Source: an uncultured bacterium
GTDB taxonomy: Bacteria; Patescibacteriota; Minisyncoccia; Phycocordibacterales; UBA11359
DNA: 64,000 bases
Direction of reading: 5' to 3'
NCBI GenBank assembly: GCA_903831815.1
Contig: CAIKZC010000002.1
Coordinates: 7,244 to 71,243, forward strand
The position numbers were made by a program, and so were the translations under genes. A model generated the notes under the pieces. That model ran no database searches. It had not been told where the DNA came from and saw only the letters and a program-made list of their open reading frames with translations. Positions within the stretch are counted from its first letter, which is position 1. Each line of letters begins with the position of its first letter. This document shows, piece by piece, positions 1 through 64,000 of this stretch.

Positions 1-551
1 TTGCTTTGGTTAAACAAGGTTAACGCTTCGTTACCATCTCCGAAATCACTTGAAGAAATGTTCGCTAAACTATTATTCAAAATGATGGCTGTACCTTTTA
101 GATCATCGGCCACTAAATGGTCAATTTGTAAATTTTCTCCATTAGCAAAAATTGCTTGATTAGAACCTTTCAAATTCATGTGAGAAAGTGTCGATGTCCC
201 GTGGCTAAAATAGATATTCCAGTCATCATTTTCCGTGTTAGAAGAAAAATAGACCGGCAAATTTTCAGTACCGTTTACATTCAAACTGCCCAAAACCGTC
301 ATTGACCCTTTTGCGCCAGAATCATCATTAGCAAATTTAATTTCAACTCCTGGGTCTACCGACAAAGTAGCTCCTTCATATATGACCATGCCGCCTCGCA
401 CTACATACGGACTATTCACCAAATCCAAAGTAAGATTTGTGGATATTTCAGCAGGAATATTAGTATCCGCGAAAGTGACCGTTACACTAAAAAATAAACT
501 TACTAGTAAAAAGCTGATAAATACGATACCTGCATAAAATAATTTTTTCAT
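1..551 (-). CDS. secreted surface protein with beta-helix-like Gly/Asn/Ser-rich repeats; start codon inside window, C-terminus beyond the window edge (partial)
   Basis: ATG at 551..549. The frame stays open down to position 1. N-terminal signal peptide MKKLFYAGIVFISFLLVSLFFSVTVTFA. Repetitive G/N/S/T-rich beta-strand-like segments. Absent from the ORF track because it is truncated by the window edge. Confidence 0.5.
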   Translation of the reverse strand, partial: MKKLFYAGIVFISFLLVSLFFSVTVTFADTNIPAEISTNLTLDLVNSPYVVRGGMVIYEGATLSVDPGVEIKFANDDSGAKGSMTVLGSLNVNGTENLPVYFSSNTENDDWNIYFSHGTSTLSHMNLKGSNQAIFANGENLQIDHLVADDLKGTAIILNNSLANISSSDFGDGNEALTLFNQS

Positions 552-576
552 GCAGAAATCATAAACAAGCACCCCT

Positions 577-613
577 AAAATATTTATAAAAAAATATTAA
601 AGAAATTCTAAAA
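577..613 (-). promoter_or_regulatory. shared AT-rich promoter-like motif, copy 1, upstream of the 1..551 gene
   Basis: TAAAATATTTATAAAAAAATATTAAAGAAATTCTAAA, near-identical to copy 2 at 13306..13341. Read on the gene sense strand it contains TTTAGAATTTC...TTTTTTTATAAATATTTTA, a -10-like TATAAAT box, about 25-60 nt before the ATG. Confidence 0.45.
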
Positions 614-856
614 ATTTTCTAAAGAAAAAATAAAGCAGCCATATGCTATCTTTAGAAAGATTTTATTTCTCGTTCATTAGTATTTTCTACAGAATTTCAG
701 AATATTATTATCGCGCTGCCACCGAAGCGTCGATACTATCTTGATAATATCCGGAAAAGGCCATTATGGCGAAACTCACGCTTATAATAAGTATGAAACC
801 AATCGCGAACCTAAAAAAAGTTTTGTCGAAAAGGTCTAACATGAAATAATTATAAC

Positions 857-888
857 AAAAACCCCGACCTCTTACGAGGTCGGGGTTT
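857..888 (-). terminator. rho-independent terminator after the 911..2683 gene
   Basis: Perfect inverted repeat AAAACCCCGACCTC-TTAC-GAGGTCGGGGTTT followed on the minus strand by a T-run. Lies directly 3' of the stop at 911. Confidence 0.7.
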
Positions 889-910
889 AAGCTTTTAAGC
901 AATCCGAAAA

Positions 911-2683
911 TTATTCTCCATTAAGGATCTCACGAGTCATCGGTCCAACTCGGCCCGGTGTCGGCAAACCCTTTGCTTTTTGGAATTTAATAACAGCCGC
1001 CTTGGTTAAACCACCAAAGTATCCTTTAGCCACTCCGTTTGGCATAACTAGGAAACCGCTATTTTCAAGGAAAGTCTGGAGTGCCGAAACATCATCGCCT
1101 TCCGAGCCAACAAAGAGGTCTCGTGAAAGTTTTGTTGCCAATGAATGCGAAGAAGGTGTCGCAGGCACGGCCGGACTAACTCCCGGCACGGCAGGTGTTG
1201 CAGGTACCGCAGCATTAGGATTTCTTGCGCTGCTTCCACCACCATGAGAACCACTACTTCCATTAGCGCTTATAATGTAGACCTTAGTCATTAAACTAGA
1301 AACGTTGGAATACGCATCGCATCCGACCGCTTTCAAAACAAGGCTTCGGCTAATAGTTAAGGCAGAGCTATACAAATTACCGCTGGCACAAGCAGGAATC
1401 GTACCATCGTTCGTATAATAGATATTTGCAGCACCAACCGAAGAAAGAGTTGCTGTTGTTTCATGAGAATAAACCGTACTTGCGTCAAGACTGGAAACTG
1501 GAGTTACAGGAGACAATGCATCAGTTATCGAAGTTGTAGCAGTTGAAGTAAATGCATTTCCGGCAACATCTGTTACCGCACTTGTAGGCGCAATAGTATC
1601 ACCGCTTTGTACAGTCGCAGTAGAACCTAGAGTTACGGTTACCTCAGTATTTGTTGGACTGTTCCAAGCCAATGTTGAATTTCCAAATGTATGAGCATCT
1701 AACCCAAGAGTTGTCGTGGAAACTGTAGATGTATCTATTTTTTCGTCAAAAGTAATCTTTATATCATCACCAACTGAAATATTAGTATTATGATCATTAT
1801 CCGTCGTTGAATCCCAAAGTACACTTGATACCGTTGGTGCAGTCGTATCATAAGTTACGCCAGTTACAGTCGTTGTTGCCGAAACGTTTCCCGTTGCGTC
1901 AGTTGCACTTCCAAAACTAAAAGTATAAACCGAACCATTCACAAGTGTCATTGCAGATACACATCCATTTGTAAGACTGGTTAAGTTAAGCGCTGAATGT
2001 GTTCCATAAGTGAGAGCCGATCCTGCAAGAACACATGAGTGCACGCTTGCATCTGCTGTTCCACCAGTACTTGAAGCGACAATGAGACCAGAAGCGACCG
2101 CTTCACTCAAAGAATAGCTCACATCCGAGGATGTTGTGGCAACACTATTAATATATGCGTTTGTTGTAGGAGAAGTCACAGTAATAGTGGGGACCTGCGC
2201 ATCCGCAATAGCAATTGAAGCACTATGCAATACCACCGCGTTTGTTGAACTACCAAGAGTTGTAACCAGACCACTAGCCGCAACATACAAACCATGAGAC
2301 GCATCATAACTTGCGCTGGTTGAAGCGAATGAACCTTGTGCAAAAGTAAGAGTTATTGTCCAAGGCGCAGATCCATTATGTGTAATCGCAGCACTTATAG
2401 GACCAAGCGGAGTTGAACCATTAGTATTCTGATCAATGTGCCAAGAAGAGCTGGCCACGGAAAAAAGATCACCGTCATTGCCGGCACCCATTTTGGTTGG
2501 ATCAAGTGTGACGAGCACCGTACTTGAAGATGTAATACTGACTGTCGATATTGTAGTAGAGGCCACGGCCGCAGAAGCCATCACCGGCACAACAAAAAGC
2601 ATCGACACGGAAAAAAATCCAATTGCCAACATAACGATTTTTTTGTAATTCATATTAAACGAACTTATTAATAATAAAAACAT
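911..2683 (-). CDS. cell-surface protein: N-terminal signal/TM, Thr/Ser-rich Ig-like repeat region, C-terminal peptidoglycan-binding domain (PG_binding_1-like)
   Basis: N-terminus MFLLLISSFNMNYKKIVMLAIGFFSVSMLFVVPVMASA. C-terminus DDVSALQTFLENSGFLVMPNGVAKGYFGGLTKAAVIKFQKAKGLPTPGRVG matches the peptidoglycan-binding fold. Long T/S/V/A-rich middle. Confidence 0.7.
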   Translation of the reverse strand: MFLLLISSFNMNYKKIVMLAIGFFSVSMLFVVPVMASAAVASTTISTVSITSSSTVLVTLDPTKMGAGNDGDLFSVASSSWHIDQNTNGSTPLGPISAAITHNGSAPWTITLTFAQGSFASTSASYDASHGLYVAASGLVTTLGSSTNAVVLHSASIAIADAQVPTITVTSPTTNAYINSVATTSSDVSYSLSEAVASGLIVASSTGGTADASVHSCVLAGSALTYGTHSALNLTSLTNGCVSAMTLVNGSVYTFSFGSATDATGNVSATTTVTGVTYDTTAPTVSSVLWDSTTDNDHNTNISVGDDIKITFDEKIDTSTVSTTTLGLDAHTFGNSTLAWNSPTNTEVTVTLGSTATVQSGDTIAPTSAVTDVAGNAFTSTATTSITDALSPVTPVSSLDASTVYSHETTATLSSVGAANIYYTNDGTIPACASGNLYSSALTISRSLVLKAVGCDAYSNVSSLMTKVYIISANGSSGSHGGGSSARNPNAAVPATPAVPGVSPAVPATPSSHSLATKLSRDLFVGSEGDDVSALQTFLENSGFLVMPNGVAKGYFGGLTKAAVIKFQKAKGLPTPGRVGPMTREILNGE

Positions 2684-2780
2684 ACACGCAAAGGAGACTT
2701 CCCTTTTCGTTAATCAAATTATACAGTATGTGGAACAATCTTTATATCAAAAGTTATCCACAGTTATAAATTCAGGCAAC

Positions 2781-2806
2781 AAAAAACCGCCCTAAGGCGG
2801 TTTTTT
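2781..2806 (-). terminator. rho-independent terminator after the 2849..4711 gene
   Basis: AAAAAACCGCC-CTAA-GGCGGTTTTTT hairpin flanked by A- and T-runs, so it could work bidirectionally. Sits 43 nt 3' of the stop at 2849. Confidence 0.65.
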
Positions 2807-2848
2807 GTTGAGCGAATAAATGGTTAAACCATCTATAAGCTTGAGCTG

Positions 2849-4711
2849 CTAGTAAGCTGGGGTCTCAACTAGATTTGCAATAGCAGTATTTGCTACGTTC
2901 GTGATTGTACCACGTACTAATCCAGTTACACCACCGGCAGATGCCAACTTTACAGTAAGAGTAAAGTTTGCAGTATCACCAGCAGAGATGGTGAAGTCAT
3001 TCGAACCATCCTTTGTCAAATCAGTGCTGTCAAGTACAGCATCAGTTGTAGTTGCGCCTGTAACATTGAAGACGACAACCTTTGCGCCAGCTGATTGGCT
3101 AGCCTGACCTGATGTCTTTCCAGTACCGAACTGATCTTGTGAAAGGGTAATATCGCTGTCACCCAAAGCTGCAACTTGGAAGGTCATCTTTAGGGTTCCA
3201 TCAATATGATCAGTTACGTTTGGAGCTACGTAAGAGCTAGATACAAGTCGTACCTGTGGTCCTGCGATAGCGAATGATTGTGTTTCGCCAGCTGCTGAAC
3301 CGGTAGGATTGATAGCATCGCCATTTGAATCCTCAGGAGCAAAAGCATCTGTTGAATCTGTATAACTTACAGAAGCAGTAGCTGCATCGCTTGATCCGAA
3401 GTTGGTTGAATCATTAACAGTTGCGTAAACACGGAAGACTGCAGTTGTGTTTGCGGCAATATTGAATGTGTCATCCAAGTTGAATGTAGCTGCTTGACCA
3501 CTTGTAAGTGTTGATCCATCGATAGTTGCGAGAACGGTTGAACCATTTCGAAGTTGCAATTCACCAATAACTCCTGGAGTACTTGTAGAAGTAGTTGGAG
3601 TTACTTGAATTGAATCGAATGATACAGCTGAATCGCTAGCCTTGACTTTGAATTCAAGCATCAAAACATCCTTTGTTGAAGCGGTGTCTGATACTTCAAC
3701 TCTCTGTGCTAATGGACTTCCTGAACCCTTTGAAACAACAACTTTAGCATTGCCTGATAGGGCTAGGCTAGTGAATTTGAAGGTCGCAGTTTGTGAGTTT
3801 GGATTCTCGGTAAGAATAGCACCAGTCGAATCTGTGAATCGAATGTTGCTGACAGTAAGAGTCCAGTTTGCATTAAAGTCGGTGGTGTCGATATTTTCGA
3901 CAGCATCAACAGTGACATAGAAGGTCTTCTTGTTGCCTGAACCGTCTCGAACAACTGCGTTTGAAAGCGAAATTGTCTTTGAGTAGGCATTACCAGACTT
4001 CGTGAAGTCAGCTACATCAGCTGAACCGATCTTGGTTGAACCATCCCATACGCTAACAGTGTTAACATATCGGCTAAGTCGTAGTGATGATGCGCTTGCG
4101 CCATCAGCTAGGAAGCTAACCTTAACGCTGGTAACAGCGATGTCAGATCCATCAGCCTCAACCTTGAAGCCGTAAACCTTAACATTGCTTGAACCTTCGT
4201 CAACAGATGACTCAACATCAGTTGCGGTCTTTGTAACAGTTGCGCTACCTGCGCCACCATTAAGAGAACCGTTTGATGCGCCTGGAGCTGACATACAGTT
4301 GCTTGCCAATGTCATACCATTTGGACATAGAGCACCTGCAGCTGCGCCTGGGGCAGTTGAACAGTTACTTGCTAGTGTCTTGCCATTTGGGCAAAGAGCA
4401 CCTGCAGCTGGAGCGCCGTTAAGAGCACCTCGAGTTATAGAACCAACGAAACCAGCTGCTGGCGTAATGCCATTTGCAACTTGGTATTTGATAACAGCAG
4501 CCTTTGTTGCAGCACCGAAGTATCCCATGCTGACGCCAGCTGGCATTGTCAAATAACCACCGCTAACGAGGGTTGTTTGAAGTGCAACTACGTCTGCACC
4601 TGTACTACCAACTGTAAGATTTGTATTGATTGCTGCGCTTGCAACAGTTGTGATGGTCAAAGCCATTGCAACTACGAAAGCTACGGCAAGAATTTTTGTA
4701 GATAATTTCAT
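2849..4711 (-). CDS. cell-surface protein: signal peptide, N-terminal peptidoglycan-binding domain, Cys-containing tandem repeats, long Ser/Thr-rich Ig-like region
   Basis: MKLSTKILAVAFVVAMALTITTVASA signal peptide. VVALQTTLVSGGYLTMPAGVSMGYFGAATKAAVIKYQVANGITPAAGFVGSITRGAL matches the PG-binding fold. Repeated APAAGALCPNGKTLASNCSTAPG units. Confidence 0.7.
   Translation of the reverse strand: MKLSTKILAVAFVVAMALTITTVASAAINTNLTVGSTGADVVALQTTLVSGGYLTMPAGVSMGYFGAATKAAVIKYQVANGITPAAGFVGSITRGALNGAPAAGALCPNGKTLASNCSTAPGAAAGALCPNGMTLASNCMSAPGASNGSLNGGAGSATVTKTATDVESSVDEGSSNVKVYGFKVEADGSDIAVTSVKVSFLADGASASSLRLSRYVNTVSVWDGSTKIGSADVADFTKSGNAYSKTISLSNAVVRDGSGNKKTFYVTVDAVENIDTTDFNANWTLTVSNIRFTDSTGAILTENPNSQTATFKFTSLALSGNAKVVVSKGSGSPLAQRVEVSDTASTKDVLMLEFKVKASDSAVSFDSIQVTPTTSTSTPGVIGELQLRNGSTVLATIDGSTLTSGQAATFNLDDTFNIAANTTAVFRVYATVNDSTNFGSSDAATASVSYTDSTDAFAPEDSNGDAINPTGSAAGETQSFAIAGPQVRLVSSSYVAPNVTDHIDGTLKMTFQVAALGDSDITLSQDQFGTGKTSGQASQSAGAKVVVFNVTGATTTDAVLDSTDLTKDGSNDFTISAGDTANFTLTVKLASAGGVTGLVRGTITNVANTAIANLVETPAY
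4297..4415 (-). repeat. in-frame tandem direct repeat, 2 x about 57 bp, inside the 2849..4711 CDS
   Basis: Near-identical 57-bp units (..CCATTTGGRCAWAGAGCACCTGCAGCTG..) encoding the duplicated Cys-containing ALCPNG(K/M)TLASNC peptide. Confidence 0.6.
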
Positions 4712-5245
4712 ATTTATAATTAATTAATACTGACCTTATAATTTTTCTCTTTATTTTTTAAATATTGTTAATGCGAGAAAAATTATTCTTACTTCTTACA
4801 ACAGAGTATTGATTAAAAACTTTTTAAACAATAAGTCTGTCGCCTTTGACTAAGTCTTAGTACTTCAGTATCGCCTAAAGTAAAAAGATTAGTTGGATAA
4901 TTTGGACCGATTTTCTAGAGCTAACAACCATGAAGGAAAAAGATATTCGGAAGAATTTTTAACATCGTTTATTAAATTGTCAACGTTCTTATTCGTACTG
5001 AAAAATACTCCGTTCGCTTGTACAGATATGACGGTAACATAACCTAAATGTTACAGAAATTATCTATCCAAAAAAACGTTAGATTACAACGCAATATGGG
5101 CATATATTAATACACGCCAATAATGCATAGGAATCATTATATATCTTGGCCTATAACCGTGCAAATGAGGCTGTGGATAACTCCACAATTAGCCCTATTT
5201 TCACGGCCGCCCAATCATCGCATATTTAGGCCGAAAAGTCAAAAA

Positions 5246-6073
5246 CTAAACCAGGGAATAGAGGCTCCAACGGCGCTCCCCTGTTTTCTTAAGGACACCA
5301 GTAGCGACAAGCGAAATTAACTCTCTCTGGATCGTTTTTTCACTGCAATCTTTGATCTCTCGTGCAAAATCTTTGATACCCAGCGTTTTACCATCATTTA
5401 ATAGTCTAATTATATTATCGTGACGACTGTTCTTTATGTCCTTTATATTGTCTTTTTGCACTTGTTGTGTCTGTTTGTCCTTTACACTTTCCGATGTCCT
5501 ATAGTGTCCTTTAGTAGGAAATAGCTTTGCTAAAGGATAATTTGATGGTGATGAAACAGATGAGACTTGTGACGAAATTCCAGAATTGTTGATCGAATTA
5601 CCAATCGGGGTTGCCACGTTGAAAAAATCTTGTGGAAAAACCGAAGAACCATTTGCGGTGATTTCTTCGTGAATATTTTGCAAATTGTCCATAAGCAAAA
5701 CGAGCTCCTTTTGAATGATGGAATAATTCATAGAGGAAATATGATCTGCCGTTGACGCAATTTTTAGCAAAGAAATCGTTTCAGACATGGATGACATAAG
5801 ATTGATAAGAGTTTGTCTTGATTGCACTACAGTTGTCTTTTTGAGCGACAAAACATCCGACATTAGTCCTATAGAAAGTTTACGGATCTGAAGTTTGATT
5901 GGTTCCGTGTCCGATATTAAATTGGTTATAAGATAAAGGGCAGCGATAATTTTTTCTGTCTTTTTGAAAATGAAGAGATACGCAGGGTCACTAAAGATTA
6001 CCTTTGACTGGATTTTATCAAGGCTTTTTTCATCATATTTCTTTAAATAGCTATCCTGATGTTTGGAGACCAT
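5246..6073 (-). CDS. hypothetical protein with C-terminal winged helix-turn-helix DNA-binding domain (putative transcriptional regulator)
   Basis: C-terminus ...IIRLLNDGKTLGIKDFAREIKDCSEKTIQRELISLVATGVLKKTGERRWSLYSLV looks like a wHTH (DeoR/MarR-like). The N-terminal 200 aa are unrecognised. A KD-rich low-complexity stretch precedes the HTH. Confidence 0.45.
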   Translation of the reverse strand: MVSKHQDSYLKKYDEKSLDKIQSKVIFSDPAYLFIFKKTEKIIAALYLITNLISDTEPIKLQIRKLSIGLMSDVLSLKKTTVVQSRQTLINLMSSMSETISLLKIASTADHISSMNYSIIQKELVLLMDNLQNIHEEITANGSSVFPQDFFNVATPIGNSINNSGISSQVSSVSSPSNYPLAKLFPTKGHYRTSESVKDKQTQQVQKDNIKDIKNSRHDNIIRLLNDGKTLGIKDFAREIKDCSEKTIQRELISLVATGVLKKTGERRWSLYSLV

Positions 6074-6301
6074 ATTAGTGTTTTAAATGTCTTATATAGA
6101 TTACGTGTCCTTTACTTACCTGTCCTATAACATTTCCACCTGTCTTTTAAAATAAATTAGAACGAATTTATGTCCATTATAGTATAGGACAAAGTTGAGC
6201 GTCAATATATACAAATTTGATAAATGTGCTCTTGATAGGGCACACTATCTTAAGATAAGATAAAATCTTTCTTGAGGTCTTTATGGAAATTTTAATATTT
6301 C

Positions 6302-6327
6302 TTTAGAATTTTTTTATAAATATTTTA
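6302..6327 (+). promoter_or_regulatory. shared AT-rich promoter-like motif, copy 3 (shorter), upstream of ftsK
   Basis: TTTAGAATTTTTTTATAAATATTTTA 57 nt before the ftsK ATG. Same gene-relative orientation as copies 1 and 2. Confidence 0.4.
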
Positions 6328-6383
6328 TCCCCTCTAGTATATGTTTATTATGTCCTCGTATGATATTATTACTCTAAACACAT

Positions 6384-8636
6384 ATGAGCAAACGAAATAA
6401 ATCATCAAAAGAAAATGACAATGAGGCTATGAGTCACCTCAAAGAAAAGACTCTCCATGCAATCGTAGCAGTCACACTCTTTGTTATCGCAATCTACTTT
6501 GTTCTTTCCGCAATCAGTCTGGCCGGTCGAGCTGGCATTGATACGTATATCATCTTCTCTCAACTTTTTGGTGTCGGATATTATCTCATACCTATCGTTC
6601 TTATTATTCTAGGTATCTCGTTCTTTAGATCAGCTCAGCAGAAGATCGCCATGTGGCAATCGATCGGTGGGCTAGTCTTGTTCTTGTCCGGACTCGGTAT
6701 CATCTCGACTATCTCTTTTATGATCTCAAAGGATCTAAGTCTTGTCGGCGGTGTTGTCGGCTACTATGTTTCTTTGCCGCTCATTAAAATATTTTATGTG
6801 TATTTCACCTTAGTATTTCTGTTAGCACTGGTTCTCATATCAATACTAGTAATCTTTGACGTGCACCTCGCCGATTTGATCTGGTGGCGTAAAGATGAAG
6901 ACGAAGAAAATGAAAAGAAAGATGCTAAAGGAGTTTCAGCCGACCTTGATGCAGCGGAACTCAAAAAAATGGATGAGGCTCGCAAAGCCAGTGACAAAAA
7001 TACCGCTAATAATGACGATAAACAAAAACTCAAAGACGCGACCGACACCAAGAACAAACAGGACGAGTTTACTTTATCAATGCCAGCGCATATCGGGAGA
7101 GTTAGCCATAATGAATTCGTGCCACTCCCCCTCTCTCTCCTTGAAGGCGATAAAGGCAAACCGGGAGTCGGAGACATCAAGGCCAATGCCAACATTATTA
7201 AGCGCACACTTCAAAACTTCGGTATCTCAGTTGAAATGGATGAAGTTTCGATCGGACCTTCTATCACTCGCTATGCCCTGAAACCTGCCGAGGGTGTAAA
7301 ACTTTCTCGCATCGTCGCTTTACACAACGACCTCGCTCTCGCTCTCGCCGCTCACCCGATCCGTATCGAAGCACCTATCCCCGGTAAATCGCTCGTCGGT
7401 ATTGAAATTCCAAATAGTGTCAAAACAACAGTCGGTCTTGCCAATCTTATCGGTGATCCGGAATATCAGAATTCCAACAAGCCGCTCCTTGTCACTTTAG
7501 GTAAAGGTATTTCTGGAAAGTCCTATTTTGCCAACCTTGGCAAAATGCCTCACCTTCTTATCGCCGGCGCCACCGGTTCCGGTAAGTCCGTGACCATTCA
7601 CGCCATCATCACCTCTCTGCTTTATCGCAACACGCCAGAAAATCTCAAATTCATCATGATTGACCCAAAGCGTGTTGAACTCACGCTTTACAACAAAATC
7701 CCTCATCTACTCACTCCGGTCGTGACTGAAGCCAAAAAAGCTATCCTGGCACTCAAATGGGCGGCAAAAGAAATGGATAGACGTTACGATATTCTGGAAT
7801 CAGAATCCGTGCGAGACATTGAGTCATATCATAAAAATATTCTGGCTCCAGCCGTTAAAAAACTTGATGATGAGGAAAGGGCCGAGCTCGAAGCCGCAGG
7901 CAAAATACCGGAAACCCTTCCATATATTGTCATTGTCATCGATGAATTGGCCGATATCATGCAAGCCTATCCCCGCGAGTTGGAATCTGCCATTGTTCGC
8001 CTCGCTCAGATGTCCCGCGCTGTTGGTATTCACCTCATCGTTTCAACCCAACGTCCTTCAGTCAACGTCATTACCGGTCTTATTAAAGCCAACATCCCTG
8101 CCCGCATTGCCCTCCAGGTGTCATCTCAGATCGATTCTCGTACGATTTTGGATGCATCGGGTGCAGAAAAATTGCTCGGCGCTGGCGATATGCTCTTCCA
8201 GTCTGGCGATATGTCTCAACCAAACCGTATTCAATCTGCCTTTATTTCCGAAACTGAGCTCAAAAATGTCGTAAAATTCCTCGTTGAAAACAATGATGCA
8301 ATCCCAGAAGCTGGTATCGATCTCAGCAACACCCAACCACAAGAAAAGAATTCGATTTTTGACGCGGTCAATAACGCAGATGAATTTGGAGACGATGACG
8401 ATGATTTATATGAGCAAGCTCGAGAAGAGATAATTCACGCCGGCAAAGCTTCAACTTCATATCTTCAAAGAAAACTACGTATCGGTTATGCTCGTGCCGC
8501 TCGCCTCATGGATATGATGGAAGAGCGTGGAGTAATCGGTGCAGCCGACGGTTCACGACCTCGCGATGTGATTGCCGACAAACCTAGCGAAACAACAGGT
8601 GCGGAGAGTACAGAAAATCTGCCACCTGCGGCCTAA
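6384..8636 (+). CDS. ftsK: DNA translocase FtsK/SpoIIIE
   Basis: N-terminal multi-TM region, linker, Walker A LLIAGATGSGKS, Walker B VIVIDELAD. C-terminal gamma wHTH TSYLQRKLRIGYARAARLMDMMEERGVIG. Confidence 0.9.
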   Translation: MSKRNKSSKENDNEAMSHLKEKTLHAIVAVTLFVIAIYFVLSAISLAGRAGIDTYIIFSQLFGVGYYLIPIVLIILGISFFRSAQQKIAMWQSIGGLVLFLSGLGIISTISFMISKDLSLVGGVVGYYVSLPLIKIFYVYFTLVFLLALVLISILVIFDVHLADLIWWRKDEDEENEKKDAKGVSADLDAAELKKMDEARKASDKNTANNDDKQKLKDATDTKNKQDEFTLSMPAHIGRVSHNEFVPLPLSLLEGDKGKPGVGDIKANANIIKRTLQNFGISVEMDEVSIGPSITRYALKPAEGVKLSRIVALHNDLALALAAHPIRIEAPIPGKSLVGIEIPNSVKTTVGLANLIGDPEYQNSNKPLLVTLGKGISGKSYFANLGKMPHLLIAGATGSGKSVTIHAIITSLLYRNTPENLKFIMIDPKRVELTLYNKIPHLLTPVVTEAKKAILALKWAAKEMDRRYDILESESVRDIESYHKNILAPAVKKLDDEERAELEAAGKIPETLPYIVIVIDELADIMQAYPRELESAIVRLAQMSRAVGIHLIVSTQRPSVNVITGLIKANIPARIALQVSSQIDSRTILDASGAEKLLGAGDMLFQSGDMSQPNRIQSAFISETELKNVVKFLVENNDAIPEAGIDLSNTQPQEKNSIFDAVNNADEFGDDDDDLYEQAREEIIHAGKASTSYLQRKLRIGYARAARLMDMMEERGVIGAADGSRPRDVIADKPSETTGAESTENLPPAA

Positions 8637-8640
8637 CATC

Positions 8641-9084
8641 ATGACGGCTTCCCAAAAACTCATTCTTAAAATTTCAATAGTCATCATAACCCTATTGCTC
8701 ATTTTGGGTTATGGACTATTTCAGGCTCGCAACCTCATAAACGGACCGGAAATCAGCGTTTCAACGCCAAAAAATGGCGAGAACCTATCTAACCCTCTCA
8801 TTGTGGTGGCCGGTTCAGCAAACAACATCACTCACATTAGTCTCAACGATCGACAGATCTTTGTTGACAAACAAGGCAATTTCTCGGAGAAATTGCTGGT
8901 GCCTTCCGGCTATACTATAATTAAGCTAGAGGCACAGGATAAATTTGGCCGAAGCACAAAAAAGCTTATCGAGCTAAATTACACTGCTCCGCAGGCAAGT
9001 AGTACGTTAATCGGTAATGCAAGTACAACTGGCATGACCGCAACAAGTACCGTAGCCACAAGCACACAGAAGATTATTCAGTAA
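8641..9084 (+). CDS. membrane-anchored hypothetical protein with an Ig-like extracellular domain
   Basis: Start taken at MTASQKL immediately after the ftsK stop; the ORF-track start at 8572 overlaps ftsK. One TM helix [21 protein letters not shown]. Ser/Thr-rich C-terminus. Confidence 0.45.
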
Positions 9085-9095
9085 TTACAAAATTT

Positions 9096-10139
9096 ATGGC
9101 AAAATTTGGAAAAGAAAAAGCTCCCCCAAAAGAAAGTAACGCAAGCATTAAAGATACGTTGGACGCGATTCGCACAAAGTTCGGTGATGAGTCTATTATG
9201 ATGCTTGGCGAAAAACCAAGAGTTGATATCAACGCCATCTCTACCGGTTCAATTGGACTAGATGCCGCACTTGGTGTTGGCGGACTCCCCCGCGGTCGTA
9301 TCATCGAAATTTTTGGACCAGAGTCATCTGGTAAAACAACTTTGGCTTTGCATGTCATCGCCGAAGCCCAGAAAAAAGGTGGTATCTGCGCCTTTATTGA
9401 TGCTGAGCATGCTATGGATCCTGTTTACGCCGGAAACTTAGGCGTAAAAATTGGAGAATTACTTTTGTCACAACCAGATACAGGTGAACAAGGTTTAGAG
9501 ATTTGTGAATCATTAGTCCGTAGCGGCAAGCTTGACGTGATTGTTATCGACTCTGTCGCAGCGCTGACTCCAAAGGATGAAATTGAAGGAGATATGGGTG
9601 CACAGCACGTCGGCAAGCAAGCTCGACTTATGTCGCAAGCTTTGCGTAAATTGACCGCTATTGTCGCCCGCTCAAAAACTATTGTTATCTTCATCAACCA
9701 GATTCGTATGCAAATTGGTGTGATGTTCGGTAATCCGGAAACAACTCCTGGCGGAAAGGCTCTCAAGTTTTACACTTCCGTTCGTTTGGATATCCGTCGC
9801 ATCGCTCAAATTAAAAAAGGTGAAGAAGTTGTGGGTGGACGTTGCCGCGTGAAGGTTGTAAAGAACAAAGTCGCTGCCCCATTCCGTCAGACCGAATTTG
9901 ATTTGATTTACAACGAAGGTATTTCCAAGGAAGGTGAAATTATCGCCCTCGGTGAGAAAATGGGCTTGATTAAAAAAACTGGTATCAGTTATGCCTATGG
10001 TGATGAGAAATTGGGACGAGGCTATGATGCTACTCGTACGTTTTTGAAAGAAAATACCAAAGTTTCGGACAAGATTCTGAAAGAGATTCGTGAACAACTG
10101 GCTAAAGGAGATGTGAAAATGGAAAGTGGTGGAGAGTAA
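9096..10139 (+). CDS. recA: recombinase RecA
   Basis: [12 protein letters not shown] Walker A. Full-length match to the RecA pattern ([14 protein letters not shown]..., [10 protein letters not shown]..., [11 protein letters not shown]...). Confidence 0.95.
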
Positions 10140-10150
10140 ATAAATCGCTA

Positions 10151-10247
10151 CAAACAGGCAGTCCTGAGGGCACAGGTAAATTTCCTGCTGGAAATTTCCT
10201 TCACACTCGCGCCGTCGCGCTCCGTGAGTCCCTCAGGACTGCCTGTT
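10151..10247 (+). repeat. structured palindromic repeat element, copy A (about 100 nt; 68-nt conserved core with two internal hairpins; outer 19-bp stem)
   Basis: AAACAGGCAGTCCTGAGGG-[core GGGCACAGGTAAATTTCCTGCTGGAAATTTCCTTCACACTCGCGCCGTCGCGCTCCGTGAGTCCCTC]-AGGACTGCCTGTTT then TTTCGCTTT. Lies 12 nt after the recA stop, same orientation as recA. Four related copies elsewhere in the window. Confidence 0.8.
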
Positions 10248-10585
10248 TTTCGCTTTACCTCCTCTTCACTTGCATTTGCGAATCATCTGAGTAGTATGAT
10301 AAACAGAAATGATTGTTCTAATACCCTCTAACCTTGGGAGACTTATCCATGAGAACTTCAGTGTGGCCCGATTGGTTTCATCATCACGGAACCAAAGTCC
10401 GCGTCAAAGACGGATGCTCTCCAAATCTACTCATTCTGGAAAGTAGCGCCGGAAGTCTGGTGATACGGCGAAAGAGCGACAACAAATGGACTGTGGACTG
10501 GTAAGTCAGCCAATCCGAGGAAACAGGTGAATTTTCGACCGGAAGACGAATCTTCACGTCAGATGAACTTCGGATTGCCTTTGGA

Positions 10586-10789
10586 TTGAAGGAAACTGGG
10601 ACGCCCTCTGATAGTCCCTCTTTCTTTGACAAGTGGGACTGCGACCGCGCGTTCCAGGGGAAATTCGTCGCAAAAGCTCAGTATCTAAACATTCCGGAGG
10701 GCGGCTCCGGTTTTGATGGAAACCCCAACATATCCATTGAAATCGATGATGCTATCCGTGATGCGGTGAGGAACATTGTGGAATACTGA
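10586..10789 (+). CDS. hypothetical small protein (TTG start), weak call
   Basis: 67-aa ORF followed by a terminator-like hairpin. It is in frame with an upstream 51-aa ORF (10349..10501) across a single TAA. No recognisable domain. Confidence 0.25.
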   Translation: MKETGTPSDSPSFFDKWDCDRAFQGKFVAKAQYLNIPEGGSGFDGNPNISIEIDDAIRDAVRNIVEY

Positions 10790-10813
10790 GTTTTTCCAAC
10801 ACCTATCGAACCT

Positions 10814-10854
10814 AGCCGACCCAATTACGGGCCGGCTTCTTTTTTTGTTTTTTC
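10814..10854 (+). terminator. rho-independent terminator-like hairpin
   Basis: AGCCGACCC-AATTAC-GGGCCGGCT followed by TCTTTTTTTTGTTTTTT. Confidence 0.5.
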
Positions 10855-10910
10855 TAGTAGACAAATCCCCTATTTTGCCCTAGAATGGCCTTACATTAAC
10901 CAAAAATATC

Positions 10911-11483
10911 ATGCTTGAATACAACGAAATCACCGTTCACAAGTACATTATCTACGAGGATCAGCCATTTGAAGTAATGGATTCTCACGTTTTCCGCAAA
11001 CAACAGCGCAAGCCGGTCAATGCCGTCAAAATGCGTAATATGATCAGTGGCAACATGAAAGAAGTTTCTTTCCACGTTACTGATAAAGTAGAGGCAGCTG
11101 AGCTTTCAAAGCGCGATATTAAGTATCTCTATACCAACCGAGGCGAGATTTGGTTCTGCGAAATCAACGATCCTTCAAAGCGTTTTCAACTTTCAACCGA
11201 GCTTGTTGGTGACAGAATTAAATTCATGAAGCCAAATTCCCTTCTAAACGTTCTAATTTTTGAAGAAGGAATCATTGGTGTGGAAATGCCAATCAAAGTC
11301 GACCTCAAAGTCACCGATGCTCCTCACGCCGTTCGAGGTGATACATCAAAAGGAGGAAACAAACAGATAACACTCGAAACTGGCGCAATTATCAACGGTC
11401 CAATGTTCATTAACGAAGGTGATGTTGTCCGCATCAACACCGAAACCGGCGAATACACCGAACGTGTCGGCGGAAAATTTTAA
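10911..11483 (+). CDS. efp: elongation factor P
   Basis: 190 aa. N-terminal KOW-like region plus two OB domains. ...GGNKQITLETGAIINGPMFINEGDVVRINTETGEY matches the EF-P C-terminus. Confidence 0.85.
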   Translation: MLEYNEITVHKYIIYEDQPFEVMDSHVFRKQQRKPVNAVKMRNMISGNMKEVSFHVTDKVEAAELSKRDIKYLYTNRGEIWFCEINDPSKRFQLSTELVGDRIKFMKPNSLLNVLIFEEGIIGVEMPIKVDLKVTDAPHAVRGDTSKGGNKQITLETGAIINGPMFINEGDVVRINTETGEYTERVGGKF

Positions 11484-11540
11484 TTGACTTCTTTTTTGAA
11501 AGGAATATAATCATATTTGATTATGGGCTTCGGCCTCCGA

Positions 11541-11565
11541 GAAACCACGTTAAAAGCGTGGTTTC
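11541..11565 (+). terminator. hairpin after efp (weak terminator)
   Basis: GAAACCACG-TTAAAAG-CGTGGTTTC. The downstream U-tract is poor. Confidence 0.3.
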
Positions 11566-11648
11566 GTTGTATCTACAAACAATTCTTTACACTTGATTAA
11601 CAGCGTAAATTCTAAAATTATGAAATTTGAGAAACTTTATTCCTATTT

Positions 11649-11859
11649 TTATTTTTTTTCGTAAAGCCAACCAACAAAAATACCTAAAAAAACTAATATC
11701 ACAAGAAGCCATAAAGAAATCGGAATCTCTATTCCACAAAGACCACCTCTGTAACCAGAATTCGAACATTTAAAAAAACTATGGAGTAATAAACCGATGG
11801 GGAAAAAACTAACAATCAAACCGACTGCCCCTCCCCTCAACCAATATCTTTTTGTTTTC
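11649..11859 (-). CDS. small two-TM membrane protein (hypothetical)
   Basis: Internal Met of the 126-aa track ORF: MKTKRYWLRGGAVGLIVSFFPIGLLLHSFFKCSNSGYRGGLCGIEIPISLWLLVILVFLGIFVGWLYEKK. The upstream part of the track ORF is occupied by repeat element B, so it was trimmed. Confidence 0.35.
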
Positions 11860-11914
11860 ATGGGTTTATAATAACACACTGTTTGATGATTTGTTGTGCA
11901 CATCTTTTGCGGAC

Positions 11915-12010
11915 GAGAGTGCCTATGCAGGGACTCACGGAGCGCGACTGGCGCGAGTGTGAAGGCAATTTTCAGCAGAAAATTGACCTGTGCCCTGCAT
12001 AGGCACTCTT
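11915..12010 (-). repeat. structured palindromic repeat element, copy B (reverse orientation, downstream of rpsR)
   Basis: Outer 17-bp perfect stem AGAGTGCCTATGCAGGG / CCCTGCATAGGCACTCT. Core is about 90% identical to copy A. Hairpin 1 is changed to CAATTTTC-TGCT-GAAAATTG, compensatory relative to A's AAATTTCC-TGCT-GGAAATTT. Confidence 0.8.
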
Positions 12011-12028
12011 GGTAGCAAAAGTAATACA

Positions 12029-12057
12029 CAAAAAAACCACCGAGCGGTGGTTTTTTT
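12029..12057 (-). terminator. bidirectional rho-independent terminator downstream of rpsR
   Basis: AAAAAAACCACCG-AGC-GGTGGTTTTTTT. Confidence 0.7.
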
Positions 12058-12070
12058 GTTAATTCGCAAA

Positions 12071-12271
12071 TTATCGAACCACAAACGGCATCAAGCCCAA
12101 GAATCTCGCCCGCTTCAAAGCATTAGCGAGTTGTCGCTGATGATTGGCTGAAACACCCGTACGCTTGCGCGCAATAAGACGACCATGTGGGTTAACAAAT
12201 TTCTTGATAACCTCAATGTCCTTGTAATCAATATATGCAACTTTGTTTTGTGATAGGAAATTTTGCTTCAT
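12071..12271 (-). CDS. rpsR: 30S ribosomal protein S18
   Basis: 66 aa. ...YIDYKDIEVIKKFVNPHGRLIARKRTGVSANHQRQLANALKRARFLGLMPF is the bS18 signature. Confidence 0.9.
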   Translation of the reverse strand: MKQNFLSQNKVAYIDYKDIEVIKKFVNPHGRLIARKRTGVSANHQRQLANALKRARFLGLMPFVVR

Positions 12272-12276
12272 AAAGT

Positions 12277-12765
12277 TTAAAATGGAATATCTTCTGCGTT
12301 AATTTCTTCTTCTGGATACTCGATCGCACCCCCTACATCCGCCCCTGCGTCCTTGGCAGCACCTGCTGCACCTTTGCCCCCCTTTTCTGTCTTACTTGCT
12401 GGGGCTCCCGTACTTGCTCCTACCGCACCACCTTCTCGACGAGGACCAAACTGGACTCTGTCAGCCACGATTTCCGTGCGATACTTCTTTTCGCCTGATG
12501 TTTTGTCATCCCAAGAACGTGTTTGCATGCGACCTTCAACCAAAACTGATGCTCCTTTTTTCAAATATTGTGCTGCGGTTTCTGCTTGGCGACCAAATAC
12601 TACGACGTTGTGATAATCTGTACTCTCCTGCTTTGCTCCGTTCTTGTCTTTCCAAACTCGATTGGTAGCAACAGCGAAACTTGTGACTTGAATCCCCGAA
12701 GGCAAAGCCTTCATTTCTGGGTCTCGTGTTAAGTTTCCGATGACGATTGCTTTGTTAAAATACAT
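12277..12765 (-). CDS. ssb: single-stranded DNA-binding protein
   Basis: OB-fold MYFNKAIVIGNLTRDPEMKALPSGIQVTSFAVATNRVWKDKNG... Gly-rich linker. Acidic tail ending DIPF. Confidence 0.9.
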   Translation of the reverse strand: MYFNKAIVIGNLTRDPEMKALPSGIQVTSFAVATNRVWKDKNGAKQESTDYHNVVVFGRQAETAAQYLKKGASVLVEGRMQTRSWDDKTSGEKKYRTEIVADRVQFGPRREGGAVGASTGAPASKTEKGGKGAAGAAKDAGADVGGAIEYPEEEINAEDIPF

Positions 12766-12774
12766 ACGATTTGA

Positions 12775-13248
12775 TTAAGCAACAGTTAGATCGCTGACAG
12801 TCTTGTCGATAGACTTATCCATATCTTCTGTTGAAACTGGATGTTTTGCACCGCCTTCTGCCATATTTTTGTCAGAAGTTTCGATATCCAATTTGCTCGA
12901 GAGCAAAGTATGCTCACGAACAGTGTTAATAAGGAGGAGGCGTAAGATAGACTCGACTTCTTTCACCTCTTTTTCAATGAGACGCACCTCGACAGGAGCG
13001 GCTTCAAACTTGATCCAACCAAAATAGGCGCTGTCGAAACGTCGGTTTACTGTCCCGATTTTTTTAACCATAGTATAAGCCAAAGAACGAAGTGATGCTG
13101 TCTCGTCAGACAAAACTGTCGCTTTATGCTTGCTGAGAACGTCCTTTATAGTACTAATTTCCGCAGCAATTTTTTCTGCTGGAATTGAAGGCACTATTAA
13201 ATAGCCAATCTCATATACTTTTACGTCTCGTTCCGCTGTTTTTTCCAT
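12775..13248 (-). CDS. rpsF: 30S ribosomal protein S6 (with C-terminal extension)
   Basis: First gene of the conserved rpsF-ssb-rpsR arrangement. N-terminal 100 aa fit the bS6 fold pattern (YEIGYLIVPSIPAEK...). Confidence 0.75.
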   Translation of the reverse strand: MEKTAERDVKVYEIGYLIVPSIPAEKIAAEISTIKDVLSKHKATVLSDETASLRSLAYTMVKKIGTVNRRFDSAYFGWIKFEAAPVEVRLIEKEVKEVESILRLLLINTVREHTLLSSKLDIETSDKNMAEGGAKHPVSTEDMDKSIDKTVSDLTVA

Positions 13249-13305
13249 AAATTACAGCCTATCACAGGCCTTTTGGTTATGCAATAGTTATAGCAAATTA
13301 GGGTT

Positions 13306-13341
13306 AAAATATTTATAAAAAAATTATAAAGAAATTCTAAA
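13306..13341 (-). promoter_or_regulatory. shared AT-rich promoter-like motif, copy 2, upstream of rpsF-ssb-rpsR
   Basis: TAAAATATTTATAAAAAAATTATAAAGAAATTCTAAA, 34/37 identical to copy 1. 58 nt upstream of the rpsF ATG. Overlaps the 3' end of tatD. Confidence 0.5.
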
Positions 13342-14145
13342 GATTTTTAGAGCGTTATTTACAAGATTTTTTTTCATTTCTTCTGTTGAAATACCCTTTA
13401 TTTGAGCCATTTTTTCGACTACTTGTTCAACATAGGACGGTTCGTTGCGTTCACCTCGATGTGGAATTGGAGCCACAAACGGCGCATCAGTCTCACTCAT
13501 AATCATATCAAGCGGAGCGTATTTTACCGCTTCATCATAGGCTTTTACAAAAGTTATGACGCCGGTAAACGATACGGAAAAACCAAGATTCAGGTATTTT
13601 TGCTCAATTTCTGTTGTCCCCGTGAAAAAGTGGGCATTACCCCGCAATTTTTCGCCGTATATTTTCTTTTTTGCCGCTAAAATATCCAAAACATCTTCGT
13701 GAGCATTGCGCACATGCAACATCATCGGTTTGTCATACTTCGCCGCAAAGTCGATTTGTTTTTCAAAATCTTTTTTCTGGCGAATTTTATCTGCTTCGGT
13801 AATTGTGTCGCTCGGAATATTAGGATCATTTTTCGATCGACCGTAATCCAAACCACACTCACCTATCGCTACCACTTTTGGATGCACGACCAGTTTTGCA
13901 AACCCCTCTTCATTAAAAGTTTGTGTCGACACATCATCAGGACCATCGTGTGGATGAAGCCCGATAGCTGTATAAACATTTTTATGTTTCTCGGCAATTT
14001 CAATCTCTTTTTTTGAAGTTTCCAAATTTACGCCGACACTAATCGTCCAAACTCCCCTTTCCAACATACGAGCAATAACCTCCTCACGATCCTTGTCGTA
14101 GTCGGGAAAATGCAAATGTGAATGGATATCAAAAAATTCAGGCAT
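13324..14145 (-). CDS. tatD: TatD-family metal-dependent DNase/hydrolase
   Basis: FDIHSHLHF start motif, conserved His/Asp/Glu positions, 273 aa. Confidence 0.8.
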   Translation of the reverse strand: MPEFFDIHSHLHFPDYDKDREEVIARMLERGVWTISVGVNLETSKKEIEIAEKHKNVYTAIGLHPHDGPDDVSTQTFNEEGFAKLVVHPKVVAIGECGLDYGRSKNDPNIPSDTITEADKIRQKKDFEKQIDFAAKYDKPMMLHVRNAHEDVLDILAAKKKIYGEKLRGNAHFFTGTTEIEQKYLNLGFSVSFTGVITFVKAYDEAVKYAPLDMIMSETDAPFVAPIPHRGERNEPSYVEQVVEKMAQIKGISTEEMKKNLVNNALKIFRISL

Positions 14146-14161
14146 GATAGAGGTTCCGCCG

Positions 14162-15622
14162 TTAATCTTTTCGCATAAAGAGAGGTTTTTCGGGCATCGA
14201 GTTGTTTTTTATGATGTCTTTGATTTTTTCGGAAGTTTCCGGAAGTAACGGAGCCAACATGCAAGCGACATTGTAGAGACGAACAGCTAATTCAGAAATT
14301 ATTTCAATCGCTTTTTCTTTGTCAGTTTTGATTAATTTAAAGGGAGCAGTTGTCTGAATCATTGTGTCCAACTCCCCAATTTCGGCCCACACAATATCTG
14401 CCGCTTTTTTAAGATCGAAACTTTCGATTGCGTCTTTATAATTTTGTGGAATGTTATTTTCAGGAATTTTTATAGGCTCGACGAGATTAGTCGAAGCCAT
14501 TTTCATGACACGACTCACTAAGTTACCGAGACCGTTGGCTAAATTGGCGTTGTACGACAGTTTAAATTGCTCGAGAGTAAATGGTGAGTCTTCGAAAGGT
14601 TGCAATTCGCGCAAAACGAAATAGCGCAAGGCATCAATACCGTATTCAGAGACGATATCGCGAGGATCAACCACATTACCGAGACTCTTGCTCATTTTGA
14701 CGCCGCCGGCCCCCGTCACGAAGCCGTCGACTACGATAGTGTGCGTCGGCGGGAGGCCGGCGGAAACTAGCATTGCCTGCCACATAGCCGATTGCTGTCG
14801 CAAATTATCTTTGCCGCAGTATTGCACCGGTGTGCCACTGACCCAAAACTTTTCGAATTGCTCCTTATTTTCCGGCCAACCTAAAGTAGTAATATAGTTA
14901 GTCAAAGCATCAAACCACACATACATCACCTGTTTGTCGTCTCCCGGCACCGGCACGCCCCAAGGCATTTTGCTGGCTAAACGCGAAATACTGAAATCCT
15001 CCAAACCGCGTTCGACAAAAGCCCGTATCTCACGCAAACGGTTATCCGGCACAACCATTTTTGGATTCGCTACATACAAATCAAGTAATGCTTTTTGATA
15101 TTTGGAAAAACGAAAAAAATAATTTTCTTCGTCAATAAGTTCAATCGTTAGATTTGGGTGAAGCGGACATTTGCCATCAACAAGTTCCGAATCCGTTTTT
15201 TCCAACTCACAACCGACACAGTATTTTATTTTATAGGTTTTTTTGTAGATATCGCCGGCTTTTTCGCAAAGTTTCCAAAACTCCTGCGCCGCTTTTATAT
15301 GATGAGCATCCGTCGTTCGTACAATATGTATATCCGAAGTCATACCAACCTCTTTTATAAACTTCTGAAAGTTTGGAGCGAAGCCGTCAACGTACTTTTG
15401 CGGCTCTATCCCCTGCTCAGCTGCTTTCTTAAAAATTTTCAAACCATGCTCATCAGTTCCGGTATTAAAAAACACTTCATATCCCATCAGCTTTTTATAT
15501 CGCGCAATGACGTCGGCGCGAACAAACTCCAATGCGTGCCCCAAATGCAGATCAGCGTTCACGTACGGCAACGTTGTTGTAATATAAAAGTTATTGGAGT
15601 GACTCTCGTTTTTCATAGGCAA
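14162..15622 (-). CDS. metG: methionyl-tRNA synthetase (catalytic core only, no C-terminal tRNA-binding domain)
   Basis: HIGH motif LPYVNADLHLGH, KMSKS motif KMSKSLGNVV, Cys-containing CP knuckle. 486 aa ending just after the anticodon-binding helices. Confidence 0.85.
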   Translation of the reverse strand: MPMKNESHSNNFYITTTLPYVNADLHLGHALEFVRADVIARYKKLMGYEVFFNTGTDEHGLKIFKKAAEQGIEPQKYVDGFAPNFQKFIKEVGMTSDIHIVRTTDAHHIKAAQEFWKLCEKAGDIYKKTYKIKYCVGCELEKTDSELVDGKCPLHPNLTIELIDEENYFFRFSKYQKALLDLYVANPKMVVPDNRLREIRAFVERGLEDFSISRLASKMPWGVPVPGDDKQVMYVWFDALTNYITTLGWPENKEQFEKFWVSGTPVQYCGKDNLRQQSAMWQAMLVSAGLPPTHTIVVDGFVTGAGGVKMSKSLGNVVDPRDIVSEYGIDALRYFVLRELQPFEDSPFTLEQFKLSYNANLANGLGNLVSRVMKMASTNLVEPIKIPENNIPQNYKDAIESFDLKKAADIVWAEIGELDTMIQTTAPFKLIKTDKEKAIEIISELAVRLYNVACMLAPLLPETSEKIKDIIKNNSMPEKPLFMRKD

Positions 15623-15637
15623 AATTTTATGACTAAA

Positions 15638-16750
15638 TTATAGTACGACGTGTGATTCCGCAACTTGTGCTTGAACAGCTTCTTTGGCGGCCGGATTTTT
15701 GCCACGCTCAACGTCGCGCAAATATTCCATACCAATAGTCGCAAGAGGCACCGATATGACAAGGCCCAAAAATCCGGCCAGCTCATACCCGGCAATAAGA
15801 GAAATAATCACAATAATCGGATTGATTCCAACAATTTTGCGAACAACTAAAGGATAAATCAATTGATTTTCCAGTTGATGAATCAACAAATACATACCGG
15901 CGACAATAAGCGCCAAAGTAAAACCGCTATCAAGATACGAAAAGATCACCGCCGGGATAGCACCAATTATAGGCCCAAAAAGCGGTATAAATTCGCAAAT
16001 AGCGATGAACAAACTCAAAATTAATGCATCTTTAATTCCGAGTAAAGTTAGACCTAGATATGTGAGCAATCCGACAATAATGCTTAGCAACAATTGTCCT
16101 TGCATCCACTGACCTATTTTTCTTTGCGAACGTTTCCAAAGATCAAGTACGTATGGCTCATGTCGCACCGGCGCAATTATTTTCAAGAAATTACCGACTC
16201 CATCACGTTGAACTGACAAATAAAATGACAAAACAAATATGACGATGAAACTGACAACTCCTCCGACAAGAGATGAAGCTGCGTTGATAAATCCGCCGGA
16301 AATGGATGAAAATGAGTTACTGAAAGCGGCAACAGCATCTTTAAAAGACAAAGCTCCGGTCAAAGCTTCAACAAAAGGTTTCCATGTCAGTACTCCAAAC
16401 TGGTTGCTTGTATTATTGATAGCGGTGTATTTTTGAAGTGAATCGAACAAAGTCAAAACTTCCTGAAAAAGTTTCGGTAAAACGAAATAGAAAATTCCGA
16501 CAACTACTAGCGCGCTTACGAGATAAACAAAAAGAACCGCCAGCAATCGAGGTATTCTGCGCTGTTCAAACCATGAAGCCGCTGGCTCAATTGCCGATGC
16601 AATTATAACTGCCGTGAGCAAAACGAGAATAAGGTTTTTGAGAATCAGAACGACGGCAAAAAGCACAATGATAAGCAGTGTTCTCACAATGCTATCTGTT
16701 GAAATTGAGAACGTAACTTTATCCTTGTTCATACAAGGCAATAGTAACAC
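15638..16750 (-). CDS. AI-2E family transporter (PerM/UPF0118 membrane protein)
   Basis: 8 predicted TM helices. Conserved family pattern ...LIIVLFAVVLILKNLILVLLTAVIIASAIEP... Confidence 0.65.
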   Translation of the reverse strand: MLLLPCMNKDKVTFSISTDSIVRTLLIIVLFAVVLILKNLILVLLTAVIIASAIEPAASWFEQRRIPRLLAVLFVYLVSALVVVGIFYFVLPKLFQEVLTLFDSLQKYTAINNTSNQFGVLTWKPFVEALTGALSFKDAVAAFSNSFSSISGGFINAASSLVGGVVSFIVIFVLSFYLSVQRDGVGNFLKIIAPVRHEPYVLDLWKRSQRKIGQWMQGQLLLSIIVGLLTYLGLTLLGIKDALILSLFIAICEFIPLFGPIIGAIPAVIFSYLDSGFTLALIVAGMYLLIHQLENQLIYPLVVRKIVGINPIIVIISLIAGYELAGFLGLVISVPLATIGMEYLRDVERGKNPAAKEAVQAQVAESHVVL

Positions 16751-18120
16751 TAAATAGTGATTTTTGAAAGAATGTCCGAAATGGCTACCCTCTCCTGTTT
16801 TCCGCTATCGCGTTCGCGTATAGTGACCATATTATCGGTCAAAGTTTCAAAATCGACGGTGATGCAATATGGTGTACCAATTTCATCCTGTCGTCGATAA
16901 CGTTTACCAATATTACCGTTATCATCAAACATAATTTGAGGAATTTGTTTTTTGATCATATCGTAAACTTCACGAGCTTTTTCAACCAAATTTGGTTTGT
17001 TTTTTAGAAGAGGAAAAACCGCCGCTTTGATTGGAGCAAGATTTGTTGGAAATTTTAGAAAAACACGTTTCTCACCCCCCAATTCATCTTCGGTGTATGC
17101 TTTGGAGATTACAGCAAGAACATGTCTCCCTAAACCAAAAGTTGGCTCAAGAACATGGGGCACAGAACGCGTGTTATCAATCGGATCCAAATAAGATAGA
17201 TCCTTGCCGCTATTTTCAATATGATTTTTAAGGTCAAAATCGGTTCGATATGCCAAACCGGCAATTTCGTCAAATTTCTGCGGATAATTAAAATGAAAAT
17301 CAACTGTTCGTTTTGAATAATGAGCACGATCACCTTCTTCGATTTCGATTTCTTTAATATCTTCTTTGGTGAATCCGAGCAACTCGAACCATTTATGCAT
17401 TTGTTTTAACCAATATTCAAATTGTTCTTTCCATTGTTGTTCTTTAACAAAATATTCAAATTCCATTATCTCAAGCTCACGAACGCGAAATATAAAATCG
17501 CGAGGCGCTATTTCGTTACGGAATGAACGACCGATTTGAGCCATACCAAAAGGAAGTTTTGGATGATATGAATCTAAAATATTTTTGAAATTAACAAACA
17601 TTCCCTGAGCGGTTTCAGGTCTTAAATAAACAGTCGTATCCCCTCCTTCAATAGAACCGACCGAGGTTCTGAACATCATGTTAAATTGTTGTGGTGCAGT
17701 TAAATCATTGCCATCCGGGCTTTTAATTTTCTTTTCAACAATAATTTTACCCATTTCTTCCAAACTCATACCTTTTGGATCAACGCCAGCTTCTTCGAGC
17801 AAATGATCCGCTCGGAATCTTTTTTTGGTCTTTTTGTCTTCAACAAGCGGATCAGAAAAACCTCCAACATGACCGCTGGCTTCCCAGACTCGAGGATTCA
17901 TGAGAATAGCCGAATCAATACCAAACATATCATCACGAGAATCAACAAAAAAACGCCACCAAAGATTTTCTATATTTTTCTTGAGAGCCAAACCAAGAGG
18001 ACCATAGTCCCATGTGCCGGCAAGTCCTCCATATATCTCCGAGCCCTGATAAATAAAACCGCGTCGTTTGCAAAGCGAAACTAGTTTCTCCATGAGTTCA
18101 ATGTCTTTGGTCATATTCAA
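16750..18120 (-). CDS. glyQS: glycyl-tRNA synthetase, dimeric class II (GlyQS type)
   Basis: N-terminus ...RRGFIYQGSEIYGGLAGTWDYGPLG is characteristic of alpha2 GlyRS. Class II motifs and a C-terminal anticodon-binding domain. Stop overlaps the start of the AI-2E gene. Confidence 0.9.
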   Translation of the reverse strand: MNMTKDIELMEKLVSLCKRRGFIYQGSEIYGGLAGTWDYGPLGLALKKNIENLWWRFFVDSRDDMFGIDSAILMNPRVWEASGHVGGFSDPLVEDKKTKKRFRADHLLEEAGVDPKGMSLEEMGKIIVEKKIKSPDGNDLTAPQQFNMMFRTSVGSIEGGDTTVYLRPETAQGMFVNFKNILDSYHPKLPFGMAQIGRSFRNEIAPRDFIFRVRELEIMEFEYFVKEQQWKEQFEYWLKQMHKWFELLGFTKEDIKEIEIEEGDRAHYSKRTVDFHFNYPQKFDEIAGLAYRTDFDLKNHIENSGKDLSYLDPIDNTRSVPHVLEPTFGLGRHVLAVISKAYTEDELGGEKRVFLKFPTNLAPIKAAVFPLLKNKPNLVEKAREVYDMIKKQIPQIMFDDNGNIGKRYRRQDEIGTPYCITVDFETLTDNMVTIRERDSGKQERVAISDILSKITI

Positions 18121-18152
18121 TATCCTAGTACATTTAGAGAGCTAACGCAAAA

Positions 18153-20054
18153 TTATCTATTCACCACGCCCCATCCACTCTTAAATTGCGGGTCATCAAT
18201 GATATCCGTCGTCACAGAATCTGCTGACGATGTCAAAGCGGAATTTGTATATGTATCGTTGGCCTTTAAAGTGCTGTCTCCCATCAAGATCGGTATTGTG
18301 CCAACTTGAGAGAGACTTGGTAAGATCGAAACTTGGAAAGAAACTTGTCTTGGCGCGGAAGTGAATCCTGTATTGGTTTTAATATTTCCAACATTCCAAT
18401 CAACTTCGCCGGAAATAGGATCGTAAGTCAACGCTTCATTTTGTGGACTCACATTATTTAGAAACTTCACATATGAAGGCAAAACTGCCGACACCACAAC
18501 GTTTGAAATGTTGTTAAATGTATTGGAAATAGACCAATTTATCGTATACGTCGTATTTTGTTCGACTTTTGGCGGGATCGGTCCGGTATTATTTAAAGAT
18601 CCGGAACTATAAACGGCATTTGCCATAAGAGCAATATTTGAAGCTACGACGACACTGCGAGAAATGCCTGAAGAGATCGATATATTCCCGCTGCTTCCGA
18701 CCTGCGTAGCATTGACATTAGTGGACAGATTTATCTTCTGACTGCTTTTGGAATAAGAAGCGCCAACCGAGTACGGCAAAGTTTTAAAACTAAACTGCAC
18801 GGTACCTTTATCGCCCGGACTCAAAAAACCAAGTGCTGGAAGATTCCTTTTATCCCAAGTAATCGTATTGTCGGCCGATTGATAAAATCCTTGCGTCGAA
18901 AAAATATTATTTTTATCCAGTATCACGCCATCAAATTTCACCACGATCACGGCATCCGAAATGGAGGTCGACATATTATTGCTGTACGAAAGAGTCGCGT
19001 TGACAATATCCCCCGCCCTCACCGGATAAGGGTTTGAATTATTGTTATCGAAGGTCAAATCCAATCCGATAAAAGGTTTTTGGATCTTAACTGTTTCCGT
19101 ATCGGCATAAAAAACCGTTGCGATTTTATGAGTGTCTATGGGATTGTTAATGCCGACATTAAATTTGAAAGCTCGGTCCTCATTTTCTTGACCTTCAATT
19201 TTTCCGCTTACCATTATAGTTTTGTTTTCACCGGGAGCCAGATCGCCGATTTGCCAAACATTATTGTCTAGGCTTGCCGAAGGAACGGCATTTTTGAAGG
19301 TAAATCCAAATGGATATTGAGCATTAAGAGCCAAATTATTGAGAACTTCCGTGGAGTTTGAAGTTACAGTCACGGCAAAGGAAACATCCTGTCCAGAATT
19401 CACCTCCGCGACATGAGAAACGACCACCGAGACCGGGCTGGCGCCAAGAGTAAATAAATAATCTTTATTTCTTGCGAATAAGTTAGTCGAACCTAAAACA
19501 TGATACTCAACCGAAATTTTTATTTTTTCTTGAGTTCCTTCGAGTCCAAAAAATGCCGCATTAAAAGTGCGATCCAAATGGCCACCCGTTGCGAGGTTAC
19601 CGAGAGATATATGATCTTGAACTAAGGGTTCGGTTTGCGAAGCGTCCTTTCTGGCGCCATCCGGGTATTCGATATTTAAATATGCATCCTGCAGATCAAC
19701 CTGATTTTTGTTATCTATGGAAACAGCAAATGTCGAATCTCTACCCGCATCAATCGTCGGAGATCCGGTAACGGCAATATCGACATTGTCGGCTGAAATA
19801 GTGTTATAGCCGTTGTAATAAATGAATCCGGCGATACAAACTGCGACAAAAAAGAAAATGAAAGAAAACCAGACCAAAATTTTACCCAAAGGCCATTTGG
19901 TTTTTTTAATTGTATCAATTGGCGGAGTCCAAGTATCCTTTACTTCGTAAGTTTTATTGGGAAGATCATGAACGGGACTATCGGGCTTGAAATTTTGACG
20001 TGAATAAAGAGTCTTTTTTAAATCTTCAATTTTATTTTTATCGTCGGGGAACAT
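18153..20054 (-). CDS. large membrane-anchored extracellular hypothetical protein
   Basis: Single N-terminal TM (ILVWFSFIFFFVAVCIAGFIY) followed by about 570 aa of beta-rich repeats (Ig/DUF11-like). No catalytic motif recognised. Confidence 0.4.
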   Translation of the reverse strand: MFPDDKNKIEDLKKTLYSRQNFKPDSPVHDLPNKTYEVKDTWTPPIDTIKKTKWPLGKILVWFSFIFFFVAVCIAGFIYYNGYNTISADNVDIAVTGSPTIDAGRDSTFAVSIDNKNQVDLQDAYLNIEYPDGARKDASQTEPLVQDHISLGNLATGGHLDRTFNAAFFGLEGTQEKIKISVEYHVLGSTNLFARNKDYLFTLGASPVSVVVSHVAEVNSGQDVSFAVTVTSNSTEVLNNLALNAQYPFGFTFKNAVPSASLDNNVWQIGDLAPGENKTIMVSGKIEGQENEDRAFKFNVGINNPIDTHKIATVFYADTETVKIQKPFIGLDLTFDNNNSNPYPVRAGDIVNATLSYSNNMSTSISDAVIVVKFDGVILDKNNIFSTQGFYQSADNTITWDKRNLPALGFLSPGDKGTVQFSFKTLPYSVGASYSKSSQKINLSTNVNATQVGSSGNISISSGISRSVVVASNIALMANAVYSSGSLNNTGPIPPKVEQNTTYTINWSISNTFNNISNVVVSAVLPSYVKFLNNVSPQNEALTYDPISGEVDWNVGNIKTNTGFTSAPRQVSFQVSILPSLSQVGTIPILMGDSTLKANDTYTNSALTSSADSVTTDIIDDPQFKSGWGVVNR

Positions 20055-20089
20055 GAATAATATTATACCACAGGAGTAAACTCGCGCTT

Positions 20090-20692
20090 CTAGAGTTGTG
20101 TTTCTTTGATAGAAGAATTGATGAAATTGATGGCTTGCGAGCGAAAATTGGACATATTTTCAATCATTTCGGACGATAGCGCATCGTTGATGCACCATAA
20201 AAGCTCGGTTGGTGGCGCAAAATATCCGAGAGTATAGAGTATTTGGAGGAGCAAGATGAATTCGAGATTCATGACCTGTTTGATCGTTGGCAATTTGTTT
20301 TTTGTTCCACAGGTTAAATAGATTAAACCTTCGGAAAGATGATCGAAAAGCGCTTCGTTCTTTTCTTCGCCGTTTACTAGCCGGCGCACTAAACTTAAAA
20401 CACGAGATATCATGGCGACACTTTGCGGAACATCTTTTATTTGCCAATAAATATTGGAAATTTCACGCGCATTGACCACACGCCAACCGGCGCGACCGCG
20501 CACCAGAGAAACTTCAGAGATGGAAAGCGGTTGCAAACTGAAACGTAACTTTGAAGTTGAAAGACGCACCCCTTGCGCGGTCGCCAAAACCATTCCAAGT
20601 TCACGCGTAAAGATCCAATAATTTTTATTGGCTTCGCGAACATTAATAGCCTCGATGACTATTCCCCGCGTATGGTAGATATGATGACTCAT
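20090..20692 (-). CDS. recO: DNA repair protein RecO
   Basis: TRGIVIEAINVREANKNYWIFTRELGMVLATAQGVRLSTSKLRFSLQPLSISEVSL matches the RecO N-terminal OB-fold pattern. 200 aa. Confidence 0.6.
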   Translation of the reverse strand: MSHHIYHTRGIVIEAINVREANKNYWIFTRELGMVLATAQGVRLSTSKLRFSLQPLSISEVSLVRGRAGWRVVNAREISNIYWQIKDVPQSVAMISRVLSLVRRLVNGEEKNEALFDHLSEGLIYLTCGTKNKLPTIKQVMNLEFILLLQILYTLGYFAPPTELLWCINDALSSEMIENMSNFRSQAINFINSSIKETQL

Positions 20693-20698
20693 ATTTTT

Positions 20699-23600
20699 CT
20701 AAACTTTTTTGAGTTGTACTGTAAGGTGAAGGTCTTCGGCGACCACGGGGGTGCCGGTCGTGTTTTGAACGAAGGACGGCGCACTGACCAAATTTACTTT
20801 TTTAACAAGTTCATCATTATATTTTTTAATAAAAGCCACCGTCATATCATCACCGGAAAATTCCATCGATGCCTTATCTTGCGGATTAAATTCCATCTCT
20901 TTACGAACCTCTTGAATAGCGCGCATGAGCTCGCGCAATTTCCCCTCTTCGATAAGTTCCGGTGTCATTTTAACATCAACAAGAACCGTAACATCGTTTG
21001 CCGTCATGCTTTCGTTATTTTTTTCTTTCAATCCTAAACTTCGCTTAACCAATTTTACGTTCAATTCCTCGGCAATGATCGACTCAAATTCCGGAGAAAG
21101 CATATTTTCCGCATCATATTCAATTCCAGCAAGCGGTTGACGAACTTTTTTGCCTTCTTTGGCTCTAAAAGCCAATCCAACTTCAACGATTTTTCGCACG
21201 GTGTTCATGTCGGTCAAAATTTTGACATCATAATTCTCACAAACCGGCCAAACACGTAAATGAACACTTTCAGCATCTGTTTCATTTTTAACTTTCTGGT
21301 AGATATCTTCGGCAATAAAAGGCATAAATGGTGCGATCAAAATTGAAAATTCAAACAAAACATATCGCATAGTAGCCAAGGCAGCCTCTTTGTCCGCAGC
21401 ATCGTCGCCTTTGAAACGATCACGTGATCGACGCAAATACCAAACGGAAAAATCTTCAATGAAATCATCAATCGGACGCGCCGCTTTGTCTAGCATGTAA
21501 GCGCCAAGAGCGCCGGTAATAGTGTTACAAGTTTGAGATAATCGAGCTAAAATCCAGCGGTCTAAGACATTTTCACTATTTTTGTAAGCTGCAGAATTGT
21601 CGGCATAAAGTGCGTAAAAAGAATAAATATTATTCAAACGCATCAAAAGTTTTTTAACGACCTCATCAAGACCTTTTTCGGAAAAGAGCAGTTCTTCGGA
21701 TTTTACGGCCGGACTCGACATCAAATAATAACGTAGAGCGTCGGCGGAATATTTATCGACGGCTGGCATTATTTCGGGAAAATTTTTCAATCTCTTGGAC
21801 ATCTTTTTGCCGTCTTCTGCCAAGACCAAACCGTTCACTATCACATTTTTGTATGGCGACTCATTGAAAAGCGCCACACCTAAAACAATCAAAGTGTAAA
21901 ACCATCCACGAGTCTGGTCTAGTCCTTCACCAATAAAATCAGCCGGGAAATTTTTGTGTTTTTCGGCATCAAAAACCGTTTTTTCAAAAGGATAATGATT
22001 TTGCGCATATGGCATCGAACCGGAATCGTACCAAGTATCAAAAACATCCAAGACACGCGCAAATTTACCGCCACACTCACAAGGCCATGAAATATCATCG
22101 ATATAAGGTCGATGGAGGTCAAGCTCCAATTTTTCATTGCGAGGGATATGATAGAAATGATGTTGCTTTACTTCTCCCGGATGCAAATAATCTTCATCTT
22201 TGGTTGCCGAAATTGCCAATATTTGTTTGCGAGTAAGCCCTTGCGCACCCATTCGCATAAAGAAAAGCGGATCGTCGTGACTTACGATCAAAATATTTTT
22301 ACCCTCATTTTCCTTATCAATGCCTATCAAAAATTCAGTCACGCGATTTCTCACGTTTTCCACCGTCTCCCCACCATTTGGTGCTTTGATATAGCGTTCC
22401 TCTTTATTTTTAAACAATGCATGATATTCCGCGCAACTTTTGCCATCCATTTCACCAACGTTCAATTCGCGAATTCGTTTATCAAAAATGATTTTTTCAA
22501 TCGGAAACCCAATCGTTTCCGCCACGATCTCGGCCGTTTCTTTGGTCCGAACAAAATCAGAAGCGTAGATAATATCGATTTTTTTGCCTTTCAAACTTTT
22601 AGCCGATTTCGCCACGTCATCTCTACCTTTTTCGGTAAGATGATGTTGATTTTCAACTTTTGAACTCAAAATATTTTTAACATTATGCTCGCCTTCGCCG
22701 TGACGCATCAGGAAATAAGTATTCGAGCTTCTAACCTTTTGTTTGAGGTCGTCGATCGAACCGAGTACTTCGATCTTTTTACATTCCTTGCAACGCCAGA
22801 TCGGCATGGCTGTACCCCAATATCGCTGTCGTGAAATACCCCAATCTTTGGCGCCTTCCAGCCAATTTCCAAAGCGCGCTTCACCGACATAATCCGGCAC
22901 CCAATGAATTTTATTATTTTCCGCAACCAAACGCTTTTTGATTTCAGTCACTTTTACGAACCATGAAGAAGTCGCATAGTTGAGAAGCGGCGTATCACAT
23001 CGCCAACAATGGGGATATGAGTGAATTATTTTTTCTTTAGCAAAAAGATTGCCCTTACCGGCCAAATATTTGATGATCTCGATATCGGCTTTTTGATGAT
23101 CGCCTTTCGGTTTTACGTCCTGCCCAGCAAATTCAATGACTTCCTTTTTAAATTTTCCGTCGGCGCTGACATGTTGAACAAATGGAATTTTTTTCTCCTG
23201 TGACAATTGCAGATCATCCTCGCCAAAACCGGGCGCAATATGCACTACTCCCGTACCATCTTCGATCGTGACAAATTCGGCTTCGTATACATGCCAAGCA
23301 TTCTCTTTGTTCGGCAATTCAGTATCTTTGTAATATGGAAAAATCGGTTCGTATGATTTACCGACCAATTTTGTACCCTTAAATTCATCTTCAACGGTAT
23401 ATGCCGACTTTATCGTCGACAATCGATTTTTGGCCAGAATAAGTTTAATGGTTTTTTCTGGATTTTTCTCATCAACGATGGAGATTTGGACATAATCAAT
23501 CTTCGAATTTACAGCTAAAGCAAAGTTACCAGGCAATGTCCAAGGTGTCGTCGTCCAAGCCAGCAAAAAAGTGTCCGGTACAATCTCGTCTTTTTTATCC

Positions 23601-24295
23601 TTCAACTGAAACTTCACATAAACCGAAATATCGGTGATATCTTTGTAACCTTGGTTGACTTCAAAGTTGGAAAGCGTCGTGCCGCAATGCGGACAGAGAT
23701 GCACCGATTTATAACCTTCGTAAGCCAGATCTTTTTTGAAAAGCTCTTTGAACGACCACCAAACGGATTCCATATAGGTCGAATCCATGGTCATATAATA
23801 ATTGTCCATGTCCACAAAACGACCGAGACGCGGAATTATTTTTTTCCAATCGGCGTAATATCGCAAAACGCTTTCGCGTGCGGCTTTGTTAAATTTTTCG
23901 ATACCGTATTCCTCGATCTCTTTTTTATTCTTAAGCCCAAGTTCCTTTTCGATCAAATTTTCTATCGGCAAGCCATGACAATCCCAACCCCAACGACGAG
24001 TGACGTGATAACCTTGCATCGTTTTGAAACGTGGGATCACATCTTTCATTGTGCCGGAAAGGATATGACCATAGTGTGGCAAACCGGTCGCAAATGGTGG
24101 ACCATCGTAAAAAGTAAACTCACCTTTTGGCGCGTCTTTTTGCAAAGTTTTTTCAAAAATTTTGCTTTCATCCCAAAAAGCCAAAATCTCTTCCTCGCGA
24201 GCGGCTAATGCGCTTTTCAAAGGAACTTCTTTCGCCGGTTTAACGGATTCACTTCCCTTTTCTTTTTTAACTTTGTCTGTCGCCATATATTGAAA
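20699..24295 (-). CDS. ileS: isoleucyl-tRNA synthetase carrying an internal histidine-phosphatase (PGAM-like) domain insertion of about 200 aa
   Basis: HIGH PFATGLPHYGH, KMSKS KMSKRLKNFP, editing domain. The insertion lies between WGISRQRYWG and VLDVFDTWYDSG and carries RHGEGEHN and ILIVSHDDPLFFMR motifs. Start taken at MATDK (24295); the track ORF extends to 24367. Confidence 0.85.
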   Translation of the reverse strand, partial: FQYMATDKVKKEKGSESVKPAKEVPLKSALAAREEEILAFWDESKIFEKTLQKDAPKGEFTFYDGPPFATGLPHYGHILSGTMKDVIPRFKTMQGYHVTRRWGWDCHGLPIENLIEKELGLKNKKEIEEYGIEKFNKAARESVLRYYADWKKIIPRLGRFVDMDNYYMTMDSTYMESVWWSFKELFKKDLAYEGYKSVHLCPHCGTTLSNFEVNQGYKDITDISVYVKFQLKDKKDEIVPDTFLLAWTTTPWTLPGNFALAVNSKIDYVQISIVDEKNPEKTIKLILAKNRLSTIKSAYTVEDEFKGTKLVGKSYEPIFPYYKDTELPNKENAWHVYEAEFVTIEDGTGVVHIAPGFGEDDLQLSQEKKIPFVQHVSADGKFKKEVIEFAGQDVKPKGDHQKADIEIIKYLAGKGNLFAKEKIIHSYPHCWRCDTPLLNYATSSWFVKVTEIKKRLVAENNKIHWVPDYVGEARFGNWLEGAKDWGISRQRYWGTAMPIWRCKECKKIEVLGSIDDLKQKVRSSNTYFLMRHGEGEHNVKNILSSKVENQHHLTEKGRDDVAKSAKSLKGKKIDIIYASDFVRTKETAEIVAETIGFPIEKIIFDKRIRELNVGEMDGKSCAEYHALFKNKEERYIKAPNGGETVENVRNRVTEFLIGIDKENEGKNILIVSHDDPLFFMRMGAQGLTRKQILAISATKDEDYLHPGEVKQHHFYHIPRNEKLELDLHRPYIDDISWPCECGGKFARVLDVFDTWYDSGSMPYAQNHYPFEKTVFDAEKHKNFPADFIGEGLDQTRGWFYTLIVLGVALFNESPYKNVIVNGLVLAEDGKKMSKRLKNFPEIMPAVDKYSADALRYYLMSSPAVKSEELLFSEKGLDEVVKKLLMRLNNIYSFYALYADNSAAYKNSENVLDRWILARLSQTCNTITGALGAYMLDKAARPIDDFIEDFSVWYLRRSRDRFKGDDAADKEAALATMRYVLFEFSILIAPFMPFIAEDIYQKVKNETDAESVHLRVWPVCENYDVKILTDMNTVRKIVEVGLAFRAKEGKKVRQPLAGIEYDAENMLSPEFESIIAEELNVKLVKRSLGLKEKNNESMTANDVTVLVDVKMTPELIEEGKLRELMRAIQEVRKEMEFNPQDKASMEFSGDDMTVAFIKKYNDELVKKVNLVSAPSFVQNTTGTPVVAEDLHLTVQLKKV

Positions 24296-24382
24296 CATAC
24301 TAGCATTTTTCCTGATTTTATAAAAGAAAAGCCCGACGGTAAAGTAACCGAAGGGCTGGAATGCCACGAATGCGAAACATTA

Positions 24383-24763
24383 TCAAAATGCCGGAGTCGA
24401 ACCCTTGTGATCCCACATGCTTCCCCGGAAAAGAGCGTTGCGAACCCTGCGTCGCCGAAGAGCAAGTTTGTTCCCCGCCACAAACGTGTAGGGCCTCAGG
24501 GTCGGGACGTCGTCGGTGGAGTGCCAAATCTTCAGATCGAAGTGGCTATTCCGCCGGCTTTTGTCGATCAGCCGCATATCTTTGTAGAACACTTCACAAA
24601 CGGTATGAGGCAGGCCCTTGCTATCACGCAAGGTCATTGGCTCGGAAAACATGATCCCCTTCCCAATACTGTTCTCGGTATGAGTATCATGCCCCTCAAT
24701 GAAATACCTCTCCGGCCTGGTGCCTGGAGGATAAACCTTCGCCGCCTTCTTTTTTCTGGTCAC
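24383..24763 (-). CDS. GC-richer orphan hypothetical protein (126 aa, GTG start)
   Basis: RBS AAAGGAG 7 nt before the GTG. Downstream hairpin plus T-run at about 24330-24365. Locally higher GC than the flanking ileS/argS. No recognisable domain. Confidence 0.45.
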   Translation of the reverse strand: MTRKKKAAKVYPPGTRPERYFIEGHDTHTENSIGKGIMFSEPMTLRDSKGLPHTVCEVFYKDMRLIDKSRRNSHFDLKIWHSTDDVPTLRPYTFVAGNKLALRRRRVRNALFRGSMWDHKGSTPAF

Positions 24764-24838
24764 GATTAACTCCTTTCAAGTTCAAAAAATTACCATGGTT
24801 CTACCCAACACTAAACAACATTTCAGCGTTTTTTGCAA

Positions 24839-26566
24839 CTACATCTTTTCCGGAACGGAGATACCGAGCAATTTTAAGCCGTGATTCATTATCTGCACGA
24901 AACCGGCTGTCAAAGCGACCTTATAGGAAGCGGTTTCATCAGTTGGATCCACGATTTTGTTGGCGACATAATATGAATTGAATTCTCCGGAAAGTTGGAG
25001 CAAATAAGTTACTATATTCTGCGGAGCAAGATTAACGGTCGCGTGTTCAACGACTTCTTCGAAACGCGCAAGTAATTTTTCAAATTCTGAAACCTCGGCC
25101 GGAATATTTTTCTGAGATGGTTTTATCCCCTCTTTCTTGGCTTTTTGCAGAACCGAGTTGGCGCGCACACTACCGTATTGCAAATACGGACCCGAATCGC
25201 CTTCGAACGAGAGTGATTTTTCAAAATCAAAAATGATGTCGTTACCCGGAGCTTGTTTTAAAATTGAAAACTTAATCGCGGCAATCGCAACCGTATCAAG
25301 AATTTGTTTTTTCTCTTCCCCATTTAATTCACGGTCAGCAATTTTTTCGGCGACCATTTTCTCAACATCATGAATTAAAGATTCGCCGGTGATCACATTA
25401 CCTTTACGCGAACTCATTTTTCCCTCAGCAAAACGTAACATGCCATGGGAAATGTGTCTCATTTTATTAGCCGTTTCCGGAAAAATAAATTCGATAACCT
25501 TGAGCAAAACTTTAAAATATTCATTCTGCTCATTTCCCGTAACTGAAATCGACAGATCAAACGGATAGGTTTCAATTTTACGTTTGGCAAGACCGAGTTC
25601 TTTGGCTTCATAGGTCGGAATACCCTGAGAATTAACAAAAACACGAGTATGTAAGCCGTATTTCTCGCCCTTAAAAACAATCGCTCCCTCGCTTTTTTCA
25701 AATATTCCTTTTTGCAAAAATTCATCAACCAAAAACATGCCAATCGGCGCCATTTCGCTTTCGTAAAATTCAAAATCAAACCGCGTGTCGAGTTTTGGAA
25801 ATATTTCGTGAAAATGTTTTATACTGATCTCCCTACCCCACTTGTATAATTCTTCAATCTTAGCATCGGAATGTTCAAAAATTTTCTTATTTATTTCTTT
25901 TATGTTGTCCGCCAAAATCGGATCACTTTCAAAAGCGGTGTTGCCTTCGGCGTAGACACGACCAATGTAAGCAATTTCAGTCTCTTTACCGGATTTATCG
26001 TACGGAGTTTTCATCATACCCCAAATCGCTTTGGCTACATGCAAGCCCACATCACCTCCATAATATGCGCGTTTCACCTCCGCTCCGGCATTTTCAAAAA
26101 GTCGAGAAATAGTTTCTCCGATTGCATTCGACATCAAGTGCCCGATATGAAATGGTTTGAAAGGATTTGGATCGGTGTATTCGATCATCACCTTTCTGCC
26201 TTTGTGCAAATTATTTTTGCCGTATTCGCTACCATCTTTCAAAATCTGTTCGACAGTTTTGGCAAAAAATTCGCGGGTAAAATAAAAATTAATGAAACCG
26301 GGACCCGCGATCTCGATCCTCTCAACTTCAGAAAGTTTGTTTTTGCGAAATACTCCGCTTTTACGCTGTTTTTCCAATTCCAAAACGATCTTTTCGGCCA
26401 AGACACGCGGATTTTGTTTAGTAATTTTGGCGTGGATCAAAGCGGCGTTGGTGCTCAAGTCTCCGTGCTCAACGTCGTTCGGATATTCCAAACTAAAATC
26501 AATGACTCCGATCTTTAGATCAGCCAGCGCATCCCCGATTGCTTGTTGTAATTTTTGTTTGATCAT
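24839..26566 (-). CDS. argS: arginyl-tRNA synthetase
   Basis: HIGH motif PFHIGH, N-terminal Arg_tRNA_synt_N-like domain, DALR-type C-terminus. 575 aa. Confidence 0.9.
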   Translation of the reverse strand: MIKQKLQQAIGDALADLKIGVIDFSLEYPNDVEHGDLSTNAALIHAKITKQNPRVLAEKIVLELEKQRKSGVFRKNKLSEVERIEIAGPGFINFYFTREFFAKTVEQILKDGSEYGKNNLHKGRKVMIEYTDPNPFKPFHIGHLMSNAIGETISRLFENAGAEVKRAYYGGDVGLHVAKAIWGMMKTPYDKSGKETEIAYIGRVYAEGNTAFESDPILADNIKEINKKIFEHSDAKIEELYKWGREISIKHFHEIFPKLDTRFDFEFYESEMAPIGMFLVDEFLQKGIFEKSEGAIVFKGEKYGLHTRVFVNSQGIPTYEAKELGLAKRKIETYPFDLSISVTGNEQNEYFKVLLKVIEFIFPETANKMRHISHGMLRFAEGKMSSRKGNVITGESLIHDVEKMVAEKIADRELNGEEKKQILDTVAIAAIKFSILKQAPGNDIIFDFEKSLSFEGDSGPYLQYGSVRANSVLQKAKKEGIKPSQKNIPAEVSEFEKLLARFEEVVEHATVNLAPQNIVTYLLQLSGEFNSYYVANKIVDPTDETASYKVALTAGFVQIMNHGLKLLGISVPEKM

Positions 26567-26596
26567 TTATTGTTTATTTTTCTCTCTATCCTAACA

Positions 26597-27025
26597 TTAT
26601 TTTCTGCCAGTGCTACCAAATTGGCCCATTCCTCGAGCGCTTTCGGATAATTCTGAAACTTCCTCTAGTTTAGCAATTTCAACCGGAAACAGAACAACTT
26701 GAGCAACTTTATCCCCCTTTTCAACCGTGTATGGTTTATCACTCAAATTTACCAAATGAACGTTGTATTCGCCTCTAAAACCGGCGTCAAATACCCCACC
26801 CATTGTGTGAAGTCCGGCTTTGGAAATACTGCCTTTGTCTTTGATGATACCGGCATATCCGATCGGAAATTCCATTGCAAAACCGTTATAAAAGCGATGA
26901 TGTTCACCGGGATTTATCGTCACTTGCTCAAGCGAATACAAATCAAGACCAACATCACCGGCATGTGCATAGCTCGGTAATTTCGCTTCCGGATTCAATC
27001 GTTTAATTTTTACAGTCAGTGCCAT
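26597..27025 (-). CDS. dut: dUTP diphosphatase
   Basis: AGDVGLDLYS, RSGLA-like KSISKAGLH, C-terminal GMGQFGSTG motif. Start at MALTVKIKRL (27025); the track ORF runs to 27070 and overlaps the upstream small ORF's stop. Confidence 0.85.
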   Translation of the reverse strand: MALTVKIKRLNPEAKLPSYAHAGDVGLDLYSLEQVTINPGEHHRFYNGFAMEFPIGYAGIIKDKGSISKAGLHTMGGVFDAGFRGEYNVHLVNLSDKPYTVEKGDKVAQVVLFPVEIAKLEEVSELSESARGMGQFGSTGRK

Positions 27026-27035
27026 TTTTATAAAA

Positions 27036-27254
27036 TTATTCTTCAGAAAAAACCTCCACACAAAGAACATTTTGGTCGTTGACCATTACTAAACGCCCGT
27101 CAGTCGTATTGAATTTAGTAAATTGTCCCTGGGAAATAGAACTGGAAATAACGCCTTTTATCGTTTTCTTAGTACCGCCCATAAAAGTAATGATTTGGGT
27201 CACAGTTTTTCCTTTTGACTCCACTGAAGATTTTAGATCAATTTGTTTAGGCAT
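27036..27254 (-). CDS. small hypothetical protein (72 aa)
   Basis: Complete ORF between glyA and dut on the same strand. No motif recognised. Confidence 0.3.
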   Translation of the reverse strand: MPKQIDLKSSVESKGKTVTQIITFMGGTKKTIKGVISSSISQGQFTKFNTTDGRLVMVNDQNVLCVEVFSEE

Positions 27255-27260
27255 ATTTTT

Positions 27261-28460
27261 TTATTTTTTACCTTTTTTCTTCGACGTTTTGCCGCGGAGA
27301 ACAGCATCGATCTTTCGAGCAATGGCAATCATATCTTTTTCTCTCTTGCCTCGAGTCGTTTCAGCCGCCGTACCCAAGCGAATGCCAGATGGGTCCATCG
27401 GACTTCGAGTTTCGTTCGGGATTGTATTCATGTTCACAATAATTCCGGCTTTCTCCAACAACTTGCTGGCCACGCTTCCGGCAATACCCTTGCCCATCAT
27501 CCAAGTGTCCATCAAGATCAAGTGACTGTCCGTACCGCCCGAAACAATTCTCCAACCGAGTTTTACCAACTCCTCTGCTAGCACTGATGCATTTTTCTTG
27601 ATCTGATGTGCATATTTTTTAAATTCGGGAGATGCTGCTTCTTTTAGAGCAATGGCAACGGCCGCAATCTGATTCATGTGCGGACCACCTTGCATACCAG
27701 GGAAAATAGCTTTATCGATTTTTTTGCCAAGTTCTCGTTCATCATTTTTGGCAAAGATCAAAGCACTACGCGGACCACGAAGAGTTTTGTGCACGGTCGT
27801 TGTCACAACATCCGCATAATCAAAAGGCGTAGGATACGCTCCTCCAGCCACAAGCCCGGCCACATGCGACATGTCTACCATCAAAATTGCACCAACACTG
27901 TCGGCAATTTCACGAAACTTTTTGAAATCGATAACGCGAGGATAGGCGGTAAATCCGGCGACAATTAGAGCCGGTTTTTCTTTTTCGGCCACCGCTTTTA
28001 TTTCTTCATAATTAAGCTGTTCGGATTTTGCATCCACGCCATAAGCGACTTGCTGCCAAGCTTTTCCGGAAATCGAAACTTTGTGGCCGTGAGTTAAGTG
28101 ACCACCATGCGAGAGGCTCATACCCATGATTTTGCCACCAAGCGGCACTAGAGCTAGATACACTGCAACATTGGCTGGCGATCCGGAAAGTGGCTGTACA
28201 TTAACATGCCACTTTGCCGGAGAAAGTTTAAAAAGTTTCAAAGCGCGTTTTTGCGCCAAAATTTCTATTTTGTCGGTAAAAGTTTGTCCGCCATAATATC
28301 GGTGACCGGGATACCCTTCGGAATATTTGTTAGTGAGCTCTGAACCGAGTGCCGCAAGCACATCAGCTGAAACAAAATTTTCAGAAGCGATGAGGTTGAT
28401 GACTTTTTTCTGTCTTTCCTTCTCAGCCTTCATAAGTTTACCGATTTCTTTATCTTTCAT
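27261..28460 (-). CDS. glyA: serine hydroxymethyltransferase
   Basis: PLP-site TTTVHKTLRGPRSALIF. N-terminus ...LIASENFVSADVLAALGSELTNKYSEGYPG. Confidence 0.9.
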   Translation of the reverse strand: MKDKEIGKLMKAEKERQKKVINLIASENFVSADVLAALGSELTNKYSEGYPGHRYYGGQTFTDKIEILAQKRALKLFKLSPAKWHVNVQPLSGSPANVAVYLALVPLGGKIMGMSLSHGGHLTHGHKVSISGKAWQQVAYGVDAKSEQLNYEEIKAVAEKEKPALIVAGFTAYPRVIDFKKFREIADSVGAILMVDMSHVAGLVAGGAYPTPFDYADVVTTTVHKTLRGPRSALIFAKNDERELGKKIDKAIFPGMQGGPHMNQIAAVAIALKEAASPEFKKYAHQIKKNASVLAEELVKLGWRIVSGGTDSHLILMDTWMMGKGIAGSVASKLLEKAGIIVNMNTIPNETRSPMDPSGIRLGTAAETTRGKREKDMIAIARKIDAVLRGKTSKKKGKK

Positions 28461-28516
28461 GGCAGTAGCGCACCGTGGCGCAAGTTATTGAATATGTGTA
28501 AAGTTTATCACAAAAA

Positions 28517-28548
28517 AAGAGGACTCCGTAGCTTGACGGAGTCCTTCT
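28517..28548 (-). terminator. rho-independent terminator after the 28583..28927 gene
   Basis: Minus strand reads AGGACTCCGTCAAGCTACGGAGTCCT followed by CTTTTTTTGTG. Confidence 0.6.
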
Positions 28549-28582
28549 TGCGTTTCGCGCCATCGCCCACCTAATCCTTGAT

Positions 28583-28927
28583 TTACCACTGCCAGGGCTC
28601 ATCGTCGGTAAATACGGTTTTACCCCCGCTCTCGGTTGTGGTTACCGAACGAACGTCATTTCTTGACGTGACAATGCGATGTTCAAGTGAAGACGGCGCC
28701 CAATCACTATCACTTAACCTCTGCATGTCTCCAGACAGTGGTTTGATGGCCGACTCAGGCAGTGCGACATCTGCATTCGAACTACCGCCGTTCGTAACCG
28801 GCGGGTTTTCAGGTGATGGTTTTAAACCATCCCGCGACAGATTTACCTGCAAAGATTCTGAGAAGTTGCTATCAACGCGACGACGACCGCTACTGCTTCG
28901 CAGTAAACAACCAACGTGATGCATCAT
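28583..28927 (-). CDS. GC-richer orphan hypothetical protein (114 aa, low-complexity, probably disordered)
   Basis: RBS GGAGGAAGACATC then ATG. Own terminator downstream. GC visibly higher than the neighbours. No domain recognised. Confidence 0.4.
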   Translation of the reverse strand: MMHHVGCLLRSSSGRRRVDSNFSESLQVNLSRDGLKPSPENPPVTNGGSSNADVALPESAIKPLSGDMQRLSDSDWAPSSLEHRIVTSRNDVRSVTTTESGGKTVFTDDEPWQW

Positions 28928-29039
28928 GATGTCTTCCTCCCAAAAGGTTTATCTAGTTCCAACTGTTCTGTAATTATAATAACTTTTAAAAACATTTCTC
29001 GCAACGTTACAAAAAAATGTCTTGTGATAGAATTAAAAA

Positions 29040-29546
29040 ATGATTTCAATTATCTCGGCTGTGGCAGAAAATGGAATTATCGGAAAAAACAACGATTTGC
29101 CTTGGAAAATATCCGCGGACCTTTCGTATTTTGCAAAAACCACCAAAGGCAAGCCCGTGATCATGGGTTTAAATACTTTCAAATCGATATTTTCACGCAT
29201 CGGCAAGGCGCTTCCCGGGCGAAAAAATATAGTTTTAGTTTTTGAAAAAGACCCGACACTGGTCGGATGCGAGCAAGTTAAATCATTGCAAGAAGCTTTC
29301 GATCTAGCGGGCGCAAAAGATCAAGAAGTTTTTGTGATCGGTGGAGCAAGCATCTACAAACAATCAATAGATTTTGCGGATAAACTATATATCACAAGGA
29401 TCCATGCTTCCCCGGACGGAGACACTTCGTTCCCTGAGATAAAAGAAAGTGAATGGAAAATTGTTTTGTCGGAAGATCACACCAAAGACGATACAAATGA
29501 ATTCGATTATTCATTTACCATTTATGAGAGAATTAGCGTAAAATAA
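29040..29546 (+). CDS. folA: dihydrofolate reductase
   Basis: MISIISAVAENGIIGKNNDLPWKISADLSYF..., VIGGASIYK, 168 aa. Confidence 0.85.
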   Translation: MISIISAVAENGIIGKNNDLPWKISADLSYFAKTTKGKPVIMGLNTFKSIFSRIGKALPGRKNIVLVFEKDPTLVGCEQVKSLQEAFDLAGAKDQEVFVIGGASIYKQSIDFADKLYITRIHASPDGDTSFPEIKESEWKIVLSEDHTKDDTNEFDYSFTIYERISVK

Positions 29547-29569
29547 ATATATTAGTTAACTTAACCACC

Positions 29570-30472
29570 ATGTACAAACAAGTAAGTGAACGGAAAGCAG
29601 ACAGCCAGTACCAGGATTTATTACGAAAGATCTTGAAGGAAGGGCGAAGTTCTGGAGTCATACAGGGCGAAGACGCGATTCGCATCATCGGATTACAACT
29701 TCGATACGATATGAGCAACGGTTTTCCGATGATAACCGAACGAGATATGTCCGGACCATTTCTTAAAGCGGCTCTCGGCGAACATATCGCTTTTTTAAAC
29801 GGCGCTCGCACTCAAGCAGAACTGGAAAAATTTGGATGTAAATTTTGGTCACGTTGGGTCACCAAAGAAAAATGCGCTATTTTCGGATTGCCTGAAGGAG
29901 ATTTGGGACCAGGTTCATATGGCGCTGCTTGGGCCAACTTCCCCACTTCAGAAGGCGAACCGTTCAATCAGATCACTCATTTAATGCAACAAATAAAAGA
30001 AAAGCCGTATCTTCGTACGCACATTCTCACACCTTGGATTCCTCAGTACACAATCCAGCACAATGGTTTAAATCGTAAGGTTGTTGTCGCTCCATGTCAC
30101 GGTTGGGTTCACGTCGTCACCTACCCCGAACAAAAAGAGTTTGCGATTCACCATTTCCAACGCAGTTCCGATATGCCGGTGGGAGTGCCATTCAATATAA
30201 TTCAATATGCCGCATTTGGTCTTATGTTGCAAAAATTGATCGGCTGGAAATTTGTTGAATACATTCACACTTTTTCAGATGGACATATTTATGAAAGCCA
30301 AGTAAAACACGTTGAAGAATTGTTGCAACGAGAACCGCGTAAACTTCCGACAGTTCGCATAGATGAAGAAGCTACTAAAAATATTACGGATATCAGAGAT
30401 TTCCGACAGGAACACTTTATTGTCGAAGATTACAATCCACACCCAAAAATGACCATTCCGACACCAGTTTAA
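29570..30472 (+). CDS. thyA: thymidylate synthase (ThyA family, divergent)
   Basis: Active site APCHGW and FQRSSDMPVGVPFNI (conserved R, S, D and N; Asn retained, so dUMP-specific). DLGPGSYGAAW folate-site region. Confidence 0.8.
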   Translation: MYKQVSERKADSQYQDLLRKILKEGRSSGVIQGEDAIRIIGLQLRYDMSNGFPMITERDMSGPFLKAALGEHIAFLNGARTQAELEKFGCKFWSRWVTKEKCAIFGLPEGDLGPGSYGAAWANFPTSEGEPFNQITHLMQQIKEKPYLRTHILTPWIPQYTIQHNGLNRKVVVAPCHGWVHVVTYPEQKEFAIHHFQRSSDMPVGVPFNIIQYAAFGLMLQKLIGWKFVEYIHTFSDGHIYESQVKHVEELLQREPRKLPTVRIDEEATKNITDIRDFRQEHFIVEDYNPHPKMTIPTPV

Positions 30473-30483
30473 TCCCAAAAAAA

Positions 30484-30936
30484 ATGATCGAGAAAAAATT
30501 CGTAAACACCAACAATACCCAAGATCGCCCTGATGGAAAATACAGCGGTGTTATTGCCGACATCCAAAAAGACGGCGTTTGTCCTTTTTGTGCCGAACAA
30601 TTAAAAAATTATCACAAAAATCCGATCATCGAGGAGACCGAACACTGGTTAGTGACCAATAATATGTACCCCTATAAGAACGCTAAACATCACATTTTAC
30701 TCATTCACAAGGTACATATAGAAAATATAAAAGAGATGAGCGAGAAAGCCTGGTCAGAACTTCACGCGATCTTTTTAAATGCAATTGAGCGATCAGATAT
30801 CCCGGGCGGCACGATGTTTATCCGCTTTGGAGATACAAAATTTACCGGTGCCAGCGTTTCGCACTTGCATGCACACCTCGTTTCATCTGATCCAGAAAAT
30901 CCTGGATACACACCACTCCTCACCAGAATTGGTTAA
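30484..30936 (+). CDS. HIT-family (histidine triad) nucleotide hydrolase/transferase
   Basis: Histidine triad HLHAHL near the C-terminus. Cys pair CPFC near the N-terminus. Confidence 0.6.
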   Translation: MIEKKFVNTNNTQDRPDGKYSGVIADIQKDGVCPFCAEQLKNYHKNPIIEETEHWLVTNNMYPYKNAKHHILLIHKVHIENIKEMSEKAWSELHAIFLNAIERSDIPGGTMFIRFGDTKFTGASVSHLHAHLVSSDPENPGYTPLLTRIG

Positions 30937-30938
30937 GC

Positions 30939-31763
30939 CTATTTAACCAAAATTATATCAATTTCGTATTGTTTAAAGAGTTTTTCCGCGTCTATCAAAG
31001 AGTAACCACTCGAATAGAAAACTTTTTTGATGCCGGCCTCTACGATAAGTTTGGCACAAACCGGGCAAGGAAAAGTTGTCGAATAAATTGTGGCACCATC
31101 AAGTGACACACCCTTTTTGGCTGCCTCGGCGATAATGCCGGCCTCGGCATGAATCGAGGTGTATAAATCGAGATGTTCCCCAGCATCAAAATTGTTGCGT
31201 GGATCACCATTTTCATACGGACTATTAGGTGACGGTAAGTGACGATTATACCTAGCAAAAAGCACTTTATCCCCTTTTACCGCTACTGCCCCAATTTGTC
31301 GCCACCAATCCGAACTCTTATCCGCCGCCGCAAAGGCCAACTTCATCATTTGTTTATCAAAATCTTTCTGAGAGATTACCCTATTTGGATCGATTATATT
31401 TTCACGTAGTGTAATTGGTTTGTCCCATCGTAAAAAAACTTTTTCAAAGGTTATTTGGCAGTCTGGTAAATATTTTTCAGCAAAGTACCTCATTAAATCT
31501 TCATCCGGCATGACAATTTCCGCATCTGGAGATATTTTGCCAATATCCTTTTTTTCCAACACTTCAATTTCGGAAACAATATTTAATCCTTCTATGGCTT
31601 TTTTCATATCTCCAGGAGCCACCAATCGAATTTCACGTTCCATGCGCGGAAATTCGAGAATTAAATCTCGTCCAAGCAAATACACTGTACCTGGGTACTT
31701 TTTTAACAAAGAAACGTAACCAGCATGCAATACCGGAATATAGGCAATAAGAATTTTAGCCAT
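30939..31763 (-). CDS. deoxycytidylate (dCMP) deaminase with an N-terminal extension of about 130 aa
   Basis: C-terminal CDA-fold zinc motifs HAE(AG) and PCPVCAKLI. The N-terminal 130 aa are unrecognised. Confidence 0.65.
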   Translation of the reverse strand: MAKILIAYIPVLHAGYVSLLKKYPGTVYLLGRDLILEFPRMEREIRLVAPGDMKKAIEGLNIVSEIEVLEKKDIGKISPDAEIVMPDEDLMRYFAEKYLPDCQITFEKVFLRWDKPITLRENIIDPNRVISQKDFDKQMMKLAFAAADKSSDWWRQIGAVAVKGDKVLFARYNRHLPSPNSPYENGDPRNNFDAGEHLDLYTSIHAEAGIIAEAAKKGVSLDGATIYSTTFPCPVCAKLIVEAGIKKVFYSSGYSLIDAEKLFKQYEIDIILVK

Positions 31764-31767
31764 ATGA

Positions 31768-32361
31768 TTATCCTTTTTTAATTTTCTCCAGAAAATCTTG
31801 AGTGAGTTTTACAACTTCGCTTGCCAACTCCTCTGCCCCTTCTATTGTCAGATTGCGAATGCGAGCAGTTGTTGAGGTGGTCGCTTGCGGCGGCATCGTC
31901 ACAATTTTTCCACAAACATCTTTATATTCCGATTTCATTTTTTCATCAAAATCACTTGTGCTAGAAGATGTTACCAACACATCTGGTCGAACCAAACGGA
32001 TCAAATCACCAATATCATGACTAGCCTCACGAACGGTAACAATATCAACATGACGTAAATGAACCAACATTTTCAGACGTTCCGTTTCAGGAACAATGGG
32101 ACGATTAGGGCCTTTACGGACTCGCGTTAGCTCATCCGAGTCTACACCAACGATAAGAATGTCTCCGTAACTTTTGGCAACTTCCAAATAAAGCGCGTGT
32201 CCTTCATGAATCAAATCCCAAACACCTTGAGTTAGAACGACTTTTTTCCCTTGTTTTTTGAAAGTTTCAACAAGTTTTTTTAATAGACCTTGGTCATTAA
32301 TCAATCTGTGTTGAAAATTTGTTTCTGGCGCGAGAATCTTTGCGGTGTGTTTAGGCGACAT
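31768..32361 (-). CDS. cytidylyltransferase-like nucleotidyltransferase (TagD/RfaE-II-like HIGH-motif family)
   Basis: TQGVWDLIHEGHALYLEVAKSYGDILIVGVDSDE matches the (T/H)xGH nucleotidyltransferase signature. Confidence 0.55.
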   Translation of the reverse strand: MSPKHTAKILAPETNFQHRLINDQGLLKKLVETFKKQGKKVVLTQGVWDLIHEGHALYLEVAKSYGDILIVGVDSDELTRVRKGPNRPIVPETERLKMLVHLRHVDIVTVREASHDIGDLIRLVRPDVLVTSSSTSDFDEKMKSEYKDVCGKIVTMPPQATTSTTARIRNLTIEGAEELASEVVKLTQDFLEKIKKG

Positions 32362-32394
32362 GAAAGGTATTGAATTATTATTAGCCTAATTATA

Positions 32395-33504
32395 TTAAAC
32401 TTTAAAGTGTTTAGCTAGTCTTGGACCGGATTGAACAATATAGTTGGAAGAAATGGCGTCATAAGACTGCGGCGGCATGCCGGTCATGCGTTCAAATTTG
32501 ACCTTAGCGATCGGTTGACCGTGACGAACTATCAAATCTTCGAGTGGACGCACCTCGAGCGTCAGCGGCCTGCCTTTACCCTCGGCTCGCACTCCCCAAC
32601 CCCACCCCGGATCAATAAAACCGGCGTAGTGAGAGCGAAATTCGGCGCTACGAACATCCATCGGGATCATTTCACAAGCGAGTTCCGGCGGTACGCGCAC
32701 AGCTTCGTGGGTAGCCAGAAGATAAAATGCGCCTTTTTTCAGATAAGCTAAACCGTTCTTTATTTCAATTTTTTTGAAGAATTTTTTGTGATCATAATGA
32801 TCGATCTGCGAGAGATCAACCACGTTGTCGGAAACAATTCCCTCATAACCCGGATTGTCTCCATCCAAATCCAAAGTCATAACGATGGCGCCATCCTTCT
32901 CGCTGACAGTCATATCTTCATAGTTATATGGTGTACCTTTGTTCTGATACCAAAGTAATTTGTAATTTTTGACCGCCACTTCGACTTCAAAAGGATTGAG
33001 TCGAGTGTCCATATTGAAAAAACGGATCTGGTTGAGCGAAACACCTTCGTATAATTTTATCGGAAAAGTTTTGGGAATGACGAAGATCCAAATCTCGCCG
33101 GTAAAACCCGGGGTCACCGAATCGTATCGCGCTACCCCGTCGGCGATAAGGCGCACATGCAAATCAATACGACCGGAAGTTGAGCGCGGATTTAGGAAAC
33201 CGTAGACCGAATGAGGTAATTCCAAAGTTTCTTTGAGACGAATTAAATAAATCTGATCATGTAAAAGCGGTTTGCTGATCGGATGTTTTTTCTTGTTGAT
33301 TTTCGATAAAATCTTTTTAATCGTTTCACCTTTGGCCGGTTGGAAAATACCATCCACGGAATAAATCTCGTCGGAAATAGTGAGGTCGAGTGAAGCCGGG
33401 CGCACATTTTCTTCTTTGGCATTTTGAATGAAGCCGGCGCGAATAAGCTCGATGATAGTCTGGCTTGGGAGCGTGCCTTTTCCGTTTAAAATGCTGACAT
33501 TCAT
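32395..33504 (-). CDS. long-form 2'-deoxycytidine 5'-triphosphate deaminase (DCD family, dUTPase fold, about 360 aa)
   Basis: VRPASLDLTISDEIY resembles the dCTP-deaminase substrate loop. Length and two-lobed repeat fit the 360-aa DCD family rather than the 190-aa Dcd. Confidence 0.45.
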   Translation of the reverse strand: MNVSILNGKGTLPSQTIIELIRAGFIQNAKEENVRPASLDLTISDEIYSVDGIFQPAKGETIKKILSKINKKKHPISKPLLHDQIYLIRLKETLELPHSVYGFLNPRSTSGRIDLHVRLIADGVARYDSVTPGFTGEIWIFVIPKTFPIKLYEGVSLNQIRFFNMDTRLNPFEVEVAVKNYKLLWYQNKGTPYNYEDMTVSEKDGAIVMTLDLDGDNPGYEGIVSDNVVDLSQIDHYDHKKFFKKIEIKNGLAYLKKGAFYLLATHEAVRVPPELACEMIPMDVRSAEFRSHYAGFIDPGWGWGVRAEGKGRPLTLEVRPLEDLIVRHGQPIAKVKFERMTGMPPQSYDAISSNYIVQSGPRLAKHFKV

Positions 33505-33552
33505 TATCCTTTAATCATAGGCCTATGGAAAGAAAAAAGCAAAAAAGGGACA

Positions 33553-33580
33553 AAAATAAAGCCGACACTTCTGTCGGCTC
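33553..33580 (-). terminator. terminator hairpin after the 33607..34095 gene
   Basis: AGCCGACA-GAAGT-GTCGGCT followed by TTATTTTTGTCCCTTTTTT on the minus strand. Confidence 0.5.
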
Positions 33581-33606
33581 TACTTCCATTTTTATGGAAC
33601 TCCATT

Positions 33607-34095
33607 TTATACGGCCAAACGCATTCGAGACTGACCTCGAACAAACTCCGGAAACAAAGGATGTTGAGTTTCATCATCTTTTTGCATCCTGGCAAGCTTG
33701 TCCGCCACCAAAGTGGCACCGTCGGTTCGTAAATCACGATATCGACGAAATTCAAAGCCCGGCTGACGAGTGTCAATGATGAGATCAGACACAAGAGATC
33801 CTTCGCGAGCAATAGCCAAACATGGCATACCCCTCGCCTCAACTTGTGTGGCCATTTCATAGCCAAGACCGGTTGCCGGATGATCACAGACTGCAACCAT
33901 CAGACAACATCTCATGACACAATCATGAATATCGTAACGATATATCTCGTAGGGAGGAAAATCTCCCAAACCCAAAAATGAAAGTACGGTGCAAAACGAC
34001 TTGACATTGATCTTGAAGCCCTCGATCTCCGCGCGAAATTCTGGCGGAGCATGAGTCAAACCACAACCAATATAAACCTTGCGATCAAAGAACAT
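33607..34095 (-). CDS. nucleoside 2-deoxyribosyltransferase-like / Rcl(DNPH1)-like deoxynucleotide N-hydrolase
   Basis: RBS AAAGGAG 8 nt before MFFDRKVYIGCG. VAVCDHPATGLGYEMATQVEARGMPCLAIA matches the catalytic Glu-containing GxGxExG(y)A motif of the NDT/Rcl superfamily. GC-richer than the neighbours. Confidence 0.55.
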   Translation of the reverse strand: MFFDRKVYIGCGLTHAPPEFRAEIEGFKINVKSFCTVLSFLGLGDFPPYEIYRYDIHDCVMRCCLMVAVCDHPATGLGYEMATQVEARGMPCLAIAREGSLVSDLIIDTRQPGFEFRRYRDLRTDGATLVADKLARMQKDDETQHPLFPEFVRGQSRMRLAV

Positions 34096-34177
34096 GGCCA
34101 GCTCCTTTTGTAAAAAGCCAAAGTTAAATCCTAAATATAATATAAGCCCAACTGAATAAAAAAGCAAAAAAGAGCCC

Positions 34178-34225
34178 CGGGTTTTGTTCGTCGCTTTCTT
34201 GCGACGAACAAAACCCGGGGTATAC
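34178..34225 (-). terminator. strong rho-independent terminator (21-bp perfect stem) after the 34228..34770 gene
   Basis: CCCCGGGTTTTGTTCGTCGC-TTTCTT-GCGACGAACAAAACCCGGGG. The minus strand continues CTCTTTTTTGCTTTTTT. Confidence 0.75.
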
Positions 34226-34227
34226 CC

Positions 34228-34770
34228 TCACCCGACACAACGAAGCAACTGGTCACAACCGAAAACAATCTTGCGATTCATGTCCCACCACTTGTCCCAT
34301 GGTCTGGCGACTTCAGCCTGAAGACAAAGCCGGCCATGATCATCTCCAAAGATCCTTAGGATGCAAGGATCGCTCGCCGAATCAAGGCGTTGATTCATGA
34401 CAAACCACAGGTCAATGCCCCTGTAAGTCGGCCGGCGGCTAAGGTGAACTGCGACAGCCAAAACGGCCTCGCTTGGACAGATCCGACCGCCTATACTTGG
34501 AATGTAACTCCAGATCTCGTGAGTGGCGGGGATGGATTCAAACAGCATATCGAGGCGAGCCGCAGCCAAATTGAGCGGTATCACACTTCGACACAGGCTA
34601 CTGAATCCCCTACTTTTGATCACGAAGTCGGCCTCCGGCAAAACATGAACGCCCACGGCATTCAAAATAAGTGCCCATTCATCCTCTGTTTTGTATGCCG
34701 CTTCGATCTGCATCCAAAACATTTCACGCGCACTTCTGACAGTACGTTTCTGGATTGTCATCTGTGACAT
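34228..34770 (-). CDS. GC-richer hypothetical protein (about 180 aa)
   Basis: RBS AGGAGG 7 nt before ATGTCACAGATG (MSQMTIQ...). Strong terminator downstream. No domain recognised. Confidence 0.45.
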   Translation of the reverse strand: MSQMTIQKRTVRSAREMFWMQIEAAYKTEDEWALILNAVGVHVLPEADFVIKSRGFSSLCRSVIPLNLAAARLDMLFESIPATHEIWSYIPSIGGRICPSEAVLAVAVHLSRRPTYRGIDLWFVMNQRLDSASDPCILRIFGDDHGRLCLQAEVARPWDKWWDMNRKIVFGCDQLLRCVG

Positions 34771-34884
34771 CGCGCATTCCTCCTGAAAAGAACTCCGTTT
34801 AAAATTCAAAACGATTGACGCTGACATTAATTAAACGTCCGCCAGATTACATTGTCAACGAATAAGTATTTAAAAAACAAAGTA

Positions 34885-34980
34885 AAAGAGCAGTTTTGAG
34901 GGACTCACGGAGCGCGACGGCGCGAGTGTGAAGGAAATTTCCAGCAGGAAATTTACCTGTGCCCTCAAAACTGCTCTTTT
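34885..34980 (-). repeat. structured palindromic repeat element, copy C (reverse orientation, 3' of rplK)
   Basis: Core identical to copy A over 68 nt. Outer 19-bp stem AAAAGAGCAGTTTTGAGGG / CCCTCAAAACTGCTCTTTT. T-run on the minus strand after the element. Confidence 0.8.
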
Positions 34981-35002
34981 ACTTTGCTTTCTACTCTTTT
35001 TA

Positions 35003-35428
35003 TTATTTAACCACCTCCACCCCCATCGATCGTGCCGATCCTTCAATGATCTTCATAGCGGCTTCAATATCGTTGGCGTTTAGATCAGGAAGTTTCTTTT
35101 CAGCTATTACACGAATTTGAGCTTTGGTAATCTTGCCGGCTTTGGTAATTTTGTTCTTGCCGGAACCTTTCTCGATCTTGATAGCCTTAAGAATCATGTT
35201 GGAAGCAGGCTCAGTCTTGTAGGTCATCTTGTAGGTACGATCCTCGAAAACTTCGATGATCGTAGGTACATTTTCACCGGCGCGAGCTTTGGTTTCGTCG
35301 TTAAAACGCTTGACGAATTCGCCAATGTTAATACCGGCCTGACCTAGAGCAGGACCGAGAGCTTGTCCGGGAACGGCTTTACCGCCGGGAATAATCAATT
35401 TTAATCTTTTTGTAACTTTTTTTGCCAT
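35003..35428 (-). CDS. rplK: 50S ribosomal protein L11
   Basis: MAKKVTKRLKLIIPGGKAVPGQALGPALGQAGINIGEFVKRFN... is the uL11 signature. Confidence 0.95.
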   Translation of the reverse strand: MAKKVTKRLKLIIPGGKAVPGQALGPALGQAGINIGEFVKRFNDETKARAGENVPTIIEVFEDRTYKMTYKTEPASNMILKAIKIEKGSGKNKITKAGKITKAQIRVIAEKKLPDLNANDIEAAMKIIEGSARSMGVEVVK

Positions 35429-35484
35429 AGAATTTTCGAAAAATATGTATAAATTTGAAGCGTAACAGTGAAAAAGAGTCTACC

Positions 35485-36030
35485 TTAAACCTTCTTAACT
35501 TGCAAGAAATCCAATTCGACTGGGGTTTCTCGACCGAACATTGAAACCAAGACTTTCACCTTGCCTCTTTCCTCATCAATACTGTTAACTGCACCTTCCA
35601 AATCCTTGAAAGGACCGTCGGAAATCATGACTCGGTCATTTATCGCCAAATTAATTGCGTGTTTGACGTCGCCTGAGTTCATGCGTTTAAAAAGAACTTC
35701 AAATTCTTTCTTGTCGATAGGCACAGGATAGACACCGGATCCAACGAAACCAGTGACGCGAGGCGTGTTGCGAACAACATACCAACTATCATCAGTCACG
35801 ATCATATCCACCAAAATATATCCGGGATATATTTTCTCTTCCTCTTCAACACGTTTGCCGGCTTTGACTTTGATTTTCTTTTCAGTCGGCACAAGTACGT
35901 TAAAAATCTTATCCCCCATTCCGAGAGATTCGATGCGCTGTTTCAAATTACGAGCCACGGCATTTTCGTATCCGGCATAAGTGTGGATGACGTACCAGTT
36001 TCGCTCGGCTTCAATTTGCTGTTTTGCCAT
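35485..36030 (-). CDS. nusG: transcription termination/antitermination factor NusG
   Basis: NGN domain WYVIHTYAGYENAV, KOW domain ...RVMISDGPFKDLEGAVNSIDEERGKVKVLVSMFGRETPVELDF. Confidence 0.9.
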   Translation of the reverse strand: MAKQQIEAERNWYVIHTYAGYENAVARNLKQRIESLGMGDKIFNVLVPTEKKIKVKAGKRVEEEEKIYPGYILVDMIVTDDSWYVVRNTPRVTGFVGSGVYPVPIDKKEFEVLFKRMNSGDVKHAINLAINDRVMISDGPFKDLEGAVNSIDEERGKVKVLVSMFGRETPVELDFLQVKKV

Positions 36031-36058
36031 AATATTTTATCTTAAGATAGTGTTAAAC

Positions 36059-36238
36059 CTATGAAATTAAACTTTTCAAAATTGTTGAAAAAATAGAGTC
36101 GAAGGCGCCGAGCAGGAATGCGACTACGGCCGAAAGAACAATGACCACGACAGTGTAACCAATGGCTTGAGCGCGAGTTGGCCAGTTAACATGTTTGAGC
36201 TCAGATCGAGTGTCTCTTATATATTCGGTGATTTTCAT
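36059..36238 (-). CDS. secE: preprotein translocase subunit SecE (59 aa; below the ORF-track cutoff)
   Basis: Manual translation: MKITEYIRDTRSELKHVNWPTRAQAIGYTVVVIVLSAVVAFLLGAFDSIFSTILKSLIS. Conserved secE-nusG-rplK order. Confidence 0.75.
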   Translation of the reverse strand: MKITEYIRDTRSELKHVNWPTRAQAIGYTVVVIVLSAVVAFLLGAFDSIFSTILKSLIS

Positions 36239-36328
36239 ATAATTTGCGGTTTTTTACTTGGTTTCTTTTACTAAAAAACCCCGCTGGGGGCTTTTAGTAC
36301 CATATCATATTGGTAGAAGAATTGCAAG

Positions 36329-37108
36329 TTATTGAATTTCGTAGGTAATCGACACGTCAGAAGTCGAGGTGTTCTGCCCTACCGGAATTGACGGTGTCGG
36401 AGCCGCAGAATTTGCTCCCATACCTAGAACCATATCTTTTGAATAATAGACAGGTCGTGCGGAACCACTTTCAGAGAAGCTGGTAATGCGGACCAAGCGG
36501 ACCCCAAGACCACTAGCAATAGATTGCGCCTGCGCTTTAGCTTGAGCGATAGCTTTGTTACGAGCTTCCGTTTTGACAGCGGAATCATCTTCAACAGTCA
36601 AAGAAAGTCCGCTTAAATTGGTGACATTCTTTTGTCCTAAAACACCGAGGATTGTTCCGGCAGTATCAATAGCGCGAATTTTAACTTGAACAGTATCAGA
36701 AACTGTATAACCAACCAAAATCTGTCGAGAAGGTGGACACAAGCCAACCGTACAAACCGAACCTTGATATTCATATTTCGGATTTATATCATACGAAGTT
36801 GTTTGAATATCTTTGTCGGCAATACCGGAAGTTTTAAGCGTTGCCAATACATCATTCATTTGTATGGTAACTTGATTTTGAGCATCAGCGACAGTTTTAG
36901 CGGTTTTTTCTATAGAAAAACTAACCGTGGCAATATTTGGAACAGCAAAAGCGTCACCATGTCCGGAAACTGTGATCGTATTTGTTGAAGGAGCACTGCC
37001 GATAAAACCCGTTGCTTTCAACGTATAAATAACCAAACTTAAAACAAAGATTGAAACTAAAACTCCCAACGTCATTATAAGTGCCTGAAAATATTTCCAA
37101 TCACGCAT
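36329..37108 (-). CDS. SIMPL-domain (DUF541/BP26-like) periplasmic or surface protein
   Basis: N-terminal TM, then the pattern ...ITVSGHGDAFAVPNIATVSFSIE...AQAKAQAQSIASGLGVRLVRITSFSESG typical of the SIMPL family. Confidence 0.55.
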   Translation of the reverse strand: MRDWKYFQALIMTLGVLVSIFVLSLVIYTLKATGFIGSAPSTNTITVSGHGDAFAVPNIATVSFSIEKTAKTVADAQNQVTIQMNDVLATLKTSGIADKDIQTTSYDINPKYEYQGSVCTVGLCPPSRQILVGYTVSDTVQVKIRAIDTAGTILGVLGQKNVTNLSGLSLTVEDDSAVKTEARNKAIAQAKAQAQSIASGLGVRLVRITSFSESGSARPVYYSKDMVLGMGANSAAPTPSIPVGQNTSTSDVSITYEIQ

Positions 37109-37150
37109 ATTTTTTTAAATTAAAATGATAATTAAATTATTATAACACGT

Positions 37151-38317
37151 CTATTCAACGGTAGACGTTGTAGACGAACTAGAAGTACCTGTAGAAGTTG
37201 CTATTGATGTAGACACATCGCTATCAACTGGCATAATTACGGTTTTCTCTCCCGCTTCCAAAATTTTTCCTGCTTCACGAGCGGTATCTTCCGCTTGTTT
37301 TAAAAGCACAAAAGAATCGCCGTAGTCTTTGACATCGAGTTTTGCATTGCCTTGAGACAAGAGATCAGAAGCTTGTTGAAGTTTGATCTCGGCTTTGTTT
37401 ATGTATGTGCTTGTTGCAACATTAATTGTGGTCGTGCCGATGATGGTCGAAGTCGCTTCAGTCGAGCTAGAGATCAGAGGAGTTATGTAAGGCAATTCAA
37501 CGCCACCCAATTTTTCATCGGTTGTCGTTGCAGTGCTAGAGGTAGCCGAAGCAAGTGAGACTTGAACAGCGGAAATGGCATCCTGAGCGGCTTTTTGTTG
37601 GCTAAGCAAAACCTCAATAGACAAAGTCGTACTTGAATTTCGTGAATCGATACCGGCTCGGTCTAAAGAAAGAGCCGTGGCTTGAATACTGACTTTTGTC
37701 GCCAAATCTTGTACGGCATTGTTAACTGTTGCATTACCGTCTACCAATGTATCCAAAATAGCTTCGTGAACTTTTAATGAGGATTCGGCTTTGGAAGAAG
37801 TATCGACTGCAGCCGCGCTATTATTGTCGGTTTCTAGTTGTTTAACACTGTCCTTGATGACGGCCAAGTTGGAATCAATCTTGCTTTCAGCTTGAGCAGT
37901 TGTGGTAGCATCGAGTGTGCCGGCCATAGCCATAGTTTCCACTTCTTCAAGTCGACGAACCGCCAGCTCGGTGTGAAGCTGAGCTTTTGACTGAGGAGTG
38001 AAAGCGAACAATCCCAGAACATTTTCGTTGACGCTGGTCTTAACTTGATATAGAGGTTGTCCAGGAAGAGCTTTTTCGGCAGCGGTTGAAATGCCTCCAA
38101 TTAGAAGCACGGCCAAAAGCGCCATGGAAACGTATTGAGGTTTTACATACAAAGAAATATTTCGCCAATAGAACATCGGTGAATACGGCGAAAGAGTATC
38201 GCGTTCCGAATAGGCGATCTTAGAAAGCAATCGCGCTCGCATAGCCTCGCGCTCATCGAACGTTAATCCGATTTTTTGTCCTAAGTTATAAAGTTTTTCT
38301 TCAAATTTATTAATCAT
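37151..38317 (-). CDS. putative anti-sigma factor (cytoplasmic N-terminus, one TM, extracytoplasmic Ala/Ser/Thr-rich domain)
   Basis: Start overlaps the upstream ECF sigma gene by 4 nt. TM YVSMALLAVLLIGGISTAA. Confidence 0.45.
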   Translation of the reverse strand: MINKFEEKLYNLGQKIGLTFDEREAMRARLLSKIAYSERDTLSPYSPMFYWRNISLYVKPQYVSMALLAVLLIGGISTAAEKALPGQPLYQVKTSVNENVLGLFAFTPQSKAQLHTELAVRRLEEVETMAMAGTLDATTTAQAESKIDSNLAVIKDSVKQLETDNNSAAAVDTSSKAESSLKVHEAILDTLVDGNATVNNAVQDLATKVSIQATALSLDRAGIDSRNSSTTLSIEVLLSQQKAAQDAISAVQVSLASATSSTATTTDEKLGGVELPYITPLISSSTEATSTIIGTTTINVATSTYINKAEIKLQQASDLLSQGNAKLDVKDYGDSFVLLKQAEDTAREAGKILEAGEKTVIMPVDSDVSTSIATSTGTSSSSTTSTVE

Positions 38318-38814
38318 ATATGTAATATCTCCTGCAACATTTTGATTGCTCGATTGAGTTGGACTGAAACTGAATTTTCCGTACGTTTGACGATCTCTCC
38401 TATTTCCGACGGTGAAAGTCCTTCCACAAAACGCAATGTGACGACCTGTCGATATTTTTCCGGAAGCTTTGCGATCGCCTGACGAACTTTATCAATCTCC
38501 ATAAACTCCATGATTTTCCCTTCGTCGTCATCTTCTATATCAAAACCACTTTCTTGCATCATATCCAGCGAAACCATTTTCTTGCGACGATACTCGTCGA
38601 TGATCAAGTTGTTGGCTACCCGATAGACCAATGCGGTGGGATTTTTAATATCTGTGCCCCTGTCAAAATACTCCCAAACTTTCAAAAAAGCTTCTTGAGA
38701 AATCTCCAAGGCCCGTTCACGACTACTCAAACGAAAAAAGCAATGTCTGAATATCGCAGAGGAAAGCGTGTCATAAAGAGCTATAAAAGCTTGTTTTGTT
38801 TCCTCTTTGTCCAT
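38314..38814 (-). CDS. RNA polymerase sigma-70 factor, ECF subfamily
   Basis: Region 2 ...AFLKVWEYFDRGTDIKNPTALVYRVANNLIIDEYRRKK. Region 4 HTH LPEKYRQVVTLRFVEGLSPSEIGEIVKRTENSVSVQLNRAIKML. Confidence 0.85.
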   Translation of the reverse strand: MDKEETKQAFIALYDTLSSAIFRHCFFRLSSRERALEISQEAFLKVWEYFDRGTDIKNPTALVYRVANNLIIDEYRRKKMVSLDMMQESGFDIEDDDEGKIMEFMEIDKVRQAIAKLPEKYRQVVTLRFVEGLSPSEIGEIVKRTENSVSVQLNRAIKMLQEILHI

Positions 38815-39273
38815 ATATAGACGGTCTCAAAGGGCCGTTCTTACAGCATATAATACCACAAAAAACCAATACATAAAGCCCATTTTTGCATAAAAAAAGG
38901 CGGCAGGTGAGTATCATCCCTGGTATACAAGAGATTGAGTCACCAGACCGCCGTTGCTTCTAACGTCTATGCGAATGATCCGCAAGAAAATGCAAACCAT
39001 CGGCACCATGAACAAAATGGTCCAAACCTCCCTTCTCGTCTTTCGGCCAATCCATTCATGAACAGGCGCGATGATAAGTGTTGTGTCACCTCATGTGACA
39101 CGGTTCAACGATACGCTCTAACCGATGTTAGGGTCGTCGCGAGGTAGCACCATGACGGAACCTCCCTTCTATACTCAAGGATATTCCCACAAATATCGCG
39201 TGTCAAGTTCATAACAAAGCTCGCCATGCAGCCATCTTAAAAAAACTTTTAAATTACAAAATCAATTAGAAAA

Positions 39274-40251
39274 CTAATTATGCCATCTTCCGAAGATTCC
39301 GGCCGGTAAAAGTCTCCCGGTTTTTTCTTCTTCAATCGTGAGTTCCCCTACTTCAATAGAGCCGCCCCAATCAGCGGTTAAATTTTTTAAAATATTTTCT
39401 AAAGCGATAGCGGAATATCCAGCTGCATATCCGTTAATTAAAAAGAAAAGTGGTTTTGGCGCCATAATTTGCTTGCAAAGTTCAACTAATTGCAACAAAC
39501 TTTCTTCGATTTTCCAGACTTCACCGTTTGGTCCGCGTCCAAAAGCCGGCGGATCCATAATAATGCCGTCGTATTTTTTGCCTCTTTTAATTTCTCGCTT
39601 CACAAAAACAATCGCATCATCCAAAATCCAACGTATTTTTTTATCAGAAAGTCCGGAAATGTCGGCGTTGTCTTTAGCCCAGCTGATTGCCGATTTCGAG
39701 CCATCAACGTGACAGACATCGGCGCCGGCCTGGGCGGCGGCCAAAGTCGCGCCACCAGTATAACCAAATAAATTCAAAACAGAAATTTTCTCACTGCCGG
39801 CGCCGACATTTTTTTTATGATCCATTATTACATTTCGCAACCAATCCCAGTTTCCAACTTGCTCGGGAAAAACGCCGACATGTTTAAAGGCCGATGGTTT
39901 GATCCAAAACTTCAAACCACCTAGGATTATCTGCCACTTATCAGGCACATTCACCTTTAGTTTCCAAGCACTTTTTTCCTGTCTGCCACCTTTTGATTTT
40001 TCATCCTTTGATTTAGCTTCTTTTATACCTTCATTTTTAGCCATTTCATGAGCAAAAACACCTTGAGCCTTCTGCCAAACTTCAATAGGAGCACTTTTAG
40101 TCCACAATGCCTGCGGATCCGGACGAGCCAAAGTAAACACGCCGAAACGTTCCAGCTTCTCGCCTGCCCCGCTATCAATAAGAGCGTAATCAGCCACCGA
40201 TTTTGTAATCAAAATTTTTGGATTCATATGATGTGAGTTTATAAAATCCAC
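39274..40251 (-). CDS. class I SAM-dependent rRNA methyltransferase (RlmI/RlmK-like)
   Basis: SAM-binding site LNLFGYTGGATLAAAQAGA, DGSKSAI, IIMDPPAFG (the DPPxF motif of this family). Confidence 0.65.
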   Translation of the reverse strand: MDFINSHHMNPKILITKSVADYALIDSGAGEKLERFGVFTLARPDPQALWTKSAPIEVWQKAQGVFAHEMAKNEGIKEAKSKDEKSKGGRQEKSAWKLKVNVPDKWQIILGGLKFWIKPSAFKHVGVFPEQVGNWDWLRNVIMDHKKNVGAGSEKISVLNLFGYTGGATLAAAQAGADVCHVDGSKSAISWAKDNADISGLSDKKIRWILDDAIVFVKREIKRGKKYDGIIMDPPAFGRGPNGEVWKIEESLLQLVELCKQIMAPKPLFFLINGYAAGYSAIALENILKNLTADWGGSIEVGELTIEEEKTGRLLPAGIFGRWHN

Positions 40252-40278
40252 TATAACACAAAATTAAATAAGCACACC

Positions 40279-41595
40279 CTATTCTTCTCCAACCTCTTCA
40301 TCCAGCTCTTTTTCAAATTCTTGCTCCATGCGACGAGGCGACAAACTGGTAAAGAAATGAAAGAGAACAATAAAAAGCGTAATCCAAAAAACACCGAGTG
40401 CCATGCCAGCTAAAACATCGGATAACCAGTGCGCATTAAGATACAATCGACTTAAACAAATTAAAAGTCCTGATAATACGCAAGCGGAAATATAAATTCG
40501 CCGCCAAACTAAATTACGAATTGAATCTTTGAAAAAATAAATGATGAGTCCAAAGAATATCACGGCCAGAGTGGCGTGACCGCTCGGAAAACTAAAGTCT
40601 GAAGTGACAACTAGTGAAAACGGCGGTCGAGCAACGTGAATTATTCTTTTCAAGATTGTAAAAGAAATTATACCGGCAAAAAGAGACGAAGGCAGAAGAG
40701 CCAAAAAAAACCAGCGACGACGATACATAAAATATCCAGCTAAAAAACATCCAACAATAGTCACATTGGTCGGTGTGGCCAGTGCGGTAATAAAAATAAA
40801 AATATTTGTGAGAAACGGTGTTCGAATATTTTGGAAGAAATTATTTAAAATCAAATCAAATCTGTGAATCCTGCTTCCAATCACAACCGACTCGGTAATT
40901 TTGGCTACGACGTAAATAGAAACGAGGTTCAGTAGAAGCGGATAGACTTGGTAACGTTGGATAATATGTTTATTCTTTTCGGTAAATCGGCTAATGAATT
41001 GATAGCTATAGATAATCAAAATGCTTAGGACAAGGGCAACAAAAAATATTACACCAAAATAACGCGACGCAACTTCGAAACCTTGTCCAAAAATAAATCC
41101 AACCAAGATATTTACGGTTGCCCACGACAAGGCGCTCAGTGCCGCAAAAGGTAAAAATAAATCAAGGTTAATATCGGCAGAACCGGCCGCAAACGGCACC
41201 ACGCACCGTGTTAGAGCGTGAAAACGGCCTCCAATAAGGGCTTTTCGAGGATGCGCTTGAAGAACTTTTTTGGCTTTTTCAAAATGAACCGGTTTAAAGA
41301 AAATATACTTTCCCATTCTGATCAAAAACTCATAACCAAATTGATTTCCTAGAAAATAAGCAGTGGTGTCACCAATAAAGGCGCCAATCGAAACAATAAT
41401 AACTGCCGGCCAAAAATGCAGAATGCCAATCTTAACAAAAAATCCGGCTGCAATTACAATCACTCCACCAGGAATTACTAACCCGACTAGAGGTAAAGAT
41501 TCGAGCAAAGAAAAAATAAAAATAATAATATAACCCCACTGCCCCAAAATAGCGAGTGGAAGATTTAAAATAGCGTCAACTAAGTGACTCAGCAT
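40279..41595 (-). CDS. fusion membrane protein: DedA/VTT-family domain + PAP2 (BcrC-like) phosphatase domain
   Basis: N-terminal DedA-like segment ...LLESLPLVGLVIPGGVIVIAAGFF.... C-terminal PAP2 motifs KxxxxxxRP (LKRIIHVARP), PSGH (FPSGHA), SRxxxxxHxxxD (SRLYLNAHWLSD). Confidence 0.7.
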   Translation of the reverse strand: MLSHLVDAILNLPLAILGQWGYIIIFIFSLLESLPLVGLVIPGGVIVIAAGFFVKIGILHFWPAVIIVSIGAFIGDTTAYFLGNQFGYEFLIRMGKYIFFKPVHFEKAKKVLQAHPRKALIGGRFHALTRCVVPFAAGSADINLDLFLPFAALSALSWATVNILVGFIFGQGFEVASRYFGVIFFVALVLSILIIYSYQFISRFTEKNKHIIQRYQVYPLLLNLVSIYVVAKITESVVIGSRIHRFDLILNNFFQNIRTPFLTNIFIFITALATPTNVTIVGCFLAGYFMYRRRWFFLALLPSSLFAGIISFTILKRIIHVARPPFSLVVTSDFSFPSGHATLAVIFFGLIIYFFKDSIRNLVWRRIYISACVLSGLLICLSRLYLNAHWLSDVLAGMALGVFWITLFIVLFHFFTSLSPRRMEQEFEKELDEEVGEE

Positions 41596-41619
41596 ACAAT
41601 TTTATTTTTACAAATAAAT

Positions 41620-42426
41620 TTACAAAAAAGGAATGAAGGCGAAAGCAACAATAATTCTATAAATACCAAATGAAGTAAAATTATGCGTTTTAACATAACT
41701 CAAAAACCATCTAGCGCTAAAATAAGCTGTGATAAATGCGGTAACTAGACCAACAAACAATAATCCATACTGCCCCGTTTCAAGATGAGGAGAACTTTTT
41801 ATTAACTCATAACCAGAAGCGGCAGCCATTGTCGGTACTGCCAGCAAAAAAGAAAATTCTACGATTGCCGCGCGCGAGACACCGAGCGCGCGACCAGCCA
41901 CAATCGTCGCTGCCGAACGCGAAACTCCGGGAATTATGGAAATAGCTTGAGCCAAACCGATCATGACCGCTTTGGTATAAGACATACCAGACAGTTCGGC
42001 AAGTGATTCTTGTGTCGGTTGTTTATCTTTATGAAAAATTTCAAAAAGAATGAGCAATGCTCCGCCAATTCCGAGCGCCCAAACAGCCAAAGTATTGTTG
42101 CCGAGAAAATCTTTAAATAATTTGTATAAAATTAAACCGATTATGCCGGTCGGAATAAAAGCCGCTAAAATTTTTGTCCAAACCGCACGCAAAGCGGACA
42201 TACGAGACCAATATAAAGTTACGATGGCTAAAATGGCACCGAACTGAATTACAATTTCAAAAGTTTTTAAAAAATCATTATCGATAAGACTCATTAACCT
42301 TGAAGCCATCATTAAATGTGCTGTTGAAGAGATCGGCAAAAACTCGGTTAGTCCCTCCACTGCCCCTAAAACCAACGTTTGAAGTATATGCATAGGCATA
42401 AAGTATACAATCAGAATGGCAATCAA
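41620..42426 (-). CDS. uppP: undecaprenyl-diphosphate phosphatase UppP/BacA
   Basis: LGAVEGLTEFLPISSTAH and downstream BacA-family motifs. The true start is probably an internal Met (MPMHILQ). Confidence 0.85.
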   Translation of the reverse strand: MIAILIVYFMPMHILQTLVLGAVEGLTEFLPISSTAHLMMASRLMSLIDNDFLKTFEIVIQFGAILAIVTLYWSRMSALRAVWTKILAAFIPTGIIGLILYKLFKDFLGNNTLAVWALGIGGALLILFEIFHKDKQPTQESLAELSGMSYTKAVMIGLAQAISIIPGVSRSAATIVAGRALGVSRAAIVEFSFLLAVPTMAAASGYELIKSSPHLETGQYGLLFVGLVTAFITAYFSARWFLSYVKTHNFTSFGIYRIIVAFAFIPFL

Positions 42427-42536
42427 GCAACATTGTGTTATTGTGAAAAATTATCATTGCTCCGCAGGTATAAAAATTGATATACTTTTATTCACCTAAG
42501 AAAAAGCAAAATTTATTAACCAATATTTTTTCACGT

Positions 42537-44867
42537 ATGAGTCCAACGACAAAAGCGGAAATAAAAAAAATTTCCAAGGCAGCAGATCTTATAAAAACGA
42601 TCCAAAAACGAGACGGTTCGCTTGTCGATTTTAATTTTGAAAAAATTGTTATTGCAATTAACAAGGCGATGAATGCTGTCGGTGAAGGTTCCGAGGACGA
42701 AGCCCGTATTGTCGCCACCAGAGTACTTTCCGAACTCGTGCGCATCAAGAAAAAATTCAAAAATTTCGTCCCGACCGTCGAAGGCGAACAGGATATCATC
42801 GAAAAAGAACTTATTTTAAGTGAATACGTGAAAACCGCTAAAGCTTACATTCTTTACCGCGAAGAAAGAAACAGAATTCGAGAAAAAAGACTCGAAGTTC
42901 CTGAAAATGTAAAAAAAATGGCGGAAGAAAGCAAAAAATACTTCCGCAACTCGCTCGGTGAATTCGTTTACTACCGATCTTACTCAAAATGGATCGACGA
43001 AGAAAATCGCCGAGAAACTTGGATTGAAACAGTCGATCGATATATTGCGTTCATGAAAGAAAATTTGGGCAACAAACTCAAAGACACCGAATACAAAGAG
43101 GTTCGTGAGGCGATTTTAAAACACGAGGCAATGCCATCGATGAGACTTTTGCAATTTGCCGGCAAAGCGGCTCGCGCGACGAACGTTTGCGCATACAATT
43201 GTTCGTTCATCGCTCCGACATCTTTTCAAGACCTCGCCGAGATCATGTACATTTCCATGTGTGGAGCCGGATCTGGCTGGGCAGTAGAAAGCACCAATGT
43301 TCAAAAATTTCCACAGATCGAGCCTCAGACCGGCGAAAAACTTCCGACATTTGTCATTCCCGATAGCAAGGAAGGTTGGGCCGACTCGCTTACTCTCGGT
43401 ATGAAGACTTGGGCCAGCGGCAAAGACATTGCTTTTGACTATTCACAACTTCGACCGGCAGGAGCACGACTTGCAACCATGGGAGGAAAATCATCCGGTC
43501 CTGCACCACTCATGAGACTTCACAATTTTACCCGCGACACAATGATGTTAAGACAAGGTAAACGTCTACGAAACATCGATGTACATGACATTATATGTAT
43601 GATTGGTGATTGTGTCGTTTCCGGTGGAGTTAGACGAAGCGCCATGATCTCGCTCTCCGACCTCGATGATGCCGAAATTCGAGATTCAAAGAAAGGTGCC
43701 TTCTACGTTGCTCATGGACACAGAATGTTGGCTAATAACTCGGCTGTTTATATCAATAAACCAAGTAATGAAGACTTCCTTAAAGAATGGATGGCTCTCA
43801 TTGAAAGTCACTCGGGAGAACGCGGTATTTTCAATCGAGGATCATTGGCTAAAACACTGCCGGAGAGACGTATAAAGGTCTTGAAACAATATAAAGGATA
43901 TTTTGACGCTTCAGGACAAAATATCATTGGACCGATCGGCACCAATCCTTGCGGAGAGATCATTTTGCAATCAAAACAGTTCTGTAACTTGTCCGAGATC
44001 GTCGCTCGAGCCGAAGATACCGAAAAAACTTTGTTAAAGAAAATGCGTATAGCCACGATCATCGGAACCTACCAATCATCTCTCACTTTCTTCCCTTACC
44101 TTTCAAAACAATGGCAAGAAAATTGCGAGAAAGAAAGATTACTGGGAGTTTCCGTAACAGGTCAATGGGATTCGCCTGTTGCTCGCAAACCGGAAGTTTT
44201 GAAAAAACTCCGCGAAGAAGCCATAAAACAAAATAAATTGTTCGCAAAAAGATTCGGTGTTGGCGAATCAACCGCCATCACTTGCGTAAAACCATCCGGG
44301 ACTCTTTCACAAACCGTTGATTGCTCATCCGGCATGCATCCACGACATTCTCCTTACTATATCCGACGTGTTCGCATCAGCGCCACCGACTCATTGTTCA
44401 AAATGCTTCGCGATCAAGGTGTACCCTATTTCCCGGAAGTTGGACAAACAATGGAAAATGCTTCAACTTATGTTTTGGAATTCCCTGTCGCCGCTCCGGC
44501 CGGTTCGATTTATAAAAACGACATTAGCGCCATTGATCAACTTGAGCACTGGAAGATCGTAAAAGTAAATTACACCGAACACAATCCATCCGTAACGGTT
44601 TCAGTTGGCGATAATGAATGGATCGAAGTAGCAAATTGGGTTTACAAAAATTGGGACATTGTCGGAGGTCTTTCATTCCTTCCACGAGACAATCACGTCT
44701 ATCAACTTGCCCCGTATGAAGCTATCGACAAGAAACGATACGAGGAACTTTCAAAACGACTTGAACACATCGATTACTCAAAGATCATTTCTTACGAGAA
44801 GAAAAATGAGCAAGATCTAAAGAGAGAGTTGGCGTGTGCGGGAGGTGTTTGTGAGACAGCATTATAA
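42537..44867 (+). CDS. nrdJ: class II (adenosylcobalamin-dependent) ribonucleotide reductase with N-terminal ATP-cone
   Basis: ATP-cone IQKRDGSLVDFNFEKIVIAINKAM. Catalytic NPCGEI motif. C-terminal Cys pair ACAGGVC. Start taken at MSPTTKAEI; the track ORF begins at 42477 with an implausible extension. Confidence 0.65.
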   Translation: MSPTTKAEIKKISKAADLIKTIQKRDGSLVDFNFEKIVIAINKAMNAVGEGSEDEARIVATRVLSELVRIKKKFKNFVPTVEGEQDIIEKELILSEYVKTAKAYILYREERNRIREKRLEVPENVKKMAEESKKYFRNSLGEFVYYRSYSKWIDEENRRETWIETVDRYIAFMKENLGNKLKDTEYKEVREAILKHEAMPSMRLLQFAGKAARATNVCAYNCSFIAPTSFQDLAEIMYISMCGAGSGWAVESTNVQKFPQIEPQTGEKLPTFVIPDSKEGWADSLTLGMKTWASGKDIAFDYSQLRPAGARLATMGGKSSGPAPLMRLHNFTRDTMMLRQGKRLRNIDVHDIICMIGDCVVSGGVRRSAMISLSDLDDAEIRDSKKGAFYVAHGHRMLANNSAVYINKPSNEDFLKEWMALIESHSGERGIFNRGSLAKTLPERRIKVLKQYKGYFDASGQNIIGPIGTNPCGEIILQSKQFCNLSEIVARAEDTEKTLLKKMRIATIIGTYQSSLTFFPYLSKQWQENCEKERLLGVSVTGQWDSPVARKPEVLKKLREEAIKQNKLFAKRFGVGESTAITCVKPSGTLSQTVDCSSGMHPRHSPYYIRRVRISATDSLFKMLRDQGVPYFPEVGQTMENASTYVLEFPVAAPAGSIYKNDISAIDQLEHWKIVKVNYTEHNPSVTVSVGDNEWIEVANWVYKNWDIVGGLSFLPRDNHVYQLAPYEAIDKKRYEELSKRLEHIDYSKIISYEKKNEQDLKRELACAGGVCETAL

Positions 44868-44895
44868 GAAATAATAGCTGTAAAAAGAAAAAGTA

Positions 44896-44990
44896 AAAAG
44901 CAGTTTTGTGGGCACAGGTAAATTTCCTGCTGGAAATTTCCTTCACACTCGGCCCGTCGGCCTCCGTGAGTCCCTCAAAACTGCTTTTTA
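44896..44990 (+). repeat. structured palindromic repeat element, copy D (3' of nrdJ, between convergent genes)
   Basis: Core identical to A except hairpin 2 reads GGCC-CGTC-GGCC instead of GCGC-CGTC-GCGC, which is compensatory. Outer stem AAAAAGCAGTTTTGTGGG / CCCTCAAAACTGCTTTTT followed by a T-run. Confidence 0.8.
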
Positions 44991-44998
44991 CTTTTTCT

Positions 44999-45565
44999 CT
45001 ACACACCTAGTGCTTGTGATGCCGAAGCTATCAAATAAATACCGATAAAGTTGAGGATCAAGGTCATAGGGATCAAATAGCGGGTTTTCATTTTTGAAAT
45101 TCCCATCAAACTGAGACCGATCTCGTCCGGCAGAGGAGAAATGATCACCACTGCTCCTACAAGCGGCCCGAACCATCGTAAAAAAGTAAAATGCGTCTTG
45201 CTTAAAATCTTCTTAAATCTTGAATCCTTGATCGCCCCCCTTACATCTTCGGAAAAAACATCTCGAATAAAATAAAAAATAATCAAGTCGCCGAGCATGG
45301 CGCCAAAAGCCCCCCATGCAGCCAGAGTAAAAGGGTCGATGCTTTTGGAAAGATGGGCAATGGCGATAGATGCTGGTGAGATTGTAAAAATACTTGTCCA
45401 AAAAAGTCCGGCGATAAAACTTTCAACAACAGACCATCCTTGCGAAACACTCAAAATTTTATCCAGAACACCAAATCTCACCAAAAAAATCGTGAACACG
45501 ATACTTAGACCCAAAATAAACATGTCACGTCGAAGATTTTTGTAGTAATCGATCTTTTTGATCAT
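44999..45565 (-). CDS. hypothetical integral membrane protein (about 5 TM)
   Basis: Hydrophobic segments throughout. No motif recognised. Confidence 0.4.
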   Translation of the reverse strand: MIKKIDYYKNLRRDMFILGLSIVFTIFLVRFGVLDKILSVSQGWSVVESFIAGLFWTSIFTISPASIAIAHLSKSIDPFTLAAWGAFGAMLGDLIIFYFIRDVFSEDVRGAIKDSRFKKILSKTHFTFLRWFGPLVGAVVIISPLPDEIGLSLMGISKMKTRYLIPMTLILNFIGIYLIASASQALGV

Positions 45566-45756
45566 GCAGAAAGTATACCATAAAGAACTTTGTGTCAGCG
45601 CATTTGTCTTTATCCAACACCTGTCAAGGAGAGATCGAAAAAGTTGTGCACTTCACTAAAATAAAAACATTGAAAAAGACTCAAACGGGGCTTAATGAAA
45701 GCTGTTTAGAACTTTATTCACTTGTTATTAACATCTTACTCACATAAAAAGACTTG

Positions 45757-45783
45757 ACTAAAAAAGGTCGGGGTTATACTTAC
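45757..45783 (+). promoter_or_regulatory. sigma70-like promoter candidate
   Basis: TTGACT-(15/16 nt)-TATACT upstream of the 45841 ORF. An AAGGAGGG element lies 30 nt before the ATG, too far for a normal RBS. Confidence 0.35.
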
Positions 45784-45840
45784 AACACGCCCGAAGCCTC
45801 AAAAGGAGGGTTAAATAAAATTAATAATAATTAATAAAAA

Positions 45841-46041
45841 ATGAGAAAAACAATAATCAAAGCGACAAGTTATGTTTATGAGCATCTCACAAATGTTCTA
45901 TCAAAGGGTTTGCAGACGGCAATCCCGAAGGATGTTTTGGAGAAGGAGGGTTTGGACGTTGACGAGCTTAGCGAATATTTTTACACTAAGCGCGGACCTT
46001 ATGGACTTATTCATTTCTTGGGCATAAGAAAAGCAATTTAG
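45841..46041 (+). CDS. small hypothetical protein (66 aa)
   Basis: Complete ORF downstream of a sigma70-like promoter. No motif. Confidence 0.3.
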   Translation: MRKTIIKATSYVYEHLTNVLSKGLQTAIPKDVLEKEGLDVDELSEYFYTKRGPYGLIHFLGIRKAI

Positions 46042-46078
46042 GATTGAAGGTTAAAATTATTAGCTAACCTTAAATAAC

Positions 46079-46270
46079 ATGTGGCAAAATTGGGTAAACG
46101 CAATTCTTGGTCTCTGGATAATGCTCTCGTCGTTCTTAGGTATGAGCTTGAGCGCCATGATGACTAACTTATTGATCGTTGGTGCGGTAATTGCAATCTT
46201 GGGGTTCTGGGGGGCATATAGTGCAAGTCGTACATATGACTCATCGGAAAGTAGACATATGCATGCATAA
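46079..46270 (+). CDS. small hypothetical two-TM membrane protein (63 aa)
   Basis: MWQNWVNAILGLWIMLSSFLGMSLSAMMTNLLIVGAVIAILGFWGAYSA. Confidence 0.35.
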   Translation: MWQNWVNAILGLWIMLSSFLGMSLSAMMTNLLIVGAVIAILGFWGAYSASRTYDSSESRHMHA

Positions 46271-46303
46271 GATCAAAGTGCAGAAAAGATAGAGAAGAAA
46301 AAA

Positions 46304-46406
46304 GTAGAAAAGCAGCTCTCGAAGCACACGGAAATCGCCTTACTGGCGATTTCCTTATCCTCGCGCCAGTCGCGCTGCGGAGTGCTTCTGCGAGTTGCTT
46401 TTCTAC
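46304..46406 (+). repeat. structured palindromic repeat element, copy E (divergent variant; between convergent genes, overlapping the rarA stop region)
   Basis: Outer stem of about 24 bp, GTAGAAAAGCAGCTCTCGAAGCAC / GTGCTTCTGCGAGTTGCTTTTCTAC (a few mismatches). Hairpin 1 GGAAATCGCC-TTACTG-GCGATTTCC. Hairpin 2 CTCGCGCCAGTCGCGCT conserved. Followed by TTTTTAGTTTTT. Confidence 0.7.
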
Positions 46407-46409
46407 TTT

Positions 46410-47546
46410 TTAGTTTTTCTTATAGTATTTCTTGCCTTTCAATTTCTCCGGCAATAAGTCTTCCTTGGTATATTTCTCATAACCTTTTCCGTAATCAAGA
46501 TCTTTCATGAGTTTAGTTGGAGCATTCAGAATATTTAAAGGTATTGGCAAATTACCGAATTTTTTAGCGTCATCCAAAGCAGTCATGTAGGCATAATATG
46601 CCGACTTGTTTTTTGGCGCTTGTGAAAGATATACGACACCATGTCCCAAATTGATTCCCGCTTCGGGATATCCTATCGTCTCTACTGCTCTAAACACCGC
46701 ATTGGCCAACACCAAAGCGTGAGGGTCTTCCATACCGACATCTTCACTGGCAAAAATCACCATGCGCCGAGCAATAAATTTTGGGTCCTCCCCCGCTTCG
46801 ACCATACGAGCCAGATAATACAGCGCCGCATCCGGTTGACTGGCTCGCATGCTTTTTATAAAAGCGCTGATGGTGTTGTAGTGTTCATCGCCTTTTTTGT
46901 CATAACGCAAATATTTCGATTGCAGAGATTTCTTGAAATTTTCTATTGTCATCTCTCCGTACAATCTTTCGGTATTTTCGATCAAAGCGATAGCTTGTCG
47001 AGCATCACCACCCGATGCCGCCACGAGCCAATCCTCCACCTCTTTCGAAATATCAAAACCTGTACGTCCGATAATTGTTTTTATTTCATTCTCGGCCAAT
47101 TCGTTGAGCACAAAAACTTGGCAACGCGAGAGAAGTGCCGGGATAACTTCAAAACTCGGATTTTCGGTCGTTGCACCGATTAAAGTCAATTTACCGGATT
47201 CAACATAAGGCAAAAGAAAATCTTGTTGAGCTTTATTAAATCGATGAATCTCATCGAGAAACAATATTTTGGCGCCAAAAAGTCCGGCCGGTGCATTCAC
47301 GATTTCTCGAATATCATCTTTTCCGGCCGACACCGCCGAGAGCTCATGATATTCAGCCTTGAGCGATTTGGCGTATATTCTAGCCAACGTCGTCTTGCCG
47401 ACTCCGGGCGGTCCCCATAAAATAAAAGAGAAAAGATGTTTTTTGGCCACAGCAACGCCGATCGGTTTATCATCCCCGACCAAATGTTCCTGCCCGACAA
47501 ATTCAGAAAGGTCTTTCGGCCGTATCTTTGAAGCCAGCGGTTCCAT
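46410..47546 (-). CDS. rarA: replication-associated recombination protein A (AAA+ ATPase RarA/MgsA)
   Basis: Walker [10 protein letters not shown], Walker [11 protein letters not shown], sensor and arginine-finger regions, C-terminal MgsA helical domain. Confidence 0.85.
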
Positions 47547-47567
47547 ACCTATATTATACGCCTCTCG

Positions 47568-48094
47568 CTAAATTAATCTCCTCTTTTTCTTATGAAGAAA
47601 TTCCAAGTCGCGAAGACGTTTTAGAGCCTCAAGACGCGTGCCGGAAGGACCACCAAGGTTCTTGCGAAGCCTTTCCGAAATGACGTAATATCCATTGCCT
47701 TTTTTAATAATCATAACGATACCCTGCCGTTTGCCAGGTGGAGAAATTACAACCAAAAAGAAGAGCTGGCGTAACGAAACGACAGCTCTGACAAATCGAC
47801 GATCGACAGCGAGCGAGGTCGTTATTGGACCGAACGCCTTTCTAACGTAATCTCGGCCTCCTTGGAACTTAACAGTTTCCATTCTGAGACGGAAAGATAT
47901 GGTCGCATACAATGAATCACTTCTTTGAGACTCAATCCCGTTTCCCCGATAAAACTCTCTGCCACTAGGACCAGCCCTCTTGATAATCCGGAGGATATAT
48001 CAATACGAGCAAATCTTTCATCTATTGAAGCTCGGTCAATCTTAACCCCAGTCTTGTTAGCTGACGGTAGTTCAGACATAATCCCCCCCTTCAT
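47568..48094 (-). pseudogene. two overlapping out-of-frame ORFs (90 aa + 114 aa), probably one frameshifted gene; the C-terminal part has a possible GIY-YIG-like nuclease motif
   Basis: The ORFs 47822..48094 and 47568..47912 overlap by about 90 nt in different frames on the same strand. A G7 homopolymer sits at the 5' end. The second ORF carries GIVMIIKKGNGYYVISERLRKNL. Confidence 0.3.
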
Positions 48095-48137
48095 GTACTT
48101 CTAATACTAGGCCGTAAGACGAATACTACCCTTACAC

Positions 48138-50900
48138 TTACACCGGTTTAGCAACAATAGGCTCAGGTTTTTTGGAATATTTTTCGGCAATGTCGGCTTC
48201 GATTTCGGCGCGGTCGCGACCAAATTTTAGGAATGAAAGTTCTTTGAGAGCATCAAGGTGATCTTTTGAATTTACTGGTGGTGGTAAAGTTTCAATATTG
48301 AATGGTTTAACCGGACGGCCATCAACCAACAATTTTACGTAAGCATTTCGATTGTCGATGTTCATGATATCGGCGGCGAGAAACGGTTCAAATTGTTTGG
48401 CTAAAAACTCGGCATCTTCGGCACCGGTTCTAAAGGCGGCAATGGAGCCGACGTTACCGAACACGGCGTCACGAATATTTTCTTCAAGTTGAGCGATAAA
48501 TTGATGAGCAACGGTCAGCGACAATTTATACTTACGAGCTTCTGAAAGAATTGTGGCAATCGAGTCGGTGGTGACGTTTTGGAACTCATCGATATACAAA
48601 TAAAACGGTGGCAAATTTTTATCAACTGAATCAACTCGCGAAAGTGCAGACATCAAGATCTTGCCAACTAAAATGAGACCAATCAAATTGGCATTAATAT
48701 CACCGAGTCTACCTTTAGCCAAATTAACCAATAATATTTTTTTACCATCCATAACCTCACGGAAATTGAACGATGATTTCTGCTGTGAAATGATCGGCCG
48801 CATAATGTCGTTAGAAAGAAATACATCAAACTTGCTAGTGATATAAGGCACAATGTTGGCCAGCGACGCTTCCCCACCGGCTTTATCAGCCACCTCTTTC
48901 CAAAACTGAACCACAATCGGATTTTTGCAATGCGAAAGTTTCATTTCGCGGAAAGGTTTGTTGGCCAAAACTTTGGAAACATCGAGTAACGTATTCCCCG
49001 TTTCCGGATCTTCCATGACAAGCAAGACAGCATTTCTAAAATATTGTTCGAACATCGGACCGCCAGCCACTTTCATATCAAACAATTTATTGAAAATACT
49101 GAGCATCTCGTTGACCACAAAAGTTTTTTGCTCCGGATGATTTATATCGTACTCAAGCATGTTGATGGCCATTGGCCGCGCACTTTGACTTGGATCAAAA
49201 TAAATAACATCTTCGTAACGCTCTTTTGGCACAGCCGCCAAGACATCCAAAATATCAATGCCATGAGGGTCAATCATACAAACTCCGGCGCCTTGCTGAA
49301 TATCCTGAATAATCATGTTTTTGAGCATGGTTGATTTACCTGTTCCGGTCTGTCCAATGACATACAAGTGACGCAAACGGTCCTCAGCGGTCATATAGAC
49401 CTTAGTTTCAACGTTGCGGTGTCTATTAACCCCCATGAGCGTTCCAGAAGTCGGCATACCAACCGGTGCCGGAGCAGAGCCGGATTTTGCCTGTCGCAAT
49501 TGCGGAGCAGCATTACCAGTCGTTTGAAAGTGCATCAGCGAAGCCAGTTCGTGAATGTTGAGAGGAATTGATTCATCTTCATCAAAAATTCTAAAAGAAA
49601 AATCATGCAAGACGGCGTTGGTGGCGGACGTTTTCACTCGTTTAAATTTCAAACCGTTACCGAGCGTATTGTTGAACTGATTAAATGTCGCCTCAATTTC
49701 AGCCAGGATTTTTTCGGCATCAATTTCCGTTTGACCGGAAACCACAATTTTAATTGAAACTTCGACGATTGGATTGGAAACTTTTTTGGTTACAAGCTCG
49801 ATAGCTTGATCATCCATTTTTAACGGTTCTTTTTTCTCTTCTTCGTCTTTCTTTTTTTCGGTTTTAGCAAAAACGTCTCTTAATCCTTTCCAAACTTCGC
49901 CACCTATTGAATCCGGAACGTCCAACGCATCTTTTGTTTTTACCCCTTTGTGGAGTTGTTTCAATGCACCGCTGTAAAGTTTTACATAATGATCATCAGC
50001 CGGCCTGACCATCACCTGCAAACTGGCGCCCTCACCTATTTTCTTAATCTTGGAAAAACTATTTAAAATAATATTAAGTGGATCGTATTCAAATTCTTCA
50101 TAAGTCTTGATTGGATAGATGGATTTACCAGAAGATACAGCATACGAAACAACCGATACACCGGCTTCATCAAAAACATTGTAGTCGCCTGAAACTTCAA
50201 TAATTTTGGCATTAGGGAAAATAGCCAAAAGTTGTTTTTCAAAAAGATCTTTTTTGACATCCGGTACGGAAACATAAAATATCGATTCTTCGCTGTGATT
50301 TGGATTGGCGATTTCCAGAGAAAAATAATTGTCCTCAGCATTTTTGCCACCAGCAATCGAAAGCATGCCGGCATAAAACTGTTCCATTGAACCGATAAAT
50401 TCTTTCAATGTTTTCTCTTCAGACTGTTTATCGCCTTTGGGTAGTGCAATTTCAAAAAGCGTCATGTGCAAAGCCTTATACAAAGTGCTTTTATCTTTCA
50501 AACCATCTAAAGGAAAACCCTGTTTCAAATATTGCACCAAAAAGCGATGAAAATCGTCATCAATATGAGGATCATTTAACTTTTCGATAACGGAAAGTGT
50601 GTTCCAGATCCCCTTCTCCTGAAGGAGACCCAGTAATTCGGCAATTTTTTCATCATGTTCCTCCGGCTCTAAATCAAGGACGATTTTCTCGATTTTTTTA
50701 TCCGAGAGCTGCATTTTAGGATGCAAAACTTCGTTGATTGGCTGTTTTTTATATTCCTCAACTGTTTTTTGAACCAAAGAATGCATCTCTTGTCGCGTTT
50801 CGGCCGTGCTGGCGTGTTCATAGACTTTGGCCCGCAAATATTCAAGTTCTTCTTCCGGAGTTTTAAATACCGGTATTTCGTTTGTTTGAAGTTTCTCCAT
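48138..50900 (-). CDS. 920-aa soluble protein with C-terminal VirD4/TraG/TrwB-type coupling-protein (T4CP-like) P-loop ATPase domain
   Basis: Walker A YVIGQTGTGKST. Walker-B-like FYLYIDEFQNV. TVAHQ...FRTG region parallels TrwB's VVAGLQS...FRS. No predicted TM helices. The N-terminal 480 aa are unrecognised. Confidence 0.55.
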   Translation of the reverse strand: MEKLQTNEIPVFKTPEEELEYLRAKVYEHASTAETRQEMHSLVQKTVEEYKKQPINEVLHPKMQLSDKKIEKIVLDLEPEEHDEKIAELLGLLQEKGIWNTLSVIEKLNDPHIDDDFHRFLVQYLKQGFPLDGLKDKSTLYKALHMTLFEIALPKGDKQSEEKTLKEFIGSMEQFYAGMLSIAGGKNAEDNYFSLEIANPNHSEESIFYVSVPDVKKDLFEKQLLAIFPNAKIIEVSGDYNVFDEAGVSVVSYAVSSGKSIYPIKTYEEFEYDPLNIILNSFSKIKKIGEGASLQVMVRPADDHYVKLYSGALKQLHKGVKTKDALDVPDSIGGEVWKGLRDVFAKTEKKKDEEEKKEPLKMDDQAIELVTKKVSNPIVEVSIKIVVSGQTEIDAEKILAEIEATFNQFNNTLGNGLKFKRVKTSATNAVLHDFSFRIFDEDESIPLNIHELASLMHFQTTGNAAPQLRQAKSGSAPAPVGMPTSGTLMGVNRHRNVETKVYMTAEDRLRHLYVIGQTGTGKSTMLKNMIIQDIQQGAGVCMIDPHGIDILDVLAAVPKERYEDVIYFDPSQSARPMAINMLEYDINHPEQKTFVVNEMLSIFNKLFDMKVAGGPMFEQYFRNAVLLVMEDPETGNTLLDVSKVLANKPFREMKLSHCKNPIVVQFWKEVADKAGGEASLANIVPYITSKFDVFLSNDIMRPIISQQKSSFNFREVMDGKKILLVNLAKGRLGDINANLIGLILVGKILMSALSRVDSVDKNLPPFYLYIDEFQNVTTDSIATILSEARKYKLSLTVAHQFIAQLEENIRDAVFGNVGSIAAFRTGAEDAEFLAKQFEPFLAADIMNIDNRNAYVKLLVDGRPVKPFNIETLPPPVNSKDHLDALKELSFLKFGRDRAEIEADIAEKYSKKPEPIVAKPV

Positions 50901-50926
50901 AGGTTTATTATATCCTACCGTCGAGA

Positions 50927-52015
50927 TTATTTCACTTCGCCGAAAATTCTCTTGTGTATTTGTGAACTGAGTTCACCGGCAATTTTTTCGCCTATTTCCT
51001 TCCCGGAAAACAATAGATAATTATAATCGGACGGATAGCCAACCAGTTCCATAAAACCAACCCCATTTACATTTTTGCCAGCGATAGTTCCAGAAACCTC
51101 AAGCGGTCCTTCCCAATAATTTATAGCCAAAAAAATCATTTCCTGATCGGACATAAGCGATTTGACGTGCAATTTTGCCTCGTACTCAGGGATTTCAATA
51201 TCCCAAGACAATGGATATTCCGCCTTAGTTAATTTGCTTTGCCAAATATCTGCACCGGGTTTTAAAATTAAATTTGAGAAATGAAACGATTCGTTTGCCT
51301 TAGTAATTATATCCACCAAATTCCCTTTCTCCCTCTTGTCATCATATTCGCAACACATAATATCCGTGCCATTGTTGAGCTGGAGAGAAAACCACGTCCA
51401 TTTATCTTTTTTATATGACACATCCGCCCACTGATGATCAAACCACGATTTGCCTTTAACTTTTATTTCTTTGCCGTCAATGAGTAATGTACCCGAAGTT
51501 TCAAGATCGGTTAGTGAGTAGTAATAACTTTCTCTGCCACAAACAGTGATATGTCCCTCTCCTCCTTCGAGCAGAGCCGGCTTTTGCGATTTTAAAATTA
51601 AATCCAGTTTTTCGGTTTTGATATGAAAAACATCGTTTTCAATTTCGGCGATTTCATTATTTTCAAAACCTTTTAAAAGAATGGGATTGATATAATTCAC
51701 GAACAAACGCTCTTTGGTAAAACTATCGTTCGAGACCAACGAAACATTCTGAACTTCTTTATAATTTTTCTGATTTTCAAGGTCGGATACAACTGAATGG
51801 GCAAAACAAATATATTTTTTACCGCCAAGTATTTTATTTACTGGCAAATGTTTCAAATAAGGGATTTCTACATTTTCCACATCCACTCGAAAAAGGCAAT
51901 TCATAAAACTGTATTTATGACCGTTTTCGTCTTCTAATACGCCGTTAAAATACCACCATTCAACTATAGAATCGTGCTCCTTGTGATCTCGCGGAAAAAT
52001 AATTTTCTTATGCAT
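50927..52015 (-). CDS. AttH/CrtC-like (hydroxyneurosporene synthase family) protein
   Basis: N-terminal HKEHDSIVEWWYFNG motif and C-terminal ...INYWEGPLEVSGTIAGKNVNGVGFMELVGY, characteristic of the AttH/CrtC lipocalin-like family. Confidence 0.5.
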   Translation of the reverse strand: MHKKIIFPRDHKEHDSIVEWWYFNGVLEDENGHKYSFMNCLFRVDVENVEIPYLKHLPVNKILGGKKYICFAHSVVSDLENQKNYKEVQNVSLVSNDSFTKERLFVNYINPILLKGFENNEIAEIENDVFHIKTEKLDLILKSQKPALLEGGEGHITVCGRESYYYSLTDLETSGTLLIDGKEIKVKGKSWFDHQWADVSYKKDKWTWFSLQLNNGTDIMCCEYDDKREKGNLVDIITKANESFHFSNLILKPGADIWQSKLTKAEYPLSWDIEIPEYEAKLHVKSLMSDQEMIFLAINYWEGPLEVSGTIAGKNVNGVGFMELVGYPSDYNYLLFSGKEIGEKIAGELSSQIHKRIFGEVK

Positions 52016-52058
52016 AAGTATTCTGATTATAACACCAAAATACTGATCATCTGAATAT

Positions 52059-52460
52059 TTATGACACTAATTGGGTGCAATGAGAACAACGACGAGCATC
52101 AATAGGAATTTCACTTAAACATTCTTTACATTTTTTGGTCGTAGGGTCGGGTGATGGTTCTTTGTGAGATCTGGAAACAAGCAAATTAATCGGTTTAACC
52201 ACAAAAAAGAAAATGGTCATTGCTACGAGAATAAAAGAAATCAGTGCATTAAGAAAATGACCATACATAAATTTACTGCCATTTATAGTGAATAAAAGTC
52301 CGCTAAAATCCGGGACTTTAGCTATAGCTGAAATAAATGGAGTTAAAATATCCGAAACCAGACTGGCTACTACAGAACTAAAAGCGGCGCCGATGACGAC
52401 ACCGACCGCCAAGTCAACAACATTACCGCGAAGTATAAATTGTTTAAATTCTTTTAACAT
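52059..52460 (-). CDS. mscL: large-conductance mechanosensitive channel MscL with C-terminal CxxC...CxxC extension
   Basis: FKQFILRGNVVDLAVGVVIGAAFSSVV matches the MscL TM1. C-terminus KKCKECLSEIPIDARRCSHCTQ has zinc-ribbon-like Cys pairs. Confidence 0.85.
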   Translation of the reverse strand: MLKEFKQFILRGNVVDLAVGVVIGAAFSSVVASLVSDILTPFISAIAKVPDFSGLLFTINGSKFMYGHFLNALISFILVAMTIFFFVVKPINLLVSRSHKEPSPDPTTKKCKECLSEIPIDARRCSHCTQLVS

Positions 52461-52487
52461 AAATTTTAATTAGTCGATAAACCTAAC

Positions 52488-52658
52488 TAAAAACCGAGTA
52501 ATTTTACTTTTATATACAAAGTGAGCATGCCAATCACAAAACCGGACACAAATATAAGGGTGCTGTTGAATTTAGCGCCACCCTTGACGAAAAAAGTGAT
52601 ACATAACACCACTACTAAAGCGATGGCGACTCCAATAAAAAATCCAGTAAGTGTATTC
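52488..52658 (-). CDS. small two-TM membrane protein (57 aa; below the ORF-track cutoff)
   Basis: Manual translation MNTLTGFFIGVAIALVVVLCITFFVKGGAKFNSTLIFVSGFVIGMLTLYIKVKLLGF. Confidence 0.3.
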
Positions 52659-52797
52659 ATGTAATTAAAATTAGATGATTAAATCTTTTATTCATTATAA
52701 CATACCAATGAGAGCGTATTATTTACGGCTATTGCCTTTATACAATTTATATGGTAAAGTATAAATAGAGTCGAACATCAAACACAAGGAGACAACG

Positions 52798-53172
52798 ATG
52801 AACGAAAGTGAGACGCTGGTCGGCAAAAAGATGATTGAACTCCGAGACGGACTTGCAGCGTGGGCGGAAGCGAATAGGGTTCTAGGCGCAGGGCAAAGAC
52901 TTGTCTTCACTCTTCGGATTGAAAACACGCCGACCGTTGTGTGCGAAGGGTCAACAACCACGACCACTGACATCACACCTCAGCAGGTCTATGACGCGAC
53001 TTTGCGAGTAAAACAGAGACACAAATCTGTGTCCTCACTGAAGGTTAGCACGGAACTTGGTTGTGGGAGTGCGTTAGCTATGCGAATTTACAAACGTGGG
53101 AGTTGGTTTCGAGCGGCATATTTCGCAGCGCAGGAAGGTAAACCCTTCCCAGAAAATCCGGCCAAAGCGTAG
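52798..53172 (+). CDS. GC-richer orphan hypothetical protein (124 aa)
   Basis: Strong RBS AAGGAGACAACG then ATG. Terminator hairpin GCCCCAGCCGAAACTGGGGC downstream at 53253..53276. No domain recognised. Confidence 0.5.
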   Translation: MNESETLVGKKMIELRDGLAAWAEANRVLGAGQRLVFTLRIENTPTVVCEGSTTTTTDITPQQVYDATLRVKQRHKSVSSLKVSTELGCGSALAMRIYKRGSWFRAAYFAAQEGKPFPENPAKA

Positions 53173-53290
53173 CCAGATCGCTTAACGAAGACATCGCAGA
53201 CGAGCAGAAGGAGTCCTCCCTACTGCTCTTTTTTTTATATAAATATAAAAAAGCCCCAGCCGAAACTGGGGCAGATTAAACAAAGAACAA

Positions 53291-53689
53291 CTAGTCTTCT
53301 TGGGGTCTTCTTGGAGCAAGATCGTAAACTTCCAACAATTTCTTTTTGGAAGCTATATTGACACTATTGCCCATACGTAAAGAGCAATGGATTAATTCCT
53401 CCGAGTTAATGATGATTGCCATGTGGGTCCACGGACGTAACAATTCGGTTTCCTTTCGTTTGAAAAAGACGGAATGCCCGATAGGCATCAAGGTAAACTC
53501 ATCGGGAGAAAGATGAAATTCAAACGGCGGAGGGAGGCTCTTGATAAGTCGAGGCAAATTTATTCCAACCCCAAAATAAACTTGCCGAACAAAGTGAACA
53601 CAATTGAATGTGTCCCAGTCAAAAGGTTTACCTAAATAATGACATGAAACAATAACGATACGTTCGGACAGTTCTTTAGAGAGAAACAT
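53291..53689 (-). CDS. NlpC/P60 (C40) family peptidase-like protein
   Basis: Putative catalytic Cys in FDWDTFNCVHFVRQVYF and His in WTHMAIIINSEELIHCS, in the family's order and spacing. Confidence 0.5.
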   Translation of the reverse strand: MFLSKELSERIVIVSCHYLGKPFDWDTFNCVHFVRQVYFGVGINLPRLIKSLPPPFEFHLSPDEFTLMPIGHSVFFKRKETELLRPWTHMAIIINSEELIHCSLRMGNSVNIASKKKLLEVYDLAPRRPQED

Positions 53690-53809
53690 GCCAAACTCCT
53701 TTCTTTTTTTAGTTAAAAGACGCAGAAAAACAGAGGTATGTATTATATAAAACTAGACCAAGTTGAAATTTTTTTATTTAAAATCATTTTTTTGGATAGA
53801 GTAACTTGC

Positions 53810-54580
53810 TTAAGTTAAAATTTGTTCAAGCTCTCCGACTTTCTTCAAATAAATAGAGCAACTTTTACAATCGCAATTTAGATCGGCTACGGGACGAGCT
53901 CCACCAAGAGGCTTCAACACATAATCTTTTACGACAAGCCATAGCTTAAATTTTTTGTTGAGATCAGCTTCCTTTAAAAATTTTTCAATAAGGACCGAAA
54001 AAGGTTTGTCCCAAGACCTTAAATCCTTTAATAAGCGCTTTGAGCTAACCTGCCATCTTCCAACGGTCCTATAACGCATTTCTATCAAATTCGTAAGATT
54101 GGTGTGCATGCCCGCAAATGCAGCAGCAGGGTCGCTTTGCAAATATCGTTCAATACAGTTGGTAAAATGATAAGCAAGAAAAATAATACCTTCATAATCG
54201 GCCGGCTTATATTTTGGTGCTTTTACTTTAGAGTATTTTTTCTTCAGCTCGCGAAGCTTACCTGTCTTATCAAAAATAATTATCGATTCGGCGATCATCG
54301 GTACTCGTTCTCGTTTCGCCACCTGTTTGTCCATCACGGCGATAATATGATCATAAGACATGAATGTAATATCCAACTTCACTCCGCGAATGAAAGGATG
54401 ACTCACATGCGTGCAGTCACTTTTATCCACCAGAACTTTTACATCAATATCACTTTCCTTCCCAAATTCTCCTCGAGCCGCCGAACCAAAAATATAAGCA
54501 CCAAGAAAATGCTTGTCATTATCTAGCTTCTTTAAATCTTCCAAAATAGATTTCTGTAGCTTTTTGTAATCCATAGCCAA
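53810..54580 (-). CDS. nucleotidyltransferase of the Pol-beta superfamily, ANT(4')/KNTase-like aminoglycoside nucleotidyltransferase fold
   Basis: GAYIFGSAARGEFGKESDIDVKVLV (GS...DxD NTase motif) plus a helical C-terminal domain. 256 aa, comparable to KNTase. Confidence 0.5.
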   Translation of the reverse strand: MAMDYKKLQKSILEDLKKLDNDKHFLGAYIFGSAARGEFGKESDIDVKVLVDKSDCTHVSHPFIRGVKLDITFMSYDHIIAVMDKQVAKRERVPMIAESIIIFDKTGKLRELKKKYSKVKAPKYKPADYEGIIFLAYHFTNCIERYLQSDPAAAFAGMHTNLTNLIEMRYRTVGRWQVSSKRLLKDLRSWDKPFSVLIEKFLKEADLNKKFKLWLVVKDYVLKPLGGARPVADLNCDCKSCSIYLKKVGELEQILT

Positions 54581-54712
54581 AGCATACCAAAATTGAAACT
54601 AATTTTACAGCAGGGTTAGAATGCCCGCTGTGATATGAATAATTGACTGAAAATTGGGTGACCACCCGGTTATGCTCCGGGGCTAAAAGCTCCACAAGCT
54701 TCTGTGCTGCTA

Positions 54713-55234
54713 TTACACCATGGTCACCATGTTTTGCCAAGGCTTTACGAAACTTAAAAACCTTCGCTTTTCAAGCTTATCATGATGTATGAGGTAATGG
54801 CAATTGTGACAGAGCCAAACTAGATTTTTTATATTTAAATTTGAGTGATCTTGATCGATGTGATGCACAACAAGAATTCTTGAATCTACCTTGTGACAAA
54901 GTAAACATTCTGCTTTTAATCCGCTTTTTAACACTATTTTTCTATAAATCGTCTGCCCACCCTTCCAACCTAAATGTTTTTTGCCGCTATATTCAACATT
55001 CCTCCATTTAGTCTGACAAGATTTTCCACAAAAATATTTACCACTTTTAGAACGACTAATTTGCGACATTGTTTTATAAATAACTTTGTTACAAACATAA
55101 CAATTGGTCTCTTTTCTAGTTCTTGTACCAAACTTCTTACAATATCTTGAACAAAATATCCCCCACCCTATTTTTTCATGACTAGGTTTTACATAAAAAT
55201 CATTATTGCAAATTTTACATTTATGAATTGACAT
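54713..55234 (-). CDS. HNH endonuclease with N-terminal zinc-ribbon repeats (paralogue 1)
   Basis: Multiple CxxC pairs, then VVHHIDQDHSNLNIKNLVWLCHNCHYLIHH (HNH motif). Confidence 0.7.
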   Translation of the reverse strand: MSIHKCKICNNDFYVKPSHEKIGWGIFCSRYCKKFGTRTRKETNCYVCNKVIYKTMSQISRSKSGKYFCGKSCQTKWRNVEYSGKKHLGWKGGQTIYRKIVLKSGLKAECLLCHKVDSRILVVHHIDQDHSNLNIKNLVWLCHNCHYLIHHDKLEKRRFLSFVKPWQNMVTMV

Positions 55235-55757
55235 TTATTTTAATTTTACTATTAAATCTCGTTAGTTCAGAGGAATTATTATGAACAAGAAAATGGCAAT
55301 TGTGACAAAGCCAAGTTAAATTAGATAAAGAGTTATTCTCTCTATTTTTATCAATATGGTGAACCGACAAAATACGGGGATCTTTTTCTCCACACAATAT
55401 ACAAATAATCGCAGTATCAGCCCTTTTCAAAATATTTTTATATGAGAACTTACCATTTATCCAATTTGAGTGATTTTGTCCCCTATTTTTACCGCCAAGC
55501 CATTTATTGCTACAATTTACGCCACAAAAAAACTTTTTATTCTTTGAATTATTTATATCTTTATTTTTCTTATAGACTTTCTTACCGCAAACAAAACATT
55601 CAATAATTTTACCTTTCTTCCTACCTAGAATTTGACATTTAACTGAACAATAATGTTTTTTGGCAAGAAGAACTTGCGATCTTTTTCTTACAAAATATCG
55701 AGAACATATTTCACATCGAATAATCATTGTTCCATTATAACACAATGGATGACTCAC
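55221..55757 (-). CDS. HNH endonuclease with N-terminal zinc-ribbon repeats (paralogue 2)
   Basis: CxxC pairs, then SVHHIDKNRENNSLSNLTWLCHNCHFLVHN. Collinear with and similar to the downstream paralogue; overlaps it by 14 nt. Confidence 0.7.
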   Translation of the reverse strand: MSHPLCYNGTMIIRCEICSRYFVRKRSQVLLAKKHYCSVKCQILGRKKGKIIECFVCGKKVYKKNKDINNSKNKKFFCGVNCSNKWLGGKNRGQNHSNWINGKFSYKNILKRADTAIICILCGEKDPRILSVHHIDKNRENNSLSNLTWLCHNCHFLVHNNSSELTRFNSKIKINVNS

Positions 55758-55784
55758 TGTTAGTATCGAACGTTCTGGATGATA

Positions 55785-56339
55785 CTATTTGTAATTAGGC
55801 GATTCTTCGGTAATTCCAGACTTGTGGTTACTTAGTCTAGCGAGAGCATAGAGAATGCTGGAAAGACGATTGAGAAAAGCGAGGGTTGTCGGTTGAATTT
55901 TAACCTTCCCCTCTTCAGCGACCGCGACGACTCGGCGCTCGGCACGGCGCGCGATCGTGCGCGCGAAATCAAATTTCGCCGCCATTTCGGTACCGCCGGA
56001 AATAAAGAAGGTTTTTATCGGCGGCATTTCGCGCTCACAGGCCACGATTATTGTTTCCATTTCTTTGATTTTTTCTTCCGGCACATCCATCGGAAATCCG
56101 GCCACCTGAGCTTGCACCATAAAAAGTGTTTGCTGCAGACCATGCAAGATCGCTTCAAACTTCTTGTTGGCAATCACAAAACTGCGTCTTTCTGAAGCAA
56201 CTTTGCAAATTCCAAGAAACGAGTTTATCTCGTCGAGTGAACCAAGGGCTTCGGCCACAATCGAGCTTTTAGACAACTTCTGGTCGCAACCATAAGTCTT
56301 TGTTGAACCGTCATCACCTTTTCCTGTGAATAGTGACAT
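55785..56339 (-). CDS. ATP:cob(I)alamin adenosyltransferase, PduO type
   Basis: N-terminus MSLFTGKGDDGSTKTYGCDQKLSKSSIVAEALGSLDEINSFLG matches the PduO-type ATR signature (TGDxGxT ... DELNS). Confidence 0.8.
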   Translation of the reverse strand: MSLFTGKGDDGSTKTYGCDQKLSKSSIVAEALGSLDEINSFLGICKVASERRSFVIANKKFEAILHGLQQTLFMVQAQVAGFPMDVPEEKIKEMETIIVACEREMPPIKTFFISGGTEMAAKFDFARTIARRAERRVVAVAEEGKVKIQPTTLAFLNRLSSILYALARLSNHKSGITEESPNYK

Positions 56340-56361
56340 ATAATTTTAGGTTATGAATATG

Positions 56362-56445
56362 TGCTCGGGACAGGACTTGCACCTGCACGCCCTTACGGGC
56401 TTACGCACCTCAAGCGTAAACGTCTACTAATTTCGCCACCCGAGC
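56362..56445 (-). tRNA. tRNA-Leu(GAG)-like, type II with long variable arm; atypical D-loop and T-loop
   Basis: 84 nt. Perfect 7-bp acceptor GCTCGGG/CCCGAGC plus discriminator A. Anticodon stem TACGC/GCGTA with loop TTGAGGT. Variable arm GCCC-GTAA-GGGC. T-stem GCAGG/CCTGT. D-loop lacks the GG dinucleotide and the T-loop reads TGCAAGT (G at position 55). No encoded CCA. Confidence 0.45.
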
Positions 56446-56446
56446 G

Positions 56447-57136
56447 TCATTTTGTCAATATCCGCACCGTCTGTTTATGAACTATAGCTAAACTTTGCTT
56501 AATTTTCAAGTTTTTTCTAGATAAGCAAGTAACATCCTGTTTGTAATACATACCTTTAACTAAAGCAATCCCCTCTTTTTTTGCGTATCTAAGTTGATAG
56601 CAACCATTCAACCTATTTGTATAGGTTACATGTCCATTTAATTTCAAAAACCTGAAAACAGATGCCTGAATCCAATCAATGAATTCCTTACTCGCAGAAG
56701 CAAGACTTAGATAAAACATAAAGCTAGATCTCCAACGTGGATCCCAATATGAATAACTACAACCATCACCGTCAAAACACCCTCTCAAAAAATCGAAGAA
56801 ATATTCGTCTGGAATTTTAATTTTTCCAATTGTTAAAGACTTTGCTGAAGTGATTCCAATACTCTGAAGAAATTCATAAAACAGCACGTCTCCAAACTGA
56901 ATTCTGAAAGACATATTCTTTCCGCCTCCAGAAAAAGTTTTACCAACTTTAATGTCAACAATATTAAGACATTTCACAAAATTATTTATCTGTTCTATAT
57001 CTTTTGAAACAAAAATAATATGTCGACCATCACACGAAAGACAACCATCCGTAACAATCAACCCAATCGAATACGCAAAATTTGCCGACCATTCAATTTT
57101 GATTTTTCCTTTTGGTTTTGGTCCTGTGATGCTCAT
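56447..57136 (-). CDS. LAGLIDADG-family homing endonuclease (single chain with two motifs)
   Basis: Motif 1 YSIGLIVTDGCLS, motif 2 FLRGCFDGDGCS. 229 aa. Stop codon 1 nt from the tRNA-Leu-like 5' end. Confidence 0.75.
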   Translation of the reverse strand: MSITGPKPKGKIKIEWSANFAYSIGLIVTDGCLSCDGRHIIFVSKDIEQINNFVKCLNIVDIKVGKTFSGGGKNMSFRIQFGDVLFYEFLQSIGITSAKSLTIGKIKIPDEYFFDFLRGCFDGDGCSYSYWDPRWRSSFMFYLSLASASKEFIDWIQASVFRFLKLNGHVTYTNRLNGCYQLRYAKKEGIALVKGMYYKQDVTCLSRKNLKIKQSLAIVHKQTVRILTK

Positions 57137-57190
57137 ATTTTCAATTATATTAATTAACTAAATATGAGTTTGGGAGTTATACACAACAAA

Positions 57191-57225
57191 AAACCTCCGA
57201 AACCGGAGGTTTTTGTTTTTTTCTT
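57191..57225 (-). terminator. bidirectional rho-independent terminator between rplS and the LAGLIDADG gene
   Basis: AAAAAACCTCCG-AAA-CCGGAGGTTTTTGTTTTTTT. Confidence 0.7.
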
Positions 57226-57248
57226 TTTTAATTTATTTCGTGGATTTC

Positions 57249-57719
57249 TTATTTTGCTGCTTCGGTCTTTTCGGTAACTTCGGCTTTTGTGTTTTCGGCT
57301 GGAACTTCTGCTTCCGGCACATCCTTGGCGGTACGGATATTTCTCATTTGTCGAGAAATTTCCTTGGCAGCCTTAGTACGAATATGATAGAGCTTTGCGC
57401 GACGAACTTTAGCGCGTTTGATAATCTTAATCTCGTCAATCATTGGAGAATATAACGGGAAAACTTTTTCTACACCAACACCGGAAGCAACGCGTCGTAC
57501 GGTAAAAGTAGCACCGGCTTCATTGCCATGTTTGTGAGCAAGAACAAGTCCTTCGAAAGACTGAAGACGGAATTTATCCTTTTCTTTGATCCTTTGAACA
57601 ACATCAACGGTATCGCCAGCGCGAATGCCGAGTTTTATTCTGCTATCCATGTTTACGGGAGTAATTTTCATATATATTGCGGTGAGGGAAACTTTAGCAT
57701 AGAGCGGCGTTTTAGGCAA
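57249..57719 (-). CDS. rplS: 50S ribosomal protein L19 (with C-terminal Lys/Glu/Ala-rich extension)
   Basis: ...GDTVDVVQRIKEKDKFRLQSFEGLVLAHKHGNEAGATFTVRRVASGVGVEKVFPLYSPMIDEIKIIKRAKVRRAKLYHIR is the bL19 signature. The real start may be an internal Met. Confidence 0.85.
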   Translation of the reverse strand: MPKTPLYAKVSLTAIYMKITPVNMDSRIKLGIRAGDTVDVVQRIKEKDKFRLQSFEGLVLAHKHGNEAGATFTVRRVASGVGVEKVFPLYSPMIDEIKIIKRAKVRRAKLYHIRTKAAKEISRQMRNIRTAKDVPEAEVPAENTKAEVTEKTEAAK

Positions 57720-58469
57720 CTATTTTGACGTTTCTGTCGATATACCAAGAGTTTTAAGGGCATTTGTAAAGTCGGCCGGATATGGCGCCGAAACAGAAAT
57801 TGGCTCATTTTCTAGGTTTTTGAACGAAATAGATTCGGCATGAAGAGCGAGTCTCTCAAATCCTAATATACCATTTCGGTTGGGTGCATAGACTGGATCA
57901 CAAACAATCGGATGACCAACGGATCGTAAATGCACCCGTATTTGGTGCGTTCGGCCAGTTTTCGGCATCACCTCAACAAAGGTAACCTCATCGGTTTTGT
58001 GAACGACTCGATACTCAGTCGCCGCTTCTCGCAGTGTCCCCCGTGCATCCGTACCAATTGCAAAGCGTCGAAAATCCGTTTTGCTGCGTCCGATTGGCGA
58101 ATCAATAATTTGACGATCAACTGCCACACGACCATAAACAAATGCGTAATAAGTTTTTTTAACTTTGCGGGTTTCAAATTTTTTCTGCAAATCTTCAAAT
58201 GCGGTCTGATTTTTTGCCACAACCAAAACACCGGAGGTTTCGCGATCGATTCGGTGCACTAATCCCCAACGTTTCACTGATTTGCCCTGCCCTATTTCAA
58301 TTTCACCTCCAATATTTTGGAGTTCAGGATATTTTTTAGAAAGCCAATCGGTGAGACTCCCAGTCGCCCGACCAACTTTTAATTTTTCGTCGGAGTGCAC
58401 CAACAAACCAGCCGGTTTATCCAGAATTAAATAATTTTTATCTTCAAAAAGAATTTTTGGCGTGATCAT
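57720..58469 (-). CDS. RluA-family pseudouridine synthase
   Basis: Catalytic motif LVHRIDRETSGVLVVAK. Pattern ILFEDKNYLILDKPAGLLVH. Confidence 0.85.
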   Translation of the reverse strand: MITPKILFEDKNYLILDKPAGLLVHSDEKLKVGRATGSLTDWLSKKYPELQNIGGEIEIGQGKSVKRWGLVHRIDRETSGVLVVAKNQTAFEDLQKKFETRKVKKTYYAFVYGRVAVDRQIIDSPIGRSKTDFRRFAIGTDARGTLREAATEYRVVHKTDEVTFVEVMPKTGRTHQIRVHLRSVGHPIVCDPVYAPNRNGILGFERLALHAESISFKNLENEPISVSAPYPADFTNALKTLGISTETSK

Positions 58470-58472
58470 AAA

Positions 58473-58745
58473 TTATAGTTGATCAAATTTAGTGTATTCT
58501 TCCTCGACTTTGCCCCACATGACATTCAGACTTTCGACTTGAGCATTTTCCGGACCAACACTGATAGATTCTAGAAAAGTTTTCAAAACATTTTCTTCCC
58601 CCTGTGCCACCACCTCAACCGTACCGTCTTCCATATTTTTTGCATACCCAAAAACACCGAGGCTATCGGCTTTTTCTTTAGCAAACTGGCGAAAGAATAC
58701 TCCCTGAACGTCGCCATGAACTATGCAATAAATTTCTTTTTTCAT
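58473..58745 (-). CDS. acyP: acylphosphatase
   Basis: VHGDVQGVFFRQF...GVFGYAKNMEDGTVEV. 90 aa. Confidence 0.85.
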   Translation of the reverse strand: MKKEIYCIVHGDVQGVFFRQFAKEKADSLGVFGYAKNMEDGTVEVVAQGEENVLKTFLESISVGPENAQVESLNVMWGKVEEEYTKFDQL

Positions 58746-58833
58746 AGGGTTACACTATCTTGAGATATCCTGCATACTACACCAAAAGTTGATTATTCTG
58801 AAATTATCGGTTAATGTATTGAGACATTTTAAT

Positions 58834-58909
58834 GCGCGATTAGCTCAGTTGGTAGAGCAACAAGTTTACACCTTGAAGGTCGCAGGTTCGAGTCCTGCAT
58901 CGCGCACCA
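58834..58909 (+). tRNA. tRNA-Val (anticodon TAC), CCA encoded
   Basis: GCGCGAT-TA-GCTC-AGTTGGTA-GAGC-A-ACAAG-TTTACAC-CTTGA-AGGTC-GCAGG-TTCGAGT-CCTGC-ATCGCGC-ACCA. Canonical cloverleaf with U33 and A37. Confidence 0.9.
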
Positions 58910-58926
58910 AATTAAGTTAACTATTG

Positions 58927-58998
58927 TGCCCCGAGCAGGAATCGAACCTACATACCCGGCTTAGAAGTCCGGAGTTTTATCCATTAAACTATCGGGGC
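58927..58998 (-). tRNA. tRNA-Arg (anticodon TCT)
   Basis: GCCCCGA-TA-GTTT-AATGGATA-AAAC-T-CCGGA-CTTCTAA-GCCGG-GTAT-GTAGG-TTCGATT-CCTGC-TCGGGGC-A. Anticodon loop CTTCTAA. One A-G mismatch at the base of the anticodon stem. Confidence 0.8.
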
Positions 58999-59021
58999 TA
59001 ACAGTAAACACACTACCAGTC

Positions 59022-59351
59022 CTAAAGCGAAGGGTCAATGAACACAGGTTTTTGTGTCTGCAAACTATTTAATATTTTCGCTTTGGCATCAAAATCTTGA
59101 ATTATCCTATTCAAATTATTTTTATCGATCGTTTCATTGTGCGGCGGAGTTTTAGATCCTTCATCAAAGATGTCTCCTGCCCTTACACCCAGAAAGACAT
59201 GCACACTGTAAGAAACGACAATGATCATGATCAGTAAAAAGAAAGTTAAAAGTATTTCCCAATCGAAACCTTGACCCCGACCGCAGATCGACAATCCGCT
59301 AAAATCAGTGCGACGGAAAATCTTTTTAAAGTAATTTTTGATTTTATCCAT
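59022..59351 (-). CDS. small membrane protein, last gene of the pilMNO-like operon (hypothetical)
   Basis: One TM helix (LLTFFLLIMIIVVSYSVHVFL). 109 aa. Confidence 0.3.
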   Translation of the reverse strand: MDKIKNYFKKIFRRTDFSGLSICGRGQGFDWEILLTFFLLIMIIVVSYSVHVFLGVRAGDIFDEGSKTPPHNETIDKNNLNRIIQDFDAKAKILNSLQTQKPVFIDPSL

Positions 59352-59352
59352 A

Positions 59353-59886
59353 TTAAATACTTTCAGTTACATTAATATCGAAAGTCGCTGTCCATGAAGA
59401 ACTGTAACCACCACTCGTAATAGGTGTCCTGTTGATCATAAATCCTTGCACATGAATATCATATGGCAAATTTTCGATCTGACTCATAAAATACATCGTA
59501 TTGCTCCAAGTCCCCGTAGTTCCCACTTGCAAACTTAAATTATTGCTAGTGTTAGCAACCCCATCAGAGGCAGAAATATTGTTCGTTTTACTCTCCAAAC
59601 CGCTTTTTGTTGCTAAAGATTCAATTTGACCAATAAAAGTAATTTCACTGTCTTTAGGCAATAAAAATATCGCGAGTTGTTGACGTTGTGATTCCGTTTC
59701 CTTTATGATCGCTCGCAAAGAACCCAAACGACTATTTTTTTGCTCACTAACATTGATCGCGTTGATCAAATTCGATGACGATTGAGTTTCTGTCACAATG
59801 AAATGGAACAAAAAATAATACCCTGTAACGGCGAAAAGATTGCAAACGATTAGTATGATCAAAATTTTGGTTGACTGAAACTTCAT
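59353..59886 (-). CDS. pilO: type IV pilus assembly protein PilO-like
   Basis: N-terminal TM, coiled-coil, then periplasmic domain. Position after pilM/pilN. Confidence 0.4.
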   Translation of the reverse strand: MKFQSTKILIILIVCNLFAVTGYYFLFHFIVTETQSSSNLINAINVSEQKNSRLGSLRAIIKETESQRQQLAIFLLPKDSEITFIGQIESLATKSGLESKTNNISASDGVANTSNNLSLQVGTTGTWSNTMYFMSQIENLPYDIHVQGFMINRTPITSGGYSSSWTATFDINVTESI

Positions 59887-60425
59887 TGATTTTTTGGATT
59901 CATTATAATGGTTATGGCAAAATCGATATTTTGGGCCTTGGCAAAATCCGACACAGGCAAATCGGCCGAGATGACTCCCTGTTGCAATTTTATTTTTTTA
60001 ACGAAATCAAGCAAAGTTTGTCGCGAACTAGCTCTTCCGGAAACAATAATTTGCATTTGACCATTAATCATTCTGTATAGGAAACTGCTTAGATTTATGG
60101 CCGTGCCGCGCGTTTTTACAATAATCTGGAGGGCATTAACAACTCCTATAGGTGTAGATGAGGACGACAAAATATTGATGTAAGAATTGGTTTTTTGGAC
60201 GATTTTTGACAATTCTAAGGTCTCGGCATTTAAATTTTGAACTTTTAGATCAGCTGATTGCGAATTTAAAATATCAATACGCGTTTGCGCAGTTAAAAAT
60301 GATGGAACAAGCAGGATCAAAGAAATTGCTTCCCCGGCCAAAGCGAGAGCGAGAGCAACCACAATAAACCTGTTTCGATACTCTCGAATTATTTTCTGTT
60401 TTTGTTCTTTTAATAAAAGGTTAAG
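59883..60425 (-). CDS. pilN: type IV pilus assembly protein PilN-like
   Basis: Start taken at MLNLLLKEQKQKIIREYRNRFIVVALALALAGEAISLILLVPSF. Short cytoplasmic N-terminus, TM, then periplasmic coiled-coil, typical of PilN. Confidence 0.45.
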   Translation of the reverse strand, partial: LNLLLKEQKQKIIREYRNRFIVVALALALAGEAISLILLVPSFLTAQTRIDILNSQSADLKVQNLNAETLELSKIVQKTNSYINILSSSSTPIGVVNALQIIVKTRGTAINLSSFLYRMINGQMQIIVSGRASSRQTLLDFVKKIKLQQGVISADLPVSDFAKAQNIDFAITIIMNPKNQ

Positions 60426-61425
60426 CATGATAGAAACGTAATAATGACAAACCAATAGCAGGAGCATAATCAAGCGATTCTTCAAAAGACATTTCCGGAA
60501 TTTGTTCGCTAAAATCCAAAACATTCACCCAAACATTGGCGAGTTCAACTCCACAACCTGCGATGTCCGCCAAATATTGTTTCAACCCCGGAGCGGTTGC
60601 CGCTTTGCCGGAAATAAAAACCTTCTTGATGGCCGTATTTCCGCTTTCATTACGACTCTGCCAGTATAATTTAAGTTTAACAATTTCATCCTTAAGAAGT
60701 GATAGTCTCTTTTCAATATCAGTCTGCTCACTCACACGACCAGCATTGACCGTAGATGTAAACTGCAAAAAACCATTGCTCACGATACCAAAACCGGTTC
60801 TAGTATCTCCAACATTTATGATGAGACATGTTTCCGTTTCGCCTCGCGGAATGACAGTTCTGGCAACAGCCTGAGTCACCAATTCACAAGAGACAGGTAC
60901 GATTGAAGCTGAATGGAAAAGATCCAGATAAGCGCCGATGACTTTATTGGGTACAACAGTTACCACAGCTTCGTCACGTTTGTGACTATCAACAGATCGA
61001 ATAGTATTAAAATCAAAAACTGATTTTGCTGCATCAACCGGAACGTTTTCGTCCAAACGAAGCTCTATGTTTTCGGCGATATATTTATCTTCGACATTAG
61101 GCAATTCCATTTTAAAAAGATAACCCTTCTCTTCCGGCAAAGATATGCTGGCAAATTTAAAACCGTGCTCCTTATGGATTTCAGCCAAAACTTTTTTAAT
61201 TTCTTCAGGCTTATTAATAAATCCGCCAGTAATTACGCCTTCTGCAAGTTTTTTCTCACCAAATGATTTGAGATGAAAACGATGACGCCCGGATTCGGTA
61301 TGCGCAATCTCGATAAAACGAACAGCCTGATCGGAAATATCTATGCCAACCGAAGGCATTTCCAAATAGGCCGGTGTTGGGAAAAAATCAAAAAATTTTC
61401 TTTTATGATGAACTGATGTGCTCAT
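60421..61425 (-). CDS. pilM: type IV pilus assembly ATPase-fold protein PilM (actin/FtsA-like)
   Basis: ...VGIDISDQAVRFIEIAH... N-terminal actin-fold start. 334 aa. Followed by the pilN/pilO-like genes. Confidence 0.6.
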   Translation of the reverse strand: MSTSVHHKRKFFDFFPTPAYLEMPSVGIDISDQAVRFIEIAHTESGRHRFHLKSFGEKKLAEGVITGGFINKPEEIKKVLAEIHKEHGFKFASISLPEEKGYLFKMELPNVEDKYIAENIELRLDENVPVDAAKSVFDFNTIRSVDSHKRDEAVVTVVPNKVIGAYLDLFHSASIVPVSCELVTQAVARTVIPRGETETCLIINVGDTRTGFGIVSNGFLQFTSTVNAGRVSEQTDIEKRLSLLKDEIVKLKLYWQSRNESGNTAIKKVFISGKAATAPGLKQYLADIAGCGVELANVWVNVLDFSEQIPEMSFEESLDYAPAIGLSLLRFYHA

Positions 61426-61463
61426 AGTCCAAAACTATGAACATATTATACCACAAGAAAAAA

Positions 61464-62264
61464 TTATTTTACTTTTGTACCGGGTGGAATAGTTGGGTCA
61501 ATGGAAAGTAAAGAAAATGTGCCTGCATCGGTCGAAACGGCGAGGATCATACCTTGGCTTTCAAGACCCATCATCATGCGAGGTTCGAGATTTGTGACAA
61601 AGCCGATCGTGCGTCCGATCAAAACATTAGCATCAGAAAAATGTTTGGCGATACCAGAGAGAACCTGACGAGATTTTTCTTCACCAAAATCAACTTCAAG
61701 CTTTAGAAGTTTATTAGATCCCGGAATCGGTTCCGCTTTGAGGATTTTGCCCGCCCGAATTTCAACTTTTGCAAAATCATCGATGGTTATTGAGGGTTTT
61801 TGCATTTGTTGAGGTTGCTCTTTTTTATTGTCTTCTACCCTGCTCTTTTTCTTGTCCAAATAACTTTGCAAAATTAGAGCGGCTGCCGATGCATCCAGCA
61901 GATCATGTTTCCCTTGGAAAAATTCAGCCTGATGCGAAGTTAAAAATTCCGGTTCGAAAAATATCGGGATGATCGGCGGCACCAGTGGCGGAGACAAAAG
62001 CACTAACGAGCTCTCCATGGCAGTTTTAAAATCTCGAATTTCGGTCATAATGGAATTATCCTCTCCTTTAAAATCTTTTGATTCACCCAAGACTATTTCC
62101 GCGACGTTTTCTTTTTTGATGATCTCAACGATTTCGGCCAAAACTTTTTCTTTAGTGCTTCTGGAGTTTTTTATGACGGAATAAGGCTGCCCAAAAGCCT
62201 GCCCTTCATCGCTTAGGGCTATGCCGATACGCTTTGTGCCGTAATCTATTCCTAAAATTCTCAT
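61464..62264 (-). CDS. ruvX: fusion ORF: Holliday-junction resolvase-like RuvX/YqgF + CsaA-type tRNA-binding (Myf) domain
   Basis: N-terminus MRILGIDYGTKRIGIALSDEG...DASAAALILQSYL is RuvX. C-terminus ...ITIDDFAKVEIRAGKILKAEPIPGSNKLLKLEVDFGEEKSRQVLSGIAKHF...LEPRMMMGLESQGMILAV is the tRNA-binding domain. No stop codon between them. Start trimmed to avoid tRNA-Ser. Confidence 0.6.
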   Translation of the reverse strand: MRILGIDYGTKRIGIALSDEGQAFGQPYSVIKNSRSTKEKVLAEIVEIIKKENVAEIVLGESKDFKGEDNSIMTEIRDFKTAMESSLVLLSPPLVPPIIPIFFEPEFLTSHQAEFFQGKHDLLDASAAALILQSYLDKKKSRVEDNKKEQPQQMQKPSITIDDFAKVEIRAGKILKAEPIPGSNKLLKLEVDFGEEKSRQVLSGIAKHFSDANVLIGRTIGFVTNLEPRMMMGLESQGMILAVSTDAGTFSLLSIDPTIPPGTKVK

Positions 62265-62334
62265 ATTCGCATTGTATACCAAAATGCCAAAAGTTGAAAA
62301 TAAAGAGAAAATATGGCAGTATTTCAAAACCGAC

Positions 62335-62421
62335 GGAGAGATGGCCGAGAGGTTTAAGGCAACAGTCTTGAAAACTGTCATCCGGGAAACCGGATCGTGA
62401 GTTCGAATCTCACTCTCTCCG
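62335..62421 (+). tRNA. tRNA-Ser (anticodon TGA), type II with long variable arm
   Basis: GGAGAGA-TG-GCCG-AGAGGTTTAA-GGC-A-ACAGT-CTTGAAA-ACTGT-[CATCCGGGAAACCGGATC]-GTGAG-TTCGAAT-CTCAC-TCTCTCC-G. Confidence 0.85.
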
Positions 62422-62451
62422 CAGAAAAAATATTTGTGATATAATTATCGC

Positions 62452-62922
62452 ATGAACATTGAAGGGATTTCGTGGCGAGCATATGAATTTGCTCACCAAC
62501 CAAAAACATCCGATTGGTATTGGGCCGTTGGCATCGTAACGCTCGGCGCAGTTTTAGCTTCAGTATTTTTCAACAATATTATTTTAGCAATTTTATTGGC
62601 TGTTTCTTCCCTCTCTTTACTCCTCCATGCCAACAAACCGCCAAGACTCTTGGAATATCATTTAACTTCTCGCGGACTCATCATCGACAAACAATTGTAT
62701 CCGATCGCGACCATCGAATCTTTTTGGGTCGACGAATACGAAAACGGCGTGGCAAAATTGATCTTGAAATCTACAAAAAAGATGATGGTCTACATAATCG
62801 CGCCGCTAGTGCCCGATGTTACGTCAGACGAGATCAGACATTTTTTCTTCCAAAATCGCATTCCGGAAGTCGAACACCACGAACCTGTTTCTCAACAGAT
62901 CATGGAATATTTGGGATTTTAG
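62452..62922 (+). CDS. hypothetical membrane protein (two TM then soluble domain)
   Basis: WYWAVGIVTLGAVLASVFFNNIILAILLAVSSLSLLL. Confidence 0.35.
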   Translation: MNIEGISWRAYEFAHQPKTSDWYWAVGIVTLGAVLASVFFNNIILAILLAVSSLSLLLHANKPPRLLEYHLTSRGLIIDKQLYPIATIESFWVDEYENGVAKLILKSTKKMMVYIIAPLVPDVTSDEIRHFFFQNRIPEVEHHEPVSQQIMEYLGF

Positions 62923-62949
62923 GGGTTGTGTGGTAACGTACTGCTGTTA

Positions 62950-63021
62950 GTCCTCGTCGTTCAATGGATAGGACATGAGTTTGCGGAACTCAAAATGTAG
63001 GTTCGATTCCTACCGGGGGCA
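62950..63021 (+). tRNA. tRNA-Arg-like (anticodon GCG), acceptor stem with two G-U pairs
   Basis: GTCCTCG-TC-GTTC-AATGGATA-GGAC-A-TGAGT-TTGCGGA-ACTCA-AAAT-GTAGG-TTCGATT-CCTAC-CGGGGGC-A. Good D, anticodon and T arms. Acceptor 2:71 and 5:68 are U-G pairs. Confidence 0.5.
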
Positions 63022-63031
63022 CATTTTGTAG

Positions 63032-64000
63032 CTAAAATTTTACACTTTGCAATTCCTGCACCGTTTTCTTGATTGTTGCGATTTCTTTATATCTTTCAGC
63101 AATTCGATTAGTAAGCGCTTTATCTTCCTCGGCTTTTTTCTCAATTAATTCAGTCTGATTCTCGGATTGTTTTTTCTTTTCTTGCATTTCAATTCCGGCT
63201 TTCTCGGCGTCTTGTCTTTGTATCTCAAAACTTCGGTTCAAAGCTTCGATGCTTGCTTTCAGTTTGGCGATAGCCTCTTTATTTTTTGCAATCTTCTCGC
63301 CCACCTCTTTCTCTATTCTCTCCATCTCAGATTGGAACTGTGTTTTTGAAGAATCGAGTTCTTTGGTTTGATCTTTTAACGATACAATATCTTTCTGAAT
63401 ATCTTTTTCTTTGGTCTCCAGAGCCTCCAATTCGAGAGATTTTCTTTTAACTTCCTCTTTGAGCACCGAAATTTGTTTAAGCAAATTCCTTTCTTGTTGC
63501 TCTTTCTCAACAATCGGAGATCTCTCACCGCTTTTATTATCCGCTTTTTTAGTTTGAGATGACCGACCTTCGGATATTTCTTTTTCAAAAGCTTTTATCC
63601 TTGCTTCCAGATCCTGTTTTTTAGTCTCAAATTCACGTTCAAGTTTCGCCAATTCATCTATCGTTTTTTCCAGCAAACCTTCCTTTTCGGAAATCTGCGA
63701 CTCCTTCTGCTTATTCGCCGCATCTTGTCTCAAATCTTCCATAGCCCCACCTTTCAGTGTCTCAATTTCTTGTTTCATCGCCACGTCTTCATTTTCAGCG
63801 CTTTTTAATTCCTCGGATTTTTCCTGAAGTTCTTTTCTCAGTTCAGATATTTGTCGAAGCAACTCTTTACCGTCCTTTTCCCTCATGGTAACAGCAGATT
63901 CCGCTTGAGTACCGTGTGTTTTGGCTTGCTTGTCTTTTTCAATCAAAAGATTTTTCTTCTTCTCCGTGTCGCGTTCAAGCTCCGTGTCTTCTCTTTCGAT
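63032..64000 (-). CDS. coiled-coil (Glu/Lys-rich) protein; the ORF continues past the window end (5' partial)
   Basis: Heptad-rich EK-repeat sequence (..LKEEVKRKSLELEALETKEKDIQKDIVSLKDQTKELDSSK..). No stop upstream of 63946 out to position 64000. Confidence 0.4.
   Translation of the reverse strand: MEREDTELERDTEKKKNLLIEKDKQAKTHGTQAESAVTMREKDGKELLRQISELRKELQEKSEELKSAENEDVAMKQEIETLKGGAMEDLRQDAANKQKESQISEKEGLLEKTIDELAKLEREFETKKQDLEARIKAFEKEISEGRSSQTKKADNKSGERSPIVEKEQQERNLLKQISVLKEEVKRKSLELEALETKEKDIQKDIVSLKDQTKELDSSKTQFQSEMERIEKEVGEKIAKNKEAIAKLKASIEALNRSFEIQRQDAEKAGIEMQEKKKQSENQTELIEKKAEEDKALTNRIAERYKEIATIKKTVQELQSVKF

Follow-up and report, generated by a model that had tools for sequence, protein, structure and literature searches.

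We asked why one AT-rich sequence stands upstream of three unrelated operons in the window (the whole stretch of 64,000 nucleotides analysed here, GC ~41%), and whether it reflects base composition or marks a particular kind of promoter. To our knowledge almost nothing is known about gene regulation in Patescibacteria (candidate phyla radiation), and we found no promoter class or regulon motif for them described in the literature. The exact 19-mer TTTTTTTATAAATATTTTA was present three times in the window, and shuffled sequences gave 0.32 matches to it with up to three mismatches allowed. The sequence TTTAGAATTT by itself was not enriched (19 matches vs 21.9 expected). When all three sites were aligned, 36-38 of 41 positions were identical and no gap was required. 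The recurrence of the motif far above chance was thereby confirmed.

The earlier note had placed the motif at 577-613 and 13306-13341. It is indeed present there, with the coordinates off by one, as the 37-mers occupy 576-612 and 13305-13341; they are identical at 35/37 positions and not at 34/37 as first counted. The copy upstream of ftsK had been described as a shorter version, but it is of full length over the same gapless alignment. It was misread because, at ftsK, the TTTAGAA unit and the T-tract are nearer to each other by one unit of 11 nt.

Four to six units of 11 nt, every one beginning TTTA, make up the array at each site (Table 1), and Tandem Repeats Finder reported a period of 11. 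The pattern TTTA-N7-TTTA-N7-TTTA-N7-TTTA was found in the window only at the three sites (seven matches including shifted registers vs 0.02 expected). The array, hereafter the block, covers 45-60 bp and has the 37-mer as its core; its consensus reads ...TTTAnnAnTTC TTTAGAAYTTT TTTATAAAKAT TTTA WCYC, with units beginning (Y)TTTA. With a unit period of 11 bp, all units face the same side of the DNA helix. The upstream end of site 2, 18 nt at 13324-13341, doubles as the last codons and the stop codon (13324-13326) of tatD. All three blocks are read in the sense of the gene that follows, and their last A lies 25 nt from the ATG of the surface-protein gene, 57 nt from that of ftsK (6384) and 57 nt from that of rpsF (13246-13248), which agrees with the sense orientation and the 25-60 nt before the start codon given earlier.

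Table 1. Position and composition of the three blocks, their downstream hexamers and the genes that follow them in the window.
Feature	Position	Strand	Description
Site 1, block	576..634	-	six phased 11-nt units, TTTA starts 634, 623, 612, 601, 590, 579; last A 576
Site 1, ladder in the sense of the gene			TTTATTTTTTC / TTTAGAAAATT / TTTAGAATTTC / TTTAATATTTT / TTTATAAATAT / TTTA
Site 1, invariant 19-mer TTTTTTTATAAATATTTTA	576..594	-	internal TATAAA 583-588
Site 1, -35-like TTTAGA	607..612	-	outside the 19-mer
Site 1, downstream -10-like TATGAT	558..563	-	starts 13 nt past the block's last A; ends 6 nt before ATG 549-551
Site 1, secreted/surface-protein gene	1..551	-	N-terminal signal peptide; runs off the window
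Site 3, block (ftsK)	6280..6327	+	five phased units, TTTA at 6280, 6291, 6302, 6313, 6324
Site 3, ladder in the sense of the gene			TTTATGGAAAT / TTTAATATTTC / TTTAGAATTTT / TTTATAAATAT / TTTA
Site 3, invariant 19-mer	6309..6327	+	internal TATAAA 6315-6320
Site 3, -35-like TTTAAT	6291..6296	+	
Site 3, downstream -10-like TATGTT	6340..6345	+	TATGTT or TATGGT in ftsK orthologs
Site 3, transcription unit	6384..10139	+	ftsK 6384-8636; small Glucodextran_B-like ORF 8572-9084; recA 9096-10139
Site 2, block (rpsF)	13305..13341	-	four phased units, TTTA at 13341, 13330, 13319, 13308
Site 2, invariant 19-mer	13305..13323	-	internal TATAAA 13312-13317
Site 2, downstream extended -10-like TGcTATAAC	13287..13295	-	TGnTATAAC in relatives; TACAGT in L018
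Site 2, transcription unit	12071..13248	-	rpsF 12775-13248; ssb 12277-12765; rpsR 12071-12271

The surface protein, of which 183 aa fall within the window, had no Pfam match; its orthologs are ~700 aa long and contain LCAT and FIMAH domains (matching PF02450 and PF22888). The genes ftsK and recA and the small ORF between them are on one strand with tiny gaps, and their order is syntenic in relatives.

To follow the block outside the window we used relatives that were fetched by protein similarity and not by the motif, which makes this set unbiased for the motif; the loci were syntenic. S6, RecA, EF-P and L11 of the window had matches on metagenome contigs only. The close relatives are labelled Candidatus Taylorbacteria, and more distant relatives of FtsK and ComEC carry Parcubacteria, Paceibacteria or Patescibacteria labels. 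Upstream of rpsF and ftsK the block was kept in the relatives (L016-L022) with small changes, TATAAA to TATAAT and TATTTTA to GATTTTA or TTCTTTA. It was also kept at the site 1 ortholog of L119, where it scored 56.5 bits with a position weight matrix and was followed by TATGCT-N6-ATG. On the same 344 kb contig as the surface-protein ortholog, a block upstream of comEC (L116) was the sole matrix match in 21.5 kb, a stretch that also spans rpsL-rpsG-fusA, tuf, the S10 operon, rpmB, pilin genes, recJ and tpi-pgk. In relatives the block also precedes a PemK toxin gene. Matrix matches of 18 bits or more (185 kb) were all sense-oriented before an ORF, the only one inside a gene being the tatD tail at site 2. 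Over the ~250 kb scanned, no block was found inside genes, that tail aside, and none in antisense. The orientation, the fixed distance from gene starts and the conservation at orthologous sites bear out the earlier view that chance AT-richness is not the origin of the motif, and they support a cis element tied to promoters.

Further sites were collected by an exact-pattern scan of metagenome contigs, which gave 89 DNA stretches, ~15 of them with the GC content of the clade and the extended features. These sites were all sense-oriented and preceded the start codon by 24-57 nt (by 93-99 nt in the case of HigB). The genes that followed were two diverged type II/IV secretion ATPase genes, comEC, PemK, RelB, HigBA, murC and an N6/N4 DNA methylase gene, and the families identified for them were T2SSE ATPase (two lineages), ComEC, PemK, RelB, HigB, Mur ligase and N6/N4 methylase. 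A scan of the whole genome collection returned one relevant match, L014, which comes from a MAG labelled Saccharibacteria; it has the same sequence as L053 of the exact-pattern set, and its ATPase is only 47.5% identical to the other ATPase. A scan of viral contigs returned two matches, both due to chance. The core was near-identical between lineages whose proteins are only ~45% identical. The invariance of the core appears inflated overall, about half of the site collection having come from the exact-pattern scan. Conservation at positions left unconstrained by the pattern (22 sites) included a TTTA 11 nt upstream, a C before the next TTTA and WCYC past the last A. Conservation differed between the units and was nearly complete in the two promoter-proximal ones. 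A more distant relative, syntenic and with 43% ComEC identity, had no block at all, which indicates that the element is restricted to a clade and is not universal in the phylum. Within one Parcubacteria/Paceibacteria-type clade of ultra-small, uncultured Patescibacteria, the block marks a small, recurring set: the LCAT-like surface protein, ftsK-recA, rpsF-ssb-rpsR, comEC, type II/IV secretion ATPase, toxin-antitoxin, DNA methylase and murC genes.

The block was found at a minority of promoters, 3 of ~25 transcription units in the window. It was absent in the window at rplK, nusG, the tRNA genes and pilM/pilO, in L116 at rpsL-rpsG-fusA, tuf, S10, rpmB and the pilin genes, and in L119 at rplJ-rplL. 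Since the rpsL, tuf, S10, L10-L12 and L11 operons and the nusG and tRNA promoters all lack it, the block is not a generic strong promoter, and the general strong consensus promoter suggested earlier could not be maintained. Other promoters of the window with good -10 boxes were of the TGnTATAAT or TTGACA/TATAAT types and had neither T phasing nor a T-rich block.

Downstream of the block we found a second conserved feature. A TAnnnT hexamer 12-13 nt past the last A (register 13 or 14) was present at 15/16 sites and in 12/13 gene families, with a binomial P of ~6e-15 at a chance of ~5% per site. The 26-nt pattern also had 63 unrelated matches due to chance, and only 5 of these showed TAnnnT. Examples of the hexamer are TATGAT, TATGTT, TATACT, TAGAAT, TATAAT, TAACAT, TACTCT and TAAACT, often with TG before them. 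The exception was rpsF, whose TGcTATAAC ends in C where a T is usually essential. Eight families had the hexamer 6-7 nt from the start codon. Another 11 genes of the window, all without the block, showed the same TGnTATAAT-N6-7-ATG geometry, and a Shine-Dalgarno-like sequence was detected for 10/61 window genes; this suggests that leaderless mRNAs may be common in the organism. In two cases the block was displaced with its phase kept. The shift was exactly 22 nt in front of the surface-protein gene of L017 and 11 nt in L103, and both times the downstream hexamer was unmoved.

We consider it moderately probable that the block forms the upstream half of a two-part promoter, to which it would recruit RNA polymerase in a manner dependent on helical phase, either via an activator or by direct contacts. 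The -10 element would be the TAnnnT hexamer, often TG-extended and often weak, 12-13 bp past the block's last A. With this hexamer mostly 6-7 nt before the start codon, the predicted transcript would be leaderless or short-leadered, as at many other genes of the genome. Counted from the predicted start, the block would span about -25 to -65, at site 1 as far as -83, and stand in for a -35 hexamer, recruiting or positioning RNA polymerase on what would otherwise be a poor -10-only promoter. The fixed register, the leaderless geometry and the shifts that keep the phase make the downstream hexamer the simplest candidate for the operative -10. The TATAAAT box inside the block, which the earlier note had read as the -10, is probably not operative, given the separate hexamer at leaderless distance.

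As to how the block would act, the selectivity, the tight sequence constraint and the weak -10 hexamers together suggest a sequence-specific reader over mere curvature. The likelier route would be an activator bound head to tail on the direct repeats, following the logic of pho/PhoP boxes; a direct contact of the alpha C-terminal domain or of sigma region 4 with curved T-tract DNA would be the alternative. The pho/PhoP boxes of the OmpR/PhoB family are direct repeats with an 11-bp period that replace the -35 hexamer, end ~10-12 bp upstream of an often weak -10 and define a regulon. The block resembles these boxes by its 11-bp direct repeats, by taking the place of the -35 and by ending ~12 bp before the -10. 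It differs in that the array is four to six units long and in the unequal conservation of the units, which is not what equal half-sites would predict and counts against the activator-repeat reading. Nor did the 64 kb window and the fetched loci yield a cognate winged-helix regulator gene, or a gene for any response regulator or other evident transcription factor. We know of no consensus that the unit sequence (TTTAGAA, TTTATAA) fits. A shared regulator-binding site, the other option of the earlier note, would account for the data no less well than a strong promoter.

We rated the block as a putative lineage-specific, phased promoter module that replaces the -35. As a compact and portable element of ~60 bp it could help to predict regulons from metagenome-assembled genomes and to identify the regulator, and genetic tools might employ it as a regulated promoter. 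Should it be only a variant of a strong promoter, it would be a modest addition to the catalogue of lineage-specific promoter styles.

The block could also be a complete promoter alone, because it holds an internal TATAAA/TATAAT with TT(T/G)A 18 bp upstream. This alternative, which follows the earlier note and which we regard as possible though rather improbable, describes a self-contained sigma-70-type promoter with a -35 TTTAnA (-36 to -31), an 18-bp T-rich spacer and a -10 TATAAA, from which transcription would start at the last A. In that case the TAnnnT further downstream might be either another promoter in tandem or a pause element dependent on sigma. The internal hexamer alternates with a perfect TATAAT in rpsF orthologs, but at most sites, including all three of the window, TATAAA lacks the consensus final T, and in some orthologs the hexamer is TAAAAA or CATAAA. 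The -35 slot is TTGATA in the ftsK ortholog of L016, and TTTA is conserved there at 19/22 sites though it was not demanded by the search pattern. The -35-like element of the block is TTTAGA or TTTAAT, with 3-4/6 matches to TTGACA at 18-bp spacing. The block ends exactly 7 nt past the hexamer, on an A. The sites were not called by a simple consensus scan, and a promoter complete in itself leaves unexplained both the fixed 12-13 nt register of TAnnnT with its leaderless distance from the start codon and the 11- and 22-nt shifts of the block past an unmoved hexamer. Both starts, at the end of the block and at the downstream hexamer, could be usable.

A striking likeness to the promoters of Campylobacter jejuni speaks for the self-contained promoter as well. 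In a passage of PMC3824568, which cites Wosten 1998 and Petersen 2003, the C. jejuni RpoD promoters are described with a -35 region TTTAAGTnTT, a -16 region TTTTTTTG, a -10 TATAAT and a T every 10-11 bp. Measured against that passage, the block shares with Campylobacter jejuni/Helicobacter RpoD promoters a T-rich -16 region abutting a TATAAT-like box and T-stretches every 10-11 bp upstream, and TTTAAGTnTT may be compared with TTTAGAATTT of the block. Unlike the style outlined there, in which periodic T is a genome-wide trait of promoters, the block belongs to a minority class and has a second -10-like hexamer at a fixed distance downstream.

A further question is whether the block is the operator of one trans-acting regulator. 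Such a regulon would couple DNA uptake and processing (comEC, pilus/secretion ATPase, ssb, recA, ftsK, DNA methylase) with surface-protein, cell-wall and toxin-antitoxin genes, a proposal that we regard as doubtful at present. If true, it would give the first example of a cis-regulatory code that governs competence or host-contact responses in Patescibacteria. The comEC, secretion/pilus ATPase, ssb, recA, ftsK and DNA methylase genes recall the competence or DNA-damage regulons of other bacteria. The block is lacking at pilM/pilO in the window and at the pilin genes of relatives. As ~13 families are involved, half of them from the pattern search, a competence-type regulon is a lead and not a result. 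TfoX is a competence regulator in Gammaproteobacteria. A 104-aa protein with a TfoX_N domain is encoded ~4 kb upstream of comEC in one clade member (ENA ERZ1426827), which may offer a lead towards such a regulon. Cultivated Saccharibacteria have been shown to be naturally competent by way of ComEC, and their genetics builds on this (PMC10633639).

We also compared the block with an accessory that needs no factor, such as a generic UP element, suggested in the earlier note, or DNA with intrinsic curvature, either of which would raise the output of highly expressed genes without regulatory specificity. UP elements span about -38 to -59, precede a -35 hexamer and are typical of very highly expressed operons. 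The block is like an rRNA-type UP element in being A/T-rich, helically periodic and upstream of a core promoter, where it could contact alpha C-terminal domains, and phased T-tracts bend DNA. A promoter survey of 49 species, including one CPR species, reported canonical elements and periodic A/T tracts in UP regions, with a period of ~10 bp across bacteria (PMC12641261), and one of the operons served encodes ribosomal proteins. The block is, unlike an UP element, nearer to the -10, its best-conserved part falling at -25 to -43 relative to the downstream -10, and it replaces a -35 hexamer rather than standing upstream of one. Its conservation is far tighter than bending or binding of the alpha C-terminal domain needs. 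Among ribosomal and translation-factor operons it occurs only at rpsF-ssb-rpsR, and it is missing at every classic high-expression promoter examined (rpsL, tuf, S10, rpmB, rplJ-rplL, rplK, nusG, tRNA genes). We therefore judged an UP element or curvature effect to be unlikely.

That the block is a dispersed repeat without a function of its own, whether a DNA uptake sequence or a promoter cassette that is mobile or was duplicated recently (MITE or REP-like), is highly improbable: three near-identical copies within 13 kb and mobile-type gene neighbours (toxin-antitoxin modules, methylase) might hint at it, but copies have stayed at orthologous positions between genomes of 78-86% protein identity whose intergenic DNA on either side has diverged, no terminal inverted repeats, target duplications or similarity beyond ~45 nt were found, orientation and distance relative to genes are strict, and three copies in 64 kb with none inside genes are unlike uptake sequences.

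Several known elements were tried and rejected. Rfam at the gathering score returned only tRNAs, and around site 2 nothing credible was found with E up to 10. A palindromic operator of the LexA/Xre type was dismissed, as only AAATATTT is palindromic and the AAAGATTT variant, which is frequent, breaks that symmetry. ComK-type AAAA-N5-TTTT boxes, sigma-28 and ECF-type promoters gave no match on inspection; an ECF sigma gene is present at 38314-38814, yet the motif has no G/C-containing ECF-like elements. We also rejected the idea that the genes behind the block specifically lack a Shine-Dalgarno sequence, because 51/61 window genes lack one anyway.

The leaders behind two of the blocks had features of their own. 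The rpsF leader (13249-13286, -) and the ftsK leader (6346-6383, +) were almost invariant among relatives with 78-86% protein identity, and better conserved than the block itself. The former holds the hairpin GGCCTGTGATAGGCT, the latter TGATATTAT and a short upstream ORF. No Rfam match was found for either leader, and their folding was not significantly better than that of shuffles. A near-palindromic 16-mer, CACTATCTTAAGATAA (core TATCTTAAGATA), was found upstream of ftsK (6243-6258, +), directly before nusG (36037-36052, -) and, with two mismatches, before an acylphosphatase gene (58753-58768, +). These three matches compare with 0.03 expected, and the 16-mer resembles the operator of a dimeric regulator.

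Good -10 boxes, often TGnTATAAT, were located 6-10 nt before the start codon of at least 12 genes in the window (for example 20055-20075, 45566-45585, 47547-47565 and 62430-62451). Directly past a terminator at 859-888, an ORF at 708-842 (-) encodes a predicted membrane peptide of 44 aa, MLDLFDKTFFRFAIGFILIISVSFAIMAFSGYYQDSIDASVAAR. It has TGTTATAAT 6 nt before its ATG, and this leaderless geometry is conserved in L119 (4808-4939).

A structured repeat of ~107 nt was present at 10147-10253 (+), 44888-44995 (+), 34871-34993 (-) and about 11950-12035 (-). It lies just 3' of the last gene in four operons (recA, ribonucleotide reductase, rplK, rpsR), always on the sense strand and followed by a T-run. 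The predicted fold is a long outer stem around two hairpins (-60.3 kcal/mol, z = -10), with compensatory changes between the copies. The repeat had no Rfam match and is a candidate for a complex terminator, a 3'-UTR element or a REP-like repeat.

Four protein-coding loci of the window were recorded in addition. The isoleucyl-tRNA synthetase-like protein of 1222 aa (20699-24367, -) has a His_Phos_1 domain inserted in the middle of its catalytic domain, and its relatives are alike. The locus at 37151-38814 (-) encodes an ECF-type sigma factor of 166 aa and, after it, a DUF5667 protein that may be an anti-sigma factor and a protein with a SIMPL domain. A 920-aa protein (48138-50900, -) combines HerA and TraG/VirD4-type coupling-protein domains, which fits the type IV secretion-like systems reported in Patescibacteria. 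Two adjacent paralogous ORFs of 173 and 178 aa (54713-55757, -) share a repeat of ~48 nt (54779-54826 and 55275-55322), and one of them showed weak similarity to the RNA-guided endonuclease IscB (E = 1.7e-4).

Follow-up and report, generated by a model that had tools for sequence, protein, structure and literature searches.

The window analysed here, a stretch of 64,000 nucleotides from an uncultured patescibacterium, contains five copies of a palindromic element with a long outer stem (P1) and a branched, conserved core. Comparison with related loci shows that the fold is maintained by compensatory change on both strands, and that whole units, P1 included, are gained, lost and swapped between core subfamilies among close relatives. 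The explanation that we prefer, and to which we give an even chance of being right, is a new mobile palindromic repeat of the REP, REPIN or MITE kind, in which the folded core is recognised by a factor acting in trans and P1 doubles as a bidirectional terminator.

Copies of the repeat in the window

All five copies are intergenic (5 per 64 kb, a density of about one copy per 13 kb), they lie in both orientations, and the repeat makes up ~1% of the window sequence. The initial annotation had located them correctly, with offsets of 1–5 nt. A degenerate core pattern of 24 specified bases common to all five gives five matches in the window and 0 in 100 shuffles. The covariance model R1, based on 11 copies and applied to the entire window with filters off, scores A, C, D and B at 115–125 bits and E at 69 bits; it gave no sixth copy, and its remaining matches are plain hairpins. 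The unit is ~110 nt long in the window and 90–170 nt across the family. The copies, the parts of copy A and the adjoining features are:

10146–10255, + strand: copy A, A-type core, 6 nt 3′ of the recA stop codon; R1 125 bits
10152–10170, + strand: 5′ arm of P1 in copy A, 19 bp perfect, partner 10230–10248 (inverted-repeat scan)
10174–10200, + strand: P2 hairpin of copy A, AGG-U-AAAUUUCC / UGCU loop / GGAAAUUU-CCU (covarying pairs)
10204–10226, + strand: P3 of copy A, CAC/GUG, UC/UCC internal loop, GCGC-CGUC-GCGC
10230–10248, + strand: 3′ arm of P1 in copy A, followed by T5
11907–12017, − strand: copy B, A-type core, in the convergent efp/rpsR spacer; R1 115 bits
12028–12059, no strand assigned: ordinary bidirectional terminator hairpin, separate from the repeat, between rpsR and copy B
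34877–34986, − strand: copy C, A-type core, 16 nt 3′ of the rplK stop codon; R1 124 bits
44888–44997, + strand: copy D, A-type core, P3b GGCC/GGCC; R1 121 bits
46042–46409, + strand: lineage-specific insertion consisting of a small hairpin, a 63-aa membrane ORF and copy E (three-way alignment)
46301–46410, + strand: copy E, E-type core, directly adjacent to the rarA/mgsA stop codon; R1 69 bits
859–888, 2777–2810, 12028–12059 and 57189–57214: native terminators used for comparison

P1 of copy A corresponds to structure columns 7–25/86–104 of alignment A3. Copies A and C share an identical run of 71 nt (10165–10235 in A), of which 68 nt had been reported correctly. The statement that the other cores differ at paired positions only holds for D and nearly holds for B, which has two compensated pairs and one extra loop base; it does not hold for E, a member of a diverged subfamily in which loops and junction differ too. 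Copy C has perfect arms of 25 bp, copy B gains an outer helix (TTTTGC...GCAAAA) when folded with its flanks, and copy D occupies the spacer between the convergent nrdJ and a VTT-domain gene (Pfam). Copy B had been placed after rpsR; the terminator at 12028–12059, a 14-bp perfect stem with A and T tracts that is also kept in the relative L106, intervenes. (Labels of this form denote loci from other genomes and metagenomes.) All window copies read sense 6–53 nt past a stop codon, with E abutting its stop, but orientation is informative for A and C only, because B, D and E lie between convergent genes. A check for convergent gene pairs, confined to the window and read from the ORF list, places copies in 3 of ~6 convergent spacers compared to 2 of ~55 co-directional ones.

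Two ORF-free stretches of this packed genome, at 10256–10910 (655 nt) and 11484–11906 (423 nt), lie beside copies A and B. They have no Rfam match and no similarity to any fetched locus, and the matching spacers in L016, L020, L083, L062 and L108 are much shorter (0–183 nt). Between copy C and dcd, at 33607–34827, are two ORFs of 199 and 186 aa with no Pfam match, separated by a 20-bp perfect hairpin at 34175–34220. L097 has nothing in this interval and L006 one unrelated ORF, and the interval looks like an insertion hot spot.

Exact copies of the window proteins are found solely in ENA metagenome contigs of the same strain. The RecA relatives in GTDB species genomes, with 88% identity at the most, all belong to Patescibacteria of Paceibacteria/Parcubacteria groups. 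The gene content is of the small-genome type, with many tRNA synthetases, nucleotide-salvage genes and type IV pilus genes (pilM/pilO at 59353–61425). There is no rplA 3′ of rplK; the gene following copy C is a different one and has no Pfam match. At 20699–24367 a 1222-aa isoleucyl-tRNA synthetase carries a His_Phos_1 (histidine-phosphatase) domain inside its catalytic domain, an architecture also present in L101, L102 and L108. The window further encodes a 920-aa VirD4/TraG-like coupling ATPase (T4SS-DNA_transf, TraG-D_C; 48138–50900) and an ORF with a weak LAGLIDADG-like domain adjoining rplS (56447–57136). On the − strand, an ORF fusing RuvX to a tRNA-binding domain (61464–62381; entry span 61464–62421) overlaps the start of a + strand tRNA with a long variable arm (62335–62421).

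Fold and covariation

Each window copy folds into P1, P2 and P3 with z-scores of −8 to −12 (copy A, −60.3 kcal/mol, z −9.3; copy E, −65.8 kcal/mol). The outer stem P1 is long (16–29 bp) and almost purely Watson–Crick, and a conserved three-way junction closes its top. Of the two hairpins that leave this junction, P2 has 11 bp, a single bulged U and a UGCU loop, and P3 consists of a 3-bp helix, a UC/UCC internal loop, a 4-bp helix and a C(A)GUC loop. The strands that join the helices measure 0, 3 and 1 nt, with UCA between P2 and P3 and a single A leading back to P1. The reverse strand folds just as well as the forward strand, whether taken as RNA or as DNA.

In an ordinary MAFFT alignment of 11 copies, 92.8% of cells are paired and 24 of 39 pairs have changed on both sides. 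With 24 copies the values are 92.6% and 36 of 39, with 269 double-change cells compared to a handful of one-sided ones; this larger alignment was fitted to the model structure and its counts lean towards structure, but the MAFFT alignment gives the same picture. None of 500 shuffles attains the observed pairing values, and shifted registers drop to 38–55% paired. The earlier proposal that structure is under constraint is thus borne out. The unpaired bases of the core are nearly invariant. A second, smaller hairpin had been drawn in the core and is present as P3, but the register of P3a supported by covariation is C-N-C/G-N′-G (A:U, G:C, U:A, C:G), which differs from that of the energy-only fold; P3 covariation is seen at columns 60/81, 65/75 and 66/74. 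The pairs comprise 798 Watson–Crick, 22 A-C and 10 G-U combinations, and G-U is not favoured on either strand. We considered and dropped the reading that the lack of G-U pairs indicates a function at the DNA level. The ordinary terminators of the window are also perfect palindromes, with 73 bp and 0 G-U, and G-U scarcity therefore does not discriminate between DNA and RNA.

The outer stem is variable, as described at first, but it is not free to vary. It has position-specific preferences, with several columns at 80–90% a single pair type and a loose consensus for the 5′ arm, AAAAG(T/A)G..TTT..GGG, in both subfamilies. This arm is purine-rich, whereas the 5′ arms of ordinary terminators are C-rich. 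Many copies continue into a further outer helix beyond a 3×3 internal loop. The distal arms vary between copies; an outer helix TTTTGC/GCAAAA is common to three loci in three genomes (B, L006, L104) and is limited to one subtype.

Other structured elements were considered. A self-cleaving ribozyme or riboswitch was set aside by comparing the anatomy with the features of these classes: the junction strands measure 0, 3 and 1 nt, a hammerhead, twister, pistol or hatchet core is lacking, the length of P1 is far beyond that of a switching helix, and orientation is not fixed. For an invertible promoter, no conserved −35/−10 was seen by eye in the core, and the covariation of P2 and P3 would stay unexplained.

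Distribution of the family

No Rfam family matches the repeat (Rfam 15, searched with the window, copy A, the ORF-free flanks and six related loci), in agreement with the initial annotation, which could assign no named family. At the gathering threshold the whole window gives four tRNAs and nothing else. At E ≤ 10, copy A gives generic long-hairpin microRNA models with 6–25 bits against thresholds of 55–500, and Rfam is silent at the copies in the six loci with diverged copies. We found no account of the element in the literature on repeats or structured RNAs of CPR/Patescibacteria.

The exact degenerate pattern matches nothing in viral contigs and nothing in the GTDB species genomes, because the copies of other species are too diverged for it. 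It finds seven JGI metagenome loci, with near-identical cores and differing outer stems. The covariance-model search that had been proposed, run on the window, reference loci and congeners, does find diverged copies in other species: they occur at 10 of 80 reference Paceibacteria recA loci (40–90 bits), and at least 10 other Paceibacteria species as well as metagenomes carry them. Congeners reached via RplK, RarA and RecA relatives also hold copies; the nearest reference genomes have no copy after recA. Of the 11 copies at reference loci, 9 are no more than 1.5 kb from recA (P about 2e-4), and the recA-efp-rpsR spacers are occupied in congeners and distant Paceibacteria alike. The A-type core subfamily comprises copies A–D and most metagenome copies, and the E-type subfamily comprises E, L097, L106 and L108-B.

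The contig ends of L002, L092 and L096, from independent metagenome assemblies of the window strain, fall inside copies A and C (window positions 10205, 34921 and 10181); the repeat fragments metagenome assemblies of these genomes. A second, unrelated palindromic family is found at L010:8091–8195, L010:9301–9396, L010:16590–16693 and L066:9861–9936, on both sides of recA in L010 and just upstream of recA in L066. Its 18–24-bp arms are identical between the L010 copies, and its core reads AGTCCTCGGGTCGC...CCAGACT. Long-armed palindromes at L070:8336–8438 and L054:9027–9115, whose centres share GAGCAAAGCGA, possibly form a third family.

Site histories among relatives

After rplK, both the window and L006 (RplK 92% identical, rplK DNA 77%) carry an A-type element. 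The two cores are identical at 63 of 65 positions (97%), while the stems are about 55% identical and fully compensated. L006 retains an ordinary terminator in front of its element. L097 (RplK 93%) has an E-type core at this site, with a stem that begins like that of the window, and L098, L101 and L102 (RplK 83–87%) have plain terminators alone.

Three relatives with RarA 86–87% identical (L103, L104, L105) have the gene order of the window with sites D and E empty. After nrdJ, L104 and L105 have plain terminators. The nrdJ/VTT-domain spacer of L103, which is the copy D site, contains a different palindromic element with ~17-bp arms and a ~110-nt structured centre (L103:12116–12271). At the E site, 2–16 nt separate the convergent stop codons in L103 and L104, and in the window a 368-nt insertion lies between them. 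No hairpin is present at the empty site; therefore, P1 arrives with the core. No copy is present in 21 kb of L103; L104 and L105 have copies in other spacers, at opposite ends of a DGR island. The DGR genes (bAvd and reverse transcriptase) are at L104:393–1846, L104:18685–20038 and L105:15534–16914, with repeat copies at the island edges, and are absent from the matching window spacer at 38815–39273. L104 also has a half-element of P1 and P2 only, at ~17190–17240.

Copies are also present after recA and after rpsR in the congeners L106/L107 (RecA 97%) and L108 (94%), and in the distant species L016, L022, L062 and L083, but the occupants differ. After recA, the window has an A-type copy, L108 an A-type copy with another P1, and L106 an E-type copy. 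At rpsR, the window copy is A-type and those of L108 and L106 are E-type, with the L106 flanks the same as in the window. No presence/absence alleles were seen within one population, where the contigs with exact window proteins are all from the same strain. The initial annotation had argued for selection on structure rather than duplication of a mobile element. This is a false opposition, as relatives show gain and loss of the unit, differing sites and swaps of subfamily.

Orientation and gene context

The sense orientation after a stop codon, described as general, holds for all five window copies but not outside the window, where flanking genes were assigned from crude ORF calls. At least four copies lie antisense between co-directional genes (L004a/L009, L016, L034, L056), that of L004a/L009 following a pilin gene and preceding recJ. 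Four sites are between divergent genes: L003 and L004b, both upstream of pilB, L005, and L066, upstream of ftsK. Single sites hold opposite orientations in different genomes: + in the window and − in L016 after recA, and − in the window and + in L083 and L062 in the efp/rpsR spacer. Across the family, orientation is independent of the flanking genes. Because antisense and divergent sites exist, a dedicated terminator, one of the roles proposed at first, is not the defining role of the family; P1 is nevertheless terminator-like where it is the sole hairpin after a gene. Sequence alone shows a stable hairpin with an immediate T run after a gene in A, C, D, L007, L016, L034, L097 and L106-A, and no immediate T run in B, L003, L004b, L006, L008, L019, L022a and L026. 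Distal A and T tracts are present, as in ordinary terminators, in 3′-end copies without a second hairpin. They are missing in B and L006, which follow a terminator, and in L003, L004b, L019 and L022a, which occupy 5′ or divergent spacers.

Among the genes next to copies are recA, the ssb operon, nrdJ, rarA, recJ, pilB, pilin and ftsK. An association with DNA-repair or competence genes is suggestive in the metagenome loci (pilB twice, recJ/pilin) and not significant in the window, where it is weak because genes of DNA and nucleotide metabolism are numerous there in any case. In L004 (703–11244), a ~10-kb block of pilin, minor pilins, pilC and pilB with pgk and tpi has a copy at each end, both oriented alike, with recJ on one side and nusA on the other. 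No recurrent unknown protein is found beside the copies, where syntenic housekeeping genes alone recur. There is likewise no transposase, RAYT or recombinase among ~60 window proteins or next to any copy.

Discussion

Gain, loss and overwriting on the time scale of congeners, in any orientation, is the behaviour of an interspersed non-autonomous repeat. Mobility is further supported by the near-identical cores of the many copies, by the patchy distribution (10 of 80 Paceibacteria recA loci) and by other palindromic families of the same build at similar sites (L010 around recA, L103 after nrdJ). The unit that is gained and lost is the whole hairpin and not just its core, as the armless empty E site, the P1 consensus and the TTTTGC/GCAAAA helix at three loci show. 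The element would be non-autonomous and of the copy-and-replace type, as REPs, REPINs and MITEs are. The fold and the unpaired core bases are held more tightly than neighbouring coding DNA, which implies that something reads the folded single strand. That single strand, DNA or RNA, may be recognised by a putative trans-acting protein encoded elsewhere in the genome, for which the invariant loops and the junction would form the recognition surface. Where the element is the sole hairpin after a gene, P1 takes the A-tract/T-tract form and is predicted to serve as a bidirectional terminator. Some observations do not fit simple mobility. Flanking direct repeats of 2–6 nt have no common length or sequence and are chance-like with fuzzy boundaries, so there is no consistent target-site duplication, and the family as a whole has no sequence-conserved terminal inverted repeats. 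That the recA-efp-rpsR spacers stay occupied in close and distant Paceibacteria alike resembles selection for presence or strong target preference. The constraint on the core (63/65 compared to 77% in rplK DNA) is stronger than a purely selfish, decaying repeat should show, and identical cores occur within differing P1 stems (A and C).

A host cis-acting RNA module, located in the 3′ UTR, intercistronic region or 5′ UTR of mRNAs, is possible, although we doubt it. P1 would then be a terminator or an RNase III-type processing stem, and the junction would bind a putative RNA-binding protein affecting 3′-end stability or read-through in a set of highly expressed or DNA-metabolism genes. Such a module would account for the very strong covariation with invariant loops and junction, for a core 97% identical next to rplK DNA at 77%, for the five window copies all lying sense 6–53 nt after a stop, for the resemblance of P1 to native terminators, for sites at recA, efp and rpsR conserved across Paceibacteria, and for neighbours such as recA, the ssb operon, nrdJ, rarA, recJ, pilB, pilin and ftsK. 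The scarcity of G-U is no counter-argument, given native terminators with 73 bp and 0 G-U. The module is, however, hard to reconcile with antisense copies between co-directional genes, divergent copies, opposite orientations at one site in different genomes, and sites D and E being empty in congeners; moreover, neither strand prefers G-U to A-C (10 vs 22), and the richness of the window in DNA and nucleotide-metabolism genes weakens the gene association. Independently transcribed small RNAs are very improbable: the fold is stable and conserved and T runs follow some copies, but the 5′ flanks share no promoter-like sequence, copies abut or overlap stop codons with 0–30 nt to spare, a density of one copy per ~13 kb is not what a gene for a trans-acting RNA would show, and both orientations occur at the same site.

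Among explanations at the DNA level, it is improbable that the copies are single-strand recombination sites of the attC kind, marking junctions between the backbone and lineage-specific insertions. Every window copy does adjoin lineage-specific DNA: E the 63-aa ORF, C the two ORFs without Pfam match, in place of which L006 has an unrelated ORF and L097 nothing, D a VTT-domain gene absent in L104 and L105, and A and B the ORF-free stretches of 655 and 423 nt. Copies in L104 and L105 are at opposite ends of the DGR (bAvd and reverse transcriptase) island, those of L034 and L085 adjoin extra small ORFs, and a palindrome of attC-like size with structure rather than sequence conserved would fit. 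On the other hand, no integrase or recombinase was found nearby, there are no arrays, inserted genes do not come with one copy each, and accessory DNA is lacking next to many copies (L016, L019, L026, L062, L083). A conserved centre with variable ends is the reverse of attC, and variable spacers may simply gather both kinds of DNA. Still less probable is a mobile core of ~68 nt that inserts alone into the apex of existing terminator hairpins, leaving host terminators as outer stems. The identical cores in different stems (A and C), the plain terminators at the rplK and nrdJ sites of relatives and the frequent terminator-like A and T tracts of P1 point that way. They are opposed by the family consensus of P1 with its purine-rich 5′ arm, C-rich in ordinary terminators, by the absence of a hairpin at the empty E site, by the separate ordinary terminator retained beside the element in B, L006 and L106, and by divergent-gene copies with long P1 stems and no T tracts. 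The mobile palindromic repeat remains our preferred explanation.

We also consider, as a speculative and rather unlikely reading, that the three-way junction is the docking site of a CPR-specific machinery acting on folded single-stranded nucleic acid. This might be a recombinase or nuclease with specificity for structure, able to copy, replace or invert whole hairpins and to capture accessory DNA at the copies; in function it would resemble integron attC recombination, without any evolutionary relationship to it. Alternatively, it might be a ribonucleoprotein that would coordinate genes of DNA uptake, recombination and nucleotide salvage (recA, ssb, recJ, pilB/pilin, nrdJ, rarA).

The element is undescribed; it works most like a REP/REPIN or a MITE but fails the defining features of both, and two descriptions offered at first, a REP/BIME-like element and a recognition site for an unknown protein, still serve it best. 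Like REP/BIME and REPIN sequences, it is a multi-copy extragenic palindrome found in either orientation, after genes and between convergent genes, it folds as a single strand, it may be used as a terminator or mRNA 3′ stabiliser, and it persists at some sites and turns over at others. However, a REP is a 20–40-nt imperfect hairpin with a conserved GTAG head and a conserved stem, whereas here the branched apex is conserved and the long stem varies. No GTAG head is present; CTAC occurs 5′ of P1 in A, B and L006 only, in the wrong orientation. The REPINs of proteobacteria are mobilised by RAYT, a Y1 HUH transposase, and no RAYT/Y1_Tnp match was found among the ~60 window proteins or the proteins flanking copies. 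The likeness to bacterial MITEs (Correia/NEMIS, ERIC, RUP, BOX, Rickettsia palindromic elements) lies in a size of 100–170 nt, insertion as a whole unit, intergenic spread, assembly breaks and occasional terminator or processing roles. MITEs have conserved terminal inverted repeats, target-site duplications and an IS parent, none of which were found here, and the fetched loci contain no transposase that could be such a parent. The conservation of the element is instead central and structural.

Integron attC sites such as the Vibrio VCRs are also palindromes at gene 3′ ends (57–141 nt) with a conserved folded structure and accessory genes. They keep their outer R″/R′ boxes and extrahelical bases, have a variable centre and form arrays beside intI. 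We found no R″/R′ boxes (RYYYAAC ... GTTRRRY) in the element, which has variable, A/T-tract-like ends and a conserved centre. The window has no cassette array or integron integrase, and the copies are dispersed among recA, rpsR, rplK, nrdJ and rarA. In most 3′-end copies P1 is, as in bidirectional intrinsic terminators, a perfect stem with distal A and T tracts. Native terminators have stems of 11–20 bp and loops of 4–6 nt, compared to a conserved branched apex of ~65 nt in the element, which also occurs where no terminator is expected. The PATEs derived from IS200/IS605 are similarly small and non-autonomous, with hairpins recognised as single-stranded DNA. They have no flanking inverted repeat, insert beside a fixed tetranucleotide and show a bias for one replication strand. 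No such fixed flank was seen around the copies. The GC skew is negative throughout the window while the copies run + − − + +, so that both orientations occur in one replichore, a weak indication with n = 5.

Patescibacteria have tiny, packed genomes with almost no described non-coding elements, and a repeat that takes up ~1% of the sequence therefore needs explaining, the more so as compensatory change has preserved it in at least a dozen species and it returns recurrently to the recA, efp and rpsR spacers. Conservation of a branched apex instead of the ends implies a mode of recognition not yet described for bacterial repeats. The covariance model can be used to map genome dynamics in this uncultivable lineage, and the partner protein, if found, could reveal a new structure-specific DNA or RNA enzyme.

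Follow-up and report, generated by a model that had tools for sequence, protein, structure and literature searches.

Copy B, on the minus strand at positions 11907 to 12018 of the window (the whole stretch of 64,000 nt analysed here), is a member of a previously undescribed family of palindromic intergenic repeats, roughly 100–140 bp long, found in a small group of CPR/Paceibacteria-like bacteria of ultra-small size. Compensatory Watson-Crick change maintains every helix of this element, which we refer to as the Y-element; the constraint is strand-symmetric, and the core has no conserved orientation relative to its neighbouring genes. A strand-symmetric DNA repeat of the terminator zone accounts for the evidence better than a functional RNA made from one strand. 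On our preferred reading, to which as a whole we assign a probability of about 0.45, the Y-element would be a palindromic repeat akin to the REP, ERIC and Correia elements, one that often doubles as a bidirectional terminator and whose 60-nt core is probably bound by a putative factor.

Copies of the element in the window

Five copies, A to E, lie in the window. Their positions are given below, together with the component parts of copy B and the terminator that adjoins it.

10147..10253, plus strand: copy A (10153-10247), starting 8 nt after the recA stop codon
10147-10151 and 10249-10253: closing helix and small internal loop of copy A
11907..12018, minus strand: copy B, whole element, covariance-model score 107.9 bits
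11907-11915 and 12010-12018: closing helix and small internal loop of copy B
11916..11932, minus strand: copy B outer stem, 3' arm on the element (minus) strand, pairing with 11993-12009
11942..11954, minus strand: copy B hairpin 2, GCGC-CAGUC-GCGC
11966..11985, minus strand: copy B hairpin 1, CAAUUUUC-UGCU-GAAAAUUG, with two compensated pair changes relative to A, C and D
11993..12009, minus strand: copy B outer stem, 5' arm on the element (minus) strand
12028..12059, minus strand: canonical bidirectional intrinsic terminator belonging to the rpsF-ssb-rpsR operon, adjoining copy B on its upstream side and part of a unit that B has in common with copy L003
34871..34993, minus strand: copy C (about 34883-34981), some 10 nt after the rplK stop codon
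44880..45002, plus strand: copy D (44893-44991), between a convergent ribonucleotide reductase gene (stop 44867) and a VTT-domain gene (stop 44999)
46294..46416, plus strand: copy E (about 46306-46404), between a convergent SPW-repeat gene (stop 46270) and mgsA/rarA (stop 46410)

From 12010 to 11915, the minus strand of the window reads AGAGTGCCTATGCAGGG-CACAGGT-CAATTTTC-TGCT-GAAAATTG-CCTTCACACTCGCGCCAGTCGCGCTCCGTGAGT-CCCTGCATAGGCACTCT. The preliminary description had quoted the hairpins and stems of the copies, and its sequences were all found where they were said to be, those of copy B on the minus strand. Proceeding inwards, copy B consists of a closing helix (TTGC/GCAA), a small internal loop, a 17-bp outer stem with arms AGAGTGCCTATGCAGGG and CCCTGCATAGGCACTCT (17/17 paired), and the 60-nt core. 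Copy A is built in the same order, with a closing helix GC/GC, a 3x3 loop (TAC/TTC) and a perfect 19-bp outer stem (19/19), and it has a T-rich tail. The outer stems of A and B had been called equally perfect and unrelated in sequence; both are indeed perfect, and they are unrelated except for the core-proximal AGGG/CCCT that they have in common.

In many copies (A and B, as well as L003, L004, L005 and L030 from related organisms) the main stem is followed on its outer side by a pyrimidine-rich internal loop of about 3x3 nt (TAC/TTC, TGC/TCC or TCC/TTC) and then by a closing helix of 2-4 bp (GC/GC, TTGC/GCAA or GAC/GTC). The element therefore extends beyond the coordinates that it was originally given.

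Copy C has a long stem flanked by A/T tracts and a core identical to that of A, and it is the sole hairpin before the next gene. Hairpin 2 of copy D is GGCC/GGCC, and the core of copy E is of a diverged type. Direct reading of the arms of C against those of D reveals a 1-bp deletion present on both arms, that is, a compensated indel. A covariance model built from the copies and run over the whole window found no sixth copy.

All copies share a Y-shaped fold, comprising an outer stem of 17-35 bp, a hairpin 1 of the form AGG-U-8 bp-tetraloop, and a hairpin 2 with a UCAC/GUGA base, an internal loop and 4 bp. Folding each of the five window copies yields z-scores from -7.3 to -9.7, and the 200 shuffles include none that folds equally well; across the family the z-scores range from -7 to -10. 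Each copy folds into this Y whichever strand is taken, both as RNA and as single-stranded DNA; the outer stem and hairpin 1 are free in sequence but paired, and hairpin 2 is a helix of 4 bp.

Elsewhere in the window, a tandem 66-nt direct repeat (71% identity, 4263-4394) lies inside a 620-aa open reading frame on the minus strand (2849-4711), where it is presumably a repeated protein module.

Relatives of the element in other genomes

Twelve distinct copies were found in total: the five in the window and seven in related metagenome or MAG contigs, which we label L002, L003, L004, L005, L013, L023 and L030. A pattern taken from the 3' half of the core, run against 185,579 species genomes, retrieved a single MAG contig (L002); it also retrieved three metagenome contigs (L003 to L005), and its remaining matches were due to chance. 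L013 and L023 were found by fetching the contigs of close L11 relatives, and both of these copies lie directly after rplK. L030 was found by a protein search with four open-frame translations of the core. A cyanobacterial pattern match (L001) has no structure, and we regard it as due to chance.

For the L11 protein of the host (the product of rplK), the closest match is 93% identical, and the matching proteins carry the names Paceibacterota, Taylorbacteria or Parcubacteria. No element was found in the contigs of more distant L11 relatives (83-87% identity). A search of the whole window against Rfam at the gathering threshold returned tRNAs only, and permissive E-value searches with copy A, copy E and the L003, L004, L022 and L023 sequences returned only far sub-threshold matches to miRNA precursors, which arise because the element is a long hairpin. 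Phages and plasmids gave no blastn match. We also reject a viral origin, since three pattern scans of viral contigs were either empty or produced matches that failed the covariance model or were G+C-rich without such a fold.

The arms fall into two subfamilies, A, C, D and E sharing GCAGT and B, L003 and L005 sharing AGTG. Within the second of these, homology between the units of B and L003 takes in the terminator, the spacer TTTGCTAC, the arms, the core and the closing helix, although B follows rpsR and L003 follows rplK. Between these two copies about 28% of arm positions differ, almost all with compensation, and the core differs at about 3%; on this comparison the arms evolve about eight times faster than the core and still keep their pairing. 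The A-type core of about 60 nt is 97-100% identical, unpaired bases included, in nine of the twelve copies (those of the A type in the window, L002 to L005 and L030), whereas the rplK genes of the window, L003 and L013 are only 81-84% identical at the nucleotide level. The Y architecture is kept in the strongly diverged core types of E, L013 and L023.

Several metagenome contigs of the same or related organisms end inside or just after an element (the ends of L009, L026, L027 and L005). Such contig ends are the signature of a multi-copy repeat that breaks assemblies, and this is probably also why the pattern scans recovered so few copies.

At the rplK 3' site of a 93%-identical L11 relative we observed a different long hairpin of 147 nt (L022:872-1018, z-score -6.4). 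The base of its outer stem resembles that of C, D and E (AAAGTAAAA...) and its apex has the form CUC-hairpin-UC; the covariance model misses it. It may be a very distant relative of the family or an independent element.

Compensatory change in the helices

Copies A, C and D have a common hairpin 1, AAATTTCC-TGCT-GGAAATTT, as had been described and as direct reading confirms. In copy B the minus-strand sequence is CAATTTTC-TGCT-GAAAATTG. It had been claimed that three positions change on each arm and that all of them stay Watson-Crick. Pairing is fully kept, but the number of changes is two per arm: at position 1, A becomes C and its partner T8 becomes G (A-U to C-G), and at position 7, C becomes T and its partner G2 becomes A (C-G to U-A). 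Given two changes on the 5' arm, the chance that both partner positions would change to the complement is approximately 1/28 x 1/9 = 0.004, by hand arithmetic. In copy E, hairpin 1 (46330-46354) is GGAAATCGCC-TTACT-GGCGATTTCC, a 10-bp helix unlike A, C and D in sequence; the preliminary description had placed the split between arm and loop one base off, the loop being TTACT.

Covariation over the family was assessed on two alignments: a MAFFT alignment of nine copies with our own structure imposed upon it, and a model-based alignment of eleven copies (L030, found afterwards, is excluded). In the nine-copy alignment 91% of cells are paired and 25 of 40 pairs are double-changed, and none of 500 shuffles reaches either value. 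In the eleven-copy alignment pairing rises to 95% of cells and double changes to 34 of 40 pairs (0/500 shuffles as high); when the structure is slid along this alignment as a control, pairing drops to 38-54%. The outer stem covaries along with the rest.

Marking the paired columns of hairpin 1 in the eleven-copy alignment, we find that 98% of cells are paired, that 11/11 pairs carry double changes, and that there are eight sequence versions of the helix:

AAAUUUCC/GGAAAUUU
CAAUUUUC/GAAAAUUG
AAAUUUUC/GAAAAUUU
CGUUCCG/CGGAACG
AAAAUUUU/AAAAUUUU
GGAAAUCGCC/GGCGAUUUCC
GCAUAAACCGCC/GGCGGUUUUGC
the L004 intermediate, with a C.A mismatch

Some of these versions form a natural series, from CC/GG in A, through CC/GA with its C.A mismatch in L004, to UC/GA in L003, with B showing the further change from A-U to C-G. 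The hairpin 1 helices of L002, E, L013 and L023 are wholly different. From this covariation we conclude that hairpin 1 is a real, maintained helix.

The stems of hairpin 2 are GCGC/GCGC, GGCC/GGCC, GGAC/GUCC and GGGC/GCCC, so that the two middle pairs covary, while the outer (closing) pairs, the loop C(A)GUC and the flanking UC..UC are invariant in all eleven aligned copies and are kept in L030 as well. On the opposite strand these flanks read GA..GA. In L030 two single changes, A to U and U to A, move the hairpin 2 base to another register, in which 6 bp form (ACUCUC/GAGAGU).

Strand symmetry and the meaning of covariation

The preliminary description implied a strand-specific structured RNA. 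On that account, the element would lie in the 3'-UTR or between cistrons and be transcribed from the forward strand, its stems would covary in the manner of riboswitch or ncRNA P1 helices, and a protein or ligand would recognise hairpin 2 and the three-way junction, for example in mRNA processing, stability or regulation. The strong covariation in all helices speaks for it, as does the conservation of the unpaired junction nucleotides and the invariance of the hairpin 2 loop and flanks in 11/11 aligned copies. By our reading, those flanks would form tandem G.A beside a G.U on the reverse strand, an RNA-like motif. Moreover, all five window copies, as well as the rplK-site copies L003, L013 and L023, are co-oriented with the upstream gene. 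For the window alone, 5/5 has a probability of about 1/16 to 1/32, a hint of some polarity linked to transcription in the window genome, although the same is not true of all loci elsewhere.

A strand-specific RNA is expected to keep a consistent orientation and to show an excess of G.U pairs on its functional strand, and we find neither. Among the eleven aligned copies, 409 of 436 cells (94%) are Watson-Crick. The wobbles comprise 5 forward G.U and 8 forward A.C, the latter being G.U on the reverse strand, and hence show no strand bias; G.U pairs are also very few for stems that evolve so fast. L030 supplies one more forward wobble, on a strand that is probably untranscribed. Folding of the reverse complement is as good or better, both as RNA and as DNA. 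As for orientation, L004 and L005 are orthologous, with recJ 5' regions about 80% identical and the element about 45 nt upstream of recJ in both, and yet the core points in opposite directions in the two; the 3-nt loops beyond the arms are too short to separate an inversion of the core alone from one of the entire element. The L004 element sits between divergent genes, the L002 core is antisense to clpP and rny, and the L030 core is antisense to both of its neighbours, despite lying about 6 nt after a stop codon.

Three further observations count against a strand-specific RNA. Copies B and L003 have a strong terminator before them and the next promoter after them, a stretch that should see little transcription. 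The forward and reverse hints of an RNA contradict each other. Finally, the element matches no Rfam family. A comparison by eye with consensus features fits the core to none of the hammerhead, twister and pistol ribozymes, the purine riboswitch and the K-turn. We therefore accept the claim that hairpin 1 is a helix maintained by compensatory change, but in view of these observations we do not extend it to a functional RNA helix on one strand. The strand-specific RNA is, in our judgement, unlikely.

It is important to note that in a DNA palindrome a template switch, or correction of one arm by the other, can yield apparently compensatory changes in a single step, so that covariation alone does not suffice to identify a functional RNA helix. 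The compensated 1-bp indel between C and D, for example, is more easily obtained by arm-to-arm DNA templating than by two independent events. Pushed to its limit, this argument would make the element a palindrome without any function, kept perfect by mutation alone, through template switching or arm-to-arm gene conversion during replication, a process that could also invert the spacer. The compensatory changes, those of hairpin 1 included, would then be one-step events that carry no information on function. Such an account agrees with the almost pure Watson-Crick pairing and symmetric wobbles, with the C/D indel, with the inversion of the core between orthologous sites, with the ability of both DNA strands to fold, and with arms that evolve about eight times faster than the core between B and L003 and yet stay paired. 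It leaves unexplained, however, why the A-type core should be 97-100% identical, even at unpaired positions, against 81-84% in rplK; why the same Y recurs in the strongly diverged core types; and why the element is persistently placed right after stop codons. We consider a wholly functionless palindrome quite unlikely.

Position relative to genes and terminators

The start of the element lies 2-25 nt after a stop codon in A (recA), in C, L013 and L023 (rplK), in D (ribonucleotide reductase), in E (the small SPW-repeat gene) and in L030 (a 136-aa gene), and D and E each span exactly the interval between two convergent stop codons. In A, C, D, E, L013 and L023 the stem has an A-rich 5' base and a T-rich 3' base, with no other terminator present, so that, judged by sequence, these six copies form a hairpin followed by a U-tract. 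B and L003 have no T tail and lie beside a separate terminator, and L004 lies between divergent genes. B and L003 are in fact located between a strong bidirectional terminator and the promoter region of the next gene; being behind a canonical terminator and without T tails, they cannot be explained by a terminator role.

On the preferred reading of a strand-symmetric repeat, the element would propagate as DNA and persist within a few nucleotides of the stop codon, in the terminator zone. The majority of copies have A-tract and T-tract stem bases and no further hairpin before the next promoter or convergent gene, and these probably serve as intrinsic terminators, often bidirectional, or as hairpins that protect 3' ends. 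A bidirectional terminator role would select for pairing on both strands. This role does not account for the strong conservation of the unpaired junction nucleotides and of hairpin 2. The core of about 60 nt, with its 97-100% identity in the A-type copies across species whose rplK genes are only 81-84% identical, is most likely the binding site of a putative host or element factor behind its maintenance or spread.

The rplK 3' site can be compared among relatives. A member of the family is present there in the window, L003, L013 and L023, and the other long hairpin is present in L022; in L014 to L018 and L024 the site holds a plain hairpin and T-tract terminator and no element, and divergence is too high to tell insertion from loss. 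We considered whether the element at this site might mimic the autoregulatory L11/L1 target, and we rule this out, since the element is also found after unrelated genes and rplA does not adjoin rplK. In neither the window (34228-35428) nor any fetched relative, L013, L014, L017 and L018 included, is rplK (L11) followed by rplA (L1); the next gene encodes a 199-aa protein or dCTP deaminase. CPR lineages are reported to lack L1, and an rplK without an adjacent rplA would fit that report.

The gene after the L003 copy (L003:870-1403) is ORF6N/anti-repressor-like, of a type typical of phages and mobile elements, which suggests a variable insertion spot downstream of rplK. A conserved AT-rich motif, ...TTCTTTAGAATTTTTTTATAAATATTTTA(T/A)CCC, is found just upstream of the starts of this gene, the rpsF operon, ftsK and the gene to the left of 551:

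543-618, minus strand: AT-rich motif
6278-6346, plus strand: AT-rich motif
13272-13347, minus strand: AT-rich motif
L003, about 820-850, plus strand: AT-rich motif

It resembles a strong promoter or leader motif specific to the clade. A reverse-strand promoter in L003 was considered and rejected, the AT-rich motif there being a forward promoter-like motif of the downstream gene, which precedes rpsF and ftsK in the window as well.

Comparison with known elements

The Y-element has much in common with several known systems. Like REP, BIME and REPIN sequences, it is a dispersed, multi-copy intergenic palindrome that is mostly placed just 3' of genes or between convergent genes, in either orientation; those sequences form hairpins in mRNA or single-stranded DNA and can act as terminators or mRNA stabilisers. 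REPs, however, measure 20-40 nt and conserve both the stem and a 5' GTAG-like tetranucleotide, a REPIN is a doublet of conserved REPs, and both kinds are mobilised by RAYT transposases. In the Y-element it is the arms that vary and the branched 60-nt centre that is conserved, and there is no conserved GTAG-like terminus. Among the genes that adjoin the elements, in the 64 kb of the window genome and at the loci of the relatives, we found no RAYT (Y1 HUH transposase), and a search of the genes neighbouring each copy found no transposase, RAYT-like gene, recombinase or nuclease.

The ERIC/IRU and Correia (NEMIS) elements of enterobacteria and Neisseria are likewise imperfect palindromes, about 100-150 bp long, that occupy transcribed intergenic regions in either orientation and form long RNA hairpins that affect mRNA processing (by RNase III/E) or termination. 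They differ in having conserved terminal inverted repeats, TA target duplications and tens to hundreds of near-identical copies. The termini of the Y-element, unlike those of MITEs and REPs, are its least conserved part; it has a Y fold and a CPR host, and no target-site duplication was seen, there being no flanking direct repeats in A to E, L003 or L013.

Bidirectional intrinsic (Rho-independent) terminators resemble the Y-element in their location just after stop codons, in their symmetric arrangement of A-tract, hairpin and T-tract, in the exact filling of some convergent gaps, and in that a pair must be Watson-Crick to serve both strands. The stems of ordinary terminators are short, unbranched and G+C-rich, with no sequence common across loci, and a branched hairpin of about 100 nt is atypical of them; in addition, the apex of the Y-element is conserved, and two copies without T tails stand beside a separate terminator. 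Integron attC sites, too, are found at the 3' ends of genes, conserve structure rather than sequence, and are imperfect palindromes that work as a folded single strand. In attC, though, the outer R''/R' boxes (RYYYAAC/GTTRRRY) are conserved and the centre is variable, co-orientation is strict, and cassettes form arrays next to intI, whereas the Y-element has variable outer ends, an orientation that is not conserved, and core housekeeping genes on its flanks.

Since the Y-element lacks defining features of REPs, MITEs and attC sites and matches no Rfam family, we class the Y-element as a bacterial intergenic palindromic repeat. Within that class its design, a conserved branched centre between variable arms, is unusual.

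Further alternatives

A more specific proposal, and in our opinion a long shot, is that the Y-element is the recognition site of a putative CPR-specific nucleic-acid-binding or recombination system. Here the protein handle would be the invariant hairpin 2 together with its flanks, arms that evolve freely but stay perfectly paired would allow extrusion of a cruciform or hairpin, and the inversion of the core between its arms, as at the orthologous recJ sites, might be a switch or a step in the propagation cycle. If this were so, the link to recA, the ssb operon, ribonucleotide reductase (RNR), rarA and recJ might be meaningful.

Alternatively, only the core of about 60 nt (GGG...CCC) could be mobile, inserting into the loops of pre-existing hairpins or terminators, so that the outer stems would derive from the target. 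Near-identical cores within differing arms, the presence of elements at terminator positions, and the A/T-tract stem bases that some copies share with ordinary terminators speak for it. But copies of one arm subfamily have homologous arms even where their sites are unrelated (A, C, D and E; B, L003 and L005), and B and L003 stand at different genes with arms, spacer and adjacent terminator in common, that canonical terminator being intact beside the element and not split by it; nor did the rplK sites of relatives yield any empty-site hairpin with matching arms. A mobile core is accordingly very improbable.

Equally hard to credit is a cis-regulatory DNA or RNA module of a DNA-replication and repair regulon, bound by a dedicated regulator: the neighbours do include recA, the rpsF-ssb-rpsR operon, ribonucleotide reductase, mgsA/rarA and recJ, but this grouping is post hoc over eight independent sites in a window that is itself rich in such genes (ftsK, recO, TatD, dCTP deaminase), the other neighbours are rplK, clpP/rny and L25, most copies are 3' of genes and not in promoter regions, and hairpin 1 covaries within one genome, as the operator of a single dimeric regulator would not.

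Implications

The Y-element inverts the design of the classical MITE or REP, in that its branched centre is conserved and its perfectly paired arms are variable. It also offers an unusually clean natural series of compensatory changes, complete with an intermediate, and it serves as a reminder that for palindromic DNA repeats covariation by itself is no proof of a functional RNA helix; the symmetry of wobbles, the orientation at orthologous sites and the position relative to terminators need to be considered alongside it. The element visibly breaks the metagenome assemblies of its host lineage. The genomes of CPR/Patescibacteria are tiny and contain little non-coding DNA, and in such a genome five copies in 64 kb must either pay their way or be an effective genomic parasite.

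What the first reader, a model, noticed from the sequence alone, without database searches (positions are those of the whole stretch)
22135..22735. Isoleucyl-tRNA synthetase with an internal insertion of about 200 aa resembling a histidine-phosphatase (PGAM-like) domain
Between the conserved IleRS segments ...DWGISRQRYWGTAMPIW and ...VLDVFDTWYDSGSMPY (protein residues about 545-745 of the 24367-start ORF, roughly 535-735 from the MATDK start) lies a domain. It begins YFLMRHGEGEHNVKN (RHGxxxN, the catalytic His motif of the phosphoglycerate-mutase/histidine-phosphatase superfamily). It continues LTEKGRDDVAKSAKSL...IDIIYASDFVRTKETAEIV and ends NILIVSHDDPLFFMR (the second-His VSHxxxxR motif). Canonical bacterial IleRS has about 60 residues here. 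There are no intein motifs (no Cys/Ser at the junction and no HN at the C-terminus), so this reads as a domain insertion, not an intein. A phosphatase domain built into an aaRS catalytic core is unusual. It could hydrolyse a phospho-intermediate or misactivated aminoacyl-adenylate, or act on a nucleotide signal. I do not know of a described IleRS-PGAM chimera.
Basis: partly seen in the sequence, partly recalled or inferred. Interest (0 to 1): 0.75.

Follow-up and report, generated by a model that had tools for sequence, protein, structure and literature searches.

The report
Phosphatase nested inside isoleucyl-tRNA synthetase
The isoleucyl-tRNA synthetase of this uncultured Patescibacteria bacterium carries a complete histidine phosphatase with an intact catalytic site inside its catalytic core; relatives encode the same phosphatase as a separate gene just upstream of ileS, and I found no paper describing the pairing.

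Summary
The gene at window 20699-24298 (- strand) is a full type-2 IleRS. Residues 521-726 (window 22121-22738) are a Pfam His_Phos_1 domain (E 1.7e-31). It sits between the two helices of the CP3 subdomain, between the halves of a CxxC/CxC zinc knuckle, and replaces a loop of about 7 residues.

It is not an assembly artefact or an intein. The identical protein occurs in independent assemblies, and 135 of 164 related loci carry the same insert.

The catalytic residues R532, H533, R584 and H674 are invariant in 157 sequences. The acid E611 is E or D. AlphaFold models are confident, and the domain resembles small phosphatases (PhoE, Rv2419c, PspA) rather than phosphoglycerate mutases.

New finding: in 22 related loci the phosphatase is a free-standing gene immediately upstream of an ileS that lacks the insert. 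The two arrangements switched at least three times. A related phosphatase sits at the homologous CP3 site of ValRS in Gracilibacteria and Peregrinibacteria.

I conclude that it is an active phosphomonoesterase functionally tied to class Ia tRNA synthetases. The substrate is unknown. Eight literature searches found no description.

The parts
20699..24298 (-). ileS, a type-2 (eukaryote/archaea-like) isoleucyl-tRNA synthetase of 1199 aa including the nested phosphatase. All residue numbers in this report count from this start.
   Evidence: TIGR00392 ileS scores 884 bits against a cut-off of 621. Foldseek matches P. megaterium IleRS2 8C8V (TMt 0.84) and T. thermophilus 1ILE (TMt 0.90). The start is the one used by public gene calls.
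24065..24076 (-). HIGH signature (HYGH, residues 75-78) of the synthetic site
   Evidence: Translation verified. Invariant in the 119-sequence alignment.
23537..23554 (-). TTTPWT motif of the CP1 editing domain (residues 249-254); editing apparatus intact
   Evidence: The motif assignment is from established knowledge of IleRS editing.
22739..22810 (-). N-terminal half of the CP3 subdomain (residues 497-520): beta-hairpin with CKEC (22781-22792) and the helix GSIDDLKQ
   Evidence: AF2 secondary structure E500-503, E509-511, H515-521. CP3 is defined in C. albicans and T. thermophilus IleRS in PMC7191050. The four Cys are present in 46 of 71 orthologues.
22121..22738 (-). Nested insert, residues 521-726: short N-linker, histidine phosphatase domain, and a C-linker conserved across orthologues (family consensus FxPxPHNxNYEL; HFYHIPRNEKLEL in this protein)
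   Evidence: Boundaries come from the alignment to human IleRS 9W01 and to insert-less relatives. pLDDT is 92-97 in the full-length model.
22217..22714 (-). Pfam PF00300 His_Phos_1 match (residues 529-694)
   Evidence: coordinates verified.
22697..22705 (-). RHG motif (R532, H533 as the predicted phospho-accepting nucleophile, G534)
   Evidence: R and H are invariant in 135 nested and 22 free-standing homologues. Aligned to the RHG of PhoE 1EBB.
22547..22549 (-). R584, second phosphate-binding arginine (SDFVRTKETA)
   Evidence: Invariant in 157 of 157 sequences.
22466..22468 (-). E611, predicted general acid/base (RELNVG, the phosphatase-type motif rather than the mutase-type ERHYG)
   Evidence: E in 120 and D in 15 nested forms; E in 9 and D in 13 free-standing forms.
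22277..22279 (-). H674, second catalytic-site histidine (IVSHDD)
   Evidence: Invariant in 157 of 157 sequences. One short fragment elsewhere (P0008) has Y.
22049..22120 (-). C-terminal half of CP3 (residues 727-750): helix DLHRPYIDD and a beta-hairpin with CEC (22073-22081)
   Evidence: DLHRPYID is also present in insert-less relatives.
21791..21805 (-). KMSKS signature (KMSKR, residues 832-836)
24839..26566 (-). argS, directly upstream. In relatives with the alternative arrangement, the free-standing phosphatase gene sits between argS and ileS.
20090..20692 (-). recO, directly downstream; part of the conserved argS-ileS-recO gene order

Best explanation
Shown: this is a type-2 IleRS with intact synthetic and editing motifs, from an uncultured Paceibacteria (Patescibacteria) bacterium; whether it is the genome's only IleRS could not be checked. 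A complete PhoE-like branch-1 histidine phosphatase is nested between the two helices of the peripheral CP3 subdomain, inside its zinc knuckle. The synthetase motifs (HYGH, KMSKR, TTTPWT) are intact. The phosphatase keeps the full catalytic set.

Inferred from the established chemistry of the superfamily: H533 attacks a phosphomonoester to give a phospho-histidine intermediate. R532, R584, H674 and N539 hold the phosphate. E611 protonates the leaving group and then activates water. The polypeptide is therefore two enzymes in one chain.

Shown: the phosphatase belongs to a family specific to the candidate phyla radiation (CPR) and linked to ileS in two interchangeable ways. It is either a free-standing gene of about 190-200 aa immediately upstream of an ileS that lacks the insert (argS-phosphatase-ileS), or the nested domain seen here (argS-ileS). 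The arrangement switched several times. A related phosphatase is nested, in 1-4 tandem copies, at the homologous CP3 site of ValRS in Gracilibacteria and Peregrinibacteria.

Inferred: the phosphatase is an accessory activity of class Ia aminoacylation, delivered in trans or in cis, much as free-standing and inserted editing domains are in other synthetases. It is not an unrelated passenger. It acts on a phosphomonoester met at the synthetase, such as a nucleotide, a phosphorylated tRNA 3' end or a phosphorylated small molecule. The substrate is not identified.
For: Domain identity and fold:
- Pfam E 1.7e-31.
- PDB sequence hits to PhoE 1EBB/1H2E at E 1e-14.
- AF2 pLDDT 92.1 and pTM 0.84 for the full length, 94.7 for the domain alone.
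- Foldseek TM 0.70-0.77 and rmsd 2.5-2.9 A to Rv2419c, PspA and PhoE.

Selection on catalysis:
- R532, H533, R584, H674, E644 and R652 are invariant in 135 nested and 22 free-standing sequences that are only 35-50% identical overall.
- The insert diverges at about the same rate as the C-terminal half of IleRS.
- Base composition matches the rest of the gene.

Spread:
- The best 120 full-length homologues all carry PF00300.

Linkage to ileS:
- 22 loci have a free-standing phosphatase gene upstream of ileS; the gap is -7 to +40 nt in 19 of them (991-2220 nt in the other three).
- In 13 of 13 cases where the CP3 region is visible, that ileS lacks the insert.
- None of the 135 nested loci had its best phosphatase match outside the ileS ORF; second copies were not searched for.
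- IleRS neighbour-joining (NJ) bootstrap places free-standing-type and nested-type enzymes as sisters three times at 100%.
- Free-standing and nested phosphatases reach 60-64% identity to each other.

Parallel in ValRS: 71 of the 120 nearest ValRS carry the domain, 64 of them at the homologous CP3 site.

Among 147 new cluster representatives found with the insert, the only fusion partners identified are IleRS and ValRS: 106 fusions, one of them to ValRS.
Against: - No substrate can be read from the sequence. No NCBIfam equivalog cut-off is reached (CobC 70-75 vs 163 bits; PspA 62-66 vs 350; archaeal dPGM 89-92 vs 225; SixA 42 vs 74.5).
- CP3 is a peripheral, structurally variable subdomain (PMC7191050).
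- CPR IleRS also accept unrelated nested domains: GNAT, a P-loop kinase-like domain and a RAYT transposase-like domain. The site could simply be permissive.
- The conserved gene order also includes the functionally unrelated recO, so adjacency alone is weak evidence.
- The one insert-less ValRS locus examined has no phosphatase neighbour.
- I could not obtain model coordinates or predicted aligned errors. Whether the phosphatase pocket faces the synthetic site or the tRNA path is unknown.
- The trees are neighbour-joining only.
Confidence: 0.6

Rival explanations
1. Passenger enzyme. The phosphatase is an ordinary metabolic or scavenging phosphomonoesterase of the PhoE type. Its gene lay next to ileS by inherited gene order and was captured into a permissive surface loop. 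Fusion gives co-expression in a tiny genome but no mechanistic link to aminoacylation.
For: CP3 is peripheral and variable, and its zinc motif is dispensable (46 of 71 orthologues keep the four Cys). Other unrelated domains are nested in CPR IleRS. The argS-ileS spacer is a variable spot holding unrelated small ORFs. recO shares the same conserved neighbourhood. PhoE-type enzymes are broad-specificity phosphatases (established knowledge).
Against: The arrangement switched repeatedly, yet always between 'next to ileS' and 'inside ileS at the same site'. A related domain was independently nested at the homologous site of ValRS in another CPR class. No fusions to non-synthetase proteins were identified among the closest 147 representatives.
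Confidence: 0.28
2. Glycolytic cofactor-dependent phosphoglycerate mutase. The nested domain supplies the mutase step of lower glycolysis in these reduced genomes.
For: The best NCBIfam hit is the archaeal short dPGM model (89-92 bits). The monomeric S. pombe mutase 1FZT is among the structural neighbours (TMq 0.73).
Against: The score is far below the 225-bit cut-off. The motif after the catalytic Glu is RELNVGEMDGK, as in PhoE (REIHLGDWEGK), not the mutase ERHYG. The mutase-specific insertion and C-terminal tail are absent (established knowledge of dPGM). The larger canonical dPGMs (about 230-250 aa) align at rmsd of about 5-8 A, against 2.5-2.9 A for the phosphatases.
Confidence: 0.04
3. 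Non-catalytic role. The domain serves as a dimerisation or scaffolding module, or as a phosphate or ligand sensor that regulates IleRS, with catalysis irrelevant.
For: Many histidine phosphatases are dimers (established knowledge). Tandem copies in ValRS could mimic a dimer. Short conserved linkers suggest rigid mounting.
Against: The whole catalytic set is invariant in 157 diverged sequences, including all four copies in ValRS P0179. This is the pattern expected for an enzyme, not a pseudo-enzyme.
Confidence: 0.05
4. Pre-transfer editing aid. The domain hydrolyses misactivated aminoacyl-adenylates.
For: It sits in the catalytic core of an editing synthetase. IleRS and ValRS are the two enzymes with the heaviest editing load (established knowledge).
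Against: Histidine phosphatases act on dianionic phosphomonoesters. An acyl-adenylate is a substituted phosphate normally handled by HIT-family enzymes (established knowledge). The CP1 editing motifs are intact, so no editing function is visibly missing.
Confidence: 0.02
5. Artefact or selfish element: an assembly chimera, an intein or a recent mobile insertion.
For: None beyond the oddity of a nested domain.
Against: The identical protein occurs in independent assemblies. Hundreds of orthologues have an uninterrupted frame. Composition is the same as the host gene. There are no intein or endonuclease families and no intein junction residues. No mobile-element or intein family is hit in the protein; repeats flanking the insert were not searched for.
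Confidence: 0.01

Closest known systems
PhoE (YhfR) broad-specificity phosphatase of Geobacillus stearothermophilus (PDB 1EBB, 1H2E) and other small branch-1 histidine phosphatases (Rv2419c glucosyl-3-phosphoglycerate phosphatase, PspA phosphoserine phosphatase, CobC, TIGAR)
   Same: Same fold and catalytic residues. Same E-x-x-x-G-x-x-[DE]-G-K motif after the catalytic Glu. Similar size of about 190-200 aa. TM 0.70-0.77.
   Different: Only 20-28% identical. Reaches no curated family cut-off. Nested in, or encoded next to, a class Ia tRNA synthetase. Substrate unknown.
Type-2 IleRS (P. megaterium IleRS2 8C8V, T. thermophilus IleRS 1ILE, yeast and human cytoplasmic IleRS)
   Same: Same overall architecture and motifs. 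CP3 has a zinc knuckle as in T. thermophilus. C-terminal domains of type 2.
   Different: About 206 extra residues forming an independent enzyme between the two CP3 helices. No solved or described IleRS found here has this.
Free-standing versus inserted editing domains of synthetases (ProRS INS domain and YbaK/ProX; AlaRS editing domain and AlaX; ThrRS)
   Same: The same evolutionary pattern: one accessory catalytic module occurs either as a separate gene or as a domain inside the synthetase (comparison from established knowledge; pattern shown here).
   Different: Those modules are aminoacyl-tRNA deacylases of unrelated folds with known substrates. This one is a phosphomonoesterase of unknown substrate.
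NCBIfam NF040702 'ileS_w_GNAT' (IleRS containing an N-acetyltransferase domain)
   Same: A precedent, curated in a database, for an IleRS carrying an extra enzyme domain. One CPR IleRS fragment (P0207) carries both His_Phos_1 and a GNAT domain.
   Different: The window protein scores 321 bits against a cut-off of 1999, and P0207 scores 218. In P0207 the GNAT sits at a different site, after SGSMPYA, and is a different enzyme.
Bifunctional RNase H / acid phosphatase (Rv2228c type, NCBIfam PRK07238) and 6-phosphofructo-2-kinase/fructose-2,6-bisphosphatase
   Same: Branch-1 histidine phosphatase domains fused to another enzyme. PRK07238 is the second-best NCBIfam hit (79-102 bits).
   Different: Those are end-to-end fusions. 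Here the domain is nested within the partner's catalytic core. Scores are far below the cut-off of 326.

Membership tests
Histidine phosphatase superfamily, branch 1 (Pfam PF00300) | Profile score above the curated threshold | tested here: met
   110-114 bits against a cut-off of 21.7; E 1.7e-31 and 7.1e-33.
Histidine phosphatase superfamily, branch 1 (Pfam PF00300) | RHG motif with the nucleophilic His at the end of strand 1 | tested here: met
   R532-H533-G534 follow strand E527-532. R and H are invariant in 157 sequences.
Histidine phosphatase superfamily, branch 1 (Pfam PF00300) | Second Arg, second His and an acidic proton donor forming the phosphate pocket | tested here: met
   R584 and H674 are invariant; E611 is E or D. 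RHG aligns with PhoE's RHG, and the alignment runs to just past VSH/VTH, in the alignment to PhoE.
Histidine phosphatase superfamily, branch 1 (Pfam PF00300) | Alpha/beta fold superposable on solved members | tested here: met
   Model pLDDT 94.7. TM 0.70-0.77 and rmsd 2.5-2.9 A to 6S2Q, 4QIH, 1H2E and 4IJ6.
Histidine phosphatase superfamily, branch 1 (Pfam PF00300) | Phosphatase or mutase activity through a phospho-histidine intermediate | not testable with these tools
   Needs an enzyme assay.
Cofactor-dependent phosphoglycerate mutase (dPGM) | Curated family score, ERHYG motif, mutase-specific insertion and C-terminal tail | tested here: not met
   NF038349 scores 89-92 against 225, and TIGR01258 scores 33 against 81.7. 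The sequence has RELNVG. The larger canonical dPGMs (about 230-250 aa) align at rmsd of about 5-8 A. The motif definition is from established knowledge.
Alpha-ribazole phosphatase CobC, phosphoserine phosphatase PspA, SixA | Curated equivalog score | tested here: not met
   TIGR03162 scores 70-75 against 163; NF045917 scores 62-66 against 350; TIGR00249 scores 42 against 74.5.
Isoleucyl-tRNA synthetase (TIGR00392) | Curated equivalog score | tested here: met
   884 bits against a cut-off of 621.
Isoleucyl-tRNA synthetase (TIGR00392) | HIGH and KMSKS signatures and CP1 editing motifs | tested here: met
   HYGH, KMSKR, TTTPWT and GTGVVHIAP are present and conserved.
Isoleucyl-tRNA synthetase (TIGR00392) | Type-2 subclass (closer to eukaryote, archaea and MupA enzymes; type-2 C-terminal domains) | tested here: met
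   E 1e-211 to 1e-215 to type-2 structures against 1e-72 to 1e-91 for type-1. DUF5915 C-terminal domain. Foldseek ranks IleRS2 first.
Isoleucyl-tRNA synthetase (TIGR00392) | Only IleRS of the genome (housekeeping enzyme) | not testable with these tools
Intein | Cys/Ser/Thr at the N-junction, HN plus Cys/Ser/Thr at the C-junction, Hint or endonuclease domains | tested here: not met
   The junctions are ...LKQ|KVRSS... and ...EKLEL|DLHR.... No Hint or LAGLIDADG families are hit.
NCBIfam ileS_w_GNAT (NF040702) | Curated score | tested here: not met
   321 bits against a cut-off of 1999.

The most novel reading that the evidence does not exclude
The phosphatase is a previously unrecognised accessory activity of class Ia synthetases (IleRS, ValRS) in the candidate phyla radiation. 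It is delivered in trans (adjacent gene) or in cis (CP3 insert). It clears a blocking phosphate from the substrate of aminoacylation. One example would be a 3'-phosphate or 3'-pyrophosphate left on the tRNA CCA end by nucleases or by toxins that phosphorylate tRNA. Another would be a phosphorylated near-cognate ligand or inhibitor. It would then be a repair or quality-control module analogous to trans-editing factors, but with phosphoester chemistry.
Probability: 0.15. Interest if true: 0.9.

Novelty: new variant of a known kind. Interest (0 to 1): 0.72.

Why it matters
Aminoacyl-tRNA synthetases are among the best-studied enzymes. Extra domains are well documented in eukaryotes, but those are mostly non-catalytic appendages at the termini.

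Here an enzyme with an intact catalytic site and an unrelated chemistry sits inside the catalytic core of an essential bacterial synthetase. It is the standard state in a large part of the Patescibacteria. It alternates with an adjacent-gene form and recurs in ValRS. That pattern is a classic signal of functional association, and it points to an unknown step linked to Ile and Val charging in organisms with minimal genomes.

The finding is directly testable with recombinant protein.

It also has a practical side. NCBI names these proteins only 'class I tRNA ligase family protein'. The nested domain may also produce false phosphoglycerate-mutase or phosphatase calls in metabolic reconstructions of CPR genomes; I did not test this.

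Tried and rejected
- The first alignment (A1) was too ragged for the genome scan. I rebuilt it as A2.
- A look-up of the protein from the MATDK start found nothing. The MFQY start is the one on record.
- Rfam found no RNA family in the GC-rich argS-ileS spacer at E up to 1. The spacer holds a small ORF instead. It is not a remnant of a phosphatase gene (no tblastn hit).
- PADLOC found no defence-system match for the nested or free-standing phosphatase.
- The P-loop domain of variant P0281 could not be assigned to a kinase type. The best PDB sequence hits have E 0.02-0.06 (APS kinase, shikimate kinase, Pnkp1). I draw no conclusion from it.
- The one insert-less ValRS locus examined shows no neighbouring phosphatase.
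- The AFDB Foldseek library was unavailable.
- Model coordinates are not exposed, so the orientation of the phosphatase pocket relative to the synthetic site could not be measured.
- A plain NJ tree of the phosphatase domain does not resolve nested from free-standing forms. Only the bootstrapped IleRS tree gave supported statements.
- Eight literature searches found nothing on a synthetase-histidine phosphatase chimera. They covered IleRS, ValRS, aaRS, histidine phosphatase, phosphoglycerate mutase, His_Phos_1, Patescibacteria and CPR.
- A 2026 survey of 96,219 IleRS sequences does not mention phosphatase or Patescibacteria.
Full report
**1. The observation**

The window has one long ORF at 20699-24367 on the minus strand. 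Public gene calls start it at MFQY, window 24298, giving 1199 aa. That exact protein is recorded on three contigs from independent ENA metagenome assemblies, with argS upstream and recO downstream as in the window. All residue numbers below use this start.

Pfam finds tRNA-synt_1 in two pieces separated by PF00300 His_Phos_1 (E 1.7e-31), followed by Anticodon_1 and DUF5915. NCBIfam gives TIGR00392 ileS at 884 bits, above its cut-off of 621, and ranks the eukaryote-like MupA/MupB models next.

Against human cytoplasmic IleRS (9W01), residues 24-520 align to chain 5-490 and residues 727-1088 to chain 498-884. So about 206 residues stand where the canonical enzyme has about seven.

I verified by translation the coordinates of the insert (22121-22738), RHG (22697-22705), R584, E611, H674, the CKEC and CEC half-knuckles, HYGH, KMSKR and TTTPWT.

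**2. Not an artefact, not an intein, not recent**

- The identical protein appears in independent assemblies.
The best 80 loci all cover the whole insert at 40-50% identity.
- In nearly all of those loci it lies in an uninterrupted ORF of about 1150-1200 aa.
- The 120 best of 8000 full-length homologues in the protein collection all carry PF00300.
- Record titles place these genomes in Patescibacteria, class Paceibacteria (Taylor-, Nomura-, Zambryski-, Kaiser- and Lloydbacteria, Minisyncoccia). The closest proteins (70-80% identity) are unnamed metagenome sequences.
- GC content of the insert (0.393) matches the rest of the gene (0.412) and the window (0.411).
- No intein or endonuclease family is hit, and the junction residues are not those of an intein.

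**3. What the insert is**

By sequence, the closest solved proteins are the broad-specificity phosphatase PhoE of G. stearothermophilus (1EBB/1H2E, E 1e-14), then TIGAR, S. pombe phosphoglycerate mutase and the PspA phosphoserine phosphatase.

AlphaFold2 models are confident. The whole protein has mean pLDDT 92.1 and pTM 0.84, with 92-97 across the insert. The excised domain has pLDDT 94.7.

Foldseek places the whole model on type-2 IleRS structures (8C8V TMt 0.84, 1ILE TMt 0.90). It places the domain on small histidine phosphatases (Rv2419c, PspA, PhoE; TM 0.70-0.77, rmsd 2.5-2.9 A). The larger canonical phosphoglycerate mutases (about 230-250 aa) align only at rmsd of about 5-8 A.

The motif after the catalytic Glu is RELNVGEMDGK. 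This matches PhoE (REIHLGDWEGK) and not the mutase signature ERHYG (established knowledge). No curated NCBIfam equivalog cut-off is reached for CobC, PspA, archaeal dPGM or SixA. So it is a branch-1 histidine phosphatase of the small phosphatase type, belonging to no characterised subfamily.

**4. Where it sits**

The C. albicans IleRS paper defines CP3 as residues 473-534, and the alignment break falls at about residue 497 of that enzyme. The insertion point is therefore in the CP3 subdomain, which connects CP2 to the second half of the Rossmann fold. The same paper notes that T. thermophilus CP3 has a zinc motif that the yeast and S. aureus enzymes lack (PMC7191050).

In the model the order is as follows:
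- a beta-hairpin with C503/C506
- helix 515-521
- five residues later, the first phosphatase strand ending in RHG
- after the last phosphatase strand, a linker of about 12 residues that is well conserved among nested forms (FxPxPHNxNYEL)
- the second CP3 helix (DLHRPYID)
- the hairpin with C740/C742

The four cysteines are present in 46 of 71 orthologues. The short, conserved linkers suggest a fixed mounting. I could not retrieve coordinates, so the orientation of the active site is unknown.

**5. Evidence that it is an active enzyme under selection**

In 71 full-length orthologues from different species, R532, H533, G534, R584, E611, E644, R652 and H674 are 100% conserved, and N539 is conserved in 70 of 71.

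In the larger set of 135 nested and 22 free-standing sequences, R532, H533, R584, H674, E644 and R652 remain invariant. E611 is E or D.

The insert is 40-50% identical between species whose IleRS N-halves are 45-66% identical and C-halves 38-53% identical. So it evolves like the rest of the protein. The synthetase's own HIGH, KMSKS and editing motifs are invariant.

**6. The main new finding: two interchangeable arrangements**

The nearest free-standing homologue (P0005, 189 aa, 49% identical) lies between argS and a convergent ileS that has no insert. A second one (P0011) lies between argS and ileS on the same strand, with 2-nt gaps between the genes.

A metagenome scan seeded with free-standing forms returned 80 loci. 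Together with the earlier loci, I classified 164:
- 135 have the nested domain.
- 22 have a free-standing gene of about 190-200 aa directly upstream of ileS. The gap is -7 to +40 nt in 19 of them.
- In all 13 loci of the second kind where the CP3 region is on the contig, ileS lacks the insert. There are 37-57 residues between reference positions 500 and 741, against 240 in nested forms.

The gene order argS-ileS-recO is widely conserved among nested loci.

I built a bootstrapped neighbour-joining tree of IleRS with the insert removed (120 taxa, 853 columns, 100 replicates):
- Free-standing-type enzymes are sister to nested-type enzymes three times at 100% support (L087+L059, L098+L120, L106/L113+L136).
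- There is one pure free-standing clade at 100%.
- There is an all-nested clade of 59 leaves at 98%.

Free-standing and nested phosphatases reach 60-64% identity to each other. The arrangement has therefore switched several times, always between 'just upstream of ileS' and 'inside ileS at this site'. The direction of the switches is not resolved.

**7. Parallel in ValRS, and other variants**

A phmmer search of the insert against 1.84 billion cluster representatives gave 87 hits at E <= 1e-30 and 1551 at E <= 1e-10. Of the 147 new proteins in the top list, 106 are synthetase fusions and 35 are free-standing proteins.

One fusion, P0179, is a ValRS with four phosphatase domains, all with RHG. 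Searching with it showed that 71 of the 120 nearest ValRS carry the domain. Where named, these are Gracilibacteria and Peregrinibacteria. In 64 of the 71 the domain is at the homologous site between DWxISRQ and DTWFSS, in one to three tandem copies. The one insert-less ValRS locus examined had no phosphatase neighbour.

Some CPR IleRS carry further nested domains at a second site, after SGSMPYA:
- P0281 has a P-loop kinase-like domain of unassignable type.
- P0207 has a GNAT domain, and also a RAYT/IS200-like domain within the editing-domain region.

**8. How it most likely works**

Shown: the polypeptide combines an intact IleRS with a phosphatase whose catalytic residues are intact, and the phosphatase family is genetically tied to ileS and, in another lineage, to valS.

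Inferred from superfamily chemistry: H533 forms a phospho-histidine intermediate on a phosphomonoester, with R532, R584, H674 and N539 binding phosphate and E611 acting as acid/base.

Inferred from the neighbour/fusion pattern and the ValRS parallel: the activity serves aminoacylation by class Ia enzymes. This would be comparable to editing modules that exist either free-standing or inserted.

I put about 0.95 on the structural and evolutionary statements, and about 0.5-0.6 on functional coupling. The substrate is open.

A weak hint: free-standing forms are more basic than nested ones. Median net charge is +7 against -2, with Mann-Whitney p = 5e-4. The sequences are not independent and both distributions are broad. 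This would fit a need to find an acidic partner such as tRNA or IleRS when the domain is not tethered.

The main rival (about 0.28) is a passenger phosphatase parked in a permissive loop. Supporting it: CP3 is variable, other nested domains occur, and recO shares the neighbourhood.

A glycolytic mutase role, a non-catalytic role and adenylate hydrolysis are each unlikely, for the reasons given under rival explanations.

**9. Comparison with what is known, and novelty**

The two halves are ordinary members of known families. The combination, the nesting site, the alternation with an adjacent gene and the ValRS parallel are not described in anything I could find. That covers eight full-text searches and a 2026 preprint that annotated domain architectures of 96,219 IleRS sequences.

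The sequences themselves have been public for years with precomputed Pfam hits. JGI calls them isoleucyl-tRNA synthetase, and NCBI calls them 'class I tRNA ligase family protein'. NCBIfam has a curated model for an IleRS with a GNAT domain, so domain-bearing IleRS enzymes are not unprecedented.

I rate this a new variant of a known kind, with interest 0.72. It is surprising to a synthetase specialist and immediately testable, but no function is demonstrated.

Noticed in passing
window 24299-24838; ORF 24383-24763 (-): The 540-nt argS-ileS spacer is GC-rich (0.48-0.54 against 0.41 for the window). It holds a 126-aa ORF with a strong Shine-Dalgarno sequence (AAGGAG, then GTG). There is no Pfam, PADLOC or Rfam match. 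In a relative with 74% identical IleRS (L168 2424-2906), the same spacer holds an unrelated 160-aa ORF. This is the position where other lineages keep the free-standing phosphatase gene.
   Followed up: partly
P0179, P0306-P0423 (not in the window): ValRS of Gracilibacteria and Peregrinibacteria carries one to four tandem histidine phosphatase domains, mostly at the CP3 site homologous to the IleRS insertion. A few have a copy at a second site before DWxISRQ.
   Followed up: partly
P0281 residues about 737-869; P0207 residues 326-472 and 921-1065: Some CPR IleRS carry further nested domains. P0281 has a P-loop kinase-like domain, and P0207 a GNAT acetyltransferase, both after SGSMPYA. P0207 also has a REP-associated tyrosine transposase-like domain within the editing-domain region.
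   Followed up: partly
free-standing phosphatases on L084-L157 compared with nested domains: Free-standing forms are markedly more basic (median pI 9.3, net charge +7) than nested ones (pI 6.7, net charge -2). They mostly have Q in place of N539 and D in place of E611.
   Followed up: partly
P0008 (223-aa fragment): One IleRS fragment has Tyr in place of the second catalytic His (IVTYEGP). It is the only departure seen, and could be a sequencing error or a dead copy.
   Followed up: no
P0025 (125 aa, on a 591-bp contig): This fragment joins part of a related phosphatase to a tRNA_bind (PF01588) domain. It could be another synthetase fusion or a chimeric short contig.
   Followed up: no
window 14162-26566 (-): Several synthetase genes lie on one strand: metG (14162-15622), a class II synthetase with HGTP_anticodon (16750-18120), ileS and argS. 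A DUF11 surface-type protein (18153-20054) and recO lie between them.
   Followed up: partly
window 48138-50900 (-) and 42477-44867 (+): There is a 920-aa HerA/TraG-like ATPase (type IV secretion coupling-protein family) and a ribonucleotide reductase with an ATP-cone and a B12-type insertion domain.
   Followed up: no
L168 1-621: In the relative with 74% identical IleRS, a reverse transcriptase (RVT_1) gene lies directly upstream of argS.
   Followed up: no
L133, L149, P0014: A few orthologous ileS genes are broken by frameshifts or stops within or near the insert. These are probably assembly or long-read errors, but pseudogenes are not excluded.
   Followed up: no
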